In this document: positions 1 through 47,012 of the stretch, piece after piece | How the letters are laid out: each line of letters starts with the position of its first letter | Position numbering within the stretch: position 1 is the stretch's first letter | From: Gallionella sp. | Lineage (GTDB): Bacteria; Pseudomonadota; Gammaproteobacteria; Burkholderiales; Gallionellaceae | Assembly (NCBI GenBank): GCA_041739955.1 | Contig: JBGSMU010000062.1 | Coordinates: forward strand, 1 to 47,012 | Direction of reading: 5' to 3' | Length of the DNA stretch: 47,012 nt | Program-made: the position numbers and the translations under genes | The notes under the pieces: model-generated | What the model was told of the DNA's origin: nothing | The model's database searches: none | The model's input: the letters and a program-made list of their open reading frames with translations, nothing else

Positions 1-711
1 GATTTCGACAAAGGAGGGCAACTGCTCCATCACCTCCAGCTTCGCCACCCTTGCTCGATAGCCGATGTAGCTGTCACGTGCGGTGCTGATCTGTTTTGAC
101 AACGGCGCGATTTCTGCCGCAAGGCTGTCGAGCTTTTTATCGATCTCGATCAGTGTTGCCTGTGTCACACGTAGCTCCATATCCAGCTTGCTCAAACCTT
201 CCGGTAGAACGATCTCGCCATCGGCTGCCGCCATGGCGTTTGCCGCAGCCTGTGTTTCCGCTGCAATGCTCTGTTCCAGCTTTGCAATCTTTTGCACAAG
301 CTTGGTTTTGAGCGCGTTGGATTTTTCAAACTCGATCGACAAGGCTTGATCCTGCTGTGTCAGGCGCAGATATGCTTCCTTGGCTTCGGCCATTTGTGCT
401 GGCGCGATAACCTGACTGTGCAAGGGAGCGATTTGGTGTTGCAGTTCGCGCACTTTGCTTTGCGCTTGACGCATTTGATGCTCGGCATAATTGCGCGCGC
501 GGTTCAGGCTCTTTTCTCCGGCAGACCAGAATGACGAAGTGGAGCGTTCTTCCATTTCTCGATACGCTTTATTCTTCTCGGCGAAATCGGCTTCCGCTTC
601 CTTCTGTTCGTTAAGCGCGGCGTCGAGCTTGCGATCGAGTTCGTTGTATTCGGCCTGCAATTTGTCGAAATGACGGCCAAGCGATTTCTTGCGGAATGGA
701 TTGATTTTCAT
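1..711 (-). CDS. Coiled-coil hypothetical protein, C-terminus runs off the window (>237 aa)
   Basis: Absent from the ORF track because no stop lies in the window. Read by hand from ATG at 711 with SD AAGGA: MKINPFRKKSLGRHFDKLQAEYNELDRKLDAALNEQKEAEADFAEKNKAYREMEE..., open to position 1, A/E/K/Q/L heptad-rich. Confidence 0.85.
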   Translation of the reverse strand, partial: MKINPFRKKSLGRHFDKLQAEYNELDRKLDAALNEQKEAEADFAEKNKAYREMEERSTSSFWSAGEKSLNRARNYAEHQMRQAQSKVRELQHQIAPLHSQVIAPAQMAEAKEAYLRLTQQDQALSIEFEKSNALKTKLVQKIAKLEQSIAAETQAAANAMAAADGEIVLPEGLSKLDMELRVTQATLIEIDKKLDSLAAEIAPLSKQISTARDSYIGYRARVAKLEVMEQLPSFVEI

Positions 712-735
712 GTTTGATTCCTTTCGTTGGTTTGG

Positions 736-879
736 TTAATGGTTACGACGTAAACGGGCGAACTGCGGCCCGAAGGGTTGTGCTTGCCAGCGGTGTGTGG
801 CCCGCGCCGATTTGGCATTCAATTGCCGCCATGCATTCATCGGGCGGAATCTGCGTGAGTAATCAAAGCGCGTTCTCAC
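736..879 (-). CDS. Small Arg-rich basic peptide (47 aa)
   Basis: GTG start overlaps the upstream stop (GTGA) and follows GGAGG. Reads MRTRFDYSRRFRPMNAWRQLNAKSARATHRWQAQPFGPQFARLRRNH*, filling the gap before the coiled-coil gene. Confidence 0.6.
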   Translation of the reverse strand: MRTRFDYSRRFRPMNAWRQLNAKSARATHRWQAQPFGPQFARLRRNH

Positions 880-1451
880 GATTGACCTCCCGCACGCGGC
901 ACAGTCCGGAATTCGGCTGGGTAGCGCGCGTCACCGGGCAGCACCATGGTGGAAATCCAGGTGTGCCGACTGAGTTGCTTCTTGATCTCGACCACTGCGC
1001 CACTGGCAGGTCGATTCGGCGAAGCGGGAATCCATCCGCTATCGTCGAAGATCGCTTCGATTTGCGCAGGACTGAGCATTTTGTCTTGCGCTGGTGCGGG
1101 GCGATTTGATGCCTGCACAGTGATCGGACCGGTCAATGCTTCGACTACCGTTGAGACGGTTGGAACGGGAGCTTTCGCCTTCGGTGCGAGGTCGAAGTGC
1201 TTGGCCCAGATTGGATGCAGATTAGGGTTGTCAGTCATGCTGATCTCCATAGGTTTGCCACCCTCAGCGCCGGGTGGCGTGGCGTTTGACTCGATGAACG
1301 AATCAGATAAATTGAAATGACTGCACTCGTAAGTAATGCGATTCGCAGCATTCGCATCGGTGTGCGCAAGCGGCAAGCCAGATGCCACAAGGACATTCGC
1401 GGGATTCGCACGATTCGCAGCGGGGATAGATGGAATTGAGAAATTCATCAC
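876..1451 (-). CDS. Hypothetical protein; 5' part overlaps 9-bp-spaced iteron-like repeats
   Basis: Overlaps the DUF3987 stop by 4 nt. The ANRANPAN/ANAANR peptides are encoded by GCGAAT repeats. Confidence 0.55.
   Translation of the reverse strand: MMNFSIPSIPAANRANPANVLVASGLPLAHTDANAANRITYECSHFNLSDSFIESNATPPGAEGGKPMEISMTDNPNLHPIWAKHFDLAPKAKAPVPTVSTVVEALTGPITVQASNRPAPAQDKMLSPAQIEAIFDDSGWIPASPNRPASGAVVEIKKQLSRHTWISTMVLPGDARYPAEFRTVPRAGGQS
1341..1419. repeat. Iteron-like block, copy A (ATTCGC at 1341, 1350, 1395, 1404, 1413)
   Basis: Hexamers fall on a 9-bp lattice. An inverted ungapped copy lies at 4217-4295 (62/79 identical by hand alignment). Confidence 0.85.
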
Positions 1452-2920
1452 ACCGCCACCAGTTGATAGGCTTCACGTGCCGTTTTGTGTTCGGCTACAT
1501 CAACCCAGCCGTGAAGCTTCAGCACTTGCATCACACGTCGTGCTGCGCCTGCATTTCGAATTGCCGAGGGACCATTGCGATAGATGTCAGCCAGCGGTAT
1601 GGCACGACCCGGCCCCATCTTGTCGCGCAACCAATTGAGCACTTCCTGTGCAAGCTTTAATTCCACCGAAACCTGACCTGCACCCCATAAGCGCATGGCT
1701 TCGGCGAGGTAGTGCTTCATCAGCAGCGCAGCCCGATCAATGTGGTGTTCGTGGATGTTTGTGTCACCCTCGAAGACAGCGAACGTGCCCGCCATACGGG
1801 TGATGTGTTCCGGCGCTTTGGAAGCCAGTGAGCGAATCGGTGCCAGCGGGCCGCTGCCACCCAAGGAAGCTTCGATGTCGTTGTAGAGTGCAATCCACAC
1901 TCGCTTTGCGGTCGGTGTTAATACGATGTTGGGCGGATTGAGTTCATGTTCATTCACCAGCGGCCAATCCTGTATCAGCAATTCATTCACCCGTTCGGCG
2001 TAGGCTTGGTATTCAAGATTGCTACTCAGATCGGCTTCGACGTACTTGCGATTGCCAGCAGTTGATTTCGGATAGCTGATCAAGCAACGTGCCAGAAATC
2101 CCTGTTCGCGTGCCAGCGGATCAGCCAGCAGCATGGCAGCTACGGTGGGTTGCACCATGAGATGTAAGCTTAATCTGCGACCGTAGTAACTGCCGGAGCC
2201 ATCACCCACACGCACCCGGTCAAACTCGCCGCGATCCCAGAGACGTGACAGTGTGGTGAGTGTGCCCAGGCGCTTTTCTGCACTCATGGCATAGCCACCG
2301 AGGAATTGACCGCCTTCGTCATTGACTAGGCCAATCGATGGCAGACCGATGATCAGTTGGCGCTGGATGGCTTCGGTGCTGGGTTCGGATACGATGAACA
2401 GCGGCATCACCGGTGCAACGGGTTTCTCTATTTCATCGAGCTTGGCCTGCTTCGCTGTCGTGCTTAACTTCTTGTCAGCCAAGATGCGTTTGGCAGCGGC
2501 ATCGTAGACTTGTGCTGCCAGTTCATAGCTGTCACGGTCTATATCGAATTGCTGCATCAGCGTGCGCTGGTGCTGACGCACGCCTTGTAATGCCCAAGCA
2601 TCTGCCGCTGATTTACGCTCACCCGATTCACCCAGTGTTAGGAAGTAATCGGACAGCGGTGACACACGACCATCGATGATCACGTTGGCGTGAGGTTGTG
2701 AAACCTGATTCATAGCGGCGAGGATGGATTGCCCGATCAGGGCCATCGGCGCTTGAATCACTTCGTGCATCTTCTGCACGACACCCGCACCAAGGGGGCC
2801 GAGTGCATCCACTGGATAGGGTGTTGGTGGGTCGAGTTCGCGTGACAGCGGTAGCGGGTCGCTATGGTCAGCCAGTGCCCATGCGGGAGTCTGCACTTCA
2901 TGATTGTCGGCTGACTTCAT
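1448..2920 (-). CDS. YfjI/DUF3987-family ATPase (helicase-like replication protein of integrative elements)
   Basis: Walker A-like LGESGERKS, Walker B-like VNDEGG, GFLARCL, and C-terminal winged-helix-like IYRNGPSAIR. No N-terminal primase domain is evident. Confidence 0.85.
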   Translation of the reverse strand: MKSADNHEVQTPAWALADHSDPLPLSRELDPPTPYPVDALGPLGAGVVQKMHEVIQAPMALIGQSILAAMNQVSQPHANVIIDGRVSPLSDYFLTLGESGERKSAADAWALQGVRQHQRTLMQQFDIDRDSYELAAQVYDAAAKRILADKKLSTTAKQAKLDEIEKPVAPVMPLFIVSEPSTEAIQRQLIIGLPSIGLVNDEGGQFLGGYAMSAEKRLGTLTTLSRLWDRGEFDRVRVGDGSGSYYGRRLSLHLMVQPTVAAMLLADPLAREQGFLARCLISYPKSTAGNRKYVEADLSSNLEYQAYAERVNELLIQDWPLVNEHELNPPNIVLTPTAKRVWIALYNDIEASLGGSGPLAPIRSLASKAPEHITRMAGTFAVFEGDTNIHEHHIDRAALLMKHYLAEAMRLWGAGQVSVELKLAQEVLNWLRDKMGPGRAIPLADIYRNGPSAIRNAGAARRVMQVLKLHGWVDVAEHKTAREAYQLVAV

Positions 2921-3150
2921 GCCCGCCCCTTACCGGTTTGCGCAGCTATATGGGCATTGATAAAAAGTGAGATGTCTTGGCGGCGATAACGAATACAGCG
3001 ACCGACACGAACGAAAGGCAGATGAGGAATGCCACGTACACGCCAAGTGGCGAGTGTGGCCGGCTGAATGTTGAGAAGTTGCGCCGCTTCAGTTTCAGTG
3101 AGGAGGTTTTCCTCTATTTCACCGTGACGTCGAGATTGATTGATGCCCAT
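2917..3150 (-). CDS. Excisionase/AlpA-like helix-turn-helix protein (HTH_17/MerR-like)
   Basis: LLTETEAAQLLNIQPATLATWR...PFVRVGRCIRYR pattern; 4-nt overlap with the DUF3987 gene. Confidence 0.85.
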   Translation of the reverse strand: MGINQSRRHGEIEENLLTETEAAQLLNIQPATLATWRVRGIPHLPFVRVGRCIRYRRQDISLFINAHIAAQTGKGRA

Positions 3151-3231
3151 CTGGCTAAACTGCCTTTCATCGAGAGACGCATATCTGCGTCGATGAAGAT
3201 CAGCCTACAGAGAGGGCTTGGATGAATAGCG

Positions 3232-4194
3232 CTAAACGTCCGGAAGCTGTTGCAGCTTACGTTTCAGGCTGTCGGTGGCGATGGATCTTTCTATGTTTTT
3301 GTAGGTATCGATGTAAAACACACGATCATTAACGATGTCGGTGAAACGTATTCCCTGAACTTCGCCGTCGAAGTATTCCTCAATCATGTCGAGGATGACT
3401 GACAACTCGGTGCTTTCTGCTTCTTTGACGAGCTCCATCAAGGCTCGAGTGAGATGGCTCACCGCCCCTTGGCTGCGACCTTTGCGATACGGGGCCGCGA
3501 TGGCCGCTGCTGCACTTGCCTTGCGCCGCAGTGTGGCCATTTGGGATTCCGCTTTTTTGAGGGCGATTGCGGAAGTATTGGTGGCAAAACTGGCCATGAG
3601 CAGAAATTGCTCGGCGATGCCGGTTTGTTCGGCTGCGTCACGCCACAACACGCGTTCCCATCCTGCGAGTTCTGAACGCAACCAGCCGATGCTGTCCTCA
3701 TCATCGTGGCTGATGCTCGTCAGCTCCATATCCTCCTCGATGCCGGCGGCAATTTCGCAATACGTTTCTGCCGATCTGCGTGCCTCGTGAATGGAAAGCA
3801 GCGCGAAAATTTGTGCATCGGTCAGTGTAGGCGGCTCACCCGGAATGCGCGTCGTCCACAAACTGCGGGCGGCGATGACATAACTGCCATGCTGCTCGGC
3901 GTGCTGGTAGACAGCATCATGGGAGCGAGCCATGCCGAGGACAGCTTGCTGCACCCAGTCGGCGTTGGAAGATTCGGTTAGCGGTTCGAGGAAGGTGCGG
4001 GCGTTTTCTACAACGTGATCAAGCCGGTCAAATTCGGCGGTGAGTTGCGGCCACAGCCAGCAATGGTCATGAGTCAGGCGCAGATCATTGAGATCGCCCG
4101 TCAGCGCGTTGAATGGTTGCCGATCATCAATAGCATCACTCTCGTCCCCGGACGCATTGTCGTGTTGCTCATCGGATGATGGGATAGGGGCCAT
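3232..4194 (-). CDS. Hypothetical protein
   Basis: Long ORF (track start 4266). ATG 4194 (MAPIPSSD) is preferred because the upstream 72 nt overlap the repeat block. Confidence 0.7.
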   Translation of the reverse strand: MAPIPSSDEQHDNASGDESDAIDDRQPFNALTGDLNDLRLTHDHCWLWPQLTAEFDRLDHVVENARTFLEPLTESSNADWVQQAVLGMARSHDAVYQHAEQHGSYVIAARSLWTTRIPGEPPTLTDAQIFALLSIHEARRSAETYCEIAAGIEEDMELTSISHDDEDSIGWLRSELAGWERVLWRDAAEQTGIAEQFLLMASFATNTSAIALKKAESQMATLRRKASAAAAIAAPYRKGRSQGAVSHLTRALMELVKEAESTELSVILDMIEEYFDGEVQGIRFTDIVNDRVFYIDTYKNIERSIATDSLKRKLQQLPDV

Positions 4195-4216
4195 TTGCTG
4201 TTTTTGATTTGATGCT

Positions 4217-4320
4217 TGCGAATCGTGCGAATGCTGCGAAACTCCATATGCCGTATGGCTTTCCACGTGCGCACACTTATGCGAACCGTGCGAATGAAAT
4301 CAACTTTCGCATGATTCGCA
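4217..4320. repeat. Iteron-like block, copy B (GCGAA at 4218, 4227, 4236, 4281, 4290; inverted at 4305, 4314)
   Basis: Inverted imperfect copy of 1341-1419. Confidence 0.85.
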
Positions 4321-4366
4321 TAGGCATTTTACCTGAGCGAGATTTCAATAGCGGTATGGTGGCGAC

Positions 4367-5087
4367 AAGGGAGTCCAGATTATGGACATCCTTTTGCAAG
4401 TGCAGTCGGGTGCTGTTCCCAAGTTGAACACGACTGACGCAGACTGACGCATCTCCCGGTTAACTTCTCACGTGCGCACGTGTAGGGGTAAATCACTAAC
4501 TGTGTCAGCTGCGTCAGTGACTCATAAAATCATCGGGTTATGAATTGCAATTTCGGCGGAAGGTGTGTCACGTTACGTTACGTCCATGGGGTGGGGAAAC
4601 GGTCTGCGTAGTATGCAGACCCTTGGTGAAAGGGTGTCAGTTCAATTGACATCCTTGGGTGAATAATCGCTGATGACAAGGGTACGGAATTCAGTTCCGC
4701 TCCTTGCAATGGGTGTGAGTTGAACTCACTCCCTCACACGATTCGGTAGGTGCGTTCGCCGCTGGCACTTTTCTCCGACACAACGTTCATGCCGAGTTTC
4801 TTTTTGATTGCGCCTGAGATCGCGCCGCGCACGGTATGTGCCAGCCATCCGGTCGACTGCATGACCTGATTCACCGTGGCACCATTGGGACGTTGGAGCA
4901 TGGTGATTAGCGTTGCTTGTTTTGTGCCTGTGCGGATTGCGGAGGGGGTACCCATAGTACGGGTGCCCTCCAGATTTTGGAGGCCATCAAGGGTACGCAC
5001 ATTCCGCGTACCCTCAAGCTTCCGGCGGTCATCAGGGGCGTCAAAATTTTTGACATCCTCATGGGTGTCGTTATTGCCGACATCCTT
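4367..5087. repeat. Cluster of about ten 27-bp palindromic units, approximate consensus AAGGGTGT-N11-ACATCCTY
   Basis: Units at 4367-4393, 4598-4624, 4630-4656, 4678-4705 (28 nt), 4709-4735, 4944-4970, 4989-5015, 5034-5060 and 5061-5087. Weaker units at 4561-4587 and 4962-4988. Confidence 0.8.
4434..4517. other. Symmetric origin-like element: 2x CTGACGCA, central palindrome, 2x inverted TG(C/T)GTCAG
   Basis: CTGACGCA at 4434 and 4444; perfect 14-bp palindrome CACGTGCGCACGTG at 4469-4482; TGTGTCAG at 4501 and TGCGTCAG at 4510. The structure is seen directly; function is inferred. Confidence 0.55.
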
Positions 5088-5312
5088 CGGCACTGAACGC
5101 TCTCTGCCAACGGCCGCATAGCCAACATCTGTCAGCAGATAATTGTCGTCGTCATGGCTAACGAGTCCCTTGGCCAGCAAGCCATCGATGACAGCGGTGC
5201 GCGCGCCACCGCGTAGTTTACTTGGCAACGGTTCGATGTCGCCGTCGATGCGCTCGGCAGCGGCTTCGAGGACAGTGGTTTGTGTGGCCGTTAGTTTGAG
5301 CTTGGTGGTCAT
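4734..5312 (-). CDS. DUF3489 domain-containing protein (winged-helix-like)
   Basis: C-terminal TKQATLITMLQRPNGATVNQVMQSTGWLAHTVRGAISGAIKKKLG...RTYRI and N-terminal LRGGARTAVIDGLLAKGLV. Confidence 0.85.
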   Translation of the reverse strand: MTTKLKLTATQTTVLEAAAERIDGDIEPLPSKLRGGARTAVIDGLLAKGLVSHDDDNYLLTDVGYAAVGRERSVPKDVGNNDTHEDVKNFDAPDDRRKLEGTRNVRTLDGLQNLEGTRTMGTPSAIRTGTKQATLITMLQRPNGATVNQVMQSTGWLAHTVRGAISGAIKKKLGMNVVSEKSASGERTYRIV

Positions 5313-5337
5313 GTCATTCTCCCGCTAGATGAGGTGA

Positions 5338-5559
5338 TTAATGTTGTGCGGCGATTTCAGCTTCGTTAGCCTTCGGCATTTGCAGACCCGCTTCGCAGCC
5401 AGCTATGAAGGCGGCGTGTAAGGCTTCCTTGAGTCTCCACACCGCGATGTCGTGGAAATCCAAGCTGTCGCCGTGGCGGGTTTCAAGGGTTTCGATGTCC
5501 ATGTGTTTTTTGGCGATCAGGGTCAGGATGTTGTCGAGGGTGTTGGTGTTGGTGTTCAT
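5338..5559 (-). CDS. DUF6900-like small protein
   Basis: IAKKHMDIETLETRHGDSLDFHDIAVWRLKEALHAAF signature; SD GAGGAG; usual neighbour of DUF3489. Confidence 0.75.
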   Translation of the reverse strand: MNTNTNTLDNILTLIAKKHMDIETLETRHGDSLDFHDIAVWRLKEALHAAFIAGCEAGLQMPKANEAEIAAQH

Positions 5560-5586
5560 TTTTTTGTGCTCCTCAAATTTTGTGGA

Positions 5587-5790
5587 TCAAATCATCTCGT
5601 AACCGGCGCGTTCTAGGCGTTGCGCATCAGCCGGTGTGACTACCCAGTATTCGCCGCTTTCGCCGTCGTTGTCGCCAAGCACCACCCAGTGGGGTTTGAC
5701 GCAGTGGTCGGCGTAGCTGCTGGCCAGCGCTGGGTTGCGGAACACCGCAATGTGCCCTTTGACTAATTTTTTGATCTGTTCGTTTAACAT
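5587..5790 (-). CDS. Small hypothetical protein (67 aa)
   Basis: ATG 5790 (MLNEQIKK) follows GGGAG; first gene of the DUF6900-DUF3489 unit. Confidence 0.65.
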   Translation of the reverse strand: MLNEQIKKLVKGHIAVFRNPALASSYADHCVKPHWVVLGDNDGESGEYWVVTPADAQRLERAGYEMI

Positions 5791-5990
5791 TTTGTTCTCC
5801 CGCGATGTTGTTGATGACGGTGACATGAACGCTCTGTTCGATGTAGAAGGCAAGTTATTAATCGCAATTATTCTCAAATTTGAGCATCGCGGTACCAGCA
5901 AAAAAATAGCAGACTTTTTCTGCTGATTCTCGTTATCTATATACTTCGGTCTATCCAAACTTATCTCGCACTGTGCTACCCTGACGCCCC

Positions 5991-8138
5991 ATGAAATCAG
6001 CCAATGAAGCCTTCTCCCGCGTCATCATCGACAGCCAACTTACAGCACAAAGATGGAGCTTGGTTGACGGTTTCAGCGTTCGTTACGAAGTAGTGTTGGA
6101 AGACGGCACACGCGCAGACTACGTGTTGTGTGATCGGCATGGTCGCTCGTTGGCAGTGGTTGAAGCGAAGCGTTTTTCAGTCAGTCCAGGTGATGCCGCC
6201 GAGCAAGCAAAAAATTACGCCAAGCAACTCAACGTTCCCTACATCTTTCTCGCCAACGGTAACGAGATTCAGTTTTGGGAATGGCAGCGCGAAGCATACC
6301 CGCGCCCCGTTAAAACCTTCTTCAAGCAAGACGACATCGAGCGTCGTTTCGCCACCCTGCAAGTCGCACGCAAACCGTTGTCCGTACCTATTGATGTGAA
6401 GATCGCTGGACGCGACTATCAGCAGGAATGTAACCAGACTCTGTGCGAAGCGATCCAATTAGGCAAACGTAAACTGCTGGTCGAAATGGCGACCGGTACA
6501 GGTAAAACACGCACCGCCGCCGCGCTCATCAAGCGACTGTTTGAAGCGAATGCCGTTACTCGCGTCTTGTTCCTAGTGGATCGCATCCCACTGGCGTTGC
6601 AGACTGAGGATGCCTTTGCCGAGCATCTGCCGGATTACCCGTCGTATGTGTTGCGCGCCGGTCGACGCTTTCAAGATGAGAAGCGCATCACTATCACCAC
6701 GCTGCAAAGCATGATTAACATCTACGGCGAATACTCAGCCGGATATTTTGATCTCATCATCTCGGACGAATGCCACCGCAGCATCTACGGCAAGTGGAGC
6801 GGCGTGCTTAAACATTTTGACGGCATTCAAATCGGCCTCACGGCTACGCCTTGTATCGGTGGCGAGGATGCTGCCACGGGCGATGAAGACGACAAGTTGT
6901 TCGTGAAGGACACTCTCAAATTCTTCGAGGTAGATAAGCCCACCTTCAGCTACAAGCTGAAAGATGCCATCAGCGATGGCTACCTCGTGCCGTACCAGAT
7001 ATACAAAGCCAAGACCGTGAAGACCGCTGCCGAAGGTGGCTTCGAAGTTAAGCGCGACGAACTCGACTGGTCGGCAATGAATGACAAAACCAAGCAGGAA
7101 TTTGAAGCACTGTTCAAAGATTCCAACTCGGTAATGATTGACCCGAACGCACTGGAACGCCGATTCACCATCCCCGAGCGTAACCGTGCCTTGGTGCGTG
7201 AATTCCGTCAGGTGATGGATAACGGCTACATCGATCACAAAGGCATCCAGCGCAAACCGCTACTCGGCAAGACCATCGTGTTTGCTGTGACCAAGCGTCA
7301 TGCCGAAACACTGGCGCAGATGTTTGATGAAGCCTTTGCCGATCAGAAGTCCTCACCCGATGTGCGCTATGCCGACTACGTGGTTTCCGGCATGGGGCCA
7401 GATGACACCGTGGACGCGATGAGCAAGATCAAGCGTTTCAAGAAAGAGAAATTCCCGCAGATATTGGTATCGGTGAACATGCTCGATACCGGTTTCGATT
7501 GCCCGGAAGTCAATAATCTGGTGTTCGCCCGTTTCACCAAATCCGTCATTTTGTATCAGCAGATGCGCGGTCGCGGCACACGCAAAGCGCAGAATAAACC
7601 ACTGTTTACTATGTTCGACTTTGTGGGTGTGGCGGACTATCACGGCGATGATGATGGTTATGCGCAAGGCGGATTTATTGGCGTGAAAACCCCGCCGAAA
7701 AAACCTTACGAACCGCGCCGCCTGTTGTCGCTAGACATCGATGACCATATTGATCCGGCTACCCGCGAATGGGTAACGATTGATGAGGATGGCAATTTTG
7801 TATTTCCTGAAGCATCGGAACAAAAAGCCAACGAAATCGGCGCTAAATTCGAGGCGTGGTTAATCTCACGTATCGACTTCAATCCGGCACAAGAAAATCT
7901 CCTGCGTGTCGTCGGCAGTCAAATACGTGCTAACGCCGAGACATGGGACGAATTCACCAGCGACCATTTCGCGCTACCGATCTTCAGTTCGCAGGGCGGC
8001 TATCAGAATGCGTTACGTGTCTTCGGCGGCAAGGCGCAACTGGATGAAGTGATGGAAAGCCTCAATGCCAACGTATTCCAGTCAGATACAGATTCACGTC
8101 AATCCGATGCGTCGGATCATCACGTCAACATGCAGTAA
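5991..8138 (+). CDS. hsdR: Type I restriction enzyme R subunit (EcoAI/EcoEI-like)
   Basis: Nuclease motif RADYVL...VVEAKR; helicase motifs MATGTGKT, DECH, LTAT, LDTGFD, QMRGRGTR. Confidence 0.95.
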   Translation: MKSANEAFSRVIIDSQLTAQRWSLVDGFSVRYEVVLEDGTRADYVLCDRHGRSLAVVEAKRFSVSPGDAAEQAKNYAKQLNVPYIFLANGNEIQFWEWQREAYPRPVKTFFKQDDIERRFATLQVARKPLSVPIDVKIAGRDYQQECNQTLCEAIQLGKRKLLVEMATGTGKTRTAAALIKRLFEANAVTRVLFLVDRIPLALQTEDAFAEHLPDYPSYVLRAGRRFQDEKRITITTLQSMINIYGEYSAGYFDLIISDECHRSIYGKWSGVLKHFDGIQIGLTATPCIGGEDAATGDEDDKLFVKDTLKFFEVDKPTFSYKLKDAISDGYLVPYQIYKAKTVKTAAEGGFEVKRDELDWSAMNDKTKQEFEALFKDSNSVMIDPNALERRFTIPERNRALVREFRQVMDNGYIDHKGIQRKPLLGKTIVFAVTKRHAETLAQMFDEAFADQKSSPDVRYADYVVSGMGPDDTVDAMSKIKRFKKEKFPQILVSVNMLDTGFDCPEVNNLVFARFTKSVILYQQMRGRGTRKAQNKPLFTMFDFVGVADYHGDDDGYAQGGFIGVKTPPKKPYEPRRLLSLDIDDHIDPATREWVTIDEDGNFVFPEASEQKANEIGAKFEAWLISRIDFNPAQENLLRVVGSQIRANAETWDEFTSDHFALPIFSSQGGYQNALRVFGGKAQLDEVMESLNANVFQSDTDSRQSDASDHHVNMQ

Positions 8139-8165
8139 CTTGCATCACCACAGAAAGTACCTGCA

Positions 8166-9791
8166 ATGCCTTTAACTCCTGAAATGCGCCAGTCCATCGA
8201 GCAGATACGCAACTACCTTTACGGTGGCGGCTACCCTGATCCGATGAGCAATGCCGAACAACTTTCCTTCCTGTTTTTCTTCTACCTCATCGAAGGTATT
8301 GATGCCGAGAACACCATGAAGGCCAAGGTGATGAAGCAGAAATACGAATCTTTGTTCGCTGGGGAATGGACATTGCGCAACCCGCTCAATGCGCCAGAGG
8401 CCAATGCCACGACCATCGACAAATCTCGTTTCAAGTGGTCAGTGTGGGCCAAGGGCTTGAGCGGCGAAGCACTGGTGCGCTTTGTACGCGATGAAGTATT
8501 CCCGTTCTTTGCGGAAGTGGCAGAGCGTTCCGCTTTCAACTTTATGAATGGTGCGCGTCTCACTATTGATGAACCGACCGTATTGAGCCAAGTGGTTAAT
8601 CTGGTGGATGGATTGCACCTCGATCAATCGGATGCCGACACCAAAGGCGACTTGTTCGAGCATGTGTTACGCCAGATTAAACAGGCGGGTGAACTCGGCC
8701 AGTTCCGCACGCCGCGTCACGTCATTCGCGCCATCGTGGACATGCTTGATCCCAAGATTGGCGAAACGATTTATGACCCGGCAGCAGGTACGGCAGGATT
8801 TTTAGCGGCGGCATTCAATCATATTCGCTTAACCAATTCATCACCGAGCGGAATCAGCGAAACCGAAGTCGAAGGCAAGCTGCAAAAGCGTGGCATTGGC
8901 GACAAGCTATCAGCCGCCCAAGTTTCCGTGCTGCAAAACAGCACCTTCTACGGCAATGACGTTGACCCCAAGATGGTGCGCCTCGCCACCATGAACCTCA
9001 CCCTGCGCGGTCTGCCCAATGTGCGTATCCAACTGCGCAATGGCTTGACCACTACACAAGACAACGAACGCAAAGCTGAATTGGGTTTGCCGCTTGAGGG
9101 CTATCACGTTGTGCTGGCGAATCCGCCGTTCTCAGGCCGCGTGGATAAAGACCGCATCGTGGACGAAGTGAAGGTAGGCACCAGCACTTCCACCGAAATC
9201 TTGTTCTTGAAATACATGATGGATTGTTTGCGACCCGGTGGTCGTTGCGGCGTCATCATTCCCGAAGGGGTGCTGTTCGGTTCAACAGGTGCGCACAAGG
9301 AATTGCGTCGTCAGTTGATCGAGAACAACACCGTCGAGGCGGTGATGTCATTGCCGGGTGGCGTGTTCCAGCCGTATTCCGGCGTGAAGACATCCGTTCT
9401 ATTTTTCCGCAAAGGTGGCACGACCGACAAGGTGATGTTCCTGCATGCCGATAACGACGGCTATAAGCTGGATGCCAATCACGATACGTCCATTGAGGCG
9501 GATGATCTACCGATGCTGGCTGATGCCTACCTCACCCGTAAAGAACGCTGGGCGGAATGGTCAGCGCGGGATGCCGCAGCTGAGTGGACGCAACAATGGT
9601 GGTTTGCTGACGCAGCAACTTTGCGCAGTAATGACTTCAATCTTTCTGCGGGACGTTTTCGCCCAATGAGCCAGACAGCGGCAATACATCGCGATCCGCG
9701 TGAGCTACTGGATGAACTGGCGGCGATTGAAACCGAGATTGCCGAGGAAGTGGAAGCATTGCGCACGGTGCTGGTGGAGCAGGCTGCATGA
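8166..9791 (+). CDS. hsdM: Type I R-M N6-adenine methyltransferase M subunit
   Basis: GQFRTPR, DPAAGTAGF (SAM binding), LANPPF (catalytic), IIPEGVLF. Confidence 0.95.
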   Translation: MPLTPEMRQSIEQIRNYLYGGGYPDPMSNAEQLSFLFFFYLIEGIDAENTMKAKVMKQKYESLFAGEWTLRNPLNAPEANATTIDKSRFKWSVWAKGLSGEALVRFVRDEVFPFFAEVAERSAFNFMNGARLTIDEPTVLSQVVNLVDGLHLDQSDADTKGDLFEHVLRQIKQAGELGQFRTPRHVIRAIVDMLDPKIGETIYDPAAGTAGFLAAAFNHIRLTNSSPSGISETEVEGKLQKRGIGDKLSAAQVSVLQNSTFYGNDVDPKMVRLATMNLTLRGLPNVRIQLRNGLTTTQDNERKAELGLPLEGYHVVLANPPFSGRVDKDRIVDEVKVGTSTSTEILFLKYMMDCLRPGGRCGVIIPEGVLFGSTGAHKELRRQLIENNTVEAVMSLPGGVFQPYSGVKTSVLFFRKGGTTDKVMFLHADNDGYKLDANHDTSIEADDLPMLADAYLTRKERWAEWSARDAAAEWTQQWWFADAATLRSNDFNLSAGRFRPMSQTAAIHRDPRELLDELAAIETEIAEEVEALRTVLVEQAA

Positions 9792-10912
9792 GCCAGTGGC
9801 CGACCGCTCCTCTGGGCACAGCCATTGAGTTGGCCTATGGCAAGAGCTTGCCAAAGGGTAGCCGTGTGGAAGGGGGCAGCATCCCTGTCTATGGTTCAAA
9901 TGGAATAACAGGCTGGCACGATGCGGCGGTGGTCGATGGTCCAACAGTGATTGTCGGCCGTAAAGGTAGTGCCGGGGCTGTGCAGTTCGTTGATGGCCCC
10001 TGCTTTCCGATTGATACTACCTACTATGCCTGCCAGCGTCAGGGTTTCGATTTCGACATCAAGTTCCTGTATTACCAGCTTCGACAACTCGACCTCTCTC
10101 GCTTGAAAACCGCAACTGGAGTGCCCGGTCTTACGAGGGAAGACGCTTATAGGGAGACGATTGCAGTTCCACCAATCCACGAACAACAACGCATTGTGGA
10201 CATCCTCGCCCGTGCAGAGGGCATCGTGCGGTTGCGGCGCGATGCAGATAAAAAAGCAGCCGAGTTGATCCCTGCATTATTCCTCGAAATGTTTGGTGAT
10301 CCGGCGACGAATCAGAAGGGATGGCCTGCCGCACCTCTTGGCGACCTGTGCGATGTTAAAGGTGGAGGGACTCCATCCAAGCAAAATCCAGCTTTCTGGA
10401 TTGGAGAAATTCCGTGGGTTTCACCAAAGGATATGAGTGGTGTTGAAGTTATTAAAGATGCGGAAGACCACATTTCTGTAGATGCGGTGAAAAGCAGTGC
10501 AACAAACTTGATCCCGGTGGATTCGGTTTTAATCGTTACCCGAAGCGGGGTACTCAAGCACACAATCCCTTGTGCAATTACGTCGAGAGTGGTTGCCATC
10601 AATCAGGACATAAAAGCTTTTGTGCCGCGCAAGGAAATTGCGCCGCATTTCCTTTTGTCTCAACTCCAAATTCGCGCGAAGGAAATTCTTGGTTTGGTTC
10701 GTGTTGGTGCGACTGTTCAGAACATTGAAACGGAAGCTCTGAAGCGCATGCGTTTCATTTATCCTAGCTTGGATGTGCAAGTTAAGTTTAGCGAGAAGTG
10801 TGAGCAAATTCGCTCCATCCAATCTCAACAATCCACGGCTACCACGATGGCTCAAGCAACTTTCGACGCGTTACTGTCTCAGGTGTTTGCTAAAACAAAA
10901 AATATGGGCTAG
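9788..10912 (+). CDS. hsdS: Type I R-M specificity subunit
   Basis: Two TRDs with conserved regions (PPIHEQQRIV, LFLEMFGDP, YPSLDVQ..F); ATGA overlap with hsdM. Confidence 0.95.
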   Translation: MSQWPTAPLGTAIELAYGKSLPKGSRVEGGSIPVYGSNGITGWHDAAVVDGPTVIVGRKGSAGAVQFVDGPCFPIDTTYYACQRQGFDFDIKFLYYQLRQLDLSRLKTATGVPGLTREDAYRETIAVPPIHEQQRIVDILARAEGIVRLRRDADKKAAELIPALFLEMFGDPATNQKGWPAAPLGDLCDVKGGGTPSKQNPAFWIGEIPWVSPKDMSGVEVIKDAEDHISVDAVKSSATNLIPVDSVLIVTRSGVLKHTIPCAITSRVVAINQDIKAFVPRKEIAPHFLLSQLQIRAKEILGLVRVGATVQNIETEALKRMRFIYPSLDVQVKFSEKCEQIRSIQSQQSTATTMAQATFDALLSQVFAKTKNMG

Positions 10913-10939
10913 TTTGCTCTAATAACCGGGGAGGGATTT

Positions 10940-11440
10940 ATGTGTTGGTTCAGCAGAAAAGAAAAGAGCAAACCTACGTTTGCCGTTCCCGAATGGGCAG
11001 TATCCCATCCAGCTTGGGTTCGTCTTGAGGATCAAATTGGTTGGTATGACAACAAAAGCGTCCATTGCCAGAACTGGTACAAGCGACTTAAGTTTGTTCA
11101 GATCAGTCTTGCCGTGCTGATTCCAGTATTCAGTCAACTTGATCCAGTATGTGCAAAATGGGTTGTTTCGATTGCCGGGGTGACGATTGCGATACTGGAG
11201 GGTATGCAGCATTTGAATCAATATTCGACGTTATGGTTTACTTATCGCGCCACCGCAGAGCGACTGAAACATGAGAAATATCTCTTCCTTTCCGCTGCGG
11301 GTCCGTACAAGGGGCAAGTTGATCAAGAACGCCTTGTCGCCCTTGCCGAACGGGTTGAGGAACATGTTTCAACTGAGCATGCAAACTGGTTCAATGAAAC
11401 TAGGCGTGCTGTTTCTATACAGAAGCAAGAGGGGAAGTAA
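10940..11440 (+). CDS. SLATT-family (DUF4231) two-transmembrane protein, candidate defence effector
   Basis: RLEDQIGWYDNKS, two hydrophobic helices, and W.TYRATAERLKHEKYLF signature; SD GGGAGGG. Confidence 0.85.
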   Translation: MCWFSRKEKSKPTFAVPEWAVSHPAWVRLEDQIGWYDNKSVHCQNWYKRLKFVQISLAVLIPVFSQLDPVCAKWVVSIAGVTIAILEGMQHLNQYSTLWFTYRATAERLKHEKYLFLSAAGPYKGQVDQERLVALAERVEEHVSTEHANWFNETRRAVSIQKQEGK

Positions 11441-12423
11441 TGGCAATAGCCAGACCTAAGGAAATTGACATCGGCACGGTCCGTTTGCCAACGCCAATAT
11501 TCTTTCCATCCATTTCAACCATCAAGACAGCACTATCGCCAGCGCAATATCTTGCAGCACTGCATTCTCTACGTGATTTAAATAAGCAGTTTCTGGTGTC
11601 AGCGTTTGATTTAAGTCGTTCAGGCGATGGTGATGGACTGGCGCAATGTTTAATTGCAGCCCAAGCAGCGGGTGTGACGGTGCTGATGGATTCCGGTAAC
11701 TACGAAAGCTATTGGAAAGATGAGCAGTCGGATTGGAGACAGGCAGATTTTCATGATGTACTGAAACGATTCTCCTGCTCTTTCGCTTTCGGTTTCGATG
11801 AGCAGAATCCACCGGCGGATGAAGATACTCATGTAAAACTGGTCGTCGAACGTTGGCAGCGTGATCAGAGCGCAGCCGGGAAACGAGTAATCGTGCCAAT
11901 CGTGCATGGAACAGCTGAGACCCTACCAAATTTGTGCGCACGTATCGCGCAAGAAACACAGGTGCCGATGATTGCAGTAGCTGAACGACGGCTTGGTGAT
12001 GGTGTGTTCGAGCGTACCCGGTCGGTGATATCTCTACGAGAGAAACTTGATGGCACTGGGCGCTACGTCGGTTTGCATCTTTTAGGGACGGGTAATCCAA
12101 CCTCGATTGCGCTCTACTCATGGGCAGGGGCAGATAGTTTCGATGGACTGGAATGGTGTCAGACAGCAGTCGACCATGATACTGGCCAGTTGTTTCACCT
12201 TTCACAATCAGATTTTTTTCGCAAGCAAACCGCATGGGGCGATGAAGACATCTCATTTCATTCCCGCACCTTGGCGCACAATTTGACATTTTACGCGGAC
12301 TGGATGCAACGCTTACGCCAAGCTGTTTATGACGATAACGTGATAAATTTCTGCCGCTTAAACTTCTCGCCGCGTATATTTCGCCAATGCGCAGTAGCAT
12401 TTAAATGGGAGGTAGCCGAATGA
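11440..12423 (+). CDS. tRNA-guanine transglycosylase (TGT)-fold protein, Cap10-like
   Basis: LPTPIFFP, VLMDSGNY, PIVHG, HLLGTGNP, GADSFDG, LAHNL motifs; no CxCxxC zinc site; TAATG overlap with SLATT. Confidence 0.85.
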   Translation: MAIARPKEIDIGTVRLPTPIFFPSISTIKTALSPAQYLAALHSLRDLNKQFLVSAFDLSRSGDGDGLAQCLIAAQAAGVTVLMDSGNYESYWKDEQSDWRQADFHDVLKRFSCSFAFGFDEQNPPADEDTHVKLVVERWQRDQSAAGKRVIVPIVHGTAETLPNLCARIAQETQVPMIAVAERRLGDGVFERTRSVISLREKLDGTGRYVGLHLLGTGNPTSIALYSWAGADSFDGLEWCQTAVDHDTGQLFHLSQSDFFRKQTAWGDEDISFHSRTLAHNLTFYADWMQRLRQAVYDDNVINFCRLNFSPRIFRQCAVAFKWEVAE

Positions 12424-13121
12424 ATATGACCGCTGTTGATCGGACGATTCGTGTGTTGTGTGCCGATGTTAAAAGCAGTGCTCAAAAGGTGTTGGACTGG
12501 CAATTGCACACAGAGGAAGAATTGCTACACGAGGCTTGCGTCTGCATGTTCAGTAGCCAAATGGTGTTTGAGGTTGCAGAGGCAGCAGCGCAGCGAATCA
12601 AGGATCGTGGGTTGCTTAAGGCTACGACATCAAAGGATTATGAACAACGCCTTGTGGCGGTCTTGGGCGAGCCGCTCGATTTTGAGCGGGACGGCAAAAT
12701 ACGGCATGCTCGTCCCCGCTTTAAAAATCGCTTGGCATCTCTGCTTTCTACCACAGTAAAAACGATGCGTATTCAGGGACAGTCTCTGCGGGATACCTTG
12801 TTTTCAGCCAGTTCGGCACGAGAGGCCAGAGAGCTTTTGGTTCAGCAGGTGTGGGGGTTTGGCCCAAAGCAAGCAAGCCTTTTTCTACGTCGAGTGGGCT
12901 ATTGTGCCGAGCTGGCTGTGTTAGATACACACATCCTGGATTACCTTCGCGTTGCTCGTGGCCTTGACCCAAAACCTAGCGCATTGTCGCGGCTAGAGAG
13001 CTATGAGCGTATCGAAGTTGAATTTCAAAAGGTCGCAGAGGAATTTGGCCACTCTGTCGGTTGTGTTGACCTAGCAATGTGGGTAACGATGCGCGTCGCG
13101 AAACGGGAGGCGATTTGGTGA
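12420..13121 (+). CDS. HhH N-glycosylase/DNA lyase (8-oxoguanine glycosylase OGG-like), Cap11-like
   Basis: ARELLVQQVWGFGPKQASLFLRRVG (HhH with catalytic Lys), LAVLDTHIL (catalytic Asp), C-terminal DLAMW; ATGA overlap and SD GGGAGG. Confidence 0.85.
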   Translation: MNMTAVDRTIRVLCADVKSSAQKVLDWQLHTEEELLHEACVCMFSSQMVFEVAEAAAQRIKDRGLLKATTSKDYEQRLVAVLGEPLDFERDGKIRHARPRFKNRLASLLSTTVKTMRIQGQSLRDTLFSASSAREARELLVQQVWGFGPKQASLFLRRVGYCAELAVLDTHILDYLRVARGLDPKPSALSRLESYERIEVEFQKVAEEFGHSVGCVDLAMWVTMRVAKREAIW

Positions 13122-13711
13122 GTCTGGTTAATTTGGTATCCGGCGGGCTAGATTCGACTTTGGTCGGCGTGATGGCCAGAGAAGAAGGTTTGACCGTGCA
13201 TCCGCTGTTCATTGATTACGGACAACGTGCCAGCCAGAAGGAGTGGGATACCTGCCAGCGTGTGCATTCGCAGTTGGGCTTGCCTGCCCCGACCCGAATG
13301 GATTTATCTGGATTTGGCAAGGTGATTCATTCTGGTCTGACATCTGTTGAGATGGATGTGAAAGCGGAAGCCTTTACGCCAGGTCGCAATCTGATGTTCT
13401 TGTTGATGGGTAGCGCCTATGCCTATCAGGTGGGCGCGTCCTCGGTATCGGTCGGGTTACTTGCTGAACGGTTTAGCTTGTTCCCAGATCAGCAGCCAGA
13501 ATTTATTAAACAGGCAGAACGCGCAATCGAAGCGGCGCTAGGCCGTCGAATCAAGGTTGTGACGCCGCTTGCTGAATTCAGTAAAGCTGACGTCGTCTTG
13601 CTGGCTCAGAAGAAATGGATAACGGGAACGTACTCTTGCCATATGGGGGGCAGTGAGCCTTGCGGAAAGTGCATTTCATGTCTTGAATTTGATCTTGGTG
13701 ACGGAGGATAA
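13118..13711 (+). CDS. QueC-like (7-cyano-7-deazaguanine synthase family) PP-loop ATPase, Cap9-like
   Basis: SGGLDS PP-loop, IDYGQR, PGRNLMFL, FPD, and zinc motif TYSCHMGGSEPCGKCISC. GTG start at 13118 (GTGA overlap) follows GGGAGG. Confidence 0.92.
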   Translation: MSLVNLVSGGLDSTLVGVMAREEGLTVHPLFIDYGQRASQKEWDTCQRVHSQLGLPAPTRMDLSGFGKVIHSGLTSVEMDVKAEAFTPGRNLMFLLMGSAYAYQVGASSVSVGLLAERFSLFPDQQPEFIKQAERAIEAALGRRIKVVTPLAEFSKADVVLLAQKKWITGTYSCHMGGSEPCGKCISCLEFDLGDGG

Positions 13712-13712
13712 A

Positions 13713-14213
13713 ATGGGCGGTGGATCTGGTGGTGGTATTCCAAGTGCTGACTGGGCGAGGCTTGAAGCCAAGGCAAAACAAACGCTCACAGAATCAACAA
13801 CCGATACGAGCCGACACGTATTCATCAGTTTTGCCTATGAGGATGTTGACGAGGTCAATCTGCTTCGCGGACAAGCAAAAAATGACAAAACTGATTTGCA
13901 GTTCGACGATTTTTCAGTCAAGGAAGCCTATGACAGTGAGAATGCAGACTATATCAAACGACAAATCAGGGATCGCATAGACCGTTGTTCAGTTACCGTC
14001 GTTTACCTCACAGACAATACTGCGTCGAGTAGTTGGGCGAATTGGGAAATCGAGGAAAGTCTAAAGCGCGGCAAGGGTGTGATTGGAGTCTATAAAGGTG
14101 ATAGCCAACCTGCAAAGACACCGCCAGCATTTCAGCAGAATAATTGTAAGGCAGTGAAGTGGGAGCACGCCGCTCTAATGAACGCAATTAATGATGCAAA
14201 TGCAAATCGATAA
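13713..14213 (+). CDS. TIR-domain protein (ThsB/DUF1863-like) with N-terminal Gly-rich extension
   Basis: ATG 13713 follows GGAGG, 1 nt after the QueC stop. MGGGSGGG N-terminus; RHVFISF, CSVTVVYL and SSWANWEIEES (catalytic Glu) motifs. Confidence 0.9.
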   Translation: MGGGSGGGIPSADWARLEAKAKQTLTESTTDTSRHVFISFAYEDVDEVNLLRGQAKNDKTDLQFDDFSVKEAYDSENADYIKRQIRDRIDRCSVTVVYLTDNTASSSWANWEIEESLKRGKGVIGVYKGDSQPAKTPPAFQQNNCKAVKWEHAALMNAINDANANR

Positions 14214-14232
14214 CGCTAGATAACCTAGCCTC

Positions 14233-15210
14233 ATGCCAGTTTATCTGCCCACTTATTTCTCTGCTCGCTCTGCCAAAGAAGCTATAACTGCTTGTTGGCA
14301 GATTTGTTCTACAGATGGCGTAGTTGACGTTGATGCTAGTCAGTTGATTTTTGCTGATCCGTTCGGAATGACTCTGCTGGCAGCCACATTTCATAAAGTT
14401 CGCGAACAGAATGGTGTCGTTCGTGTGCATCATCTCAACGGACAATTGAGCTGCTATTTGCAGCGCATGGATGTCTTTCAAGGTGTTGAGTTGGTTGACT
14501 GTGCTCCGACGCAAGGACAGCGGCATGATCGCGCTGATGCATTGATGGAGGTAACTCGACTTGAACGACAGGCTGATATTGGTAACGCAGCTCACCGCCT
14601 TACTACTGCATTAGTCGGGAAAATGCCCGTGGCGAATCGCGATGAGTTGCCAGATGAAATGTCTGGTTACACAGAGTCAGATCGCTTGGCCGAACCTATT
14701 CAGTACGCTCTGAATGAACTTTTGGAAAACGCGCTAACCCATGCTCGGCGTGCGTGATACATAAATGCCTGTGTGTGGTTGTCCAGTCAATACTATCCAT
14801 CGAATGGTTTGATTCGCGTGGGCGTGGTTGATAACGGTTGCGGCTTTTTGGCCACCTTGCGAGGTCATGCGGCATTACATCAGGAGACTCATTTAGCCGC
14901 CATTCTTGCTGCATTGCAACCACGCGTAAGTTGTAATCGTGATTTAGGATTGCGCTCGGATTCGGTCAATCAGGGGGTAGGTCTTACCACTACCCGCAGA
15001 ATTGCAGAAACTGCCGGGGGGCGTTTATATATTGCGAGTGGCGATGCAATTCACAGTGCTGCTTCATCTAGCCATTTGGCTGGCGGCGCATGTTGGCAAG
15101 GTGTCGCAATTGCATTGGAGTGCAAACGAAAAAAATTGCCCGAAGTTCACTATCGCGATCTACTGCCGCCAATAGATGCAAAACCTACAGTCAAGTTGCG
15201 CTTTCAATGA
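14233..15210 (+). pseudogene. STAS-like plus HATPase_c (GHKL/anti-sigma-kinase-like) protein interrupted by one in-frame TGA at 14755-14757
   Basis: ORFs 14233-14757 and 14773-15210 share a frame. The N-box ELLENALTHA precedes the stop; G1 VVDNGCGF and G2 NQGVGL follow it. Confidence 0.8.
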
Positions 15211-15269
15211 AATGCAGTTATCTTGTCAAGGCTGGCCTGCTACATCTATATGAGGTTAGTCAAAAAATT

Positions 15270-15581
15270 ATGAATACCCAAATACTTTTGAATCAACATG
15301 CACACGGCCACTTGGTCGGTTCGCGCTTGGCTGCAGCCCCGCTTCGCGAGGATTTGGAAGTGGCATTGGCGCAGCAAGGTGCGGAAGTCGTTCTGGACTT
15401 TTCAGGCATTACAGCCACTCAATCTTTTGTAGATGAGTTAGTCGGTGTGCTTGTCTTGCGCCATGGGCCGGATGTGTTGGCACGAATTATTTTCAAAGGT
15501 TGTTCGGACGATGTGCGTGCAATCATCGAGTTTGTTGCTGCCGACCGTTGCGATCAGTATCTCAAAGCACACTCGCACTAG
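15270..15581 (+). CDS. STAS-like DUF4325 family protein
   Basis: GSRLAAAPLR...VVLDFSGITATQSFVDELVG signature; usual partner of such HATPases. ATG 15270 preferred over 15090. Confidence 0.8.
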   Translation: MNTQILLNQHAHGHLVGSRLAAAPLREDLEVALAQQGAEVVLDFSGITATQSFVDELVGVLVLRHGPDVLARIIFKGCSDDVRAIIEFVAADRCDQYLKAHSH

Positions 15582-15753
15582 CCGCATTTTAATCTGCCTG
15601 ACTGAGAACATGAGTCGGTCATCGGTTCAATTCCAGATAGAGCAATTGAACCGAAGCCCACTTAAACTATCACGCGCTATTAATCACCCGCACACGCACT
15701 CATTGGCCATAACAGAAAGTTTTTCGGTGTAAAATTCACACCACCATAAAAAC

Positions 15754-15783
15754 AAAAAGCCTTGCATCTCAGCAAGGCTTTTT
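15754..15783. terminator. Bidirectional intrinsic terminator
   Basis: AAAAAGCCTTGC-ATCTCA-GCAAGGCTTTTT between convergent transcription units. Confidence 0.85.
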
Positions 15784-15809
15784 TGTAGTTCATATTTAAT
15801 ATCTTGTAG

Positions 15810-16607
15810 TCAGGGCAATTTACCTGCCACCACCATGCGGTTAAGCAGGATGTTAGGTGAAAGCCAGACAACAAGGTCATCAAAGCCGCTTTCTGAAAGA
15901 TCGTGGCTCACGAACTTGTCGTCGTTATCGCTATTTTCAGCTTCATCTGCGTTCGACGAGGTGGCTAGTACGCTACCGCTACTTAAATAAGCTCCATATC
16001 CGTTTTTCCCATGTGAGACAACAACCAAGGGGACATCGGTGGCTACGTTGTTTCCTCCCACTGCGGCAGTAAGTACATCGGGAATGCCGGGGGAGCACAA
16101 TGCAAAACTGGAATAGATAGGATTAGTGGTTGGGGTGCATCCATAATTGGCGGCAGCAATCTGGTCTGCAAAGCGAATTGCGACCCTGTAGGTAAAGCGA
16201 TGATCCCATGCGTCGCCTTCATTGATTCCCAGTGTTGCCCAAGGTAACACGCCGGCAACAGTTGTGTCGGTACAGGCAACCTTGGATGCACTCATGTCGG
16301 CTATGGTCTTGCCACTTCCCGAACTTGTTTTGCATGCGCAGGTAGTTCCGGTAACCGCCTCGATACCGGCATTACTGTCCGTGCCGGTTACCAGATCGGA
16401 TTGTGCAGGGCATGGAAGACGTCCGTTTACTATCGCGTATCCAATCAGCGATTGCTGGATCTCGTCCATCTGTTTTCGGGTCTCATTGATGTGCTGGGAT
16501 TCCATTTGGGCAGACAATGTTGGCACCAATGCACCAAGCAATATCCCGATGATCATCAGGACAATCGCCATCTCCAGCAGAGTGAAACCGAATTGTGTGT
16601 TTTTCAT
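15810..16607 (-). CDS. Prepilin-type N-terminal cleavage/methylation protein (minor pilin/pseudopilin)
   Basis: MKNTQFG|FTLLEMAIVLMIIG class III signal peptide. Confidence 0.9.
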   Translation of the reverse strand: MKNTQFGFTLLEMAIVLMIIGILLGALVPTLSAQMESQHINETRKQMDEIQQSLIGYAIVNGRLPCPAQSDLVTGTDSNAGIEAVTGTTCACKTSSGSGKTIADMSASKVACTDTTVAGVLPWATLGINEGDAWDHRFTYRVAIRFADQIAAANYGCTPTTNPIYSSFALCSPGIPDVLTAAVGGNNVATDVPLVVVSHGKNGYGAYLSSGSVLATSSNADEAENSDNDDKFVSHDLSESGFDDLVVWLSPNILLNRMVVAGKLP

Positions 16608-18037
16608 TAACATGCCGTCACAGTGAAATCAGGTTTGATGCAGTAAAGTACATCGTTGAAACTACCACTTTCCGCTCCGCTTTGGTAGTTGCTGTTGCCA
16701 CCAAGATTTTGATTATTCACATTATCATAGCGGTTCACATTTGCAAAGTTGAGTCCCTCCAAGTAGTTTCTGAGGTCAAGATGGTCACTGGTTGAAGCGC
16801 GGGACTGACCGGCCAGAGGGCGTCCCGCAAACATCACGACTGCTGCATATTGGCCGCTGCTGTTTACCCTTAAACAGGTTGAGCAAAAGCTGAGAGATGC
16901 GCTTCCAGGTTTGAAATGATCCGCCAAGGCGTAATACAAATGATCCTTCCAGTTCGACCACCAAGGGTAATAGCTAGACCAGTCTGTGACATTGGGACAG
17001 TTGTTGCCATTGCTTGCCAATTGATACCATGGCGTGTCAATCAAGTTGTCGCCGACTGGACTGGTTGGGTATAAAGTCTTATAGGAGCTATTGACTCTGA
17101 AAGGAAGGCGGCCAGCCATTCTGCCATTCTCATCGTCATATTTGGCATCCGTTATGTAATTAGTCGAGGGGGACAATAGTCTTCCGGCCCAAGGAAGTCG
17201 ACGAATACTCGAAATGCCTCTCGAACCAAAATTGGCGATACATTCCGCAGCTTTCTTTGTCATCAGGCGCAGCGGGTTCCGTGCCGGATCAATATTGTAG
17301 ATAGCATCAAAGATGTCGTCTTTAGTGATATAGATCATCTGGTCATTGACCTGTGCAGATGATGCCATCCGGAATTGTGTGATAGCGTTGGCACTTGCAG
17401 AAACAGTTCCGTTATTGAGAACGCCGTCCGAGTCGAGGTAGTTGGTGGCGGTATAGTTTCCTCCACAGACCGGCGCTTTGTTGTCCGGTGTACGGTTCTG
17501 ACTGCCAAGTACCGCCCCGGGAGAGAATATGACTGCCACTACATTTTGTGCGATGGTCGTCCCGCTGGCATCGAGTATTTCGAACAGGCCCGGATTATCC
17601 GAATTCATCAGATTGTTGGTCATGGGGTTGTTTTTGTATGTCCCGGCAACCGCATACCACAGGCATTCCCCGTTTCCGTCGCGCAATGCGGGTAACTGCA
17701 GTGTCTTCCATGGTAGCCTGCCGATACTGCTGACATTCTGGTTGCCGCAGGTTTCTGAAGATCCCTCGCCATTAGCACCGACAGTACCATTGGGATCCGG
17801 GCAAGGCAGGTAGCCGTGAACTTGTAAAGAATGAGTATCGCCATAAGTGATGGCGAAACCAATAAGCGCGGACTTTGCCAGAGCCAGGGAAACCGCCGTT
17901 GATTCATGCTGTTTGGTCAGGAGTGCCGTGGAGCTAAGTGAGCCTACCAAAAAAGTAGAAACGCCAAGCACCATGATCACCAGCATCACCATCAATGCGG
18001 CACCGCGTTGCTTTATATGGCCGAACTTTCTTTCCAT
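16607..18037 (-). CDS. PilX/GspK-like pilin-associated protein
   Basis: KQRG|AALMVMLVIMVL N-terminus; shares LPCP and LPWxTL motifs with the adjacent pilin. Confidence 0.75.
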   Translation of the reverse strand: MERKFGHIKQRGAALMVMLVIMVLGVSTFLVGSLSSTALLTKQHESTAVSLALAKSALIGFAITYGDTHSLQVHGYLPCPDPNGTVGANGEGSSETCGNQNVSSIGRLPWKTLQLPALRDGNGECLWYAVAGTYKNNPMTNNLMNSDNPGLFEILDASGTTIAQNVVAVIFSPGAVLGSQNRTPDNKAPVCGGNYTATNYLDSDGVLNNGTVSASANAITQFRMASSAQVNDQMIYITKDDIFDAIYNIDPARNPLRLMTKKAAECIANFGSRGISSIRRLPWAGRLLSPSTNYITDAKYDDENGRMAGRLPFRVNSSYKTLYPTSPVGDNLIDTPWYQLASNGNNCPNVTDWSSYYPWWSNWKDHLYYALADHFKPGSASLSFCSTCLRVNSSGQYAAVVMFAGRPLAGQSRASTSDHLDLRNYLEGLNFANVNRYDNVNNQNLGGNSNYQSGAESGSFNDVLYCIKPDFTVTAC

Positions 18038-18049
18038 CGGGTGTATCTG

Positions 18050-18400
18050 CTAATCCGGGTCAGCAGGGGTGGACAGCACTTTCTGCCCGACTTTCATTTT
18101 GACGGATTTGGATTTCCCCGGAACAGTAACGCGCTCGCTTGCCGGGGAGAGTTCGTCGCTAGGACCAACATCTTCCGCGACACCGTTGATCCAAACAGTT
18201 CGCTTGCCACCGTGTTTTTGCACGATGCCATTTAAGACCACCCCGTTATGAATGGTTTCGGGATGTTGTCCTTGCAGGTAATCGTAATCAAGATGTGCAC
18301 GTTGTTCGGGTGGGAAAAAAAGGCGGCCCAACTCTTCAGCCTGCAAGGGCAGCGAAATCAATGCGATTGTTAGAAGGAGGAGTCTGTGAGTTGAACTCAT
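18050..18400 (-). CDS. Exported pilus/T2SS accessory protein
   Basis: Signal peptide, LGRLFF and LNGIV...VWING motifs, operon position. Confidence 0.7.
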   Translation of the reverse strand: MSSTHRLLLLTIALISLPLQAEELGRLFFPPEQRAHLDYDYLQGQHPETIHNGVVLNGIVQKHGGKRTVWINGVAEDVGPSDELSPASERVTVPGKSKSVKMKVGQKVLSTPADPD

Positions 18401-19032
18401 GGCTGTGAATTCCTGTTCTTAAGGGTGATCCATCCACCTTTGCATTCCCCTTTGAGGTTCACTCTTGATTCAAGGGTATGGTTTACGTCTTCTTCACTGT
18501 TATCAACATTTGTGTCTGCACGGTGCATTGCGCAATTTTCGAGTTGAAAATGCCCTTTGACCTGCTTCTGTAATTCATTTAAAAACCTCAAAAGTTGTCC
18601 TTCATGCAGAAGATCAAACTGCAATCGCATTTCACTATAGTGGATCTCATAACTTCCACTGTCTATCGCGGGTTGGGGAATATAGGAGATTTGCGGGGAA
18701 ATGCTGTAGTTGAAATCAATCACAATATTTTGTTGGCGAAGCTTGTCCAGGCCTTCCATCCAGTCCAGTCTGTGATCGTCGCCGATAATTTTGTCTTCTT
18801 CAAGGATAGTGTAGTCGGAGAAATATGCCGCAAGGGTTTCTTTGTCCTGAAGAGCTGTACTCAAGCTATTACGAGCATCATTTATTTGTTTCTGAGCCAA
18901 GCGGGATTCATTTTGCGCATGCTCTGCAAACTGATCGCTGAGATAGAAAATGAAGATACTCAATACCACGGAAATCGCAAGAACTGTAACGTTCCAGCGG
19001 ATGAGTCGGAAGTCGGTATTGGAGAACTTCAT
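18397..19032 (-). CDS. PilO/GspM-like alignment protein
   Basis: One N-terminal TM plus coiled coil, then M.LQFDLLHEG; ATGA overlaps. Confidence 0.65.
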   Translation of the reverse strand: MKFSNTDFRLIRWNVTVLAISVVLSIFIFYLSDQFAEHAQNESRLAQKQINDARNSLSTALQDKETLAAYFSDYTILEEDKIIGDDHRLDWMEGLDKLRQQNIVIDFNYSISPQISYIPQPAIDSGSYEIHYSEMRLQFDLLHEGQLLRFLNELQKQVKGHFQLENCAMHRADTNVDNSEEDVNHTLESRVNLKGECKGGWITLKNRNSQP

Positions 19033-20522
19033 ATTGATGGCCTCCAAACCAGTTTCAAAGAAAAGCCGAATATATTTTCCTGATCGCCTCGCTGATCGGC
19101 AAGACTGCCGCTTGGACTGACATCAAGTGGTTTTGCCAGAATTTCTACCTGGTAAGTATGCTTGCTCAGTTCCAATTGGAGACGGTCAAGATACTTGAGC
19201 GCGGAACGATAGTTTCCCGCGAATCCTGTCAGGTTGCCCTTGAGTGTAATGACGTGTGCTGGAACGTCAGATTGCGTATTGCTGGCAACTGGTTCTGTAA
19301 CGCTCGTTTGCAGGTTGATTTCGTCCAGCCGTGCCTGCGGAAAATGGTCGAGCACAAGACTGACAGGTGATAAAAGGTCTTGGGGTGACAAACGGTAAAG
19401 TTCTAGTTTGCGTATGATATTTACGCCGGCTTTCATGTCTGTTGGAGCAACCGTCGAAGCAGGCAGTGTTTGCCGGATCATATCGGCTTCTTTAAGGGTG
19501 CGTTGCGCTTGCAGCTTGAGGGATTCAATCCCTGCTTCATTTCCACTGCCTTGCCAAACCGGCACTATCGACAATAGCAGGGAGGCAATAAACAGTAAGA
19601 TCGCGCTCCACTTCAGGGCGATGTTAAACGTTCGGAGCGAATAGTAGTGTGTATGCTCCGCATTGGCGTAGTGAGTCTTGGGGCGACTTGCCGCCAATTG
19701 ATGCAGGAATATCTGGCTTGCGTCGGAATCGGTGAATCGATAATCGATTTTCAGTTGCCTGCCGACTTCTTCGATGTCGGCAAAGTCGTAATGCATATCC
19801 TCGTTGCCAAATAGCTGATTTTTCAGCTCGTCACGGTCATCGGCATGGCACAGAATGCGCACATCAAGTGTCTGCCCGGCGGGAAGCAAGCTAAGACTTT
19901 TCAGATATTGATAAGTGCGCGCGAGCTCCTTTAATACGGCCTCGTTAAAAGTCTGGTCTTCGTGAACCGGCGTCAGTCTGGAAATTTGCAGACGATGGTC
20001 ACTGAAGTAGGTCTGGCGCAATCCCGAGAATTTTTCCCAGGAGATAAGTAACAAATGTTTGGACGGATGATTCTTGACCAGAGGTGCGCTGATCTGTGGA
20101 ACAGAATAAATCCCCGCAAGAGGGATTTCCTGAACGAGCAGGATATTCAGCCACGGCATGATAAGTGTAGGATTTGTAAGTGCCGAAAACAGCATGTCGT
20201 CATCGCGACGACCTGATTTTTGACGCTGCAGCAAGGTTGCCTGGTGAAACGGAGTTCCCCTGTAGAACTGGTCAAATTTGCGTTTTAACAATGCCTTGTG
20301 ACTATTGCCAATCAGATGCGGGACGATCTCATGCCTGAAATCTTCCTCGATCAGGTCTGTCAGCAGGTAAGTCGGGTATTTGTTTGTCTTGAGGAAGTCT
20401 GTAAAGTTGTCGCGTTCACGTTGGTTATCGGTAAAGTCGCGTTGCGATACTATCTTGCCGCCAGACATGATCTGTGCATGCAGGCGGTTTGCGCTCAAAA
20501 AAAGTAGTAGTGATCGTTTCAT
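19029..20522 (-). CDS. PilM/PilN (GspL)-like fused alignment protein
   Basis: Large cytoplasmic domain, single TM near residue 305, periplasmic domain; operon position. Confidence 0.65.
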   Translation of the reverse strand: MKRSLLLFLSANRLHAQIMSGGKIVSQRDFTDNQRERDNFTDFLKTNKYPTYLLTDLIEEDFRHEIVPHLIGNSHKALLKRKFDQFYRGTPFHQATLLQRQKSGRRDDDMLFSALTNPTLIMPWLNILLVQEIPLAGIYSVPQISAPLVKNHPSKHLLLISWEKFSGLRQTYFSDHRLQISRLTPVHEDQTFNEAVLKELARTYQYLKSLSLLPAGQTLDVRILCHADDRDELKNQLFGNEDMHYDFADIEEVGRQLKIDYRFTDSDASQIFLHQLAASRPKTHYANAEHTHYYSLRTFNIALKWSAILLFIASLLLSIVPVWQGSGNEAGIESLKLQAQRTLKEADMIRQTLPASTVAPTDMKAGVNIIRKLELYRLSPQDLLSPVSLVLDHFPQARLDEINLQTSVTEPVASNTQSDVPAHVITLKGNLTGFAGNYRSALKYLDRLQLELSKHTYQVEILAKPLDVSPSGSLADQRGDQENIFGFSLKLVWRPSI

Positions 20523-21724
20523 CAGAATTGAACTTTACCTATGATGTCATAGATTGGCGAGAGAACAGATAACATGACCCAGCCCAGCAAGGCACCCAGA
20601 ACGATTGTCATGGTCGGTTCTATCATCACCTGAACTTTTTTTATGGAGTCTTTCACGTCACGATCATAAAAATAACTGACATTCAATAACGCTTTATCCA
20701 GAGAACCGGTGGCTTCACCGACTTTGAGCATCCGAATCACCAGGGGCGGGAACATCCCGGTGTTCTGGAAACTTTGGGTCAGATTCTTGCCGGATTCAAT
20801 CTGATGCGTAACATCATCCAGACTTTTGGCTACGGCCAGATTATTGACGACATCGCGGGAGTTAGCGATACATTCGAGAATCGTGATTCCGGAACCGTAC
20901 ATCATGGCAAACGTGTTGGCAAACCGGGCGAGAATTATCTTACGCAGAATGGGGCCTGTTACCCATAGATCCAGCTTGAGCTGGTCAAATCGCAAACGCA
21001 TTTCCGGGCTGGATGTGATGACCAGTTTGATTATGATGGGGAGGATGACCGGCAATGTGATCAATACATACCAGTAATCGACGAAGAATGAGGATGTGGC
21101 AAGCAATGCGCGTGTCTGGATGGGGATTTCCTGCCCCATGCCTTTTATGAAGCTAACCAGTTGCGGGACAAGATAGATCATCAAAAAGAACGTAATGGCG
21201 ATCACGATGGTGCCGACGAAGGCGGGATAAAGCATGATGGTCTTGGTGTGAGAAGACATTTCATCCTGCCACTTCAGCGATTCGGTGATGTGCAGAAAAA
21301 CTTCGGGTAGCCGCCCGCTTTCTTCGCCGGCATGAGTCAGGCTTACAAATATCTTGTCGAAGGCATCCGAGTGTTGGGCCATTGCTTGCGAAAGTTTCTT
21401 GCCGCCCTCGATGGATTCGACAAGGCTGGCGATAACCTCTCGAAAACGCTGGTCGTTCATGGTGTCGCGCAAGTCGCCTAGGCTTTCCAGCAAGGGCACG
21501 CCAGCACGGGTAAGCTGTTCGAGGTTGAAGAAAAAGGTGATCAATTCGGTTCGCTTGATATTGCTGCGTCCCAAACCGCCTCTGCCGCTGTCAACCTTGG
21601 CATCAATCAGGTCCAGGCCACCACGTTTCAAGCGCAACTCCAGATCTACTTGATTGGTGGCATCCTGCATACCCTTGTGGGTCTTGCCGTGGTCGTCCAT
21701 TGCACGATAGGAATACAGCGCCAT
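20522..21724 (-). CDS. Type II secretion F family platform protein (PilC/MshG-like)
   Basis: AGEESGRL, YPAFV, FPPLVIRMLKVGEATGSLD, IEP motifs. Confidence 0.95.
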   Translation of the reverse strand: MALYSYRAMDDHGKTHKGMQDATNQVDLELRLKRGGLDLIDAKVDSGRGGLGRSNIKRTELITFFFNLEQLTRAGVPLLESLGDLRDTMNDQRFREVIASLVESIEGGKKLSQAMAQHSDAFDKIFVSLTHAGEESGRLPEVFLHITESLKWQDEMSSHTKTIMLYPAFVGTIVIAITFFLMIYLVPQLVSFIKGMGQEIPIQTRALLATSSFFVDYWYVLITLPVILPIIIKLVITSSPEMRLRFDQLKLDLWVTGPILRKIILARFANTFAMMYGSGITILECIANSRDVVNNLAVAKSLDDVTHQIESGKNLTQSFQNTGMFPPLVIRMLKVGEATGSLDKALLNVSYFYDRDVKDSIKKVQVMIEPTMTIVLGALLGWVMLSVLSPIYDIIGKVQF

Positions 21725-21725
21725 A

Positions 21726-23459
21726 TCAACCAAGCCTGTCTGTTAAATCTACCATTCGGCTTACCTCGGCAAGAGAGGTGATGCCCTGCAGGATGCGTCG
21801 GATCCCATCTACCGCCAATGGCCGGAATCCCTTGGCAAGAGCCGCCTCCCGAATCTGCCGAGCGCTGGCGCGATGTGAAACCAGATCATCCAGATCGTAA
21901 TCCATCTTGAGTAATTCCACGATGGTCATACGCCCTTTGTAGCCCTGGTGATTGCAAGTTTCGCAACCGGCAGCCCGGTACAATGTGACATCCTGTTTTG
22001 CAGCGAGGCCCAACAGTTTGCGCTCATGCTCGTCAGGTGAATATGGATATTTGCAATCATTGCACAGTACGCGTACCAGTCGTTGCGCCACGATACCGAT
22101 GATGTTGCCGGCCATGATGTCAGGCAGTATGCCAATGTCGAGCAGACGGGGGATTGCGCCTATGGCCGAGTTTGTATGAAGCGTCGAATATACCTGATGC
22201 CCGGTCATGGCAGCACGGAATGCCATTTCAGCGGTCGGGTGGTCGCGAATTTCACCCACCAGTATGATGTCGGGATCCTGGCGCATCATAGAACGTATGC
22301 CGTTGGCAAAATCCATCTTTGCCGATTCGTTAACCGAAGTTTGGCGTACCAATGCAAGCGGATATTCGACCGGGTCTTCCAGTGTCATGATATTGACCGA
22401 CTCTGTATTGACGTGGTTCAACACCGAATAAAGCGTGGTGGTTTTACCGCTACCGGTCGGCCCGGTTACCAGCACGATCCCTTCCGGTTTGGCGATGATC
22501 ATTTTGAGCATGTTTAGCGCAGCCTCGTCCAAGCCAAGCTGGTCGAGTTGCACGATGCCTTTCTGGCGATCCAGAATACGCAGTACCATATTCTCGCCAT
22601 GCGTAGTGGGGTGAGACGCCACACGGAAATCGATGGGACGCCCGGATAAGCGCAATGAGATGCGACCATCCTGGGGTGCGCGTGTCTCGGCGATATTCAT
22701 GCCGCTCATTACCTTCATGCGCACTACCATTGCGGGCCAGAAACTTTTATGCAGGCTTCGCACTTGGCGCAGTACCCCGTCAATACGGTAGCGGATGCGC
22801 AAAAAACTGCTCTCGGGTTCGAAGTGGATATCTGAAGCGCCGCGCTGCACAGCCTCGGTAAGCAGGGCATCTATCAGGCGTACCACAGGCTGGCTGAATT
22901 CATTCACACCGGACTGGAGAGTCTGGTATTCCATCTCGCCCGGCTCGATTTCGTGAAGAATCCCGTCGATGGAAAGTTCGAATCCGTAATACTGGTCTAT
23001 AGCGCGCAGGATGTCGGATTCGCTGGCCAACTGAGTGGTCAGGCGGTACTCATCTTTGAGCAGGGCGCGAACCTGATCGAGCGCGATGATGTTGTCGGGA
23101 TCGGCGATTGCCAGTGTCAGGGTGTTGCTTGCTTTATCAACCGACAAGGGGAGCAATTGATAACGACGTGCTACGTCCTTGGGTATCAGCACCAGAGCGG
23201 TTGAATCGATGATCACTGAAGCAAGATCGACACTTTCCTGCCCGAGGTTTTCGGAGAGAACGTCCCGAATGGTGGCTTCGGAAAGAAAACCCAGGCGAAC
23301 CAGCAACCGTCCCAATGGCTCGTGAGTCTTCCCTTGTTCCTGCAAGGCGATACGCAACTGATCATCACTGATCACGCCTTTGCTGACCAGTATCTGACCC
23401 AGTTGACGGTGAGGCTGTAGGCCGGTAAACAAATTGTCCGGCAATGGAACTTTTGGCAT
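21726..23459 (-). CDS. GspE/PilB/MshE family assembly ATPase with MshEN N-terminal domain
   Basis: GPTGSGKTT, TLEDPVE, RQDPDIILVGEIRD, TGHQVYSTLH, tetra-Cys motif; tandem LGxxL..G motifs at the N-terminus. Confidence 0.95.
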   Translation of the reverse strand: MPKVPLPDNLFTGLQPHRQLGQILVSKGVISDDQLRIALQEQGKTHEPLGRLLVRLGFLSEATIRDVLSENLGQESVDLASVIIDSTALVLIPKDVARRYQLLPLSVDKASNTLTLAIADPDNIIALDQVRALLKDEYRLTTQLASESDILRAIDQYYGFELSIDGILHEIEPGEMEYQTLQSGVNEFSQPVVRLIDALLTEAVQRGASDIHFEPESSFLRIRYRIDGVLRQVRSLHKSFWPAMVVRMKVMSGMNIAETRAPQDGRISLRLSGRPIDFRVASHPTTHGENMVLRILDRQKGIVQLDQLGLDEAALNMLKMIIAKPEGIVLVTGPTGSGKTTTLYSVLNHVNTESVNIMTLEDPVEYPLALVRQTSVNESAKMDFANGIRSMMRQDPDIILVGEIRDHPTAEMAFRAAMTGHQVYSTLHTNSAIGAIPRLLDIGILPDIMAGNIIGIVAQRLVRVLCNDCKYPYSPDEHERKLLGLAAKQDVTLYRAAGCETCNHQGYKGRMTIVELLKMDYDLDDLVSHRASARQIREAALAKGFRPLAVDGIRRILQGITSLAEVSRMVDLTDRLG

Positions 23460-23466
23460 CTTGAGT

Positions 23467-24564
23467 TTAGTTTGTCAGTTCTTCTATGCGTAGCGAAATT
23501 TGTGCATGGTCGAATCCACCACGCTTTTGAGGATCAAGTTCCAGGGCACGTTGATAAAATTGTGCCGCAACCTTTCTTTGGCCCAGTCTGTCCAGGCTGA
23601 CACCCAGATTGAAAGCCAGTTGCACGTTGCCCGGGTCGAGTTTGTAAGCATTGAAGTAGGATTGCTGTGCATCAGCCCAGCGTGCTTGTCCCGCGTACTG
23701 ATTGCCAAGCGCAAAATGCAGTGCCGAAGAATCCTGTTGCTCACGAAGAAGGTGCTTTAATCGGCTTTCAGTGTTGCCCTCAGTTGTCAGGGCGGACATA
23801 CCGGCATTCGCTACCGGATCACGGGGGTCAAGTTCAAGCACCATGGCGTAATAGTGGGCCGCGATATTATCCGCCCCGTCTTGTTGTGCTATGGCGGCCA
23901 GTCCGAGCAAGGCATCCGTGTTGCGAGCATCAAGCTTGAGTGCCTTCTGATACAGCGGTTGTGCCTGGTCGAATCTTCCGGCGAGATAGGCTTGATAAGC
24001 ATCATTGAGCACAGCATCGATAGATACCGTCTGGTTTTGCTTGATCCGGACCGGTGTTTGCTTGCGGGGACGTATAGAAGCCTTTTTGACGGGTTGTTCT
24101 GCTGACTGCGCCAATTTTGGAGCGGGTATCGGAGCGGGCAAAGGAGCGTCAACTTTTTCCGGAGCGATGCCCGCGACCAAATCGGTTTGCGGAGGCGTCG
24201 TGACAGCCGGTGCGGGCTGGGCGATCATGTGACTTGGGGGGGTATACTTAAGCAAGGGCTGGCTGTCACCGGAAATCTCATACCATACATAACTTCCGCC
24301 GCCGGCAAGAAGCACAAAGGTCGCGCCAAGGGCGATGAGCAGGTTACGGTTGATACTTGCGCGGGTGCCCAGGGGCGAGTGGACCTTGGCATCGAAAAGG
24401 TTTTGACCAGCGCTCCTTGCGTGATCTACAGGATGATGGGTATCGCGCGATGTTCTATCCGGCAAATCCTCCAGACTTAGTCCCGACGCTGAAGAAAGAA
24501 TATCGGTATCTTGTGCGGATGAAGTTTGCTGAGACTTTTTTCGTGCATCTAATAGCAGGCTCAT
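23467..24564 (-). CDS. TPR protein (MshN-like)
   Basis: MSLLLDARKK start, TM, Pro-rich linker, C-terminal TPR repeats. Confidence 0.85.
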   Translation of the reverse strand: MSLLLDARKKSQQTSSAQDTDILSSASGLSLEDLPDRTSRDTHHPVDHARSAGQNLFDAKVHSPLGTRASINRNLLIALGATFVLLAGGGSYVWYEISGDSQPLLKYTPPSHMIAQPAPAVTTPPQTDLVAGIAPEKVDAPLPAPIPAPKLAQSAEQPVKKASIRPRKQTPVRIKQNQTVSIDAVLNDAYQAYLAGRFDQAQPLYQKALKLDARNTDALLGLAAIAQQDGADNIAAHYYAMVLELDPRDPVANAGMSALTTEGNTESRLKHLLREQQDSSALHFALGNQYAGQARWADAQQSYFNAYKLDPGNVQLAFNLGVSLDRLGQRKVAAQFYQRALELDPQKRGGFDHAQISLRIEELTN

Positions 24565-24575
24565 GCTGGAACTCC

Positions 24576-26336
24576 TTAAAGCTTACCGTTAGCTGATTCT
24601 TTGAAAAAGTTCTCATCCGGCAAACTGTTGCGGAAACTCTTGAAGTCACCATCAAGATCCGCATTCTTGATTACAACCGGGCGAAGAAATATCACCAGTT
24701 CGGTTTTCGCAGTTGTGTCATCGCGTTGCTTAAAGAACTCGCCCAGCAGGGGGATGCTCGCCAGGAAAGGCACTTGTTGTGTGGTTTTATCGATACGATC
24801 CTCCATCAGCCCACCCAGTACGGCAATTTGATTGTTTTCGATCTTCAGCATCGACTCCATCTCGCGTGTAGATGTTTCAGGAACTTTACTGGTCAAGGCG
24901 GGAATATTGCAGTTTGCTACACCAAAACCGCAAGGGTTGGCTAAAACCGGGTTCGGGTCATCAACGTACCTGATCAGGCGTGTGATAGAAGGGCGTACAT
25001 TGAGCAGCACTGAGTCGCTCTCGTTGATTTGCGGAGTAACGCTCATGGTAAAGCCAACTGGTGATGTAAGAAGTGTTGTCGTAAAGGTTGGAGAAGTGGC
25101 ACCAGTGGTCGAAGTGGCCGCGACGCCGGGTGTAACCTCAACACTGAAGTAAGCGAGATTGTCCACCACACGCAACATTGCGGTCTGGTTATTCATGACG
25201 CTTAACTTGGGACTGGATAGAACTTTTACATTCCCGAATGTTTCCAGCAAAGAAATCGAAGAGGCAACATTGCCAAATTTGGAGGTGGGGTTGGCGTAGT
25301 CGAGAACGAGTCTGCCTACGTTGGGCGTTATTGTGCTGGGGACCGAGCCTTGGCTCATCTGGAAGCCTATGCCTCCCAAACGTAACGCTGACCAGTCGAT
25401 TCCCTGTTGGTAATTATCACTTAAGCGGACTTCCACGATAGTTGCTTCAATCAGCACTTGGCGACCCGCGTTGCCCATGACCTGGTCGATAAACTCCTGG
25501 ATTTTTTCGTGTTGTTTTCCGGTCGCTCGAACAGTAATGATGCCGTTTTCCGGGTTGGCTATGACCGAGGCTGCTTCACGATAGGTGTATTGAGGCGCTT
25601 CACTTCGCTGATCAATCAGGTCGGAGGCCGAGTCTGCTATTTTCTCCATCAAACTGGAGCCGGATTTGTTTGAGGGTGCTGTTTGCACATTGCTTGCCTT
25701 GGTCGGGCTATCCTGATTTTTCAGGAATATCTTGTCTGTTTCGTGCAGGATGTCTTCGATATTCTTGACCAGAGTTTTCCAGAAATGATTTTTTGAACCA
25801 TTTTTGATGGTGATTTTAGAACTGTTGTTGGCGTCGTTGGGGCCAACTTGGGTCGTATTTAACATGGTACTTTCAGAATCACGCTCCATGTTTACATAAT
25901 CAATCTTGTAATTATGCAAAAAAGGCGAGTCAGGCATGATGGTGAGGGTGCCATTTTCCAGTTCATAGCGCATATCCACTTGTTTGGCGATTCGGGTGAG
26001 GATTTGCGGCAGGGTCTGGTTGATAGCATTGATAGTGACTGTGCCGCCAATGCCGGGATGAATATCGAGGTTGATTTTTGCATCACGCGCCAGTGCAAAC
26101 AGGATTTCCTGCGCAGGCACATTCGAAACAACTACGCTGTATGTTTCTACCTTGGAGGCTGGTTTGGGAGGTGGCAAGACAACGCCGCCCATGACGGGTT
26201 GCGGTATGTCGGTCTTGGATACTGATTCTTCTGCTGAACGCTGAATGTGCTTGTCGGATACTTTAATCGGATCTGTACCGCAGCCAATCAGTATCGTGCC
26301 GATTGCGCAGAGTAATACTACGTTGCCAAGGCGCAT
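24576..26336 (-). CDS. mshL: Secretin, MshL-type lipoprotein
   Basis: Lipobox LIGC, STN domain, QVLIEATIVEV, PFLASIPLLGEFF, KTELVIFLRP. Confidence 0.85.
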   Translation of the reverse strand: MRLGNVVLLCAIGTILIGCGTDPIKVSDKHIQRSAEESVSKTDIPQPVMGGVVLPPPKPASKVETYSVVVSNVPAQEILFALARDAKINLDIHPGIGGTVTINAINQTLPQILTRIAKQVDMRYELENGTLTIMPDSPFLHNYKIDYVNMERDSESTMLNTTQVGPNDANNSSKITIKNGSKNHFWKTLVKNIEDILHETDKIFLKNQDSPTKASNVQTAPSNKSGSSLMEKIADSASDLIDQRSEAPQYTYREAASVIANPENGIITVRATGKQHEKIQEFIDQVMGNAGRQVLIEATIVEVRLSDNYQQGIDWSALRLGGIGFQMSQGSVPSTITPNVGRLVLDYANPTSKFGNVASSISLLETFGNVKVLSSPKLSVMNNQTAMLRVVDNLAYFSVEVTPGVAATSTTGATSPTFTTTLLTSPVGFTMSVTPQINESDSVLLNVRPSITRLIRYVDDPNPVLANPCGFGVANCNIPALTSKVPETSTREMESMLKIENNQIAVLGGLMEDRIDKTTQQVPFLASIPLLGEFFKQRDDTTAKTELVIFLRPVVIKNADLDGDFKSFRNSLPDENFFKESANGKL

Positions 26337-26435
26337 ATGTCCCCTCCCCTATATTTGGCGCTTAGACTAGCAGCTTTGCTGATATTGCTCAATAGAGTCA
26401 TCAATTAAAAGTGAGCATGTTGCTGCTACCCTGCT

Positions 26436-27986
26436 TTAGTAAATGTATATCGAAGCGGCAAACGCATTTTTATATTTTTTGGGAAGGGTCTTGGTTGCTT
26501 CGCGAGCTGCCTCGATGGAAGGGTAGGCGCCAAAAAGTACACGAACACCTTGCTTGCTGCCGAATTTCGCCGGTAGCAGATATATGTCGGAAAGAACGCC
26601 GAGAGCATCAGCGCGTTTCAGAAAACCTTCGATGCGTTCTTGCCGGATAACTTCGTTATAGAAAAGTTGAAGGCTGGCGACGGCTCTTTTTTCTGCAACC
26701 AACTGTCTGCCAGCTTCCATGCGCTGATCGAAAAGTATCGTTTGGGTTGGTGTTGGGGTTTTGATGGTGGCCGTAGCTTCAGGGGCGGCCCGAGTGGTGG
26801 TGTCGCTTTGAGGCAATTCAGCATTCCCAGGCGTTTGTGCGGGCACGGGTGTTAGCGTCTCTGGCTCCGTTTTTTGGGTGGGTGCAGGCACTGGTTCCGG
26901 TGGTTGATCTGGATTGATTGGGGTTATCGTGCCGGTAGCAGGTTCGGAAGCGGGTTGTGGAACAGGAGCTTGAATATTATGACTTTCTGCTTCGGCAGGC
27001 GGCGTGCTGATTGGTTCAGGCGTGACGGGTGGCAAGGGGATGGCAGAATTTGTCGGCGCTACCGACTTTTTCGGCGCTTCCAGGTTACCGTTCAATAGTA
27101 GCCACGCGGTTAGGCTTGCAATGATCAAGACGACAACAGTCGCCGTCCAGAATACCCGGCTTCTGTTTTTCGGGGCAGGTGAGCCGAGCTCGCTATCGCG
27201 CATGGCTGCTTTGACATGGCGCGATTCGATACTGTGTGTGTCCTCAACAAATGCGGCCAACAGGGATTTGTCGGCAAGGATGTTGACCCGTCGCATCAAG
27301 CCATTTGATGCATCTGCGATGTTCTTGATTGCATCGGCAGAAAAAATATCCGGGCCGTGATAGCCGGCTGCACGCATCCTGAACATGAGATAGTTCTCCA
27401 GAGTGCTCCGCGACAGCGGCTGCATATGGAAATGGTGCGCGATTCGGTCCTTCAATTGACGCATGTTCGGTTGTTCGAGCTTGGCGTTTAATTCCGGCTG
27501 TCCGAACAGTACGATTTGCAGCAGTTTTGCATTGCCCACCTGCAGGTTGTATAGCAGGCGTAACTCTTCAAGAGTATCCAATGGCATGGCATGCGCCTCG
27601 TCCACCAATACAACAATGCGCTTACCTTCACGGGCCTTTTCTACCAGCTTGTTCTGGATGCTCTGCATAATGATGCCGACGCGCTCATCCTTGATGTTGA
27701 GCCCGAGACCGTCGGCGATCGCATACAACATTTCCTCCCTGGACAAGCTCGGATTGGCAAGATATATGGCTTCGATGTGCGCCGGGAGTCTTTCGAGCAA
27801 CATGCGGCACAACATGGTTTTGCCGCTGCCGACCTCGCCGCTGACTTTGATGATCCCTTCGACTTCGCTGATGGAGTAGATCAGGGCGTCAAGAATTTCG
27901 CCGCGGTTGGCTCCGGAAAAGAAGAAGACTGTGACCGGGGTAATCCTGAATGGAGGTTCATTGAGTCCAAAGTGTTCTAAATACAT
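26436..27986 (-). CDS. ExeA/MshM-family AAA ATPase with TM, Pro-rich linker and SPOR-like C-terminus
   Basis: MYLEHFGLNEPPF start, GEVGSGKT, VDEAH, LFGQPEL. Confidence 0.9.
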   Translation of the reverse strand: MYLEHFGLNEPPFRITPVTVFFFSGANRGEILDALIYSISEVEGIIKVSGEVGSGKTMLCRMLLERLPAHIEAIYLANPSLSREEMLYAIADGLGLNIKDERVGIIMQSIQNKLVEKAREGKRIVVLVDEAHAMPLDTLEELRLLYNLQVGNAKLLQIVLFGQPELNAKLEQPNMRQLKDRIAHHFHMQPLSRSTLENYLMFRMRAAGYHGPDIFSADAIKNIADASNGLMRRVNILADKSLLAAFVEDTHSIESRHVKAAMRDSELGSPAPKNRSRVFWTATVVVLIIASLTAWLLLNGNLEAPKKSVAPTNSAIPLPPVTPEPISTPPAEAESHNIQAPVPQPASEPATGTITPINPDQPPEPVPAPTQKTEPETLTPVPAQTPGNAELPQSDTTTRAAPEATATIKTPTPTQTILFDQRMEAGRQLVAEKRAVASLQLFYNEVIRQERIEGFLKRADALGVLSDIYLLPAKFGSKQGVRVLFGAYPSIEAAREATKTLPKKYKNAFAASIYIY

Positions 27987-27993
27987 GCCTATC

Positions 27994-29391
27994 CTATGTG
28001 CTTGGCTTCTCGTGCGAGCCGATACGGCTGTGCAGGGTTGTCCGGTTAATGCCCAACATTCTTGCGGCATCGCTGATGTTGCCTGAAGTGAGTTCCAGGG
28101 CGGCAGAGATGTAACTCCCTTCCTGATCATGCAGGTGTTTATCCAGATTGAAATCGCCCTGCTGCAGCTGTTGCTTGATTAACTCTGCAGAGGAATCCTG
28201 CGCAGGCAAGGGATGCTCCAAAGGGTCTAACTCTTCCTGTAATTTGAGTGCGCTAACGACTTGGCCGGAATATTTGGTGATCAACCTGATGACAATATTT
28301 CGCAACTCCCTGGTATTGCCAGGGAAGTTGTATTGTTCCCAGCGTAGCAAGGCATCCGGATGAAATTCAAAGGGCGGTTGATTGATCTGAAGGGCGTAGT
28401 AGGAGCGAAAATGATCGAGTAGAACCAGCTTATCCTTGCCCAGATCCCTTAAGGGCGGGACATGAATCGAAAACACATTCAGGCGGTGATAAAGATCATT
28501 CCGAAATGCTCCCGCACTGATCATGCCGCGCAGGTTTCTGTTGGTCGCAGCAATGATTCGCGCATTGCTCTTTTTTGTCACGGTTTCGCCGACCCTTTGA
28601 TATTCCCCGTTTTCCAGAACACGCAATAATTTGGTTTGCAGTTCCAACGGTAATTCGCCGATCTCATCGAGAAACAGGGTGCCGTCAGAAGCTTCCTCGA
28701 AAAATCCTGACTGGGCGCTAGCCGCGCCTGTGAAAGCGCCTTTGCTGTAGCCAAACAAGGTCGGCTCGATCAGTGTGGGTGCAATGGCGGCGCAGTTGAG
28801 TACCTTGAATGGCGATTGTGAGTTGCGGGACAATTTTTGTATCGCATTTGCTACCAATTCCTTTCCGCTGCCAGACTCGCCCTCGATAAGAATCGGAAAT
28901 GGAGTGGGGGCATACATCGCAATCTGGCTGTGGAGTGTCAGTATTGCAGTGCTATTGCCGACGATGCCGAGAGTTTGTTGGCCCGAGTCTTTGTCGTTAA
29001 CGATCAGGGCGCTATCGAGTCTTTTCTTGATTTCTTCGGGTGCGCAAGGCTTGGCGATGAAATCGATTGCTCCCAGGGCTCGCGCATGGCGCGCGTTATT
29101 TTGATCGTTTTGTCCGGAAAGAACGAATATCTTTATCTGGGGGGAGTGGGATAGCAACTCCGCTATCAGGTGAAAACCTTCGTCGGGACGGTGCGGAAAA
29201 GGTGGCAACCCAAGGTCAATAAGGGCTAAATCGGGAGGCTCGGATAAACTTCTCAGCAGTGAAATCGCTTCGTTGCGCGTTTCGGCTTGCATGGTTTTGA
29301 AATGAGCGCCAAAAGCGATCGCCAATCCTTCCCGAATCAGCGGGTCGTCGTCAACAATGAGCAGGCTGGGAGATTTCAAAATCGTGTTCAA
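27994..29391 (-). CDS. Sigma54-dependent response regulator (REC-AAA-Fis HTH)
   Basis: IVDDD/IDLGLP receiver, GESGSGKE, GAFTGA, FLDEIGE, GNISDAARMLGINRTTL. Confidence 0.95.
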   Translation of the reverse strand: MNTILKSPSLLIVDDDPLIREGLAIAFGAHFKTMQAETRNEAISLLRSLSEPPDLALIDLGLPPFPHRPDEGFHLIAELLSHSPQIKIFVLSGQNDQNNARHARALGAIDFIAKPCAPEEIKKRLDSALIVNDKDSGQQTLGIVGNSTAILTLHSQIAMYAPTPFPILIEGESGSGKELVANAIQKLSRNSQSPFKVLNCAAIAPTLIEPTLFGYSKGAFTGAASAQSGFFEEASDGTLFLDEIGELPLELQTKLLRVLENGEYQRVGETVTKKSNARIIAATNRNLRGMISAGAFRNDLYHRLNVFSIHVPPLRDLGKDKLVLLDHFRSYYALQINQPPFEFHPDALLRWEQYNFPGNTRELRNIVIRLITKYSGQVVSALKLQEELDPLEHPLPAQDSSAELIKQQLQQGDFNLDKHLHDQEGSYISAALELTSGNISDAARMLGINRTTLHSRIGSHEKPST

Positions 29392-29549
29392 TTTTTTGTA
29401 TTGGGGATTGTCTGCTGAAAGTAGAGCATAACGGCAAGCGTGCGTAATCTCAATAGGGATAAATGGATATGCGTATTGCGGGTCAATTAGTTGGGCTTTA
29501 CTGCTGCAGTGGTTTAGAATGCGTCGTCACATGTCCTTGGATAGAAATC

Positions 29550-30353
29550 TTGTCTTCTTCAGCGCTGGTCGAAATTCGCGATCTTAATTTCACCTACGAT
29601 AAACGCCCGGTATTAAAAGGGATCAACATGAATTTCCCGAAAGGGAAATTGGTTACGGTCATGGGGTTAAGCGGCTGCGGTAAAACAACATTGCTGCGAC
29701 TTATCGGCGGTGTGCTCAAGCCGACCAAGGGTTACGTCAAGATGGATGGGCAGGTGGTACACGAGCTTGATCAGGATGCGTTATATCGTATGCGCCGAAA
29801 GATGGGTATGCTGTTCCAGTTTGGAGCCTTGTTTACCGATATGTCGGTATATGACAATGTGGCATTCCAGATGCGCGAGCACACAGAACTCCCCGAAGAG
29901 TTGATACATGATCTGGTGTTGATGAAGTTGCATGCAGTGGGATTGCGCGGCACGCATGATCTTATGCCTTCGGAACTGTCTGGCGGGATGGCGCGGCGTG
30001 TAGCACTGGCGCGTACAGTCGCGCTTGACCCTATGCTGATTATGTATGATGAGCCTTTTGCCGGACTGGATCCGATATCATTGACCGTTGTGGGCGATCT
30101 GATCCGTCGACTTAATGATGCATTGGGTGCGACTTCCATTATCGTGACGCATGATGTGCAGGAATCGCTGAAGATTGTCGACTACGTGTATTTCATGGCA
30201 AATGGTGTGATCGTGGCTGAAGGATCGCCCGACGAGATTCTGGCTTCGGACAAGGAATTTGTGCACCAGTTCGTGCATGGCGAGATGGATGGGCCTGTGC
30301 CCTTCCATTATCCCGGCGGCGAATACCGGCAGGATTTGAATTTGCAGGCCTGA
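29550..30353 (+). CDS. mlaF: Phospholipid ABC transporter ATP-binding subunit
   Basis: GLSGCGKT, LSGGMARRVALAR, YDEPFAGLDP. Probable TTG start at 29550 downstream of a TAGAAT -10 (track start 29463). Confidence 0.92.
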   Translation: MSSSALVEIRDLNFTYDKRPVLKGINMNFPKGKLVTVMGLSGCGKTTLLRLIGGVLKPTKGYVKMDGQVVHELDQDALYRMRRKMGMLFQFGALFTDMSVYDNVAFQMREHTELPEELIHDLVLMKLHAVGLRGTHDLMPSELSGGMARRVALARTVALDPMLIMYDEPFAGLDPISLTVVGDLIRRLNDALGATSIIVTHDVQESLKIVDYVYFMANGVIVAEGSPDEILASDKEFVHQFVHGEMDGPVPFHYPGGEYRQDLNLQA

Positions 30354-30358
30354 CAACA

Positions 30359-31147
30359 ATGCAAGTAAAAAAAGCTCTCGAAGGTATAGGACGCAAGGTC
30401 ATTAATGCGGTATGGCGCATCGGCATGGCTACAAGATTCTTTTTTCTGACCATCCTGTATTCGGGAAGCGGTTTTCGACGGTTCCATCTGATCATCAAGG
30501 AACTGTTTTCATCGGGGGTCATGTCACTCATTATTATCCTGGTCGCCGGGATGTTCGTCGGTATGGTGCTTGGCTTGCAGGGTTATGAAACACTCAAGCG
30601 CTATGGCTCGGAATCTGCGCTGGGTTCGCTGGTGGCGCTAAGTCTGGTGCGCGAGCTGGGCCCCGTACTGGCAGCGTTATTGTTTGCCAGTCGTGCAGGG
30701 TCGGCAATGACGGCCGAGATCGGGTTGATGAAAGCCACCGAGCAGATTTCCGCGATGGAAATGATGGCGGTGAATCCGATTGCCCGTATTGTGGCGCCGC
30801 GCTTCTGGGCGGGTGTGATTTCGATGCCCTTGCTGGCGGCTTTGTTCAGCGCAATGGGGATATTCGGCGGCTATTTTGTCGGCGTGGTACAGATCGGAGT
30901 GGACGAAGGGTCATTCTGGTCGCAGATGCAATCCGCGGTTGATTTTCGCGAGGATATACTGAACGGCGTTATCAAGAGTTTTGTATTCGGTTCGGCGGTC
31001 ACTGTGATCGCATTATTCGAGGGGTATGATGCTCCTCCTACGGCAGAGGGAGTTTCAGGCGCAACCACACGTACCGTGGTTACCTCATCGCTGGCAATCT
31101 TGATGCTGGATTTTATTTTGACTGCAATGATGTTCGGAGGACAGTGA
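30359..31147 (+). CDS. mlaE: Phospholipid ABC transporter permease
   Basis: RELGPVLAALLFASRAGSAMTAEIGLMKATEQ. Confidence 0.95.
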   Translation: MQVKKALEGIGRKVINAVWRIGMATRFFFLTILYSGSGFRRFHLIIKELFSSGVMSLIIILVAGMFVGMVLGLQGYETLKRYGSESALGSLVALSLVRELGPVLAALLFASRAGSAMTAEIGLMKATEQISAMEMMAVNPIARIVAPRFWAGVISMPLLAALFSAMGIFGGYFVGVVQIGVDEGSFWSQMQSAVDFREDILNGVIKSFVFGSAVTVIALFEGYDAPPTAEGVSGATTRTVVTSSLAILMLDFILTAMMFGGQ

Positions 31148-31150
31148 ACG

Positions 31151-31615
31151 ATGGAACGCACTACGGTTGATTTGTGGGTAGGCATATTTGTCGTGGCCGG
31201 TGTGGCTGCCCTTGTGATGCTGGCGATGAAAGTGGGGAACCTGGGCACTTACAATGTGTCGGAGAGCTACGAATTGCATGCTTATTTTTCGAATATTGGC
31301 GGATTGAAGCCCAAAGCATCGATCAAGAGTGCGGGAGTTCTGGTTGGCAGGGTGACCGAAATTACGCTGGACACGGAACGTTATGAGGCAAATGTCAAGA
31401 TGAGTCTGGACAAACGCTACCAATTCCCAAAAGACACGTTTGCCAATATCCTTACCTCGGGTTTGTTGGGCGAGCAATATATCGGGCTGATGCCGGGCGG
31501 CGATGAAGAGATGCTTAAAGATGGCGGACTAATCAAGAAAACCCAATCGGCCGTTGTGCTGGAAGACCTGATTGGCAAGTTTATCTATAACAAGGCGGAA
31601 GATTCGGCCAACTAA
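31151..31615 (+). CDS. mlaD: MCE-domain lipid asymmetry protein
   Basis: FSNIGGLK...AGVLVGRV, ILTSGLLGEQYI. Confidence 0.95.
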   Translation: MERTTVDLWVGIFVVAGVAALVMLAMKVGNLGTYNVSESYELHAYFSNIGGLKPKASIKSAGVLVGRVTEITLDTERYEANVKMSLDKRYQFPKDTFANILTSGLLGEQYIGLMPGGDEEMLKDGGLIKKTQSAVVLEDLIGKFIYNKAEDSAN

Positions 31616-31629
31616 GCAGTGAGGTTCCA

Positions 31630-32262
31630 ATGAAAAATTTGCTGGGTTTATTGGCAGGCATATTGTGCATGGCCGGTCTCGCGCAGGCCGAGATTGTGCC
31701 GCCCGATGTGCTGATCAGAGATACCGTCCAGCAGGTGATCGGGGTCATAAAGGCGGACAAGGATATCAAGGCGGGTGACCTCCAAAAAACCTTGGCTCTT
31801 GTAGATGAAAAGGTGTTGCCACACTTTGATTTTGAGCGCATGACCAAACTTGCAGTCGGAAAATACTGGCGTAGCGCAACGCCGGAGCAAAGGCAGTCAT
31901 TGACCGCCGAATTTCGCAATATGCTGGTTAGAACATATGCCAAAGTGTTCAGTGTCTACCAGGATCAGGAAATAGAAGTCAGGCCCTTAAAGGCGGATGC
32001 CGATGCAAGCGAGGTGACCGTTCAGACCACTATCACCAAACCGGGCACTCCTTCCATTCCCGTTAATTATGAAATGAAGGCAGGCAAGGATGGCTGGAAA
32101 GTATTCGATATATATATCGAGGGGGTCAGTATGGTGATGAGTTACCGGGGCACCTTCGGGTCGCAAATTGAGCAAAACGGCATTGATGGTTTGATCAAGA
32201 CCTTGTCCGAAAAAAATGACAGTACATCCGGTACCCTCCTGAATTCGGCAAAGGTCCAGTGA
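31630..32262 (+). CDS. mlaC: Periplasmic phospholipid shuttle
   Basis: Signal peptide, PHFDFERMTKLAVG.YW, WKVFDIYIEGVS. Confidence 0.93.
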   Translation: MKNLLGLLAGILCMAGLAQAEIVPPDVLIRDTVQQVIGVIKADKDIKAGDLQKTLALVDEKVLPHFDFERMTKLAVGKYWRSATPEQRQSLTAEFRNMLVRTYAKVFSVYQDQEIEVRPLKADADASEVTVQTTITKPGTPSIPVNYEMKAGKDGWKVFDIYIEGVSMVMSYRGTFGSQIEQNGIDGLIKTLSEKNDSTSGTLLNSAKVQ

Positions 32263-32540
32263 TGTCCACAGACCCAGAGCAAATGACGATAGACGGAAAC
32301 CTGACCCTGAATGTGGTTTCCGGGTTGTTTGAGACTGGTTTGAAGCAATTGCAGCGAGGCGCATTGCATGTGGATCTTTCCCAGGTTCGTTCGGTCGATT
32401 CATCGGCAATCAGCATGCTGCTGGGTTGGAAAAGAGCCGCACAGCTTGGTCAGCATGAATTAAGCGTGACAGGCTGGCCCGAGGACTTGCTGAGCCTGGC
32501 TAGATTGTATGGCGTGGAGGAGTTGTTGCCTTTGCACTGA
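32259..32540 (+). CDS. mlaB: STAS-domain subunit
   Basis: VDLSQVRSVDSSAISMLL...LARLYGV. Confidence 0.9.
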   Translation: MMSTDPEQMTIDGNLTLNVVSGLFETGLKQLQRGALHVDLSQVRSVDSSAISMLLGWKRAAQLGQHELSVTGWPEDLLSLARLYGVEELLPLH

Positions 32541-32748
32541 GGAGTGCCCGGAGCGAGAAACGGTAAAGGCATATTTCATGTGCTGTGCGTCCTGCTGGCC
32601 AATTTAAGGTTTAAGGCCAGATTTTCATGCCCGTTTGTTTGTCGTAAGATAAGGGCTGTTCATTGACTGCCATTGCGTGGCGGAGTTATTGTCTGACCAA
32701 CCTTCAGGCAGCATAGAAAAAATCTGAGCATCATCGAACGGTATAACC

Positions 32749-33393
32749 ATGAATAAATTTGCCATTGCAACCCTGCTTTCCGTTTTTATGATTTCACCTG
32801 CCGTTGCCGACAACGCAACTGTTGTGGACAGCGAGGGCACGATCCATGTGGGATTCAAAATGGGGCAATCCAACATATCGGGCAGCAGGAGCGGGTTTGG
32901 TATTCAAGGCAGTTACACCCTTTTATCACCGGGATATTTCCAGCTGGCATATCTGGATAGAACCAGCATTGCGGTGGAGGGGGAGTTCGTTAATCTGGGT
33001 ACTTATCGGAATACTAGCAATTCCTTTTCAGCTGCTGCTTATGGCGTTGCGGGTACGGCTGCTTACCCGGTAGGCCCGTCAGTTAATGTCGTGGCCAAGG
33101 CGGGCCTGGCAAACCTTTCCCGTAAACAGGGTTGTGGATGGACGACCTGTACCAATACTTCATCGAGCAGTGATTTTGGCCTGCATTTCGGTGTTGCCGG
33201 CCAATACAATCTGGCTAGCGACTTGAGCCTGGGTGTTGGTTACGATCTCTACCCTGGAAAAATCACGATTTTTTCTGTAAATGCCGTGTATACATTTCTA
33301 CCTTCCTCCTCCCGGAGTAAGCCCGCCAAACCAGTTTCAGACGGCATCCTTCGCATTGAAGGTATTGAGCCCAGCCCGCTATTCCCATTCTGA
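32749..33393 (+). CDS. Small outer-membrane beta-barrel protein (OmpA-like TM domain) with C-terminal extension
   Basis: Signal peptide, AVEGEFVNLG, AKAGLA, FGVAGQYNL, and beta-signal-like VNAVYTF followed by extra residues. Confidence 0.75.
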   Translation: MNKFAIATLLSVFMISPAVADNATVVDSEGTIHVGFKMGQSNISGSRSGFGIQGSYTLLSPGYFQLAYLDRTSIAVEGEFVNLGTYRNTSNSFSAAAYGVAGTAAYPVGPSVNVVAKAGLANLSRKQGCGWTTCTNTSSSSDFGLHFGVAGQYNLASDLSLGVGYDLYPGKITIFSVNAVYTFLPSSSRSKPAKPVSDGILRIEGIEPSPLFPF

Positions 33394-33462
33394 ACGATCG
33401 AATTGTTTGGACGCTCAATTACAGAGCGAAACGATTTATAGACGGATTCTTGCCGGATCGGT

Positions 33463-35580
33463 TTAATTCTGTGGGTTTTTTATCCGGATGATTCTGGCCA
33501 CTTCCGGTATCCTGCGCAGCCCGCGCATGATGTTGGCCAGTTGCAGGCGGTTACTTACTTCCAGCTTGAAATGCAGGCAGGTGTATGACCCCTCATTACT
33601 GAAATTTATATTCTCTATGTTGGCTTCCGCTTCGGCAATCGCCGCTGCTATTTTGGCCAGAACACCACGCTTGTTGGTAACCAGCATTTTTATGCTGACG
33701 TCGAAAGGCCGGTTGATATTCTTGTCCCATGCCACGTCCAGCCATTGCTCACCACTACCGAGACCTTTGCGCAAAGTCGGGCAATCGTGCGTATGCACCA
33801 ACAGTCCCTGGCCGCTTTTGATTACACCGATAATGGGATCGCCGGGGATAGGCCGGCAGCACTGGGCATACTGAACCGCCATGCCTTCGGTGCCATTTAT
33901 GGTGAAAACACCGTTGGCTACTGTTTCACTGATTGCCGTTTCGCTGATGTTGGCAAGCTGCCGGGCTACCACCATGTTGAGCCGGCGACCCAGCCCGATA
34001 TCGGTAAAAAGCTCTTCACGAGTTTTCATGCCGGTCTCTCTCAGGAACTTGTTCCATTGTCCTTCACCGAAATCCTGTGATTTGAGACCCAGAGTATTGA
34101 GTGCCTGATTGAACAGCCGCTCGCCCAGCCGTGCCGATTCACCCGACTGTATTGTCTTGAGAAAGTGGCGGATGTGACTACGCGCTTTGCTGGTGGCGAC
34201 GTAGCCCAGCCAGGCCGGATTGGGGTGTGCGTTAGGCGCGGTGATCACTTCCACGCGGTCGCCATTCCTGAGTTCGGTGCGCAATGGCACCAGCTCATGG
34301 TTAACTTTGACAGCAATGCATCTGTTGCCGACATCGGTATGTACGCTGTATGCAAAGTCCACCCCGGTGGCTCCGCGAGGCAATGAAAGTATCCTGCCCT
34401 TGGGCGTGAACACATATACCTCGTCAGGGAACAGGTCAACCTTGAGATGTTCAAGGAATTCCGAAGCGTCACTGCTTTGGCTCAGGCTTTCCAGCAGTTC
34501 CTGTAACCAGTGGTGCGTCTTTTTATGCAGATCATTGATTGAGTCGTGACCGCTCTTGTATAGCCAGTGGGATGCAACGCCGGCATCGGCAATCTTGTGC
34601 ATCTCATGAGTACGTATCTGGATTTCGATCGGGGTGCCAAAAGGCCCGAACAATGTCGTATGGATCGATTGATAACCGTTGACTTTGGGGATTGCGATGT
34701 AATCCTTGAATTTCCCAGGGATAGGTTTGTATAAACCGTGCAATGCGCCCATTGCCAGATAGCAGGAAGAAAAATCATTGACCAGCACACGGAAACCGTA
34801 GATATCCAGCACCTCCGCAAAGGCCAGTGATTTGCTTTGCATCTTTTTGTAGATGCTATAGATATCTTTTTCCCTGCCGGTTACGTCTGCCTGAATATTG
34901 AATTCGGCCAGTTTCAGGCGTATAGCCTCAAGTATCTTGCCGACCACTTCGCGCCGATTCCCGCGGGCCACATGTAGTGCTTTCAAGAGAACGGCGTACC
35001 GATTCGGATGCAGGTTTTTAAAGCTCAGATCCTGAAGTTCGTGGTGAATTTCGTTCAGGCCGAGACGATTGGCAATCGGCGCGTATATATCCATGGTTTC
35101 GCGTGCGATCCGCTCGCGTTTTTCAGAAGACATGGCATCCAGAGTGCGCATGTTATGGAGACGGTCGGCCAGTTTGATCAGGATGACGCGGACGTCCCGC
35201 GCCATTGCAAGCAGCATCTTGCGGAAATTTTCCACCTGTGCATCTTCACGGGTCTCGAATTTAAGCCTGTCAAGCTTGCTCAGGCCTTCAACCAGTTCGG
35301 CAACCGGTTTGCCGAACTGGTCGGCGATCTGCTCTGCGGTGACTTTGGCGTCTTCCACTACATCGTGGAGTAACGCTGCGATGATTGCCTGCACATCGAT
35401 ATGCAAGGGTGTCAGGATGCGCGCAACGGCGATCGGATGGGTTACATATGGGACGCCGGAACGGCGAGTCTGTCCTTCGTGAGCGACACGGCTGAATTCG
35501 ATAGCCTGCCGGACGTAGTCGATATCCTTCGGTTTAAGATAGGCTGAGAGTTCCTTGATCAGCAGCTCTGCGTCGGACAT
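33463..35580 (-). CDS. spoT: Bifunctional (p)ppGpp synthetase/hydrolase
   Basis: HD motif LLHDVVED, KLADRLHNMRTL, GYQSIHT, TGS and ACT domains. Confidence 0.96.
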   Translation of the reverse strand: MSDAELLIKELSAYLKPKDIDYVRQAIEFSRVAHEGQTRRSGVPYVTHPIAVARILTPLHIDVQAIIAALLHDVVEDAKVTAEQIADQFGKPVAELVEGLSKLDRLKFETREDAQVENFRKMLLAMARDVRVILIKLADRLHNMRTLDAMSSEKRERIARETMDIYAPIANRLGLNEIHHELQDLSFKNLHPNRYAVLLKALHVARGNRREVVGKILEAIRLKLAEFNIQADVTGREKDIYSIYKKMQSKSLAFAEVLDIYGFRVLVNDFSSCYLAMGALHGLYKPIPGKFKDYIAIPKVNGYQSIHTTLFGPFGTPIEIQIRTHEMHKIADAGVASHWLYKSGHDSINDLHKKTHHWLQELLESLSQSSDASEFLEHLKVDLFPDEVYVFTPKGRILSLPRGATGVDFAYSVHTDVGNRCIAVKVNHELVPLRTELRNGDRVEVITAPNAHPNPAWLGYVATSKARSHIRHFLKTIQSGESARLGERLFNQALNTLGLKSQDFGEGQWNKFLRETGMKTREELFTDIGLGRRLNMVVARQLANISETAISETVANGVFTINGTEGMAVQYAQCCRPIPGDPIIGVIKSGQGLLVHTHDCPTLRKGLGSGEQWLDVAWDKNINRPFDVSIKMLVTNKRGVLAKIAAAIAEAEANIENINFSNEGSYTCLHFKLEVSNRLQLANIMRGLRRIPEVARIIRIKNPQN

Positions 35581-35595
35581 TTGAAATCACGTTGT

Positions 35596-35802
35596 TCAGG
35601 CCTGACCGCGGTTGAGTATTTCCTTGCCCACTTTCCCCTCGCTGATCTCGCGCAATGCGATGACAGTCGGTTTGTCCTTGCTGATGTCAACAAGGTGTGC
35701 TGCGCCGTTTGCCAGCTGGCGGGCGCGATAAGCGGCGGTCAGGGTCAGGTCAAAACGGTTGGGAATATGTGTGAGACACTCTTCTACTGTGATACGGGCC
35801 AT
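35596..35802 (-). CDS. rpoZ: RNA polymerase omega subunit
   Basis: [10 protein letters not shown]...NRFDL...[10 protein letters not shown]. Confidence 0.97.
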
Positions 35803-35806
35803 GGTA

Positions 35807-36424
35807 TTACTCCGGGTTTTGCAACTGGTTGATCAATACCTGATGACGTGACAATTGTTTTGCACAGATCAACTGGGTGGAAAGAACCACCGCATTAAGC
35901 TCGTGCAACGCCACGTCCAGATTGTCGTTGATAATAACATAATCGAACTCGGCCACATGTGCGACATCTTCCCTTGCCGCTGCCATCCGCTTGGCGATAA
36001 CCTCGGTTTTATCCTTGCCGCGACCTGTCAGGCGCTGTTCCAGTGCATCCATGGAAGGCGGCAGTATGAAAATGCTGACACAATCCGGAAATAATCGCCT
36101 TACCTGAGCCGCTCCTTGCCAGTCGATTTCAAGAAGTACATCCATTCCTGCAGAATTTTTCTGTGTTATCCATGTTTGTGAAGTGCCATAGAAATTGCCG
36201 TAAACCTCGGCGCTTTCAAGAAACTCACCGCGTTTGGCCATGGCAAGAAAGGTTTCGCGGTCGACAAAATGATAATCACGCCCATCTTGTTCGCCCGGAC
36301 GCGGATCGCGGGTAGTGTAGGAGATCGACAGGTTGATCTGGGGATGGGCGCCAAGCAAGGCATGCACCAGGCTGGTTTTACCGGCGCCCGACGGCGCGCT
36401 GATGACAAAAAGGGTTCCTGACAT
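35807..36424 (-). CDS. gmk: Guanylate kinase
   Basis: [28 protein letters not shown]. Confidence 0.97.
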
Positions 36425-36427
36425 TAC

Positions 36428-37291
36428 TCACTCCAAGTTCTGTACCTGTTCGCGCATTTGTTCAATGAGTATTTTCATCTCCATTGCGCTTCGTGAAACT
36501 TCGGCATCCACCGACTTCGATCCCAGTGTATTGGCTTCACGATTGAGCTCCTGCATCAGGAAGTCCAGCCGCTTACCCACTGCACCGCCCTGAGTGAGGA
36601 TACGACGCATCTCCCCCAGATGGCTGGCAAGACGGGACAGCTCTTCATCCACATCGATCTTGGTGGCGAACAATGCGATCTCCTGGCGGATACGCTCATC
36701 CTCTCCATTATTCATCACCTCACGGAGCCTTGCAGCGAGTTTTTGCTCATAAGCCATGATTGCGGCAGGTATGTGCGGGATAACGGCATTGCGCAGCGAC
36801 TCGATTTTTTCTACGCGCTGCAGCAGAAAGTCCTTCAGCTTCTCGCCTTCCCTGGCGCGGGATGCCGAGAATTCCTGCAAGGCTTCCTGCAACAGCTCGA
36901 ACAGTGCGGCGCGCAGTTCGCCGGAAGAAACGGCGGGTGTTTCAAGCACGCCGTTCCAGCGCAGCACATCAGCAACACTCAGGGAGCGCGCATCCGGCAA
37001 CACATTTCGAACCTCGATGTCCCATACGGAGAGCTGTTGCAGCAACTCGCGATTCAGCGTTGCGCTGCTTTCAGCGGTACGCGCGGCATAATTGATGCGA
37101 CACTCCACCTTGCCGCGATTCAGCTGTGTGGCGATCGCTTCGCGCAACGCCCCCTCAAAGCAGCGCAATTCCTCGGGCATGCGCAGCTGGAGGTCCAGAT
37201 AGCGGTGATTGACGGCGCGCAATTCCAGTGACAATGAGCCGTTTTCCGTCTCTGAGCTGGCCGATGCGTAGCCGGTCATACTTAAAATCAT
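36428..37291 (-). CDS. yicC: YicC/YloC family endoribonuclease
   Basis: SMTGY, VNHRYLD, GKRLDFLMQELNREANTLGSKS, EQMREQVQNLE. Confidence 0.95.
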   Translation of the reverse strand: MILSMTGYASASSETENGSLSLELRAVNHRYLDLQLRMPEELRCFEGALREAIATQLNRGKVECRINYAARTAESSATLNRELLQQLSVWDIEVRNVLPDARSLSVADVLRWNGVLETPAVSSGELRAALFELLQEALQEFSASRAREGEKLKDFLLQRVEKIESLRNAVIPHIPAAIMAYEQKLAARLREVMNNGEDERIRQEIALFATKIDVDEELSRLASHLGEMRRILTQGGAVGKRLDFLMQELNREANTLGSKSVDAEVSRSAMEMKILIEQMREQVQNLE

Positions 37292-37369
37292 GGGTGGGTT
37301 TCCGAAAAAAGACTGTGCTGATGCGGTGCATTATATTACGATTAAGGCTGTGAATATTTCCCATCCAGT

Positions 37370-38161
37370 ATGAACTTCTCAATACACCAGGCCAGCCACA
37401 TCGGCAATCGCAGGTACAACCAGGATCGTGTTGCATACGCCTACAGCAATGAAGCCTTGCTGCTGGTGCTGGCAGACGGCATGGGTGGCCATCTGCATGG
37501 CGAAAAGGCTGCGGCAATCGCCATTGAAACTTTTGTCGAGACTTTCGGGCACCATGCCCAGCCGCGCATCGGTAACCCCGATGCATTCATCCAGAACACC
37601 ATGCGTTATGCGCACGAACGCATCATGAATATCCCGCACAATCAGGATATGGGCGGTTTTCCGGGAACAACCTGCGTTGCCGCGCTGATCCAGGGCGGGA
37701 AGATGTATTGGGGGCACGCGGGAGACTCGCGTGTTTATCTGTTGCGTGAGGGCGCGGTTTTTTTGAAAACAAGCGATCATTCGATGGTGCAGCAACTGGT
37801 CGACAGGGGCCGTATTACCGCCGAACAGGCGCGCACCCATTCCCAGCGCAATCAGATCACCAATTGTCTTGGCGGCATGGAGGACCTGTTCTATGTCGAG
37901 TCCGGCCATCCGACCAAACTGAAACCCGGCGACGTCATATTGCTTGGCAGTGACGGCCTTTGGGGACCATTCACCGACAGGGATCTGGTCGAGTCATTCC
38001 TGGAGCAGCCGGTTGCGAAGGTGCTGGATGACCTGGTTCAGCTTGCGCTGCAACGCGAAGCGGGAAAATCGGACAATATCACCGGCGTGGCAGTACGCTG
38101 GGACCAGGGCGACATCCACCAGACTGAAGAGCCTGTTTGCCACATTCTCGAGATTTCCTGA
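37370..38161 (+). CDS. PP2C-family Ser/Thr protein phosphatase
   Basis: [30 protein letters not shown]. Confidence 0.93.
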
Positions 38162-38210
38162 GTCAGCTTTCCAGTTCAAATCGTTCAACATACAATTTCA
38201 GAGTACTCAT

Positions 38211-38930
38211 ATGCGACCCAGCCAAAGAACACCCAGCCAGTTACGCAAGATCAGGATTACCCGCCACTACACCAAGCACGCCGAAGGATCGGTGCTGATC
38301 GAATGCGGTGATACCAAAGTCATCTGCACAGCCAGCGTGGATACCAAAGTCCCGCCCCACAAAAAAGGCACTGGCGAAGGCTGGATCACTGCCGAATACG
38401 GCATGTTGCCGCGTTCCACCGGCGAACGCATGGGACGCGAAGCCGCCAGAGGAAAGCAATCCGGCCGCACCCAGGAGATCCAGCGCCTGATCGGGCGCAG
38501 TCTGCGTGCCGTGGTTGACCTGAAGAAACTCGGCGAGAACACGATACAGATCGACTGCGATGTGATACAGGCGGATGGCGGCACGCGCACGGCCAGTATC
38601 ACGGGTGCATTCGTCGCGCTGTATGACGCGATCCGCGTGATGCTCGGCAAGGGCATGATCAAGGAATCTCCGCTGATCGATTTCGTCGCCGCGATCTCTG
38701 TCGGTATATATCAGGGTAAACCCGTGCTTGACCTCGACTATATCGAAGACTCCATTTGCGACACCGACATGAATGTCGTGATGCTGGGGAACGGCAAATT
38801 TGTCGAAGTGCAGGGCACAGCTGAAGGCGATGCCTTCACCCGTGAAGAGATGGACGAGTTGCTGGAGCTGGCCAAGACCGGGATCGCGCAGTTGATCAAG
38901 ATGCAGCGCTCGGTTCTTGAAACGGATTAA
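38211..38930 (+). CDS. rph: Ribonuclease PH
   Basis: MRPSQR start after a TACAAT -10; [38 protein letters not shown]. Confidence 0.97.
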
Positions 38931-38953
38931 TTCGTTTCGCGGGGAATGGCGCC

Positions 38954-39547
38954 ATGAATAAACTCGTCATCGCCTCCAACAATCCCGGCAAGCTGCGAGA
39001 GTTCAAGCACATGCTGGCACCGTTGGGCATAGAGGTGATGACACAGGTGCAACTCAACATCGAAGAAGCCGAAGAGCCGCACAACACTTTCATCGAGAAC
39101 GCCCTTGCCAAAGCGCGTCACGTAAGCCGGTTGAGCGGGTTGCCGGCACTGGCTGACGATTCCGGCATCTGTGTCGAAGCGTTGGGTGGTGCACCCGGGG
39201 TACTCTCGGCGCGTTACGCGGGGAATAACCCGAAATCCGACCAGAAAAATAACGAAAAACTGTTAAGTGATATGCGCGGTGTCGCTGATCGCCGTGCGCA
39301 TTACTACTGCGTGCTCGTGCTGATGCACCATGCGGATGATCCGCAGCCTTTGATCGCCGAGGGCGAATGGCACGGCGAGATCGCCCATGAAGAGCGCGGT
39401 GATGGCGGTTTCGGTTACGACCCTCTGTTCTGGTTGCCCGGGCTGGGTAGGATGAGTGCGGAATTGGAACGGGATGAAAAGGCGCAGCACAGTCACCGCT
39501 CCAAAGCGCTGAAAATATTGATGCAGAGACTGAATGCCGAAAGATGA
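38954..39547 (+). CDS. rdgB: dITP/XTP pyrophosphatase
   Basis: ASNNPGKLRE, ADDSG, GFGYDP, SHR. Confidence 0.96.
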   Translation: MNKLVIASNNPGKLREFKHMLAPLGIEVMTQVQLNIEEAEEPHNTFIENALAKARHVSRLSGLPALADDSGICVEALGGAPGVLSARYAGNNPKSDQKNNEKLLSDMRGVADRRAHYYCVLVLMHHADDPQPLIAEGEWHGEIAHEERGDGGFGYDPLFWLPGLGRMSAELERDEKAQHSHRSKALKILMQRLNAER

Positions 39548-39662
39548 TTTGAGGGGGATGCTAGGCTTCATGCTCGGGGACGCGGATGCGAACTTGGTGA
39601 TACGGAAAATCGGTGTTTTTGGAAGACAGTGCCGGCAGGGAACTAACGGGAGGTTTAAGGAA

Positions 39663-40973
39663 ATGATAGGAATGATCAAGATCGCAGCATTGTCATTGTG
39701 CATGTTGTTTGTGCCGCTGACACATGCTGAAGAGGTAGGCAGCGAAACTCACGATTATTTGTATATGACCAAACCCGGGGATACATTGAGCAAACTCGCG
39801 ATACAGATGCTCGATGAGGCCGGGCGTTGGCGTGATGTAGCCAGATATAACAAGCTGGGCGATCCTGATCGTATCGAGATCGGGCAGCAGTTGCGGTTTC
39901 GTCAAGTCTGGCTCAGGGACAGGCCAAAAGTTAATGAGCCCGGCAAAGCGAAGGTGGAGGCGATCACAGGGGTCGTCAGGGTGGACGGCAATCCGGTCAA
40001 GGTCGGTGACCTGTTAGCTGCCGGTGCCAGCCTGGCCACGGAAACGGGTGCCGCATTACGTATGAGTTTGCCCGATGGTTCCGTGATGAATATGCTGGAA
40101 GATACAAGCCTGAAGCTGGAGAAGCTGGAGAAGCTCGAGCAAGACCAGGTGAGTAATTTCAAGAGCCTGTTGCAACTGGTAACGGGACACATCGAGGCAT
40201 TCAAGAAGAAATTCCCCGCCGGGCAGGCCGATCTGGAAATAAAGTCCGCCACTGCAACCATAGGCGTGAGAGGCACTCATTTCCGTATGCGCCGTGTGGA
40301 GGGCACCAGCTTCGCCGAGATTGAGGAAGGCCTGGTGAGTTTCGAGGCAGACAAGACCCCGCAGATACTGGAGATATCCGGAGGGCAAGGCTCGGTGGCA
40401 GATGGCGTGCATCCGGCAGAAGTGTTCCAGTTGCTACCGTCACCGACATTCCCTGAGTTTCAGTCCGCCTATGAGCCTGTATACGTCAAGTTGGTGATGC
40501 CAGAGTTGCCGGGTGCGCAGGAATTTGTCGGTGAAATCGCGGGGGATGAAGATTTCTCCAGGAACGTCAAGTCGGTCCGTAGCATCGGTAACGCACTCGG
40601 CTTCCTGGGGCTGGACAACGGCAAATACTGGTTGCGCTTGCGTGCGGTAGATGTGCATGGGCTGCAAGGTATGGAAGGCAAGGCATCCTTTCTTGTTCAG
40701 GCACGTCCCAGGGTGATGGAGATGATCAAGACATACATCACCTCCGGCAACATCGAATTGCGCTGGTTGGGTCACGGCCGGAATGCACGCTATCAGATAC
40801 AGGTATCCAGAGATCCGGCCTTTGCCACAGTGATGCTGGATGAAGAGACCGATGAAAACATGAAACTGGTGACCAAGCCGGACAGCGGTTTGTATTTTGT
40901 CCGGGTAAGGGGGATGTCGGCAGACAGGCATGCGGACCAGTGGGATGCGCCGGTGATGTTCAGGGTGCCCTGA
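39663..40973 (+). CDS. Exported LysM + FecR + Ig/FN3-like domain protein
   Basis: Signal peptide, LysM (KPGDTLSKLA...YNKLGDPDRIEIGQQL), FecR (ATIGVRGTHF), YWLRLRAVD and YFVRVRG beta-sandwich motifs. Start could be 39663 or 39672. Confidence 0.85.
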   Translation: MIGMIKIAALSLCMLFVPLTHAEEVGSETHDYLYMTKPGDTLSKLAIQMLDEAGRWRDVARYNKLGDPDRIEIGQQLRFRQVWLRDRPKVNEPGKAKVEAITGVVRVDGNPVKVGDLLAAGASLATETGAALRMSLPDGSVMNMLEDTSLKLEKLEKLEQDQVSNFKSLLQLVTGHIEAFKKKFPAGQADLEIKSATATIGVRGTHFRMRRVEGTSFAEIEEGLVSFEADKTPQILEISGGQGSVADGVHPAEVFQLLPSPTFPEFQSAYEPVYVKLVMPELPGAQEFVGEIAGDEDFSRNVKSVRSIGNALGFLGLDNGKYWLRLRAVDVHGLQGMEGKASFLVQARPRVMEMIKTYITSGNIELRWLGHGRNARYQIQVSRDPAFATVMLDEETDENMKLVTKPDSGLYFVRVRGMSADRHADQWDAPVMFRVP

Positions 40974-41218
40974 CGGTCAAGCCGTGAGCGTGAAACTGCT
41001 GGCTGGGTAAAGCGAAAGTTATTCGGGCAGATTGTCAAACTTCTTTGTATGGCCGCTGGCTAACGCCAGCTGAGTTACCTGCGGCCTCATTGATAGTCGT
41101 GTTACCGCTGCCTGGCTTCCCTGATCAAAATCCCCACAAAACCCCAATATACCGGACCAAGGCTGCGCCGTGATAAAATGCGCGCCTTTCCGATTTCTAT
41201 ACTTCAGGAACCTTCACC

Positions 41219-42466
41219 ATGTTCTCACGCAAAAACACCCTTGCTGTCACTGATCCCGATTTGTGGGCCGCTATCCAGCAGGAAACTGCCCGTCAGGAAG
41301 ATCATATAGAGTTGATCGCCTCGGAAAACTACACCAGCCCGGCTGTGATGGAAGCTCAAGGCAGCCAACTGACCAACAAGTATGCCGAAGGTTATCCCGG
41401 CAAACGCTATTACGGCGGCTGCGAGTATGTGGATATCGCCGAGCAGCTGGCGATTGACCGCGTCAAGGCGCTGTTCGGTGCGGAATATGCCAACGTGCAG
41501 CCGAACTCCGGTTCGCAGGCGAATCAGGCGGTATATATGTCGGTGCTCAAGCCCGGCGATACCATCCTGGGTCTGTCCCTGGCACACGGGGGTCACCTTA
41601 CCCATGGCGCGTCGGTAAATGCCAGCGGCAAGTTGTATCACGCTGTGCAGTACGGCCTGAACGAAAAGGAGGAGATCGACTACGATCAGGTACAGGCATT
41701 GGCTACCGCGCACAAGCCCAAGATGATCGTCGCCGGCGCATCGGCTTATTCGCTGGTGATCGACTGGAAGCGTTTCCGCGCGATTGCAGACAGTGTGGGA
41801 GCTTACCTGTTCGTGGATATGGCGCACTACGCGGGTCTGGTTGCGGCGGGGGTATACCCAAGTCCGGTCGGTGTGGCGGACTTCGTCACCAGCACGACGC
41901 ACAAAACGCTGCGCGGCCCGCGCGGCGGCATCATTTTGGCCAAGGCGGAATACGAGAAGATTCTGAATTCAGCGATATTCCCCGGCATACAGGGCGGGCC
42001 GCTGATGCATGTGATCGCAGCCAAGGCGGTGGCATTCAAGGAAGCCGCAAGCAAAGAGTTCAAGATCTACCAGAAACAGGTGGTGGACAATGCGCGCGTG
42101 ATGGCCAAGGTATTGCAGGAGCGCGGTCTACGCATCGTGTCCGGCCGCACAGACAGTCATTTGTTTTTAGTCGACTTGCAAGCCAAACATATCACCGGCA
42201 AGGATGCCGAGGCCGCACTGGGCCGCGCGCACATCACGGTCAATAAGAATGCGATCCCGAACGATCCGCAAAAGCCTTTTGTCACATCAGGCATCCGCAT
42301 CGGTTCGCCCGCGATGACTACCCGCGGCTTCAAGGAACTGGAAGCCGAGAAGCTGGCGCACCTGATCGCCGATGTGCTGGATGCGCCGAACGACGAGGCG
42401 GTAATCGCGCGTGTGGTGGGCGAGGTCAAGAAACTGACTGGGCAGTTCCCGGTATATGGAAATTAA
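41219..42466 (+). CDS. glyA: Serine hydroxymethyltransferase
   Basis: [33 protein letters not shown]. Confidence 0.98.
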
Positions 42467-42522
42467 AACTGGCAAGCGGAAAGTGGAGCGGCACTTTGTG
42501 CCTCAGTGGGGAGTGGGGAAAC

Positions 42523-42578
42523 CACTTCCCACTTCCCGTTTCTCACTTCCAACTCACCACTCACTACTGCCCACTCAC
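42523..42578 (+). repeat. Degenerate heptamer tandem repeat (CACTTCC/CACTCAC, 8 units)
   Basis: cacttcc cacttcc cgtttct cacttcc aactcac cactcac tactgcc cactcac; complementary AGTGGGG/AAGTGG units lie just upstream. Confidence 0.75.
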
Positions 42579-42580
42579 CA

Positions 42581-43075
42581 ATGAAATGTCCATTCTGCAA
42601 AGGTCCAGACACCCAGGTTGTCGACACCCGCGAAAGTGAGGAGGGAGATCACGTTCGCCGCCGTCGCCGTTGCCTGACATGCGACAAGCGTTTTACGACA
42701 TATGAGATCGTCGAGCTGCGTATGCCGCAAGTGGTCAAGTCGAACGGGATGCGCAGTGAGTTCGACGAGGAGAAGTTGCGTACCAGCTTCAAGCGTGCCT
42801 TGCACAAGCGTCCGGTATCTGCCGAACTGGTCGATGCGGCGATAGACAGCGTCACGCAAAAGCTTCATACGCTGGGAGAGCGCGAAGTGGGCTCGCGACA
42901 GGTGGGCGAGTTGGTGATGAAGGAGTTGCTGAAGCTGGACAAGGTGGCGTATATCCGTTTTGCATCCGTGTACAAAAGTTTTCAGGACGTGGGTGATTTT
43001 ACCGAGGCGGTCGAAGCCGTGCGCAAGAAGCCGGCCCTGCGGGTGACTGATCGCGTCAAAAAAACCAGAAGCTGA
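42581..43075 (+). CDS. nrdR: Transcriptional repressor NrdR
   Basis: MKCPFC...[20 protein letters not shown] cone, [10 protein letters not shown]. Confidence 0.97.
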
Positions 43076-43076
43076 A

Positions 43077-44168
43077 ATGGCGAATGCTAGCGACAGTCGA
43101 TGGATGGCGCAGGCCTTAAGGCTGGCAGAGCGCGGTCTGAACGGAACCAGCCCTAATCCGCGAGTCGGTTGTGTACTGGTAAAAAATGAAGTTGTTGTCG
43201 GCGAAGGCTGGCATCAGCTGGCAGGGCAGCCGCATGCGGAAGTCTATGCAATAAACGAAGCCGGCGACTGGTCTCGCGGCGCGATCGCATATGTAACATT
43301 GGAGCCTTGCAGCCATCATGGTAAAACGCCTCCCTGTGCCGATGCGCTGATCGCGTCCGGTGTTACACGCGTGGTGGTGGCGGTGCAGGATCCGAATCCC
43401 CTGGTTGCCGGGCAAGGTATCGAAAAATTGCGTTCCGCTGGTATCGAGGTCGAGTGCGGTCTGATGGAAGCCGCGGCGCGCGAATTGAACGCCGGATTCT
43501 TTGCGCGCATGCAGCGCGGCACACCCTGGCTGCGCAGCAAGATCGGCATGAGCCTGGATGGCCGCACCGCGCTTAACAACGGCGCAAGCAAGTGGATCAC
43601 TTGTGAAGCGGCGCGGCAGGATGTTCAACACTGGCGTGCGCGTTCATGTGCGGTGCTGACCGGAATCAATACCGTGCTGGCGGATGATCCGCAATTGAAC
43701 GTGCGCGGGATCGACACGATCAGACAGCCGTTGCGCGTGGTAGTAGACAGTGGTCTGCGCATACCCTTGAATGCGCGCATTTTGCAGGGCGGGAATGTGT
43801 TGGTCTACACTGCCGCACAGGATGGACTGAAGGTCGCCGACCTGGAACAACTGGGGGCAGCGGTGATGGTTTTGCCGGATGAAGACGGGCGGGTAGACCT
43901 GACAGAGATGATGCGCGACCTGGCGCAGCGCGGTTGTAACGAGGTGCTGCTGGAGGCGGGGAATATCCTTAATGGCGCGATGCTGCGCGCCGGCCTGGTG
44001 GATGAGTTGGTCTTGTATATCGCACCGCAGCTGCTGGGAGACATGGCACGCGGCATGGCAAAACTGGGTGAGCTGACCAGTCTGGATCAGCGCATCGAAT
44101 TGAAATGGCAAGATGTGCGACAGGTCGGTAACGATCTGCGCATCTCGGCTAAATTGGGAAAGAGGTAA
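43077..44168 (+). CDS. ribD: Riboflavin deaminase/reductase
   Basis: PNPRVGCV, HAE, TLEPCSHHGKTPPC, SLDGRTA. Confidence 0.97.
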   Translation: MANASDSRWMAQALRLAERGLNGTSPNPRVGCVLVKNEVVVGEGWHQLAGQPHAEVYAINEAGDWSRGAIAYVTLEPCSHHGKTPPCADALIASGVTRVVVAVQDPNPLVAGQGIEKLRSAGIEVECGLMEAAARELNAGFFARMQRGTPWLRSKIGMSLDGRTALNNGASKWITCEAARQDVQHWRARSCAVLTGINTVLADDPQLNVRGIDTIRQPLRVVVDSGLRIPLNARILQGGNVLVYTAAQDGLKVADLEQLGAAVMVLPDEDGRVDLTEMMRDLAQRGCNEVLLEAGNILNGAMLRAGLVDELVLYIAPQLLGDMARGMAKLGELTSLDQRIELKWQDVRQVGNDLRISAKLGKR

Positions 44169-44170
44169 TC

Positions 44171-44776
44171 ATGTTCAGTGGGATCATTGCCGATGTGGGG
44201 TGTATCTCTGAGGCGAATGACCGCGACGGCGGACTGCAGCTGGTGATCGCGACCAGCATGCTGGACCTGAGTGATGTTCAGCCTGGCGACAGCATCGCGG
44301 TGAACGGGGTCTGCCTGACGGCTATCGAGCACAACACCAGCAGCTTCGTTGTAGACGTGTCGCGTGAAACATTGAATTGCACCGAGGGGCTGGATGCGAT
44401 CGGTGCGGCGGTGAATCTGGAAAAAGCGATGCGCCTGTCCGACCGGTTGGGCGGGCATCTGGTCAGCGGACATGTCGATGGTGTGGGCAAGGTCGTCGAG
44501 TTCACCGACATCGGCGAAAGCTGGACTCTGATTGTGCGCGCACCACAGGAGTTGGCAAAATACATCGCGGTAAAGGGATCGATCACTATCAATGGTGTCA
44601 GCCTCACGATCAATCGGGTGAACGGAACGGAGTTCAGCGTGAACCTCATTCCCCACACCCTGCTGATGACGAATCTGAAAAACTTGACTGCAGGTGGCGG
44701 CGTCAATCTCGAAGTGGATTTGATTGCCCGTTATGTGGAACGAATGACGCAAGTCGAGAAAGAGCAACTTAAATGA
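44171..44776 (+). CDS. ribE: Riboflavin synthase (alpha)
   Basis: [34 protein letters not shown]. Confidence 0.96.
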
Positions 44777-45873
44777 CCGGAATTTCACCTGTAAAAGAAA
44801 TCATCGAGGAAATGCGAGCGGGGCGTATGGTCGTCCTGGTCGATGAGGAAGATCGCGAAAACGAGGGGGATCTCGTTTTTGCCGCCGAGTTCGTTACCCC
44901 GGAGATGGTCAATTTCATGGCCAAGCATGGACGCGGCCTGATCTGCCTGACACTGACCGAAGCGCATTGCAAACAACTCAGGCTGCCGTTGATGGTGACC
45001 GAGAACGGTCTTCCCCTGGCAACCAATTTCACCGTGTCCATCGAGGCCGCGACCGGCGTGACTACCGGCATTTCCGCAGCCGACCGGGCACGCACCATTC
45101 AGGCGGCGGTAGCCAAGAATGCGCAGCCTGCCGACATCGTTCAGCCCGGCCACATCTTCCCGTTGCGCGCGCAGAATGGCGGCGTGCTGGTTCGTGCCGG
45201 ACACACCGAGGCGGGTTGTGACCTTGCGCAGCTGGCCGGGTTGACACCCGCATCCGTGATCTGCGAAATCCTCAAGGATGATGGCGAGATGGCGCGCCTG
45301 GCGGACCTGATCGAGTTTGCAAAACAGCACAAGCTGAAGATAGGCACCATCGCCGACCTGATCGAATACCGCATCCAGAATGAAACATTGATCGAGCGTG
45401 TTGCCAGACGCACCGTTCAGACGACATATGGTGAGCTGGAGTTGGTGACTTATATCGATCAGACCACCCGGCGTACACATCTGGCACTGGTCAAGGGTGA
45501 TATCCAGCCGCAGAACGAAACCCTGGTGCGTGTCCATGAACCGCTGTCGGTAATGGATTTTCTCGAGCAGGCAAGCTACCCGAACATCACCAGTGTGCAT
45601 GACGCGCTGGCACGGATCGCAGCGTCGCCCGCCGGAGTGCTGGTGCTGATGCATCACAACGAGACTTCGGAAGATCTGCTGGCTCGCGCGGCGGCCATGC
45701 CCGATACCCACCAATCGCAATGGGATCCGCGCAATTACGGTATCGGGGCGCAGATACTGCGGGACCTCAATGTGGGCAAGATGTGCCTGATCGCCACGCC
45801 CCGCAAGTTGCCGAGCATGGCGGGCTTCGGCCTGGAAGTTGTACGATATTGCCAAAACAAGGAAAAACAATGA
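44773..45873 (+). CDS. ribB: DHBP synthase fused to a degenerate GTP cyclohydrolase II domain (RibBA/RibBX type)
   Basis: [24 protein letters not shown]. The C-terminal domain reads VRVHEPLS and lacks the Zn-binding Cys residues. Confidence 0.92.
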
Positions 45874-46322
45874 AAGAGATCGATAAAAACCTGAATGGAA
45901 AAGGCATGCGCATCGGCATCGTGCAAAGCCGTTTCAATAGCGAAGTTTGCGAAGGTTTGCTGGCTGCTTGCCGTGCCGCACTGGTACAACACGGCGTGGC
46001 CGAAGACGACATCACGCTGGCAACCGTGCCGGGCGCGCTGGAGATATCACTGGTGTTGCTGCATATGGCCGAGAGCGAAAAGTTCGACGCGCTGATCGCC
46101 TTGGGTGCAGTGATACGTGGAGATACCTATCACTTTGAGGTGGTGTCCAATGAATCGGCACGCTGCGTGAACGAAGTGCAATTATCCTGCGGTGTGCCGA
46201 TCGCGAATGCGATCCTCACCACCGATACCGATGAGCAGGCGATAGAGCGGATAAATGTCAAAGGCAGCGAGGCCGCACTGGTGGCGATCGAGATGGCGAA
46301 CCTGTTGCGTGATCTGGCATGA
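45870..46322 (+). CDS. ribH: 6,7-dimethyl-8-ribityllumazine synthase
   Basis: [24 protein letters not shown]; ATGA overlap at 45870. Confidence 0.97.
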
Positions 46323-46792
46323 GCGAGAAAAAGCCAGTTACCGGAGAGACCAGAAGGGCTCCGAACAAAAGCCCGCGCCATCGGGCGCGCGAGTTGGCCA
46401 TGCAGGGCATCTACCAATGGCGCATTACCGCGGGTGACGGGGCCAAAATCGAGAAGCAGATACAGGCTGAAAAGAACATCGGGCGTTTTGACAAGGAACT
46501 TTTTTCCAGGTTGTTGCGCGGGGCGTTGAGCCAGCACGCCGAAGTGGAGGCGTTGATCCTGCCGCATCTGGATCGTCCACTTGAGGAGCTCAGTCCGGTC
46601 GAGTTCGCAGTGCTGTTGCTCGGTACGTTCGAACTATCACACAACATCGAAGTGCCGTACAAGGTTGTCATCAATGAGTCGGTAGAGCTGGCCAAAACCT
46701 TCGGTGGCATCGACGGCCACAAATTCGTCAATGGCGTACTGGATAAACTCGCGCCCGAATTGCGTGCAGTTGAGTTCGCCGCAGGCAAGTGA
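46319..46792 (+). CDS. nusB: Transcription antitermination factor
   Basis: [36 protein letters not shown]. Confidence 0.97.
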
Positions 46793-46831
46793 CGGAGAGC
46801 GGGAACTGGTGCGGCGCTTTGCGCATCAGTC

Positions 46832-46862
46832 GTAGGATGGGTTGAGCGCAGCGATACCCATC
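46832..46862 (+). repeat. GTAG-type REP element
   Basis: GTAG tetranucleotide followed by hairpin GATGGGT...ACCCATC. Confidence 0.7.
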
Positions 46863-46872
46863 AATCTGTTAA

Positions 46873-47012
46873 GGAATCTCTGATTAAGTCCTGAACGATT
46901 TGGTTTCATGATGTCAGAAGCGAAGATCGAACAAACGGAGCCGAACGATGAAACAAACGACACTCTCTACAAGCAGCTTTGACCGTTACAGCAAAACGAC
47001 GCGACGCGCGGC
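46873..47012 (+). mobile_element. Left end of an IS5-family insertion sequence (truncated by window)
   Basis: TTAA (YTAR-type target) at 46869-46872, terminal IR-like GGAATCTCTGATTAAGTCC, and a transposase start downstream. Confidence 0.75.
46948..47012 (+). CDS. IS5-family transposase, N-terminal fragment
   Basis: SD GGAG, then MKQTTLSTSSFDRYSKTTRRA, resembling IS5-subgroup N-termini (MKQxT...KxTRR); only 21 codons are visible. Confidence 0.7.
   Translation, partial: MKQTTLSTSSFDRYSKTTRRA

Follow-up and report, generated by a model that had tools for sequence, protein, structure and literature searches.

A Gallionella operon that couples a glycine-tailed TIR enzyme and a SLATT protein to Cap9-, Cap10- and Cap11-like helpers: a probable type VII-like Thoeris system

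Five intact, coupled ORFs at positions 10940-14213 of a 47,012-nucleotide stretch of Gallionella sp. DNA (the window) probably encode an anti-phage system similar to type VII Thoeris. As judged by comparison with known systems, its TIR enzyme would be licensed by deazaguanylation and a SLATT protein would serve as the effector. The genes lie on the plus strand in the order SLATT, TGT-like, OGG-like, QueC-like and ThsB-type TIR (Table 1). Their junctions, in gene order, are TAATG, ATGA, GTGA and a 1-nt gap, and an SD sequence of GGAG/GAGG type precedes each of the five starts. The original prediction had described five coupled same-strand genes after a type I restriction-modification (R-M) system; the ORFs, junctions and SD sequences all bear this out, and matches from Pfam, PADLOC and NCBIfam agree with the gene identities it gave.

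Table 1. Features of the operon and of the restriction-modification genes before it.
Feature	Coordinates	Strand	Evidence or remark
Type I R-M, hsdR-hsdM-hsdS	5991..10912	+	same strand, 27 nt upstream of SLATT start
SLATT (DUF4231/SLATT_1), two-helix membrane protein, 166 aa	10940..11440	+	predicted effector, ThsH-like
Cap10-like tRNA-guanine-transglycosylase-fold protein, 327 aa	11440..12423	+	PADLOC PDLC00913 4e-24
Cap11-like OGG2-family HhH glycosylase with Lys150 and Asp169, 233 aa	12420..13121	+	Ogg-HhH PF22175 1e-23; accessory
Cap9-like short QueC-family predicted ATP-dependent ligase, 197 aa, GTG start	13118..13711	+	QueC PF06508 1e-41; PADLOC PDLC00911 5e-26
MGGGSGGG, N-terminal tail of TIR	13713..13736	+	Gly2 is the predicted deazaguanylation acceptor
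ThsB-type TIR enzyme, catalytic-position Glu112 (WxxWE), 166 aa	13713..14213	+	ThsB_TIR PF08937 3e-22

A survey for five-gene co-occurrence and order, which the original prediction had proposed, showed that 59 of 79 related loci, which come from many phyla, hold all five genes and that 47 keep the order seen here. The core arrangement Cap10-(Cap11)-Cap9-TIR appears in 76 of the 79, the other three lying at contig ends; the association is more than chance. Type I R-M genes often lie nearby (an hsdM-like gene in 26/79 loci, an hsdR-like gene in 15/79) but do not belong to the core of the operon. Genes downstream, at 14233-15581, were rejected as operon parts and are present in 0/79 loci. GC content is 49.4% in the operon and 53.7% in the genome. 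The TGT-like gene was not found in the 40 relatives searched, 24 of them of the same genus, and no relatives were found in IMG/VR or among 50,697 phage records. Scans for promoters and terminators did not exceed what shuffled sequence yields, and the window contains no tRNA. Elsewhere the host genome has FolE2, a PTPS/QueD-family gene, queE-queC and tgt, with the genes for the CDG substrate among them.

The TIR protein aligns to the ThsB structures 8FZ9, 6LHY and 9B7D, and its Glu112 is kept in 75 of 77 sequences. Its N-terminal tail resembles the glycine tail on type IV CBASS cyclases that Cap9 deazaguanylates. An MGG start is found in 75 of the 77 TIRs encoded directly after the QueC-like gene, versus none of the 26 other TIRs that these loci encode; 75 sequences tested form 55 clusters at 90% identity, and 17 of 3560 ORFs in the genome have a similar motif near a start. 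One locus (L076) was counted by hand, because its long ORF contains an X and probably reflects assembly errors. The strict motif published for the signalling enzyme of type IV CBASS (Wassarman 2025, bioRxiv 10.1101/2025.04.06.647259) is M(G/S)G(G/S)GG. The tail in the window, MGGGSG, agrees at 5 of 6 positions and deviates at position 5, and the strict motif is present in 26/77 TIR tails versus 68/120 CD-NTase homologues. A possible graft of the whole tail and first helix from a CD-NTase was examined with a profile test, whose signal is weak: 21% of 102 CD-NTase segments scored above the 95th percentile of shuffles; the helix following the tail matches CD-NTase helix 1 marginally (hhalign probability 21%, E 0.001).

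The QueC-like protein carries SGGLDS, GRN and FPDQ motifs and four zinc cysteines, and so has the SxGxDS, RN, aromatic-x-Asp and zinc-cysteine features of Cap9. Alignment to Cap9 in structure 9NTO pairs S18/D22/S23/R86/Y115/D117 of Cap9 with S8/D12/S13/R90/F122/D124, and these six residues, Q125 and the four cysteines are kept in 77/77 homologues. The Cys that follows the Asp in Cap9 is Gln in this protein, so that FPDQ stands in place of YxDC. The TGT-like protein, a Pfam TGT match at 1e-6, has 9NTN Cap10 as its best PDB sequence match, and its PADLOC match, PDLC00913, is the CBASS TGT model. Cap10 residues D73/S74/H226/D248 correspond to its D84/S85/H213/D235, and D84, S85, D120, H213 and D235 match the base-reading and catalytic positions of Cap10, a set that also includes its D122 and K154. 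Among homologues D84, D120, H213 and D235 are kept in 80/80, and S85 and H156 in 79/80; H156 apparently occupies the position of Cap10 Lys (K154), where CBASS copies have Lys. His213 and a stretch E182-x-x-LG are common to the TGT-like protein and CBASS Cap10 and are not found in host Tgt. The OGG-like protein aligns with the archaeal/thermophile OGG structures 3FHF and 3KNT; D169 is kept in 73/73 homologues and K150 in at least 90%. Its gene is missing from 5/79 loci, a pattern that fits the dispensability of Cap11 in CBASS.

A large distance separates the TIR-linked helpers from the tested CBASS proteins (about 23-34% identity), and base-contacting positions differ, with FPDQ against YxDC and His156 against Lys, so the attached base could differ. 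It is unlikely, yet worth weighing, that the same architecture works through another chemistry or signal: a different base attached, a TIR held without transfer, or a signal other than canonical cyclic ADP-ribose (cADPR). The lineage-specific FPDQ, present in 77/77, and His156, in 79/80, speak for such a difference, as does QatC, an example that defence enzymes of the QueC family may take other substrates (PMC13279940). The residues that read deazaguanine are nevertheless kept (the aromatic residue and Asp of Cap9; Asp/Ser/Asp of Cap10), and E. coli QueC stays partly active after a Tyr to Phe change at the same site (PMC13082051).

Whether the helpers group with Cap proteins or with housekeeping enzymes, a point on which the original prediction had staked itself, came out differently for the two proteins. 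The TGT-like protein is nearer to CBASS, scoring 123-164 against six CBASS copies and 44 against host Tgt. The QueC-like protein is 39% identical to housekeeping QueC and 27-34% to CBASS Cap9, with 100 bits against canonical QueC and 75 against 9NTO Cap9; it lies on a separate branch, as near to QueC, and is at most a putative orthologue of CBASS Cap9. These QueC scores, together with a TGT-like fold that matches Tgt as well as Cap10 and the type I R-M genes that often adjoin, lend something to a very improbable reading in which the trio of QueC, TGT and OGG puts 7-deazaguanine into DNA or RNA, in the manner of Dpd or aimed at tRNA, next to a separate type VII Thoeris of TIR and SLATT. The fold result comes from a predicted model (TGT fold, pLDDT 94.6), with which a structure search cannot separate Cap10 (TM 0.65-0.66) from Tgt (TM 0.62-0.71). 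PDLC00913 is the only PADLOC match of the TGT-like protein at E<=0.01, and thus there is no DpdA model match; no Dpd model matches any of the five proteins at that threshold, and a DpdA with dpd partner genes is not found in the operon. The trio also separates SLATT from TIR, the TIR follows the trio in nearly all loci, the glycine tail is confined to the TIR next to the trio, several loci encode fusions of the TGT-like protein with TIR domains, and the host has a QueC and a Tgt of its own.

Type IV CBASS, which consists of a CD-NTase with Cap9/QueC, Cap10/TGT and Cap11/OGG (bioRxiv 10.1101/2025.04.06.647259), shares three helper families with the operon, active-site residues included, and in both the signalling enzyme starts with a glycine-rich tail. 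It requires a CD-NTase, however, and the operon has none. The absence of a CD-NTase, claimed in the original prediction, holds more widely: SMODS has no match in the host genome (98.9% complete), tblastn of three CD-NTases against that genome returned no match, and a profile of 120 CD-NTase sequences hit nothing in the ORFs of the 79 related loci or in window positions 5440-18423. Gene order differs as well, being Cap10-Cap11-Cap9-TIR in the operon and Cap9-Cap10-CD-NTase in 8/8 CBASS loci opened, and Cap11 is present in 74/79 TIR loci and, among type IV CBASS, in about a third. QatABCD resembles the operon in aiming a QueC-family enzyme, QatC, at the N-terminal glycine of a partner (QatB, MGTS), as PMC13279940 describes; QatC is much longer and weakly similar to the QueC-like protein (PADLOC 0.0075; NCBIfam far below cut-off), and QatABCD lacks TGT, TIR and SLATT.

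Thoeris supplies two more close relatives. Yirmiya et al. (bioRxiv 10.64898/2025.12.03.692087) validate TIR plus SLATT as type VII Thoeris, with a ThsB, a SLATT effector (ThsH) and canonical cADPR, and name ThsI as the other cADPR-responsive effector. The operon likewise has a ThsB-type TIR with the catalytic-position Glu and a SLATT-domain protein, and differs from type VII in the three helper genes between them and in the glycine tail of the TIR. The same preprint shows Thoeris operons with cap9, cap10 and cap11 (Fig. 6G/S10B) and AF3 models of TIR bound to Cap9 and Cap10, on the basis of sequence and AF3; like these, the operon has a TIR, an effector and cap9, cap10 and cap11 together, with no CD-NTase and with the TIR as predicted Cap9/Cap10 client. 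The preprint devotes two sentences and an AF3 model to this form of Thoeris, with no experiment, counts or tail motif, and no difference from the operon emerged. A candidate new system, as the original prediction had it, is thus not supported, and one of the caveats attached to that prediction applies. Our literature searches found no bench test of the five-gene layout, and nothing on a QueC, TGT, SLATT and TIR combination or on QueC with SMODS and SLATT. For Cap11 in type IV CBASS they yielded, since 2025, only the two preprints, and for Thoeris with Cap10 and TIR the Yirmiya preprint and two reviews. The PADLOC check suggested in the original prediction returned PDLC00911 and PDLC00913; the PADLOC 2023 models recognise only three of the five genes of the operon.

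The SLATT protein is one that PADLOC 2023 does not match. It belongs to DUF4231 (PF14015, 3e-23) and SLATT_1 (PF18181, 1e-11) in Pfam and to NCBIfam SLATT_1 (NF033634, 5e-34, above cut-off), and has two hydrophobic stretches that are moderate only, with 19-residue Kyte-Doolittle maxima of 1.54 and 1.65. Its gene is present in 64/79 loci. Eight of the 15 loci without it encode a TPR-S protein, which in seven has a DNPH1-like N-terminus; this combination matches the description of ThsI, although the resemblance to DNPH1 is weak (E 0.003). Two loci (L060, L078), where the profile matched only through a nucleoside-deoxyribosyltransferase-like stretch, were left out of the TPR-S count. The ThsI-like proteins in these seven loci are a hint of a cADPR signal. 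Where a ThsI-like protein or a double SLATT is present, there is in many loci also a second TIR without the tail, which could be the one that feeds the effector. SLATT is the variable part: some loci lack it, and its place and form change around a constant Cap10-Cap9-TIR. One may imagine, then, that the tagged TIR itself kills, Cap10 driving its assembly into an NAD-depleting enzyme, and that SLATT acts as an additional or separate effector; the Yirmiya preprint cautions that NAD depletion may be the role of some putative Thoeris TIRs. We regard this as improbable: translational coupling ties SLATT to the TGT-like gene here, the gene order is shared by 47/79 loci, the replacements of SLATT are known Thoeris-type effectors, the TIR is of ThsB type, and contig ends truncate at least five of the 15 loci that lack SLATT.

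For the type VII-like reading, the mechanism would begin as in type IV CBASS (Wassarman 2025): Met would be removed from the TIR N-terminus, and the Cap9-like enzyme would ligate host CDG onto Gly2 at the expense of ATP. The tagged TIR would be handed over to, and held by, the Cap10-like protein, with Cap11 a presumed dispensable brake; Asp235 of the Cap10-like protein may, as type IV CBASS suggests, transfer the base-linked TIR onto a target. Upon infection, by analogy with type VII Thoeris (Yirmiya 2025), the tagged TIR would make an NAD-derived signal, probably cADPR, and this signal is predicted to open a SLATT oligomer in the membrane and arrest the cell. The course proposed in the original prediction, from deazaguanine chemistry through TIR to SLATT, fits all tests made; the putative acceptor, the TIR glycine tail, had been missed.

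In trees with one QueC and one Tgt as the only outgroups, the QueC-like and TGT-like proteins that accompany TIRs have a branch of their own; the TIR group counts as two changes on the Cap10 tree because host Tgt, with a branch length of 9.4, finds no reliable position there. This separate lineage, with its FPDQ signature, indicates that the operon is not a recent hybrid, contrary to the swap implied by the original prediction. Three draws of 400 genomes (1,200 genomes) yielded TIR-linked helpers 5 times and CD-NTase-linked helpers 5 times, which suggests that the TIR form of the helper module is no rarity.

Since the layout is already in the preprint, the value of this operon is that of a testable intact example, not of a discovery; what is added beyond the preprint is the helper lineage, the equal frequency and the ThsI-like proteins of SLATT-less loci. 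As a tentative proposal, more doubtful than not, deazaguanylation may be a portable module for activation that accompanies TIR enzymes as commonly as it does cGAS-like cyclases. An old TIR-specific Cap9/Cap10 lineage would then use a base on the first glycine of a cADPR-making TIR to anchor that TIR covalently to a nucleic acid or nucleotide specific to infection, and the altered pocket of this lineage (FPDQ, His156) may accept another base. An unrelated signalling enzyme shows which parts are generic, namely the tail, Cap9 and Cap10, and the TIR version offers an independent read-out in cADPR and SLATT toxicity. If the portable-module proposal is true, a compact operon with a cADPR read-out would expose the target onto which Cap10 transfers the tagged enzyme.

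The five coupled genes of the original prediction were all found, with SD-like motifs and with junctions that read, in order, TAATG, ATGA, GTGA and a 1-nt gap; its family calls agree with Pfam, PADLOC and NCBIfam (see the table). The TGT-like and QueC-like proteins match PADLOC models PDLC00913 and PDLC00911, which we read as type IV CBASS models, an assignment supported by the CBASS loci that both retrieve. The SLATT and OGG-like proteins have no PADLOC model, and no Dpd match was obtained with PADLOC. As had been proposed, a type I R-M system precedes the operon, ending 27 nt upstream, and the claimed lack of a nucleotidyltransferase in or beside the operon extends to the whole host genome, where no CD-NTase was found. 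The operon has a GC content of 49.4% against 53.7% for the genome. A search of 40 relatives, 24 from the same genus, found no copy of the operon's TGT-like gene, the pattern expected for a gene in an island.

Genes upstream of the R-M system presumably belong to an integrated mobile element. Downstream of the operon, a STAS/ATPase frame carries one in-frame TGA (14755-14757) and is likely a pseudogene or a sequence error. Neither it nor the following STAS-like gene was seen in 79 related loci. The pilus cluster beyond consists of ordinary host genes at the island boundary. A second ThsB-like TIR is encoded elsewhere in the host genome (G000:C196:2999-3244, 1.6e-8).

Operon genes and neighbouring features in the window
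Feature	Position	Strand	Models matched
DUF3987, DUF3489 genes and unknown ORFs	876-5312	-	
SLATT	10940-11440	+	Pfam, NCBIfam
TGT-like	11440-12423	+	Pfam, PADLOC PDLC00913
OGG-like	12420-13121	+	Pfam
QueC-like, GTG start	13118-13711	+	Pfam, PADLOC PDLC00911
TIR	13713-14213	+	Pfam
STAS and histidine-kinase-like ATPase frame, interrupted	14233-15210	+	
DUF4325 STAS-like gene	15207-15581	+	
Type IV pilus/MSHA-like cluster (prepilin, T2SSF, T2SSE, secretin, AAA) and sigma-54 response regulator	15810-29391	-	

With a query alignment built from 28 homologues, out of 120 listed, the search reached 137 relatives among GTDB genomes. Their best 80 yielded 79 loci, by name from Pseudomonadota, Planctomycetota, Bacteroidota, Latescibacterota, Nitrospirota, Bacillota and others, whose gene content was scored with profiles made from the window's proteins. 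The survey for the five-gene order found all five genes together in 59 of the 79 loci, and the window's order among profile matches in 47, L076 being counted by hand. Cap10-Cap11-Cap9-TIR occurs in 71 and Cap10-Cap9-TIR without Cap11 in 5; contig ends truncate the other 3. No match to a profile built from 120 CD-NTases was obtained in the 79 loci. Because the loci are the best 80 of 137 relatives, several of them near-copies, these fractions describe one lineage and not independent events. In 26 of the 79, chiefly the closest relatives, there is an hsdM-like gene no more than about 6 kb away, which suggests that cassette and type I R-M move together.

In each of three phyla, 400 genomes were drawn evenly and searched with PDLC00913 at E<=1e-12, which gave matches in 3, 5 and 2 genomes, the host not counted. 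Five of these 10 genomes have TIR-linked copies with a tailed TIR and five CD-NTase-linked copies, small numbers from a profile that favours CBASS. In all three matches from the draw in the host's phylum, the TGT-like protein has a TIR_2 domain fused to its N-terminus, a form also seen, together with the usual tailed TIR, in loci L075, L079, L081/L092, L089, L093, L094 and L108. Among 17 matched plasmid records, the four examined comprise one TIR-type (Agrobacterium) and three CBASS loci. No viral copies were found in IMG/VR or 50,697 phage records.

The original prediction overlooked the glycine-rich N-terminus of the TIR, which begins MGGGSGGG. According to the Wassarman preprint (bioRxiv 10.1101/2025.04.06.647259), Cap9 of type IV CBASS joins 7-carboxy-7-deazaguanine to Gly2 of the CD-NTase tail M(G/S)G(G/S)GG, and defence requires the tail, Cap9 and Cap10, and not Cap11. 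Among 77 TIRs directly 3' of a QueC-like gene (the window's own and those of 76 loci), an automatic rule found an M[GS]G start in 72; with three starts corrected by eye (L015, L049, L053), 75 begin MGG and the remaining two MGN and MAG. The tail is absent from all 26 other TIRs of these loci, and M[GS]G[GS] occurs near the start of 17 of 3560 genome ORFs. The strict published motif is present in 26 of the 77 TIRs, the window's own failing by a Ser at position 5, and in 68 of 120 CD-NTase homologues taken by homology whatever their gene context. The helix after the tail resembles that of some CD-NTases (IPS..L..LE), a weak comparison.

Active-site residues are largely retained. By alignment, Cap10 D73, S74, H226 and D248 correspond to TGT-like D84, S85, H213 and D235; these residues, like D120, are conserved in 79-80 of 80 TGT-like proteins, and His156 stands at the apparent position of the Cap10 Lys in 79 of 80 (the K154 mapping is inferred). 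Cap9 S18, D22, S23, R86, Y115 and D117 align with QueC-like S8, D12, S13, R90, F122 and D124. The latter are invariant (77/77), as are the Zn cysteines and the Gln that replaces the Cys of YPDC. The OGG-like protein retains Lys150 and Asp169, which we take to be catalytic; in the alignment, 3KNT has a Gln opposite Lys150. Glu112 of the TIR lines up with the glutamate of ThsB and is present in 75 of 77. That the helpers modify nucleic acid beside an unrelated Thoeris is a very improbable reading of this set of genes.

The TGT-like and QueC-like proteins had been expected to group with their Cap rather than their housekeeping relatives, and the TGT-like protein clearly does so in sequence, with scores of 123-164 against CBASS Cap10 (23-33% local identity) and 44 against host Tgt; its model (pLDDT 94.6) fits both folds equally. 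The QueC-like protein may belong with either: it is 39% identical to host QueC and 27-34% to copies of six CBASS loci, and scores higher against canonical QueC than against 9NTO Cap9. In the QueC-like tree, 19 TIR-linked copies group together (97/97), and a separate branch holds the six CBASS copies. Of the proposed Thoeris/CBASS-IV hybrid, the helper families and the TIR/SLATT pair are present; with helpers 23-34% identical to the CBASS copies and the TIR-linked QueC-like proteins on their own branch, the operon appears to be no recent mix.

SLATT occurs in 64 of the 79 loci, either alone or paired as SLATT_3-SLATT_1. A TPR-S protein is found in 8 of the 15 others, and in 7 of these its N-terminus shows weak similarity to DNPH1/Rcl (E 0.003). 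These proteins seem to fit ThsI, described as a CMP-hydrolase plus TPR by Yirmiya et al. (bioRxiv 10.64898/2025.12.03.692087), where canonical cADPR activates both ThsH (SLATT) and ThsI. Since both respond to cADPR, it is our best guess for the signal, with the caveat that many ThsI-like loci also have a second, untailed TIR and that two of the genes are encoded on the opposite strand. An altered base or signal within the same layout is unlikely, and a TIR that is itself a direct NADase effector more unlikely still. ThsI-like proteins with a DNPH1-like part and TPR-S were noted at L062:8692-9948, L065:7405-8787, L067, L077, L080, L081, L034 and L089:1889-3151; their profile gives a strong match to human ASK1/MAP3K5 in its regulatory region (2e-22). 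Other candidate effectors adjoin the tailed TIR (L058:9326-10819, L037:8863-10749, L038:2991-4922, L034:8808-11852); their types are an alpha/beta-hydrolase that carries TPR-S, large TIR_2 proteins, of which one neighbours a radical SAM gene, and a long TPR protein.

Other host contigs encode FolE2, a PTPS/QueD-family gene, tgt and queC beside a radical-SAM gene that we read as queE, so that a 7-deazaguanine substrate is plausibly at hand. Every step beyond the anatomy is drawn from type IV CBASS and type VII Thoeris. Met would be removed from the TIR, and the QueC-like enzyme would ligate the base to Gly2. The TGT-like protein would bind the tagged TIR and license it on infection, possibly by transfer through Asp235 to a target. 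The licensed TIR would make cADPR, SLATT would oligomerise and arrest the cell, and the OGG-like protein would act as a brake. We regard this scheme as a whole as probable.

The operon had been put forward as a candidate new anti-phage system, a claim that falls, as Thoeris operons with cap9, cap10 and cap11 are already described in the part of Yirmiya et al. available to us. There they are modelled, with no experiment given (AF3 ipTM of a ThsB 0.79 with Cap10 and 0.62 with Cap9), and TIR+SLATT type VII is validated; the exact effector arrangement may be present in its Table S1 or Fig. 6G. The accessible text of PMC13082051 treats the QueC family without mention of TIR; other passages concern the Qat system (PMC13279940) and the use of type VII Thoeris as a cADPR reporter (10.64898/2026.04.20.719644), and one source is a review (PMC13434031). 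A literature search, with subscription journals mostly outside its coverage, turned up no laboratory test of the TIR form. The operon is real, intact and widespread, and its kind is already in print from sequence and models. Lacking a CD-NTase, it falls outside type IV CBASS; it is predicted to resemble type IV CBASS at the priming step and type VII Thoeris at its output.

Follow-up and report, generated by a model that had tools for sequence, protein, structure and literature searches.

In type IV CBASS, Cap9 joins 7-carboxy-7-deazaguanine (CDG) to Gly2 of the CD-NTase CdnD, adding 176 Da; helix 1 of CdnD is held in a Cap9 cleft marked by M29, L104 and S135, and the modified tail is bound by Cap10 with D73, S74, D122, K154, H226 and D248 (Wassarman et al., bioRxiv 10.1101/2025.04.06.647259). 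The N-terminal motif published there for the CD-NTases is M(G/S)G(G/S)GG, and that preprint agrees with what a preliminary description of the DNA studied here had stated, namely that CdnD Gly2 is the Cap9 acceptor and that Cap10 binds the modified tail. In qatABCD, a QueC-family enzyme, QatC, also has a partner, QatB, whose N-terminal Gly2 is essential and whose Gly tail lies in the QueC-family pocket (PMC13279940, PMC13376578, PMC13639016). The parallel with QatC/QatB, likewise drawn in the preliminary description, is confirmed by these papers, according to which the CDG chemistry could not be reconstituted and the NDG adduct is seen at the peptide level only (PMC13376578, PMC13639016).

Type VII Thoeris consists of ThsB and a SLATT effector, ThsH, with cADPR as the signal, and Thoeris operons with cap9, cap10 and cap11 have also been found (Yirmiya et al., bioRxiv 10.64898/2025.12.03.692087, Fig. 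6G, S10B). As described in the preprint, these operons combine a TIR and an effector with cap9, cap10 and cap11, the CD-NTase being absent; AF3 predicts that the TIR binds Cap9 (ipTM 0.62) and Cap10 (0.79) as the CD-NTase does, and a similar mechanism is suggested.

We analysed a stretch of 47,012 nucleotides from Gallionella sp. (contig JBGSMU010000062.1), hereafter the window, in which five overlapping or abutting genes occupy positions 10940-14213 in the order SLATT-TGT-OGG-QueC-TIR, the TIR gene being the last. The features concerned are the following.

10940-11440, + strand: SLATT two-TM protein, predicted effector (NF033634 SLATT_1, 117 bits, cut-off 41; DUF4231)
11440-12423, + strand: TGT/Cap10-like protein (best PDB match Cap10 9NTN, E 1.3e-4; PADLOC TGT, E 4e-24)
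12420-13121, + strand: OGG/Cap11-like glycosylase (Pfam Ogg-HhH, E 1.5e-23; likely start 12420, not 12405)
13118-13711, + strand: QueC/Cap9-like enzyme (SGGLDS, PGRN, FPDQ, Zn-binding Cys; GTG start with a strong Shine-Dalgarno sequence)
13703-13707, + strand: Shine-Dalgarno sequence GGAGG, inside the 3' end of queC, 5 nt ahead of the TIR ATG
13713-13736, + strand: M-GGGSGGG tail, with Gly2 (13716-13718) as the predicted NDG acceptor
13743-13802, + strand: predicted helix, residues 11-30 (AlphaFold2), predicted QueC-docking element
13812-14213, + strand: ThsB-type TIR core (Pfam ThsB_TIR, E 3e-22; catalytic Glu112 at 14046-14048)

The TIR protein, of 166 aa, is ThsB-like by Pfam, by PADLOC and by PDB sequence and fold (8FZ9; ThsB 6LHY/9B7D), and its catalytic Glu112 is kept in 120 of 120 homologues. 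AlphaFold2 predicts a TIR fold preceded by a disordered tail (pLDDT <50) and a helix of residues 11-30, with a mean pLDDT of 84 for the protein; sequence and model thus both point to a flexible tail with Gly at position 2. With a ThsB-type TIR carrying the Glu, three cap-like genes, an effector and a predicted TIR-Cap9 interaction, the operon has the traits of the Thoeris operons with cap9, cap10 and cap11, and no difference in kind from them is demonstrable; the passages of the preprint that describe them contain no alignment of N-terminal motifs, no counts and no experiment on these operons. A ThsB-type TIR and a SLATT effector are common to the window and type VII Thoeris, to which the window adds three ancillary genes and the tail. 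With type IV CBASS (PDB 9NTN, 9NTO) it has in common the QueC/TGT/OGG-like trio and a Met-Gly-Gly substrate followed by a docking helix, and most catalytic residues are kept. It differs in having a TIR in place of the CD-NTase and the consensus MGG[GS]xG in place of M(G/S)G(G/S)GG; none of the 11 proteins scanned over positions 5991-15581 belongs to a CD-NTase or nucleotidyltransferase family. As in type IV CBASS, OGG can be missing: one TIR locus (L081) has SLATT-TGT-QueC-TIR with OGG cleanly lost from the row. The qatABCD system is different again, in that QatC has ~400 aa and a remodelled pocket, its partner starts MGTS, and TGT, OGG and TIR are lacking.

Elsewhere in the host genome lie queD and queE as well as canonical copies of queC and tgt. 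The G+C content is 49% here as against 54% for the genome. Positions 1-10912, ahead of the operon, contain genes that look like those of a mobile element, together with a type I restriction-modification locus, and 32 of 83 related loci likewise have a type I methylase-like gene beside them. No tRNA was found in the window. Downstream, on the + strand, a STAS plus HATPase-like gene at 14233-15210 forms one frame with an internal TAA (14755-14757) and is either a broken gene or an assembly error; a DUF4325 STAS gene is next. These STAS/HATPase genes were rejected as members of the system, with no match in 83 related loci. An OGG start at 12405, which would give MGGSRM and hence a second acceptor, was also rejected because it has no Shine-Dalgarno sequence, the GGGAGG in the 12405-12423 region serving the ATG at 12420 (SD energy +0.3 for 12405 vs -11.6 for 12420).

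Read directly from the sequence, the queC stop TAA (13709-13711) is followed by the TIR ATG at 13713-13715. Translation from this ATG gives MGGGSGGGIPSADWARLEAKAKQTLTESTTDTSRHVFISF, with 33 residues before R34; the N-terminus of the protein, MGGGSGGGIPSADWARLEAKAKQ, runs on into the RHVFISF strand after these 33 residues. The start at 13713 with Shine-Dalgarno support and an M-GGGSGGG beginning, as read in the preliminary description, is therefore borne out by the GGAGG and by the translation; the extension before the TIR beta-A strand is also present, its exact length being 33 rather than the ~32 residues given there. That description had itself named 13653 as a possible true start. We consider it very improbable that the TIR starts at this GTG, or that the Gly run is a chance low-complexity linker. 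The GTG, which begins the mechanically called ORF, falls in the last 59 nt of queC, and its pairing with the anti-SD sequence is weaker (-7.8 kcal/mol, against -9.5 kcal/mol for 13713, both duplex energies computed with an assumed anti-SD sequence). It is true that the ORF is open from 13653, that at least 20 open codons precede the tail in 36 of the 67 homologous loci, and that one of 120 database homologues is annotated with an upstream extension of this kind. However, an in-frame stop lies at most 20 codons upstream of the tail start in 30 of the 67 distinct homologous loci (31 before one mis-called row, L121, was corrected; 82 of 91 loci fitted the search pattern, and 67 were left after removal of duplicates), so a longer start cannot be general. 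On the grounds of these stops and of the Shine-Dalgarno energies, we rejected 13653 as the TIR start. A purine-rich SD-like sequence is also found upstream of the tail in the related loci inspected.

A beginning of this type is rare in the genome: among its 1049 ATG starts with Shine-Dalgarno support, 34 give MG and just two give MG[GS][GS], namely the TIR gene at 13713 and a hydrophobic MGGGLL protein, which argues against a chance run. Moreover, all four Gly codons are in use for Gly2 and Gly3 across the 67 loci, indicating that conservation acts at the protein level. At position 5, the MGGGSG of the TIR departs from the strict CD-NTase motif M(G/S)G(G/S)GG and so does not fit it.

The motif is nonetheless kept in the form MGG[G/S]xG, the start of 116 of the 120 closest TIR homologues, two more of which have the tail behind a longer annotated start; the strict CBASS motif fits 19 of the 120. 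Conservation of the Gly motif in QueC-linked homologues, on which the preliminary description had made its proposal depend, is thus found. The comparison with ordinary TIRs that it had suggested points the same way: among 150 representatives of more distant TIRs (50% clustering; 71 rows were fragments or unclassifiable), Gly2 is present in 32 of the 39 with an extension of 28-52 residues, compared with none of the 40 short ones. Even where the remaining tail diverges, Gly is kept at the extreme N-terminus (MGSRF, MGRTG, MGVSW).

Our results also indicate that the tail goes together with the ancillary genes. Related loci (n = 82) were taken from metagenomes and viral contigs, and the 80 metagenome loci are the best 80 of 578, that is, the closest ones, so they are related rather than independent. 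Within this set, 80 loci have a tail starting with ATG, one has a tail starting with TTG and one is cut off; QueC lies directly upstream in 77 of the 80 ATG-tailed loci, and the other three have <215 nt of upstream sequence. QueC, TGT and OGG occur together with the TIR in 61 of these 82 loci, many of the rest being incomplete, and a SLATT match occurs in 52 of the 82, some of which are incomplete; SLATT is absent from several related loci. In one locus (L114), QueC and the tailed TIR are present, and the 4.3 kb upstream gave no match to TGT or OGG. An even sampling of the phylum (401 genomes) gave 47 matches, of which 30 loci were retrieved, the window itself being one of the 30. Among these, all three tailed TIR loci other than our own adjoin QueC and OGG, and all 26 untailed TIR loci are without a QueC, TGT or OGG match within 1.5 kb on each side. 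The tail is also absent from second TIRs at two related loci (L012 and L014) and from the TGT-fused TIR in L142-L144.

The last of these belong to a second subgroup, seen in L004, L008, L009 and L142-L144, in which an untailed TIR domain is followed, within one fused protein of 430-490 aa, by a Cap10-like TGT; in L008 and L009 the divergently transcribed neighbours are annotated as TRAF-binding-domain and PfkB proteins. The untailed TIRs closest to ours, P0279 and P0294, gave no viral locus, and the best plasmid matches were tailed Rhizobiaceae TIRs. Other tail-bearing partners of Cap10-like genes were sought in 953 genome searches across three phyla; apart from TIR-linked loci, these yielded a single type IV CBASS (L140), a fragment and four weak matches. 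The two weak matches inspected (L130, L134) contain a different TGT type, in which a TGT-like gene stands beside an uncharacterised gene of ~330-390 aa, with no QueC or TIR in the stretch fetched. With the PADLOC type IV CBASS TGT model, four of the five matches in the 401 genomes are TIR-linked, our own genome included, and none is CBASS; the TIR version may therefore be commoner than the CBASS version in this phylum.

In the alignment, S18/D22/S23, R86, Y115 and D117 of Cap9 correspond to S8/D12/S13, R90, F122 and D124 of the window QueC, which accordingly has the Cap9-type SxGxDS, the Arg and the aromatic/Asp residues that read the base. SGG[LV]DS and FPDQ are found in 54 of 54 QueC rows, the SGG.DS count following from the way in which rows were selected. 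FPDQ stands in place of the canonical YPDC, and the score against TIGR00364 is 135.2 bits, under the cut-off of 150.3. In phmmer comparisons the enzyme matches canonical QueC with an E of 7.5e-24 and Cap9, less closely, with an E of 3e-14, and the QatC model matches it with an E of only 0.005. In a tree of 63 QueC sequences, there is support for three groups, made up of the 19 TIR-linked, the five CBASS and the 39 canonical rows, respectively, with TIR-linked QueC (FPDQ in 19 of 19) and CBASS Cap9 as separate clades, both on one side of the canonical group. Six canonical loci had been dropped by the extraction pattern, and the program warns of long branches meeting; this tree therefore does not demonstrate that TIR-linked QueC and Cap9 share an origin.

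The window TGT, ~25% identical to Bacillus Cap10, keeps D84, S85, D120, H213 and D235, and has Val at the position of Cap10 Lys154. The pattern recurs in 119 TGT homologues, in which Cap10 D73, S74, D122, H226 and D248 are kept in 119, 119, 119, 119 and 118 cases, respectively; none of the 119 has anything but Val or Ile at the Lys154 position, and His156 never varies. This His aligns with the Gln of GIVQG in the canonical TGT of the genome, a base-reading residue of canonical TGT, and it may replace Cap10 Lys154. As judged from the alignments, QueC and TGT retain most of the active-site residues of Cap9 and Cap10.

Because FPDQ replaces YPDC and the clade stands apart from that of Cap9, the attached base could differ. 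It would thus be conceivable that Gly2 is the acceptor, and that the group attached is not the CDG-derived NDG, or is added only once the cell is infected, which is also the suspicion for QatC/QatB. The separate long-branch clade with its constant FPDQ, the missing Lys154 of the TGT and the inactivity of QatC with CDG in vitro reported in two papers (PMC13376578, PMC13639016) speak for this alternative; by analogy, the qatABCD precedent is the main caution against reading the modification as NDG. We nevertheless regard it as unlikely, as the aromatic/Asp pair with which Cap9 reads the base is kept as F122/D124, unlike QatC, which has two Thr, and the TGT His156, at the position of the GIVQG Gln, may substitute for the Lys.

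As the preliminary description had proposed, we modelled the complex of QueC, with ATP and Zn, and the TIR after Met removal; three controls were run alongside. The QueC-TIR model scored 0.87 and the best control 0.00, on a scale whose mark is attained by 116 of 157 solved pairs and by 2 of 215 mismatched ones, figures that are only roughly valid here; likeness to the solved Cap9-CdnD complex may raise the QueC-TIR score. Model runs have at least 56% of contacts in common, and the partner pLDDT is at least 73. On the TIR side the confident contacts are residues 13-31, that is, the helix; on the QueC side they include M19 and S109, the aligned counterparts of M29 and L104 in the CdnD cleft of Cap9, whereas the third cleft residue (Cap9 S135, QueC G142) is absent from the listed contacts. 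The N-terminal helix of the TIR is thus predicted to dock on a QueC surface that matches the CdnD-binding surface of Cap9. As the Gly tail makes no confident contact, the model backs docking rather than chemistry.

The confinement of confident contacts to the helix would also be compatible with a non-covalent role, in which tail and helix only bind QueC or TGT, as a scaffold or inhibitor, and QueC and TGT modify nucleic acid or make free base. The closer phmmer relationship of this QueC to canonical QueC than to Cap9 could be read in the same way. We consider this quite unlikely: Gly is kept at the very N-terminus where the other tail residues diverge, the genome already has its own canonical queC and tgt, and the best solved match of the TGT is Cap10.

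The preliminary description had further seen the Gly-rich peptide as a portable tag grafted onto a TIR, and this stands in part. An architecture of tail plus helix is common to these TIRs and the type IV CD-NTases: among 120 relatives of the latter, 100 start with MG, 68 fit the strict motif and 73 fit MGG[GS]xG, and some Bacillus type IV CD-NTases run on with IPSKTLSQLE, resembling the IPSADWARLE of the window TIR. However, the predicted docking element is the helix and not the Gly run, and the TIR helix cannot be shown to be homologous to helix 1 of the CD-NTases (HHalign probability 7.6%). Of 84 CD-NTase helices, 24 scored above the 95th percentile of shuffled sequences; this control takes no account of helical periodicity. 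Convergence or old divergence therefore fits as well as grafting.

Taken together, the tracking of the tail with QueC, TGT and OGG, the retention of catalytic residues and the docking of the helix on a Cap9-like surface support the reading of the preliminary description that TIR Gly2 is the likely acceptor for the adjacent QueC. We put the probability that QueC deazaguanylates this N-terminus at roughly three in four, on the basis of sequence, modelling and analogy with Cap9. Removal of Met before Gly is established N-terminal processing, and the TIR would lose Met1 and expose Gly2. CDG would be supplied by the host, whose genome has queD and queE, and QueC, docked on the helix of residues 11-30, would activate it with AMP and form the amide at Gly2 (NDG), as Cap9 does. 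The TGT-like protein would then bind the modified tail and control TIR activity, and during infection it could possibly pass the tagged TIR on to a target. Once active upon infection, the TIR would produce an ADPR-type signal, which may be the cADPR of the SLATT-linked type VII Thoeris, and this signal would trigger the SLATT effector.

It would be tempting to go further and to see in the ~30-residue Gly tail and first helix a self-contained tag with QueC and TGT subfamilies of its own (marked by FPDQ and by His156 for Lys154), such that on infection TGT would use the NDG base to link the TIR by a covalent bond to nucleic acid of the phage or the host, leading to clustering and activation, and OGG would remove the TIR again. 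This idea is speculative, and we think it rather doubtful. If it were true, incorporation into nucleic acid would be what activates the TIR, and a small TIR system could reveal the acceptor of type IV CBASS.

That a TIR would constitute a new class of substrate, as claimed in the preliminary description, does not hold: the pairing of a TIR with Cap9 and Cap10 has already been predicted in the preprint of Yirmiya et al. (bioRxiv 10.64898/2025.12.03.692087), so the idea is not new. A literature search, largely confined to papers outside subscription, found no bench test of TIR deazaguanylation. The present analysis adds counts that tie the tail to QueC, points to the helix as the element predicted to dock, and sets the QueC and TGT apart as subfamilies of their own, though the figures and supplements of the preprint may list the layout or the tail motif.

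The TIR version may also be common, given that four of the five PADLOC matches are TIR-linked. Since its TIR is small and its likely output can be measured by LC-MS, the question of what Cap10 transfers the tagged enzyme to would become more testable. Should the modification be confirmed, CD-NTase and TIR, which are unrelated enzymes of immune signalling, would both be subject to deazaguanylation, making it a general layer of control over two such enzymes at least; the Cap2/Cap3 layer, already seen on both, would be its parallel.
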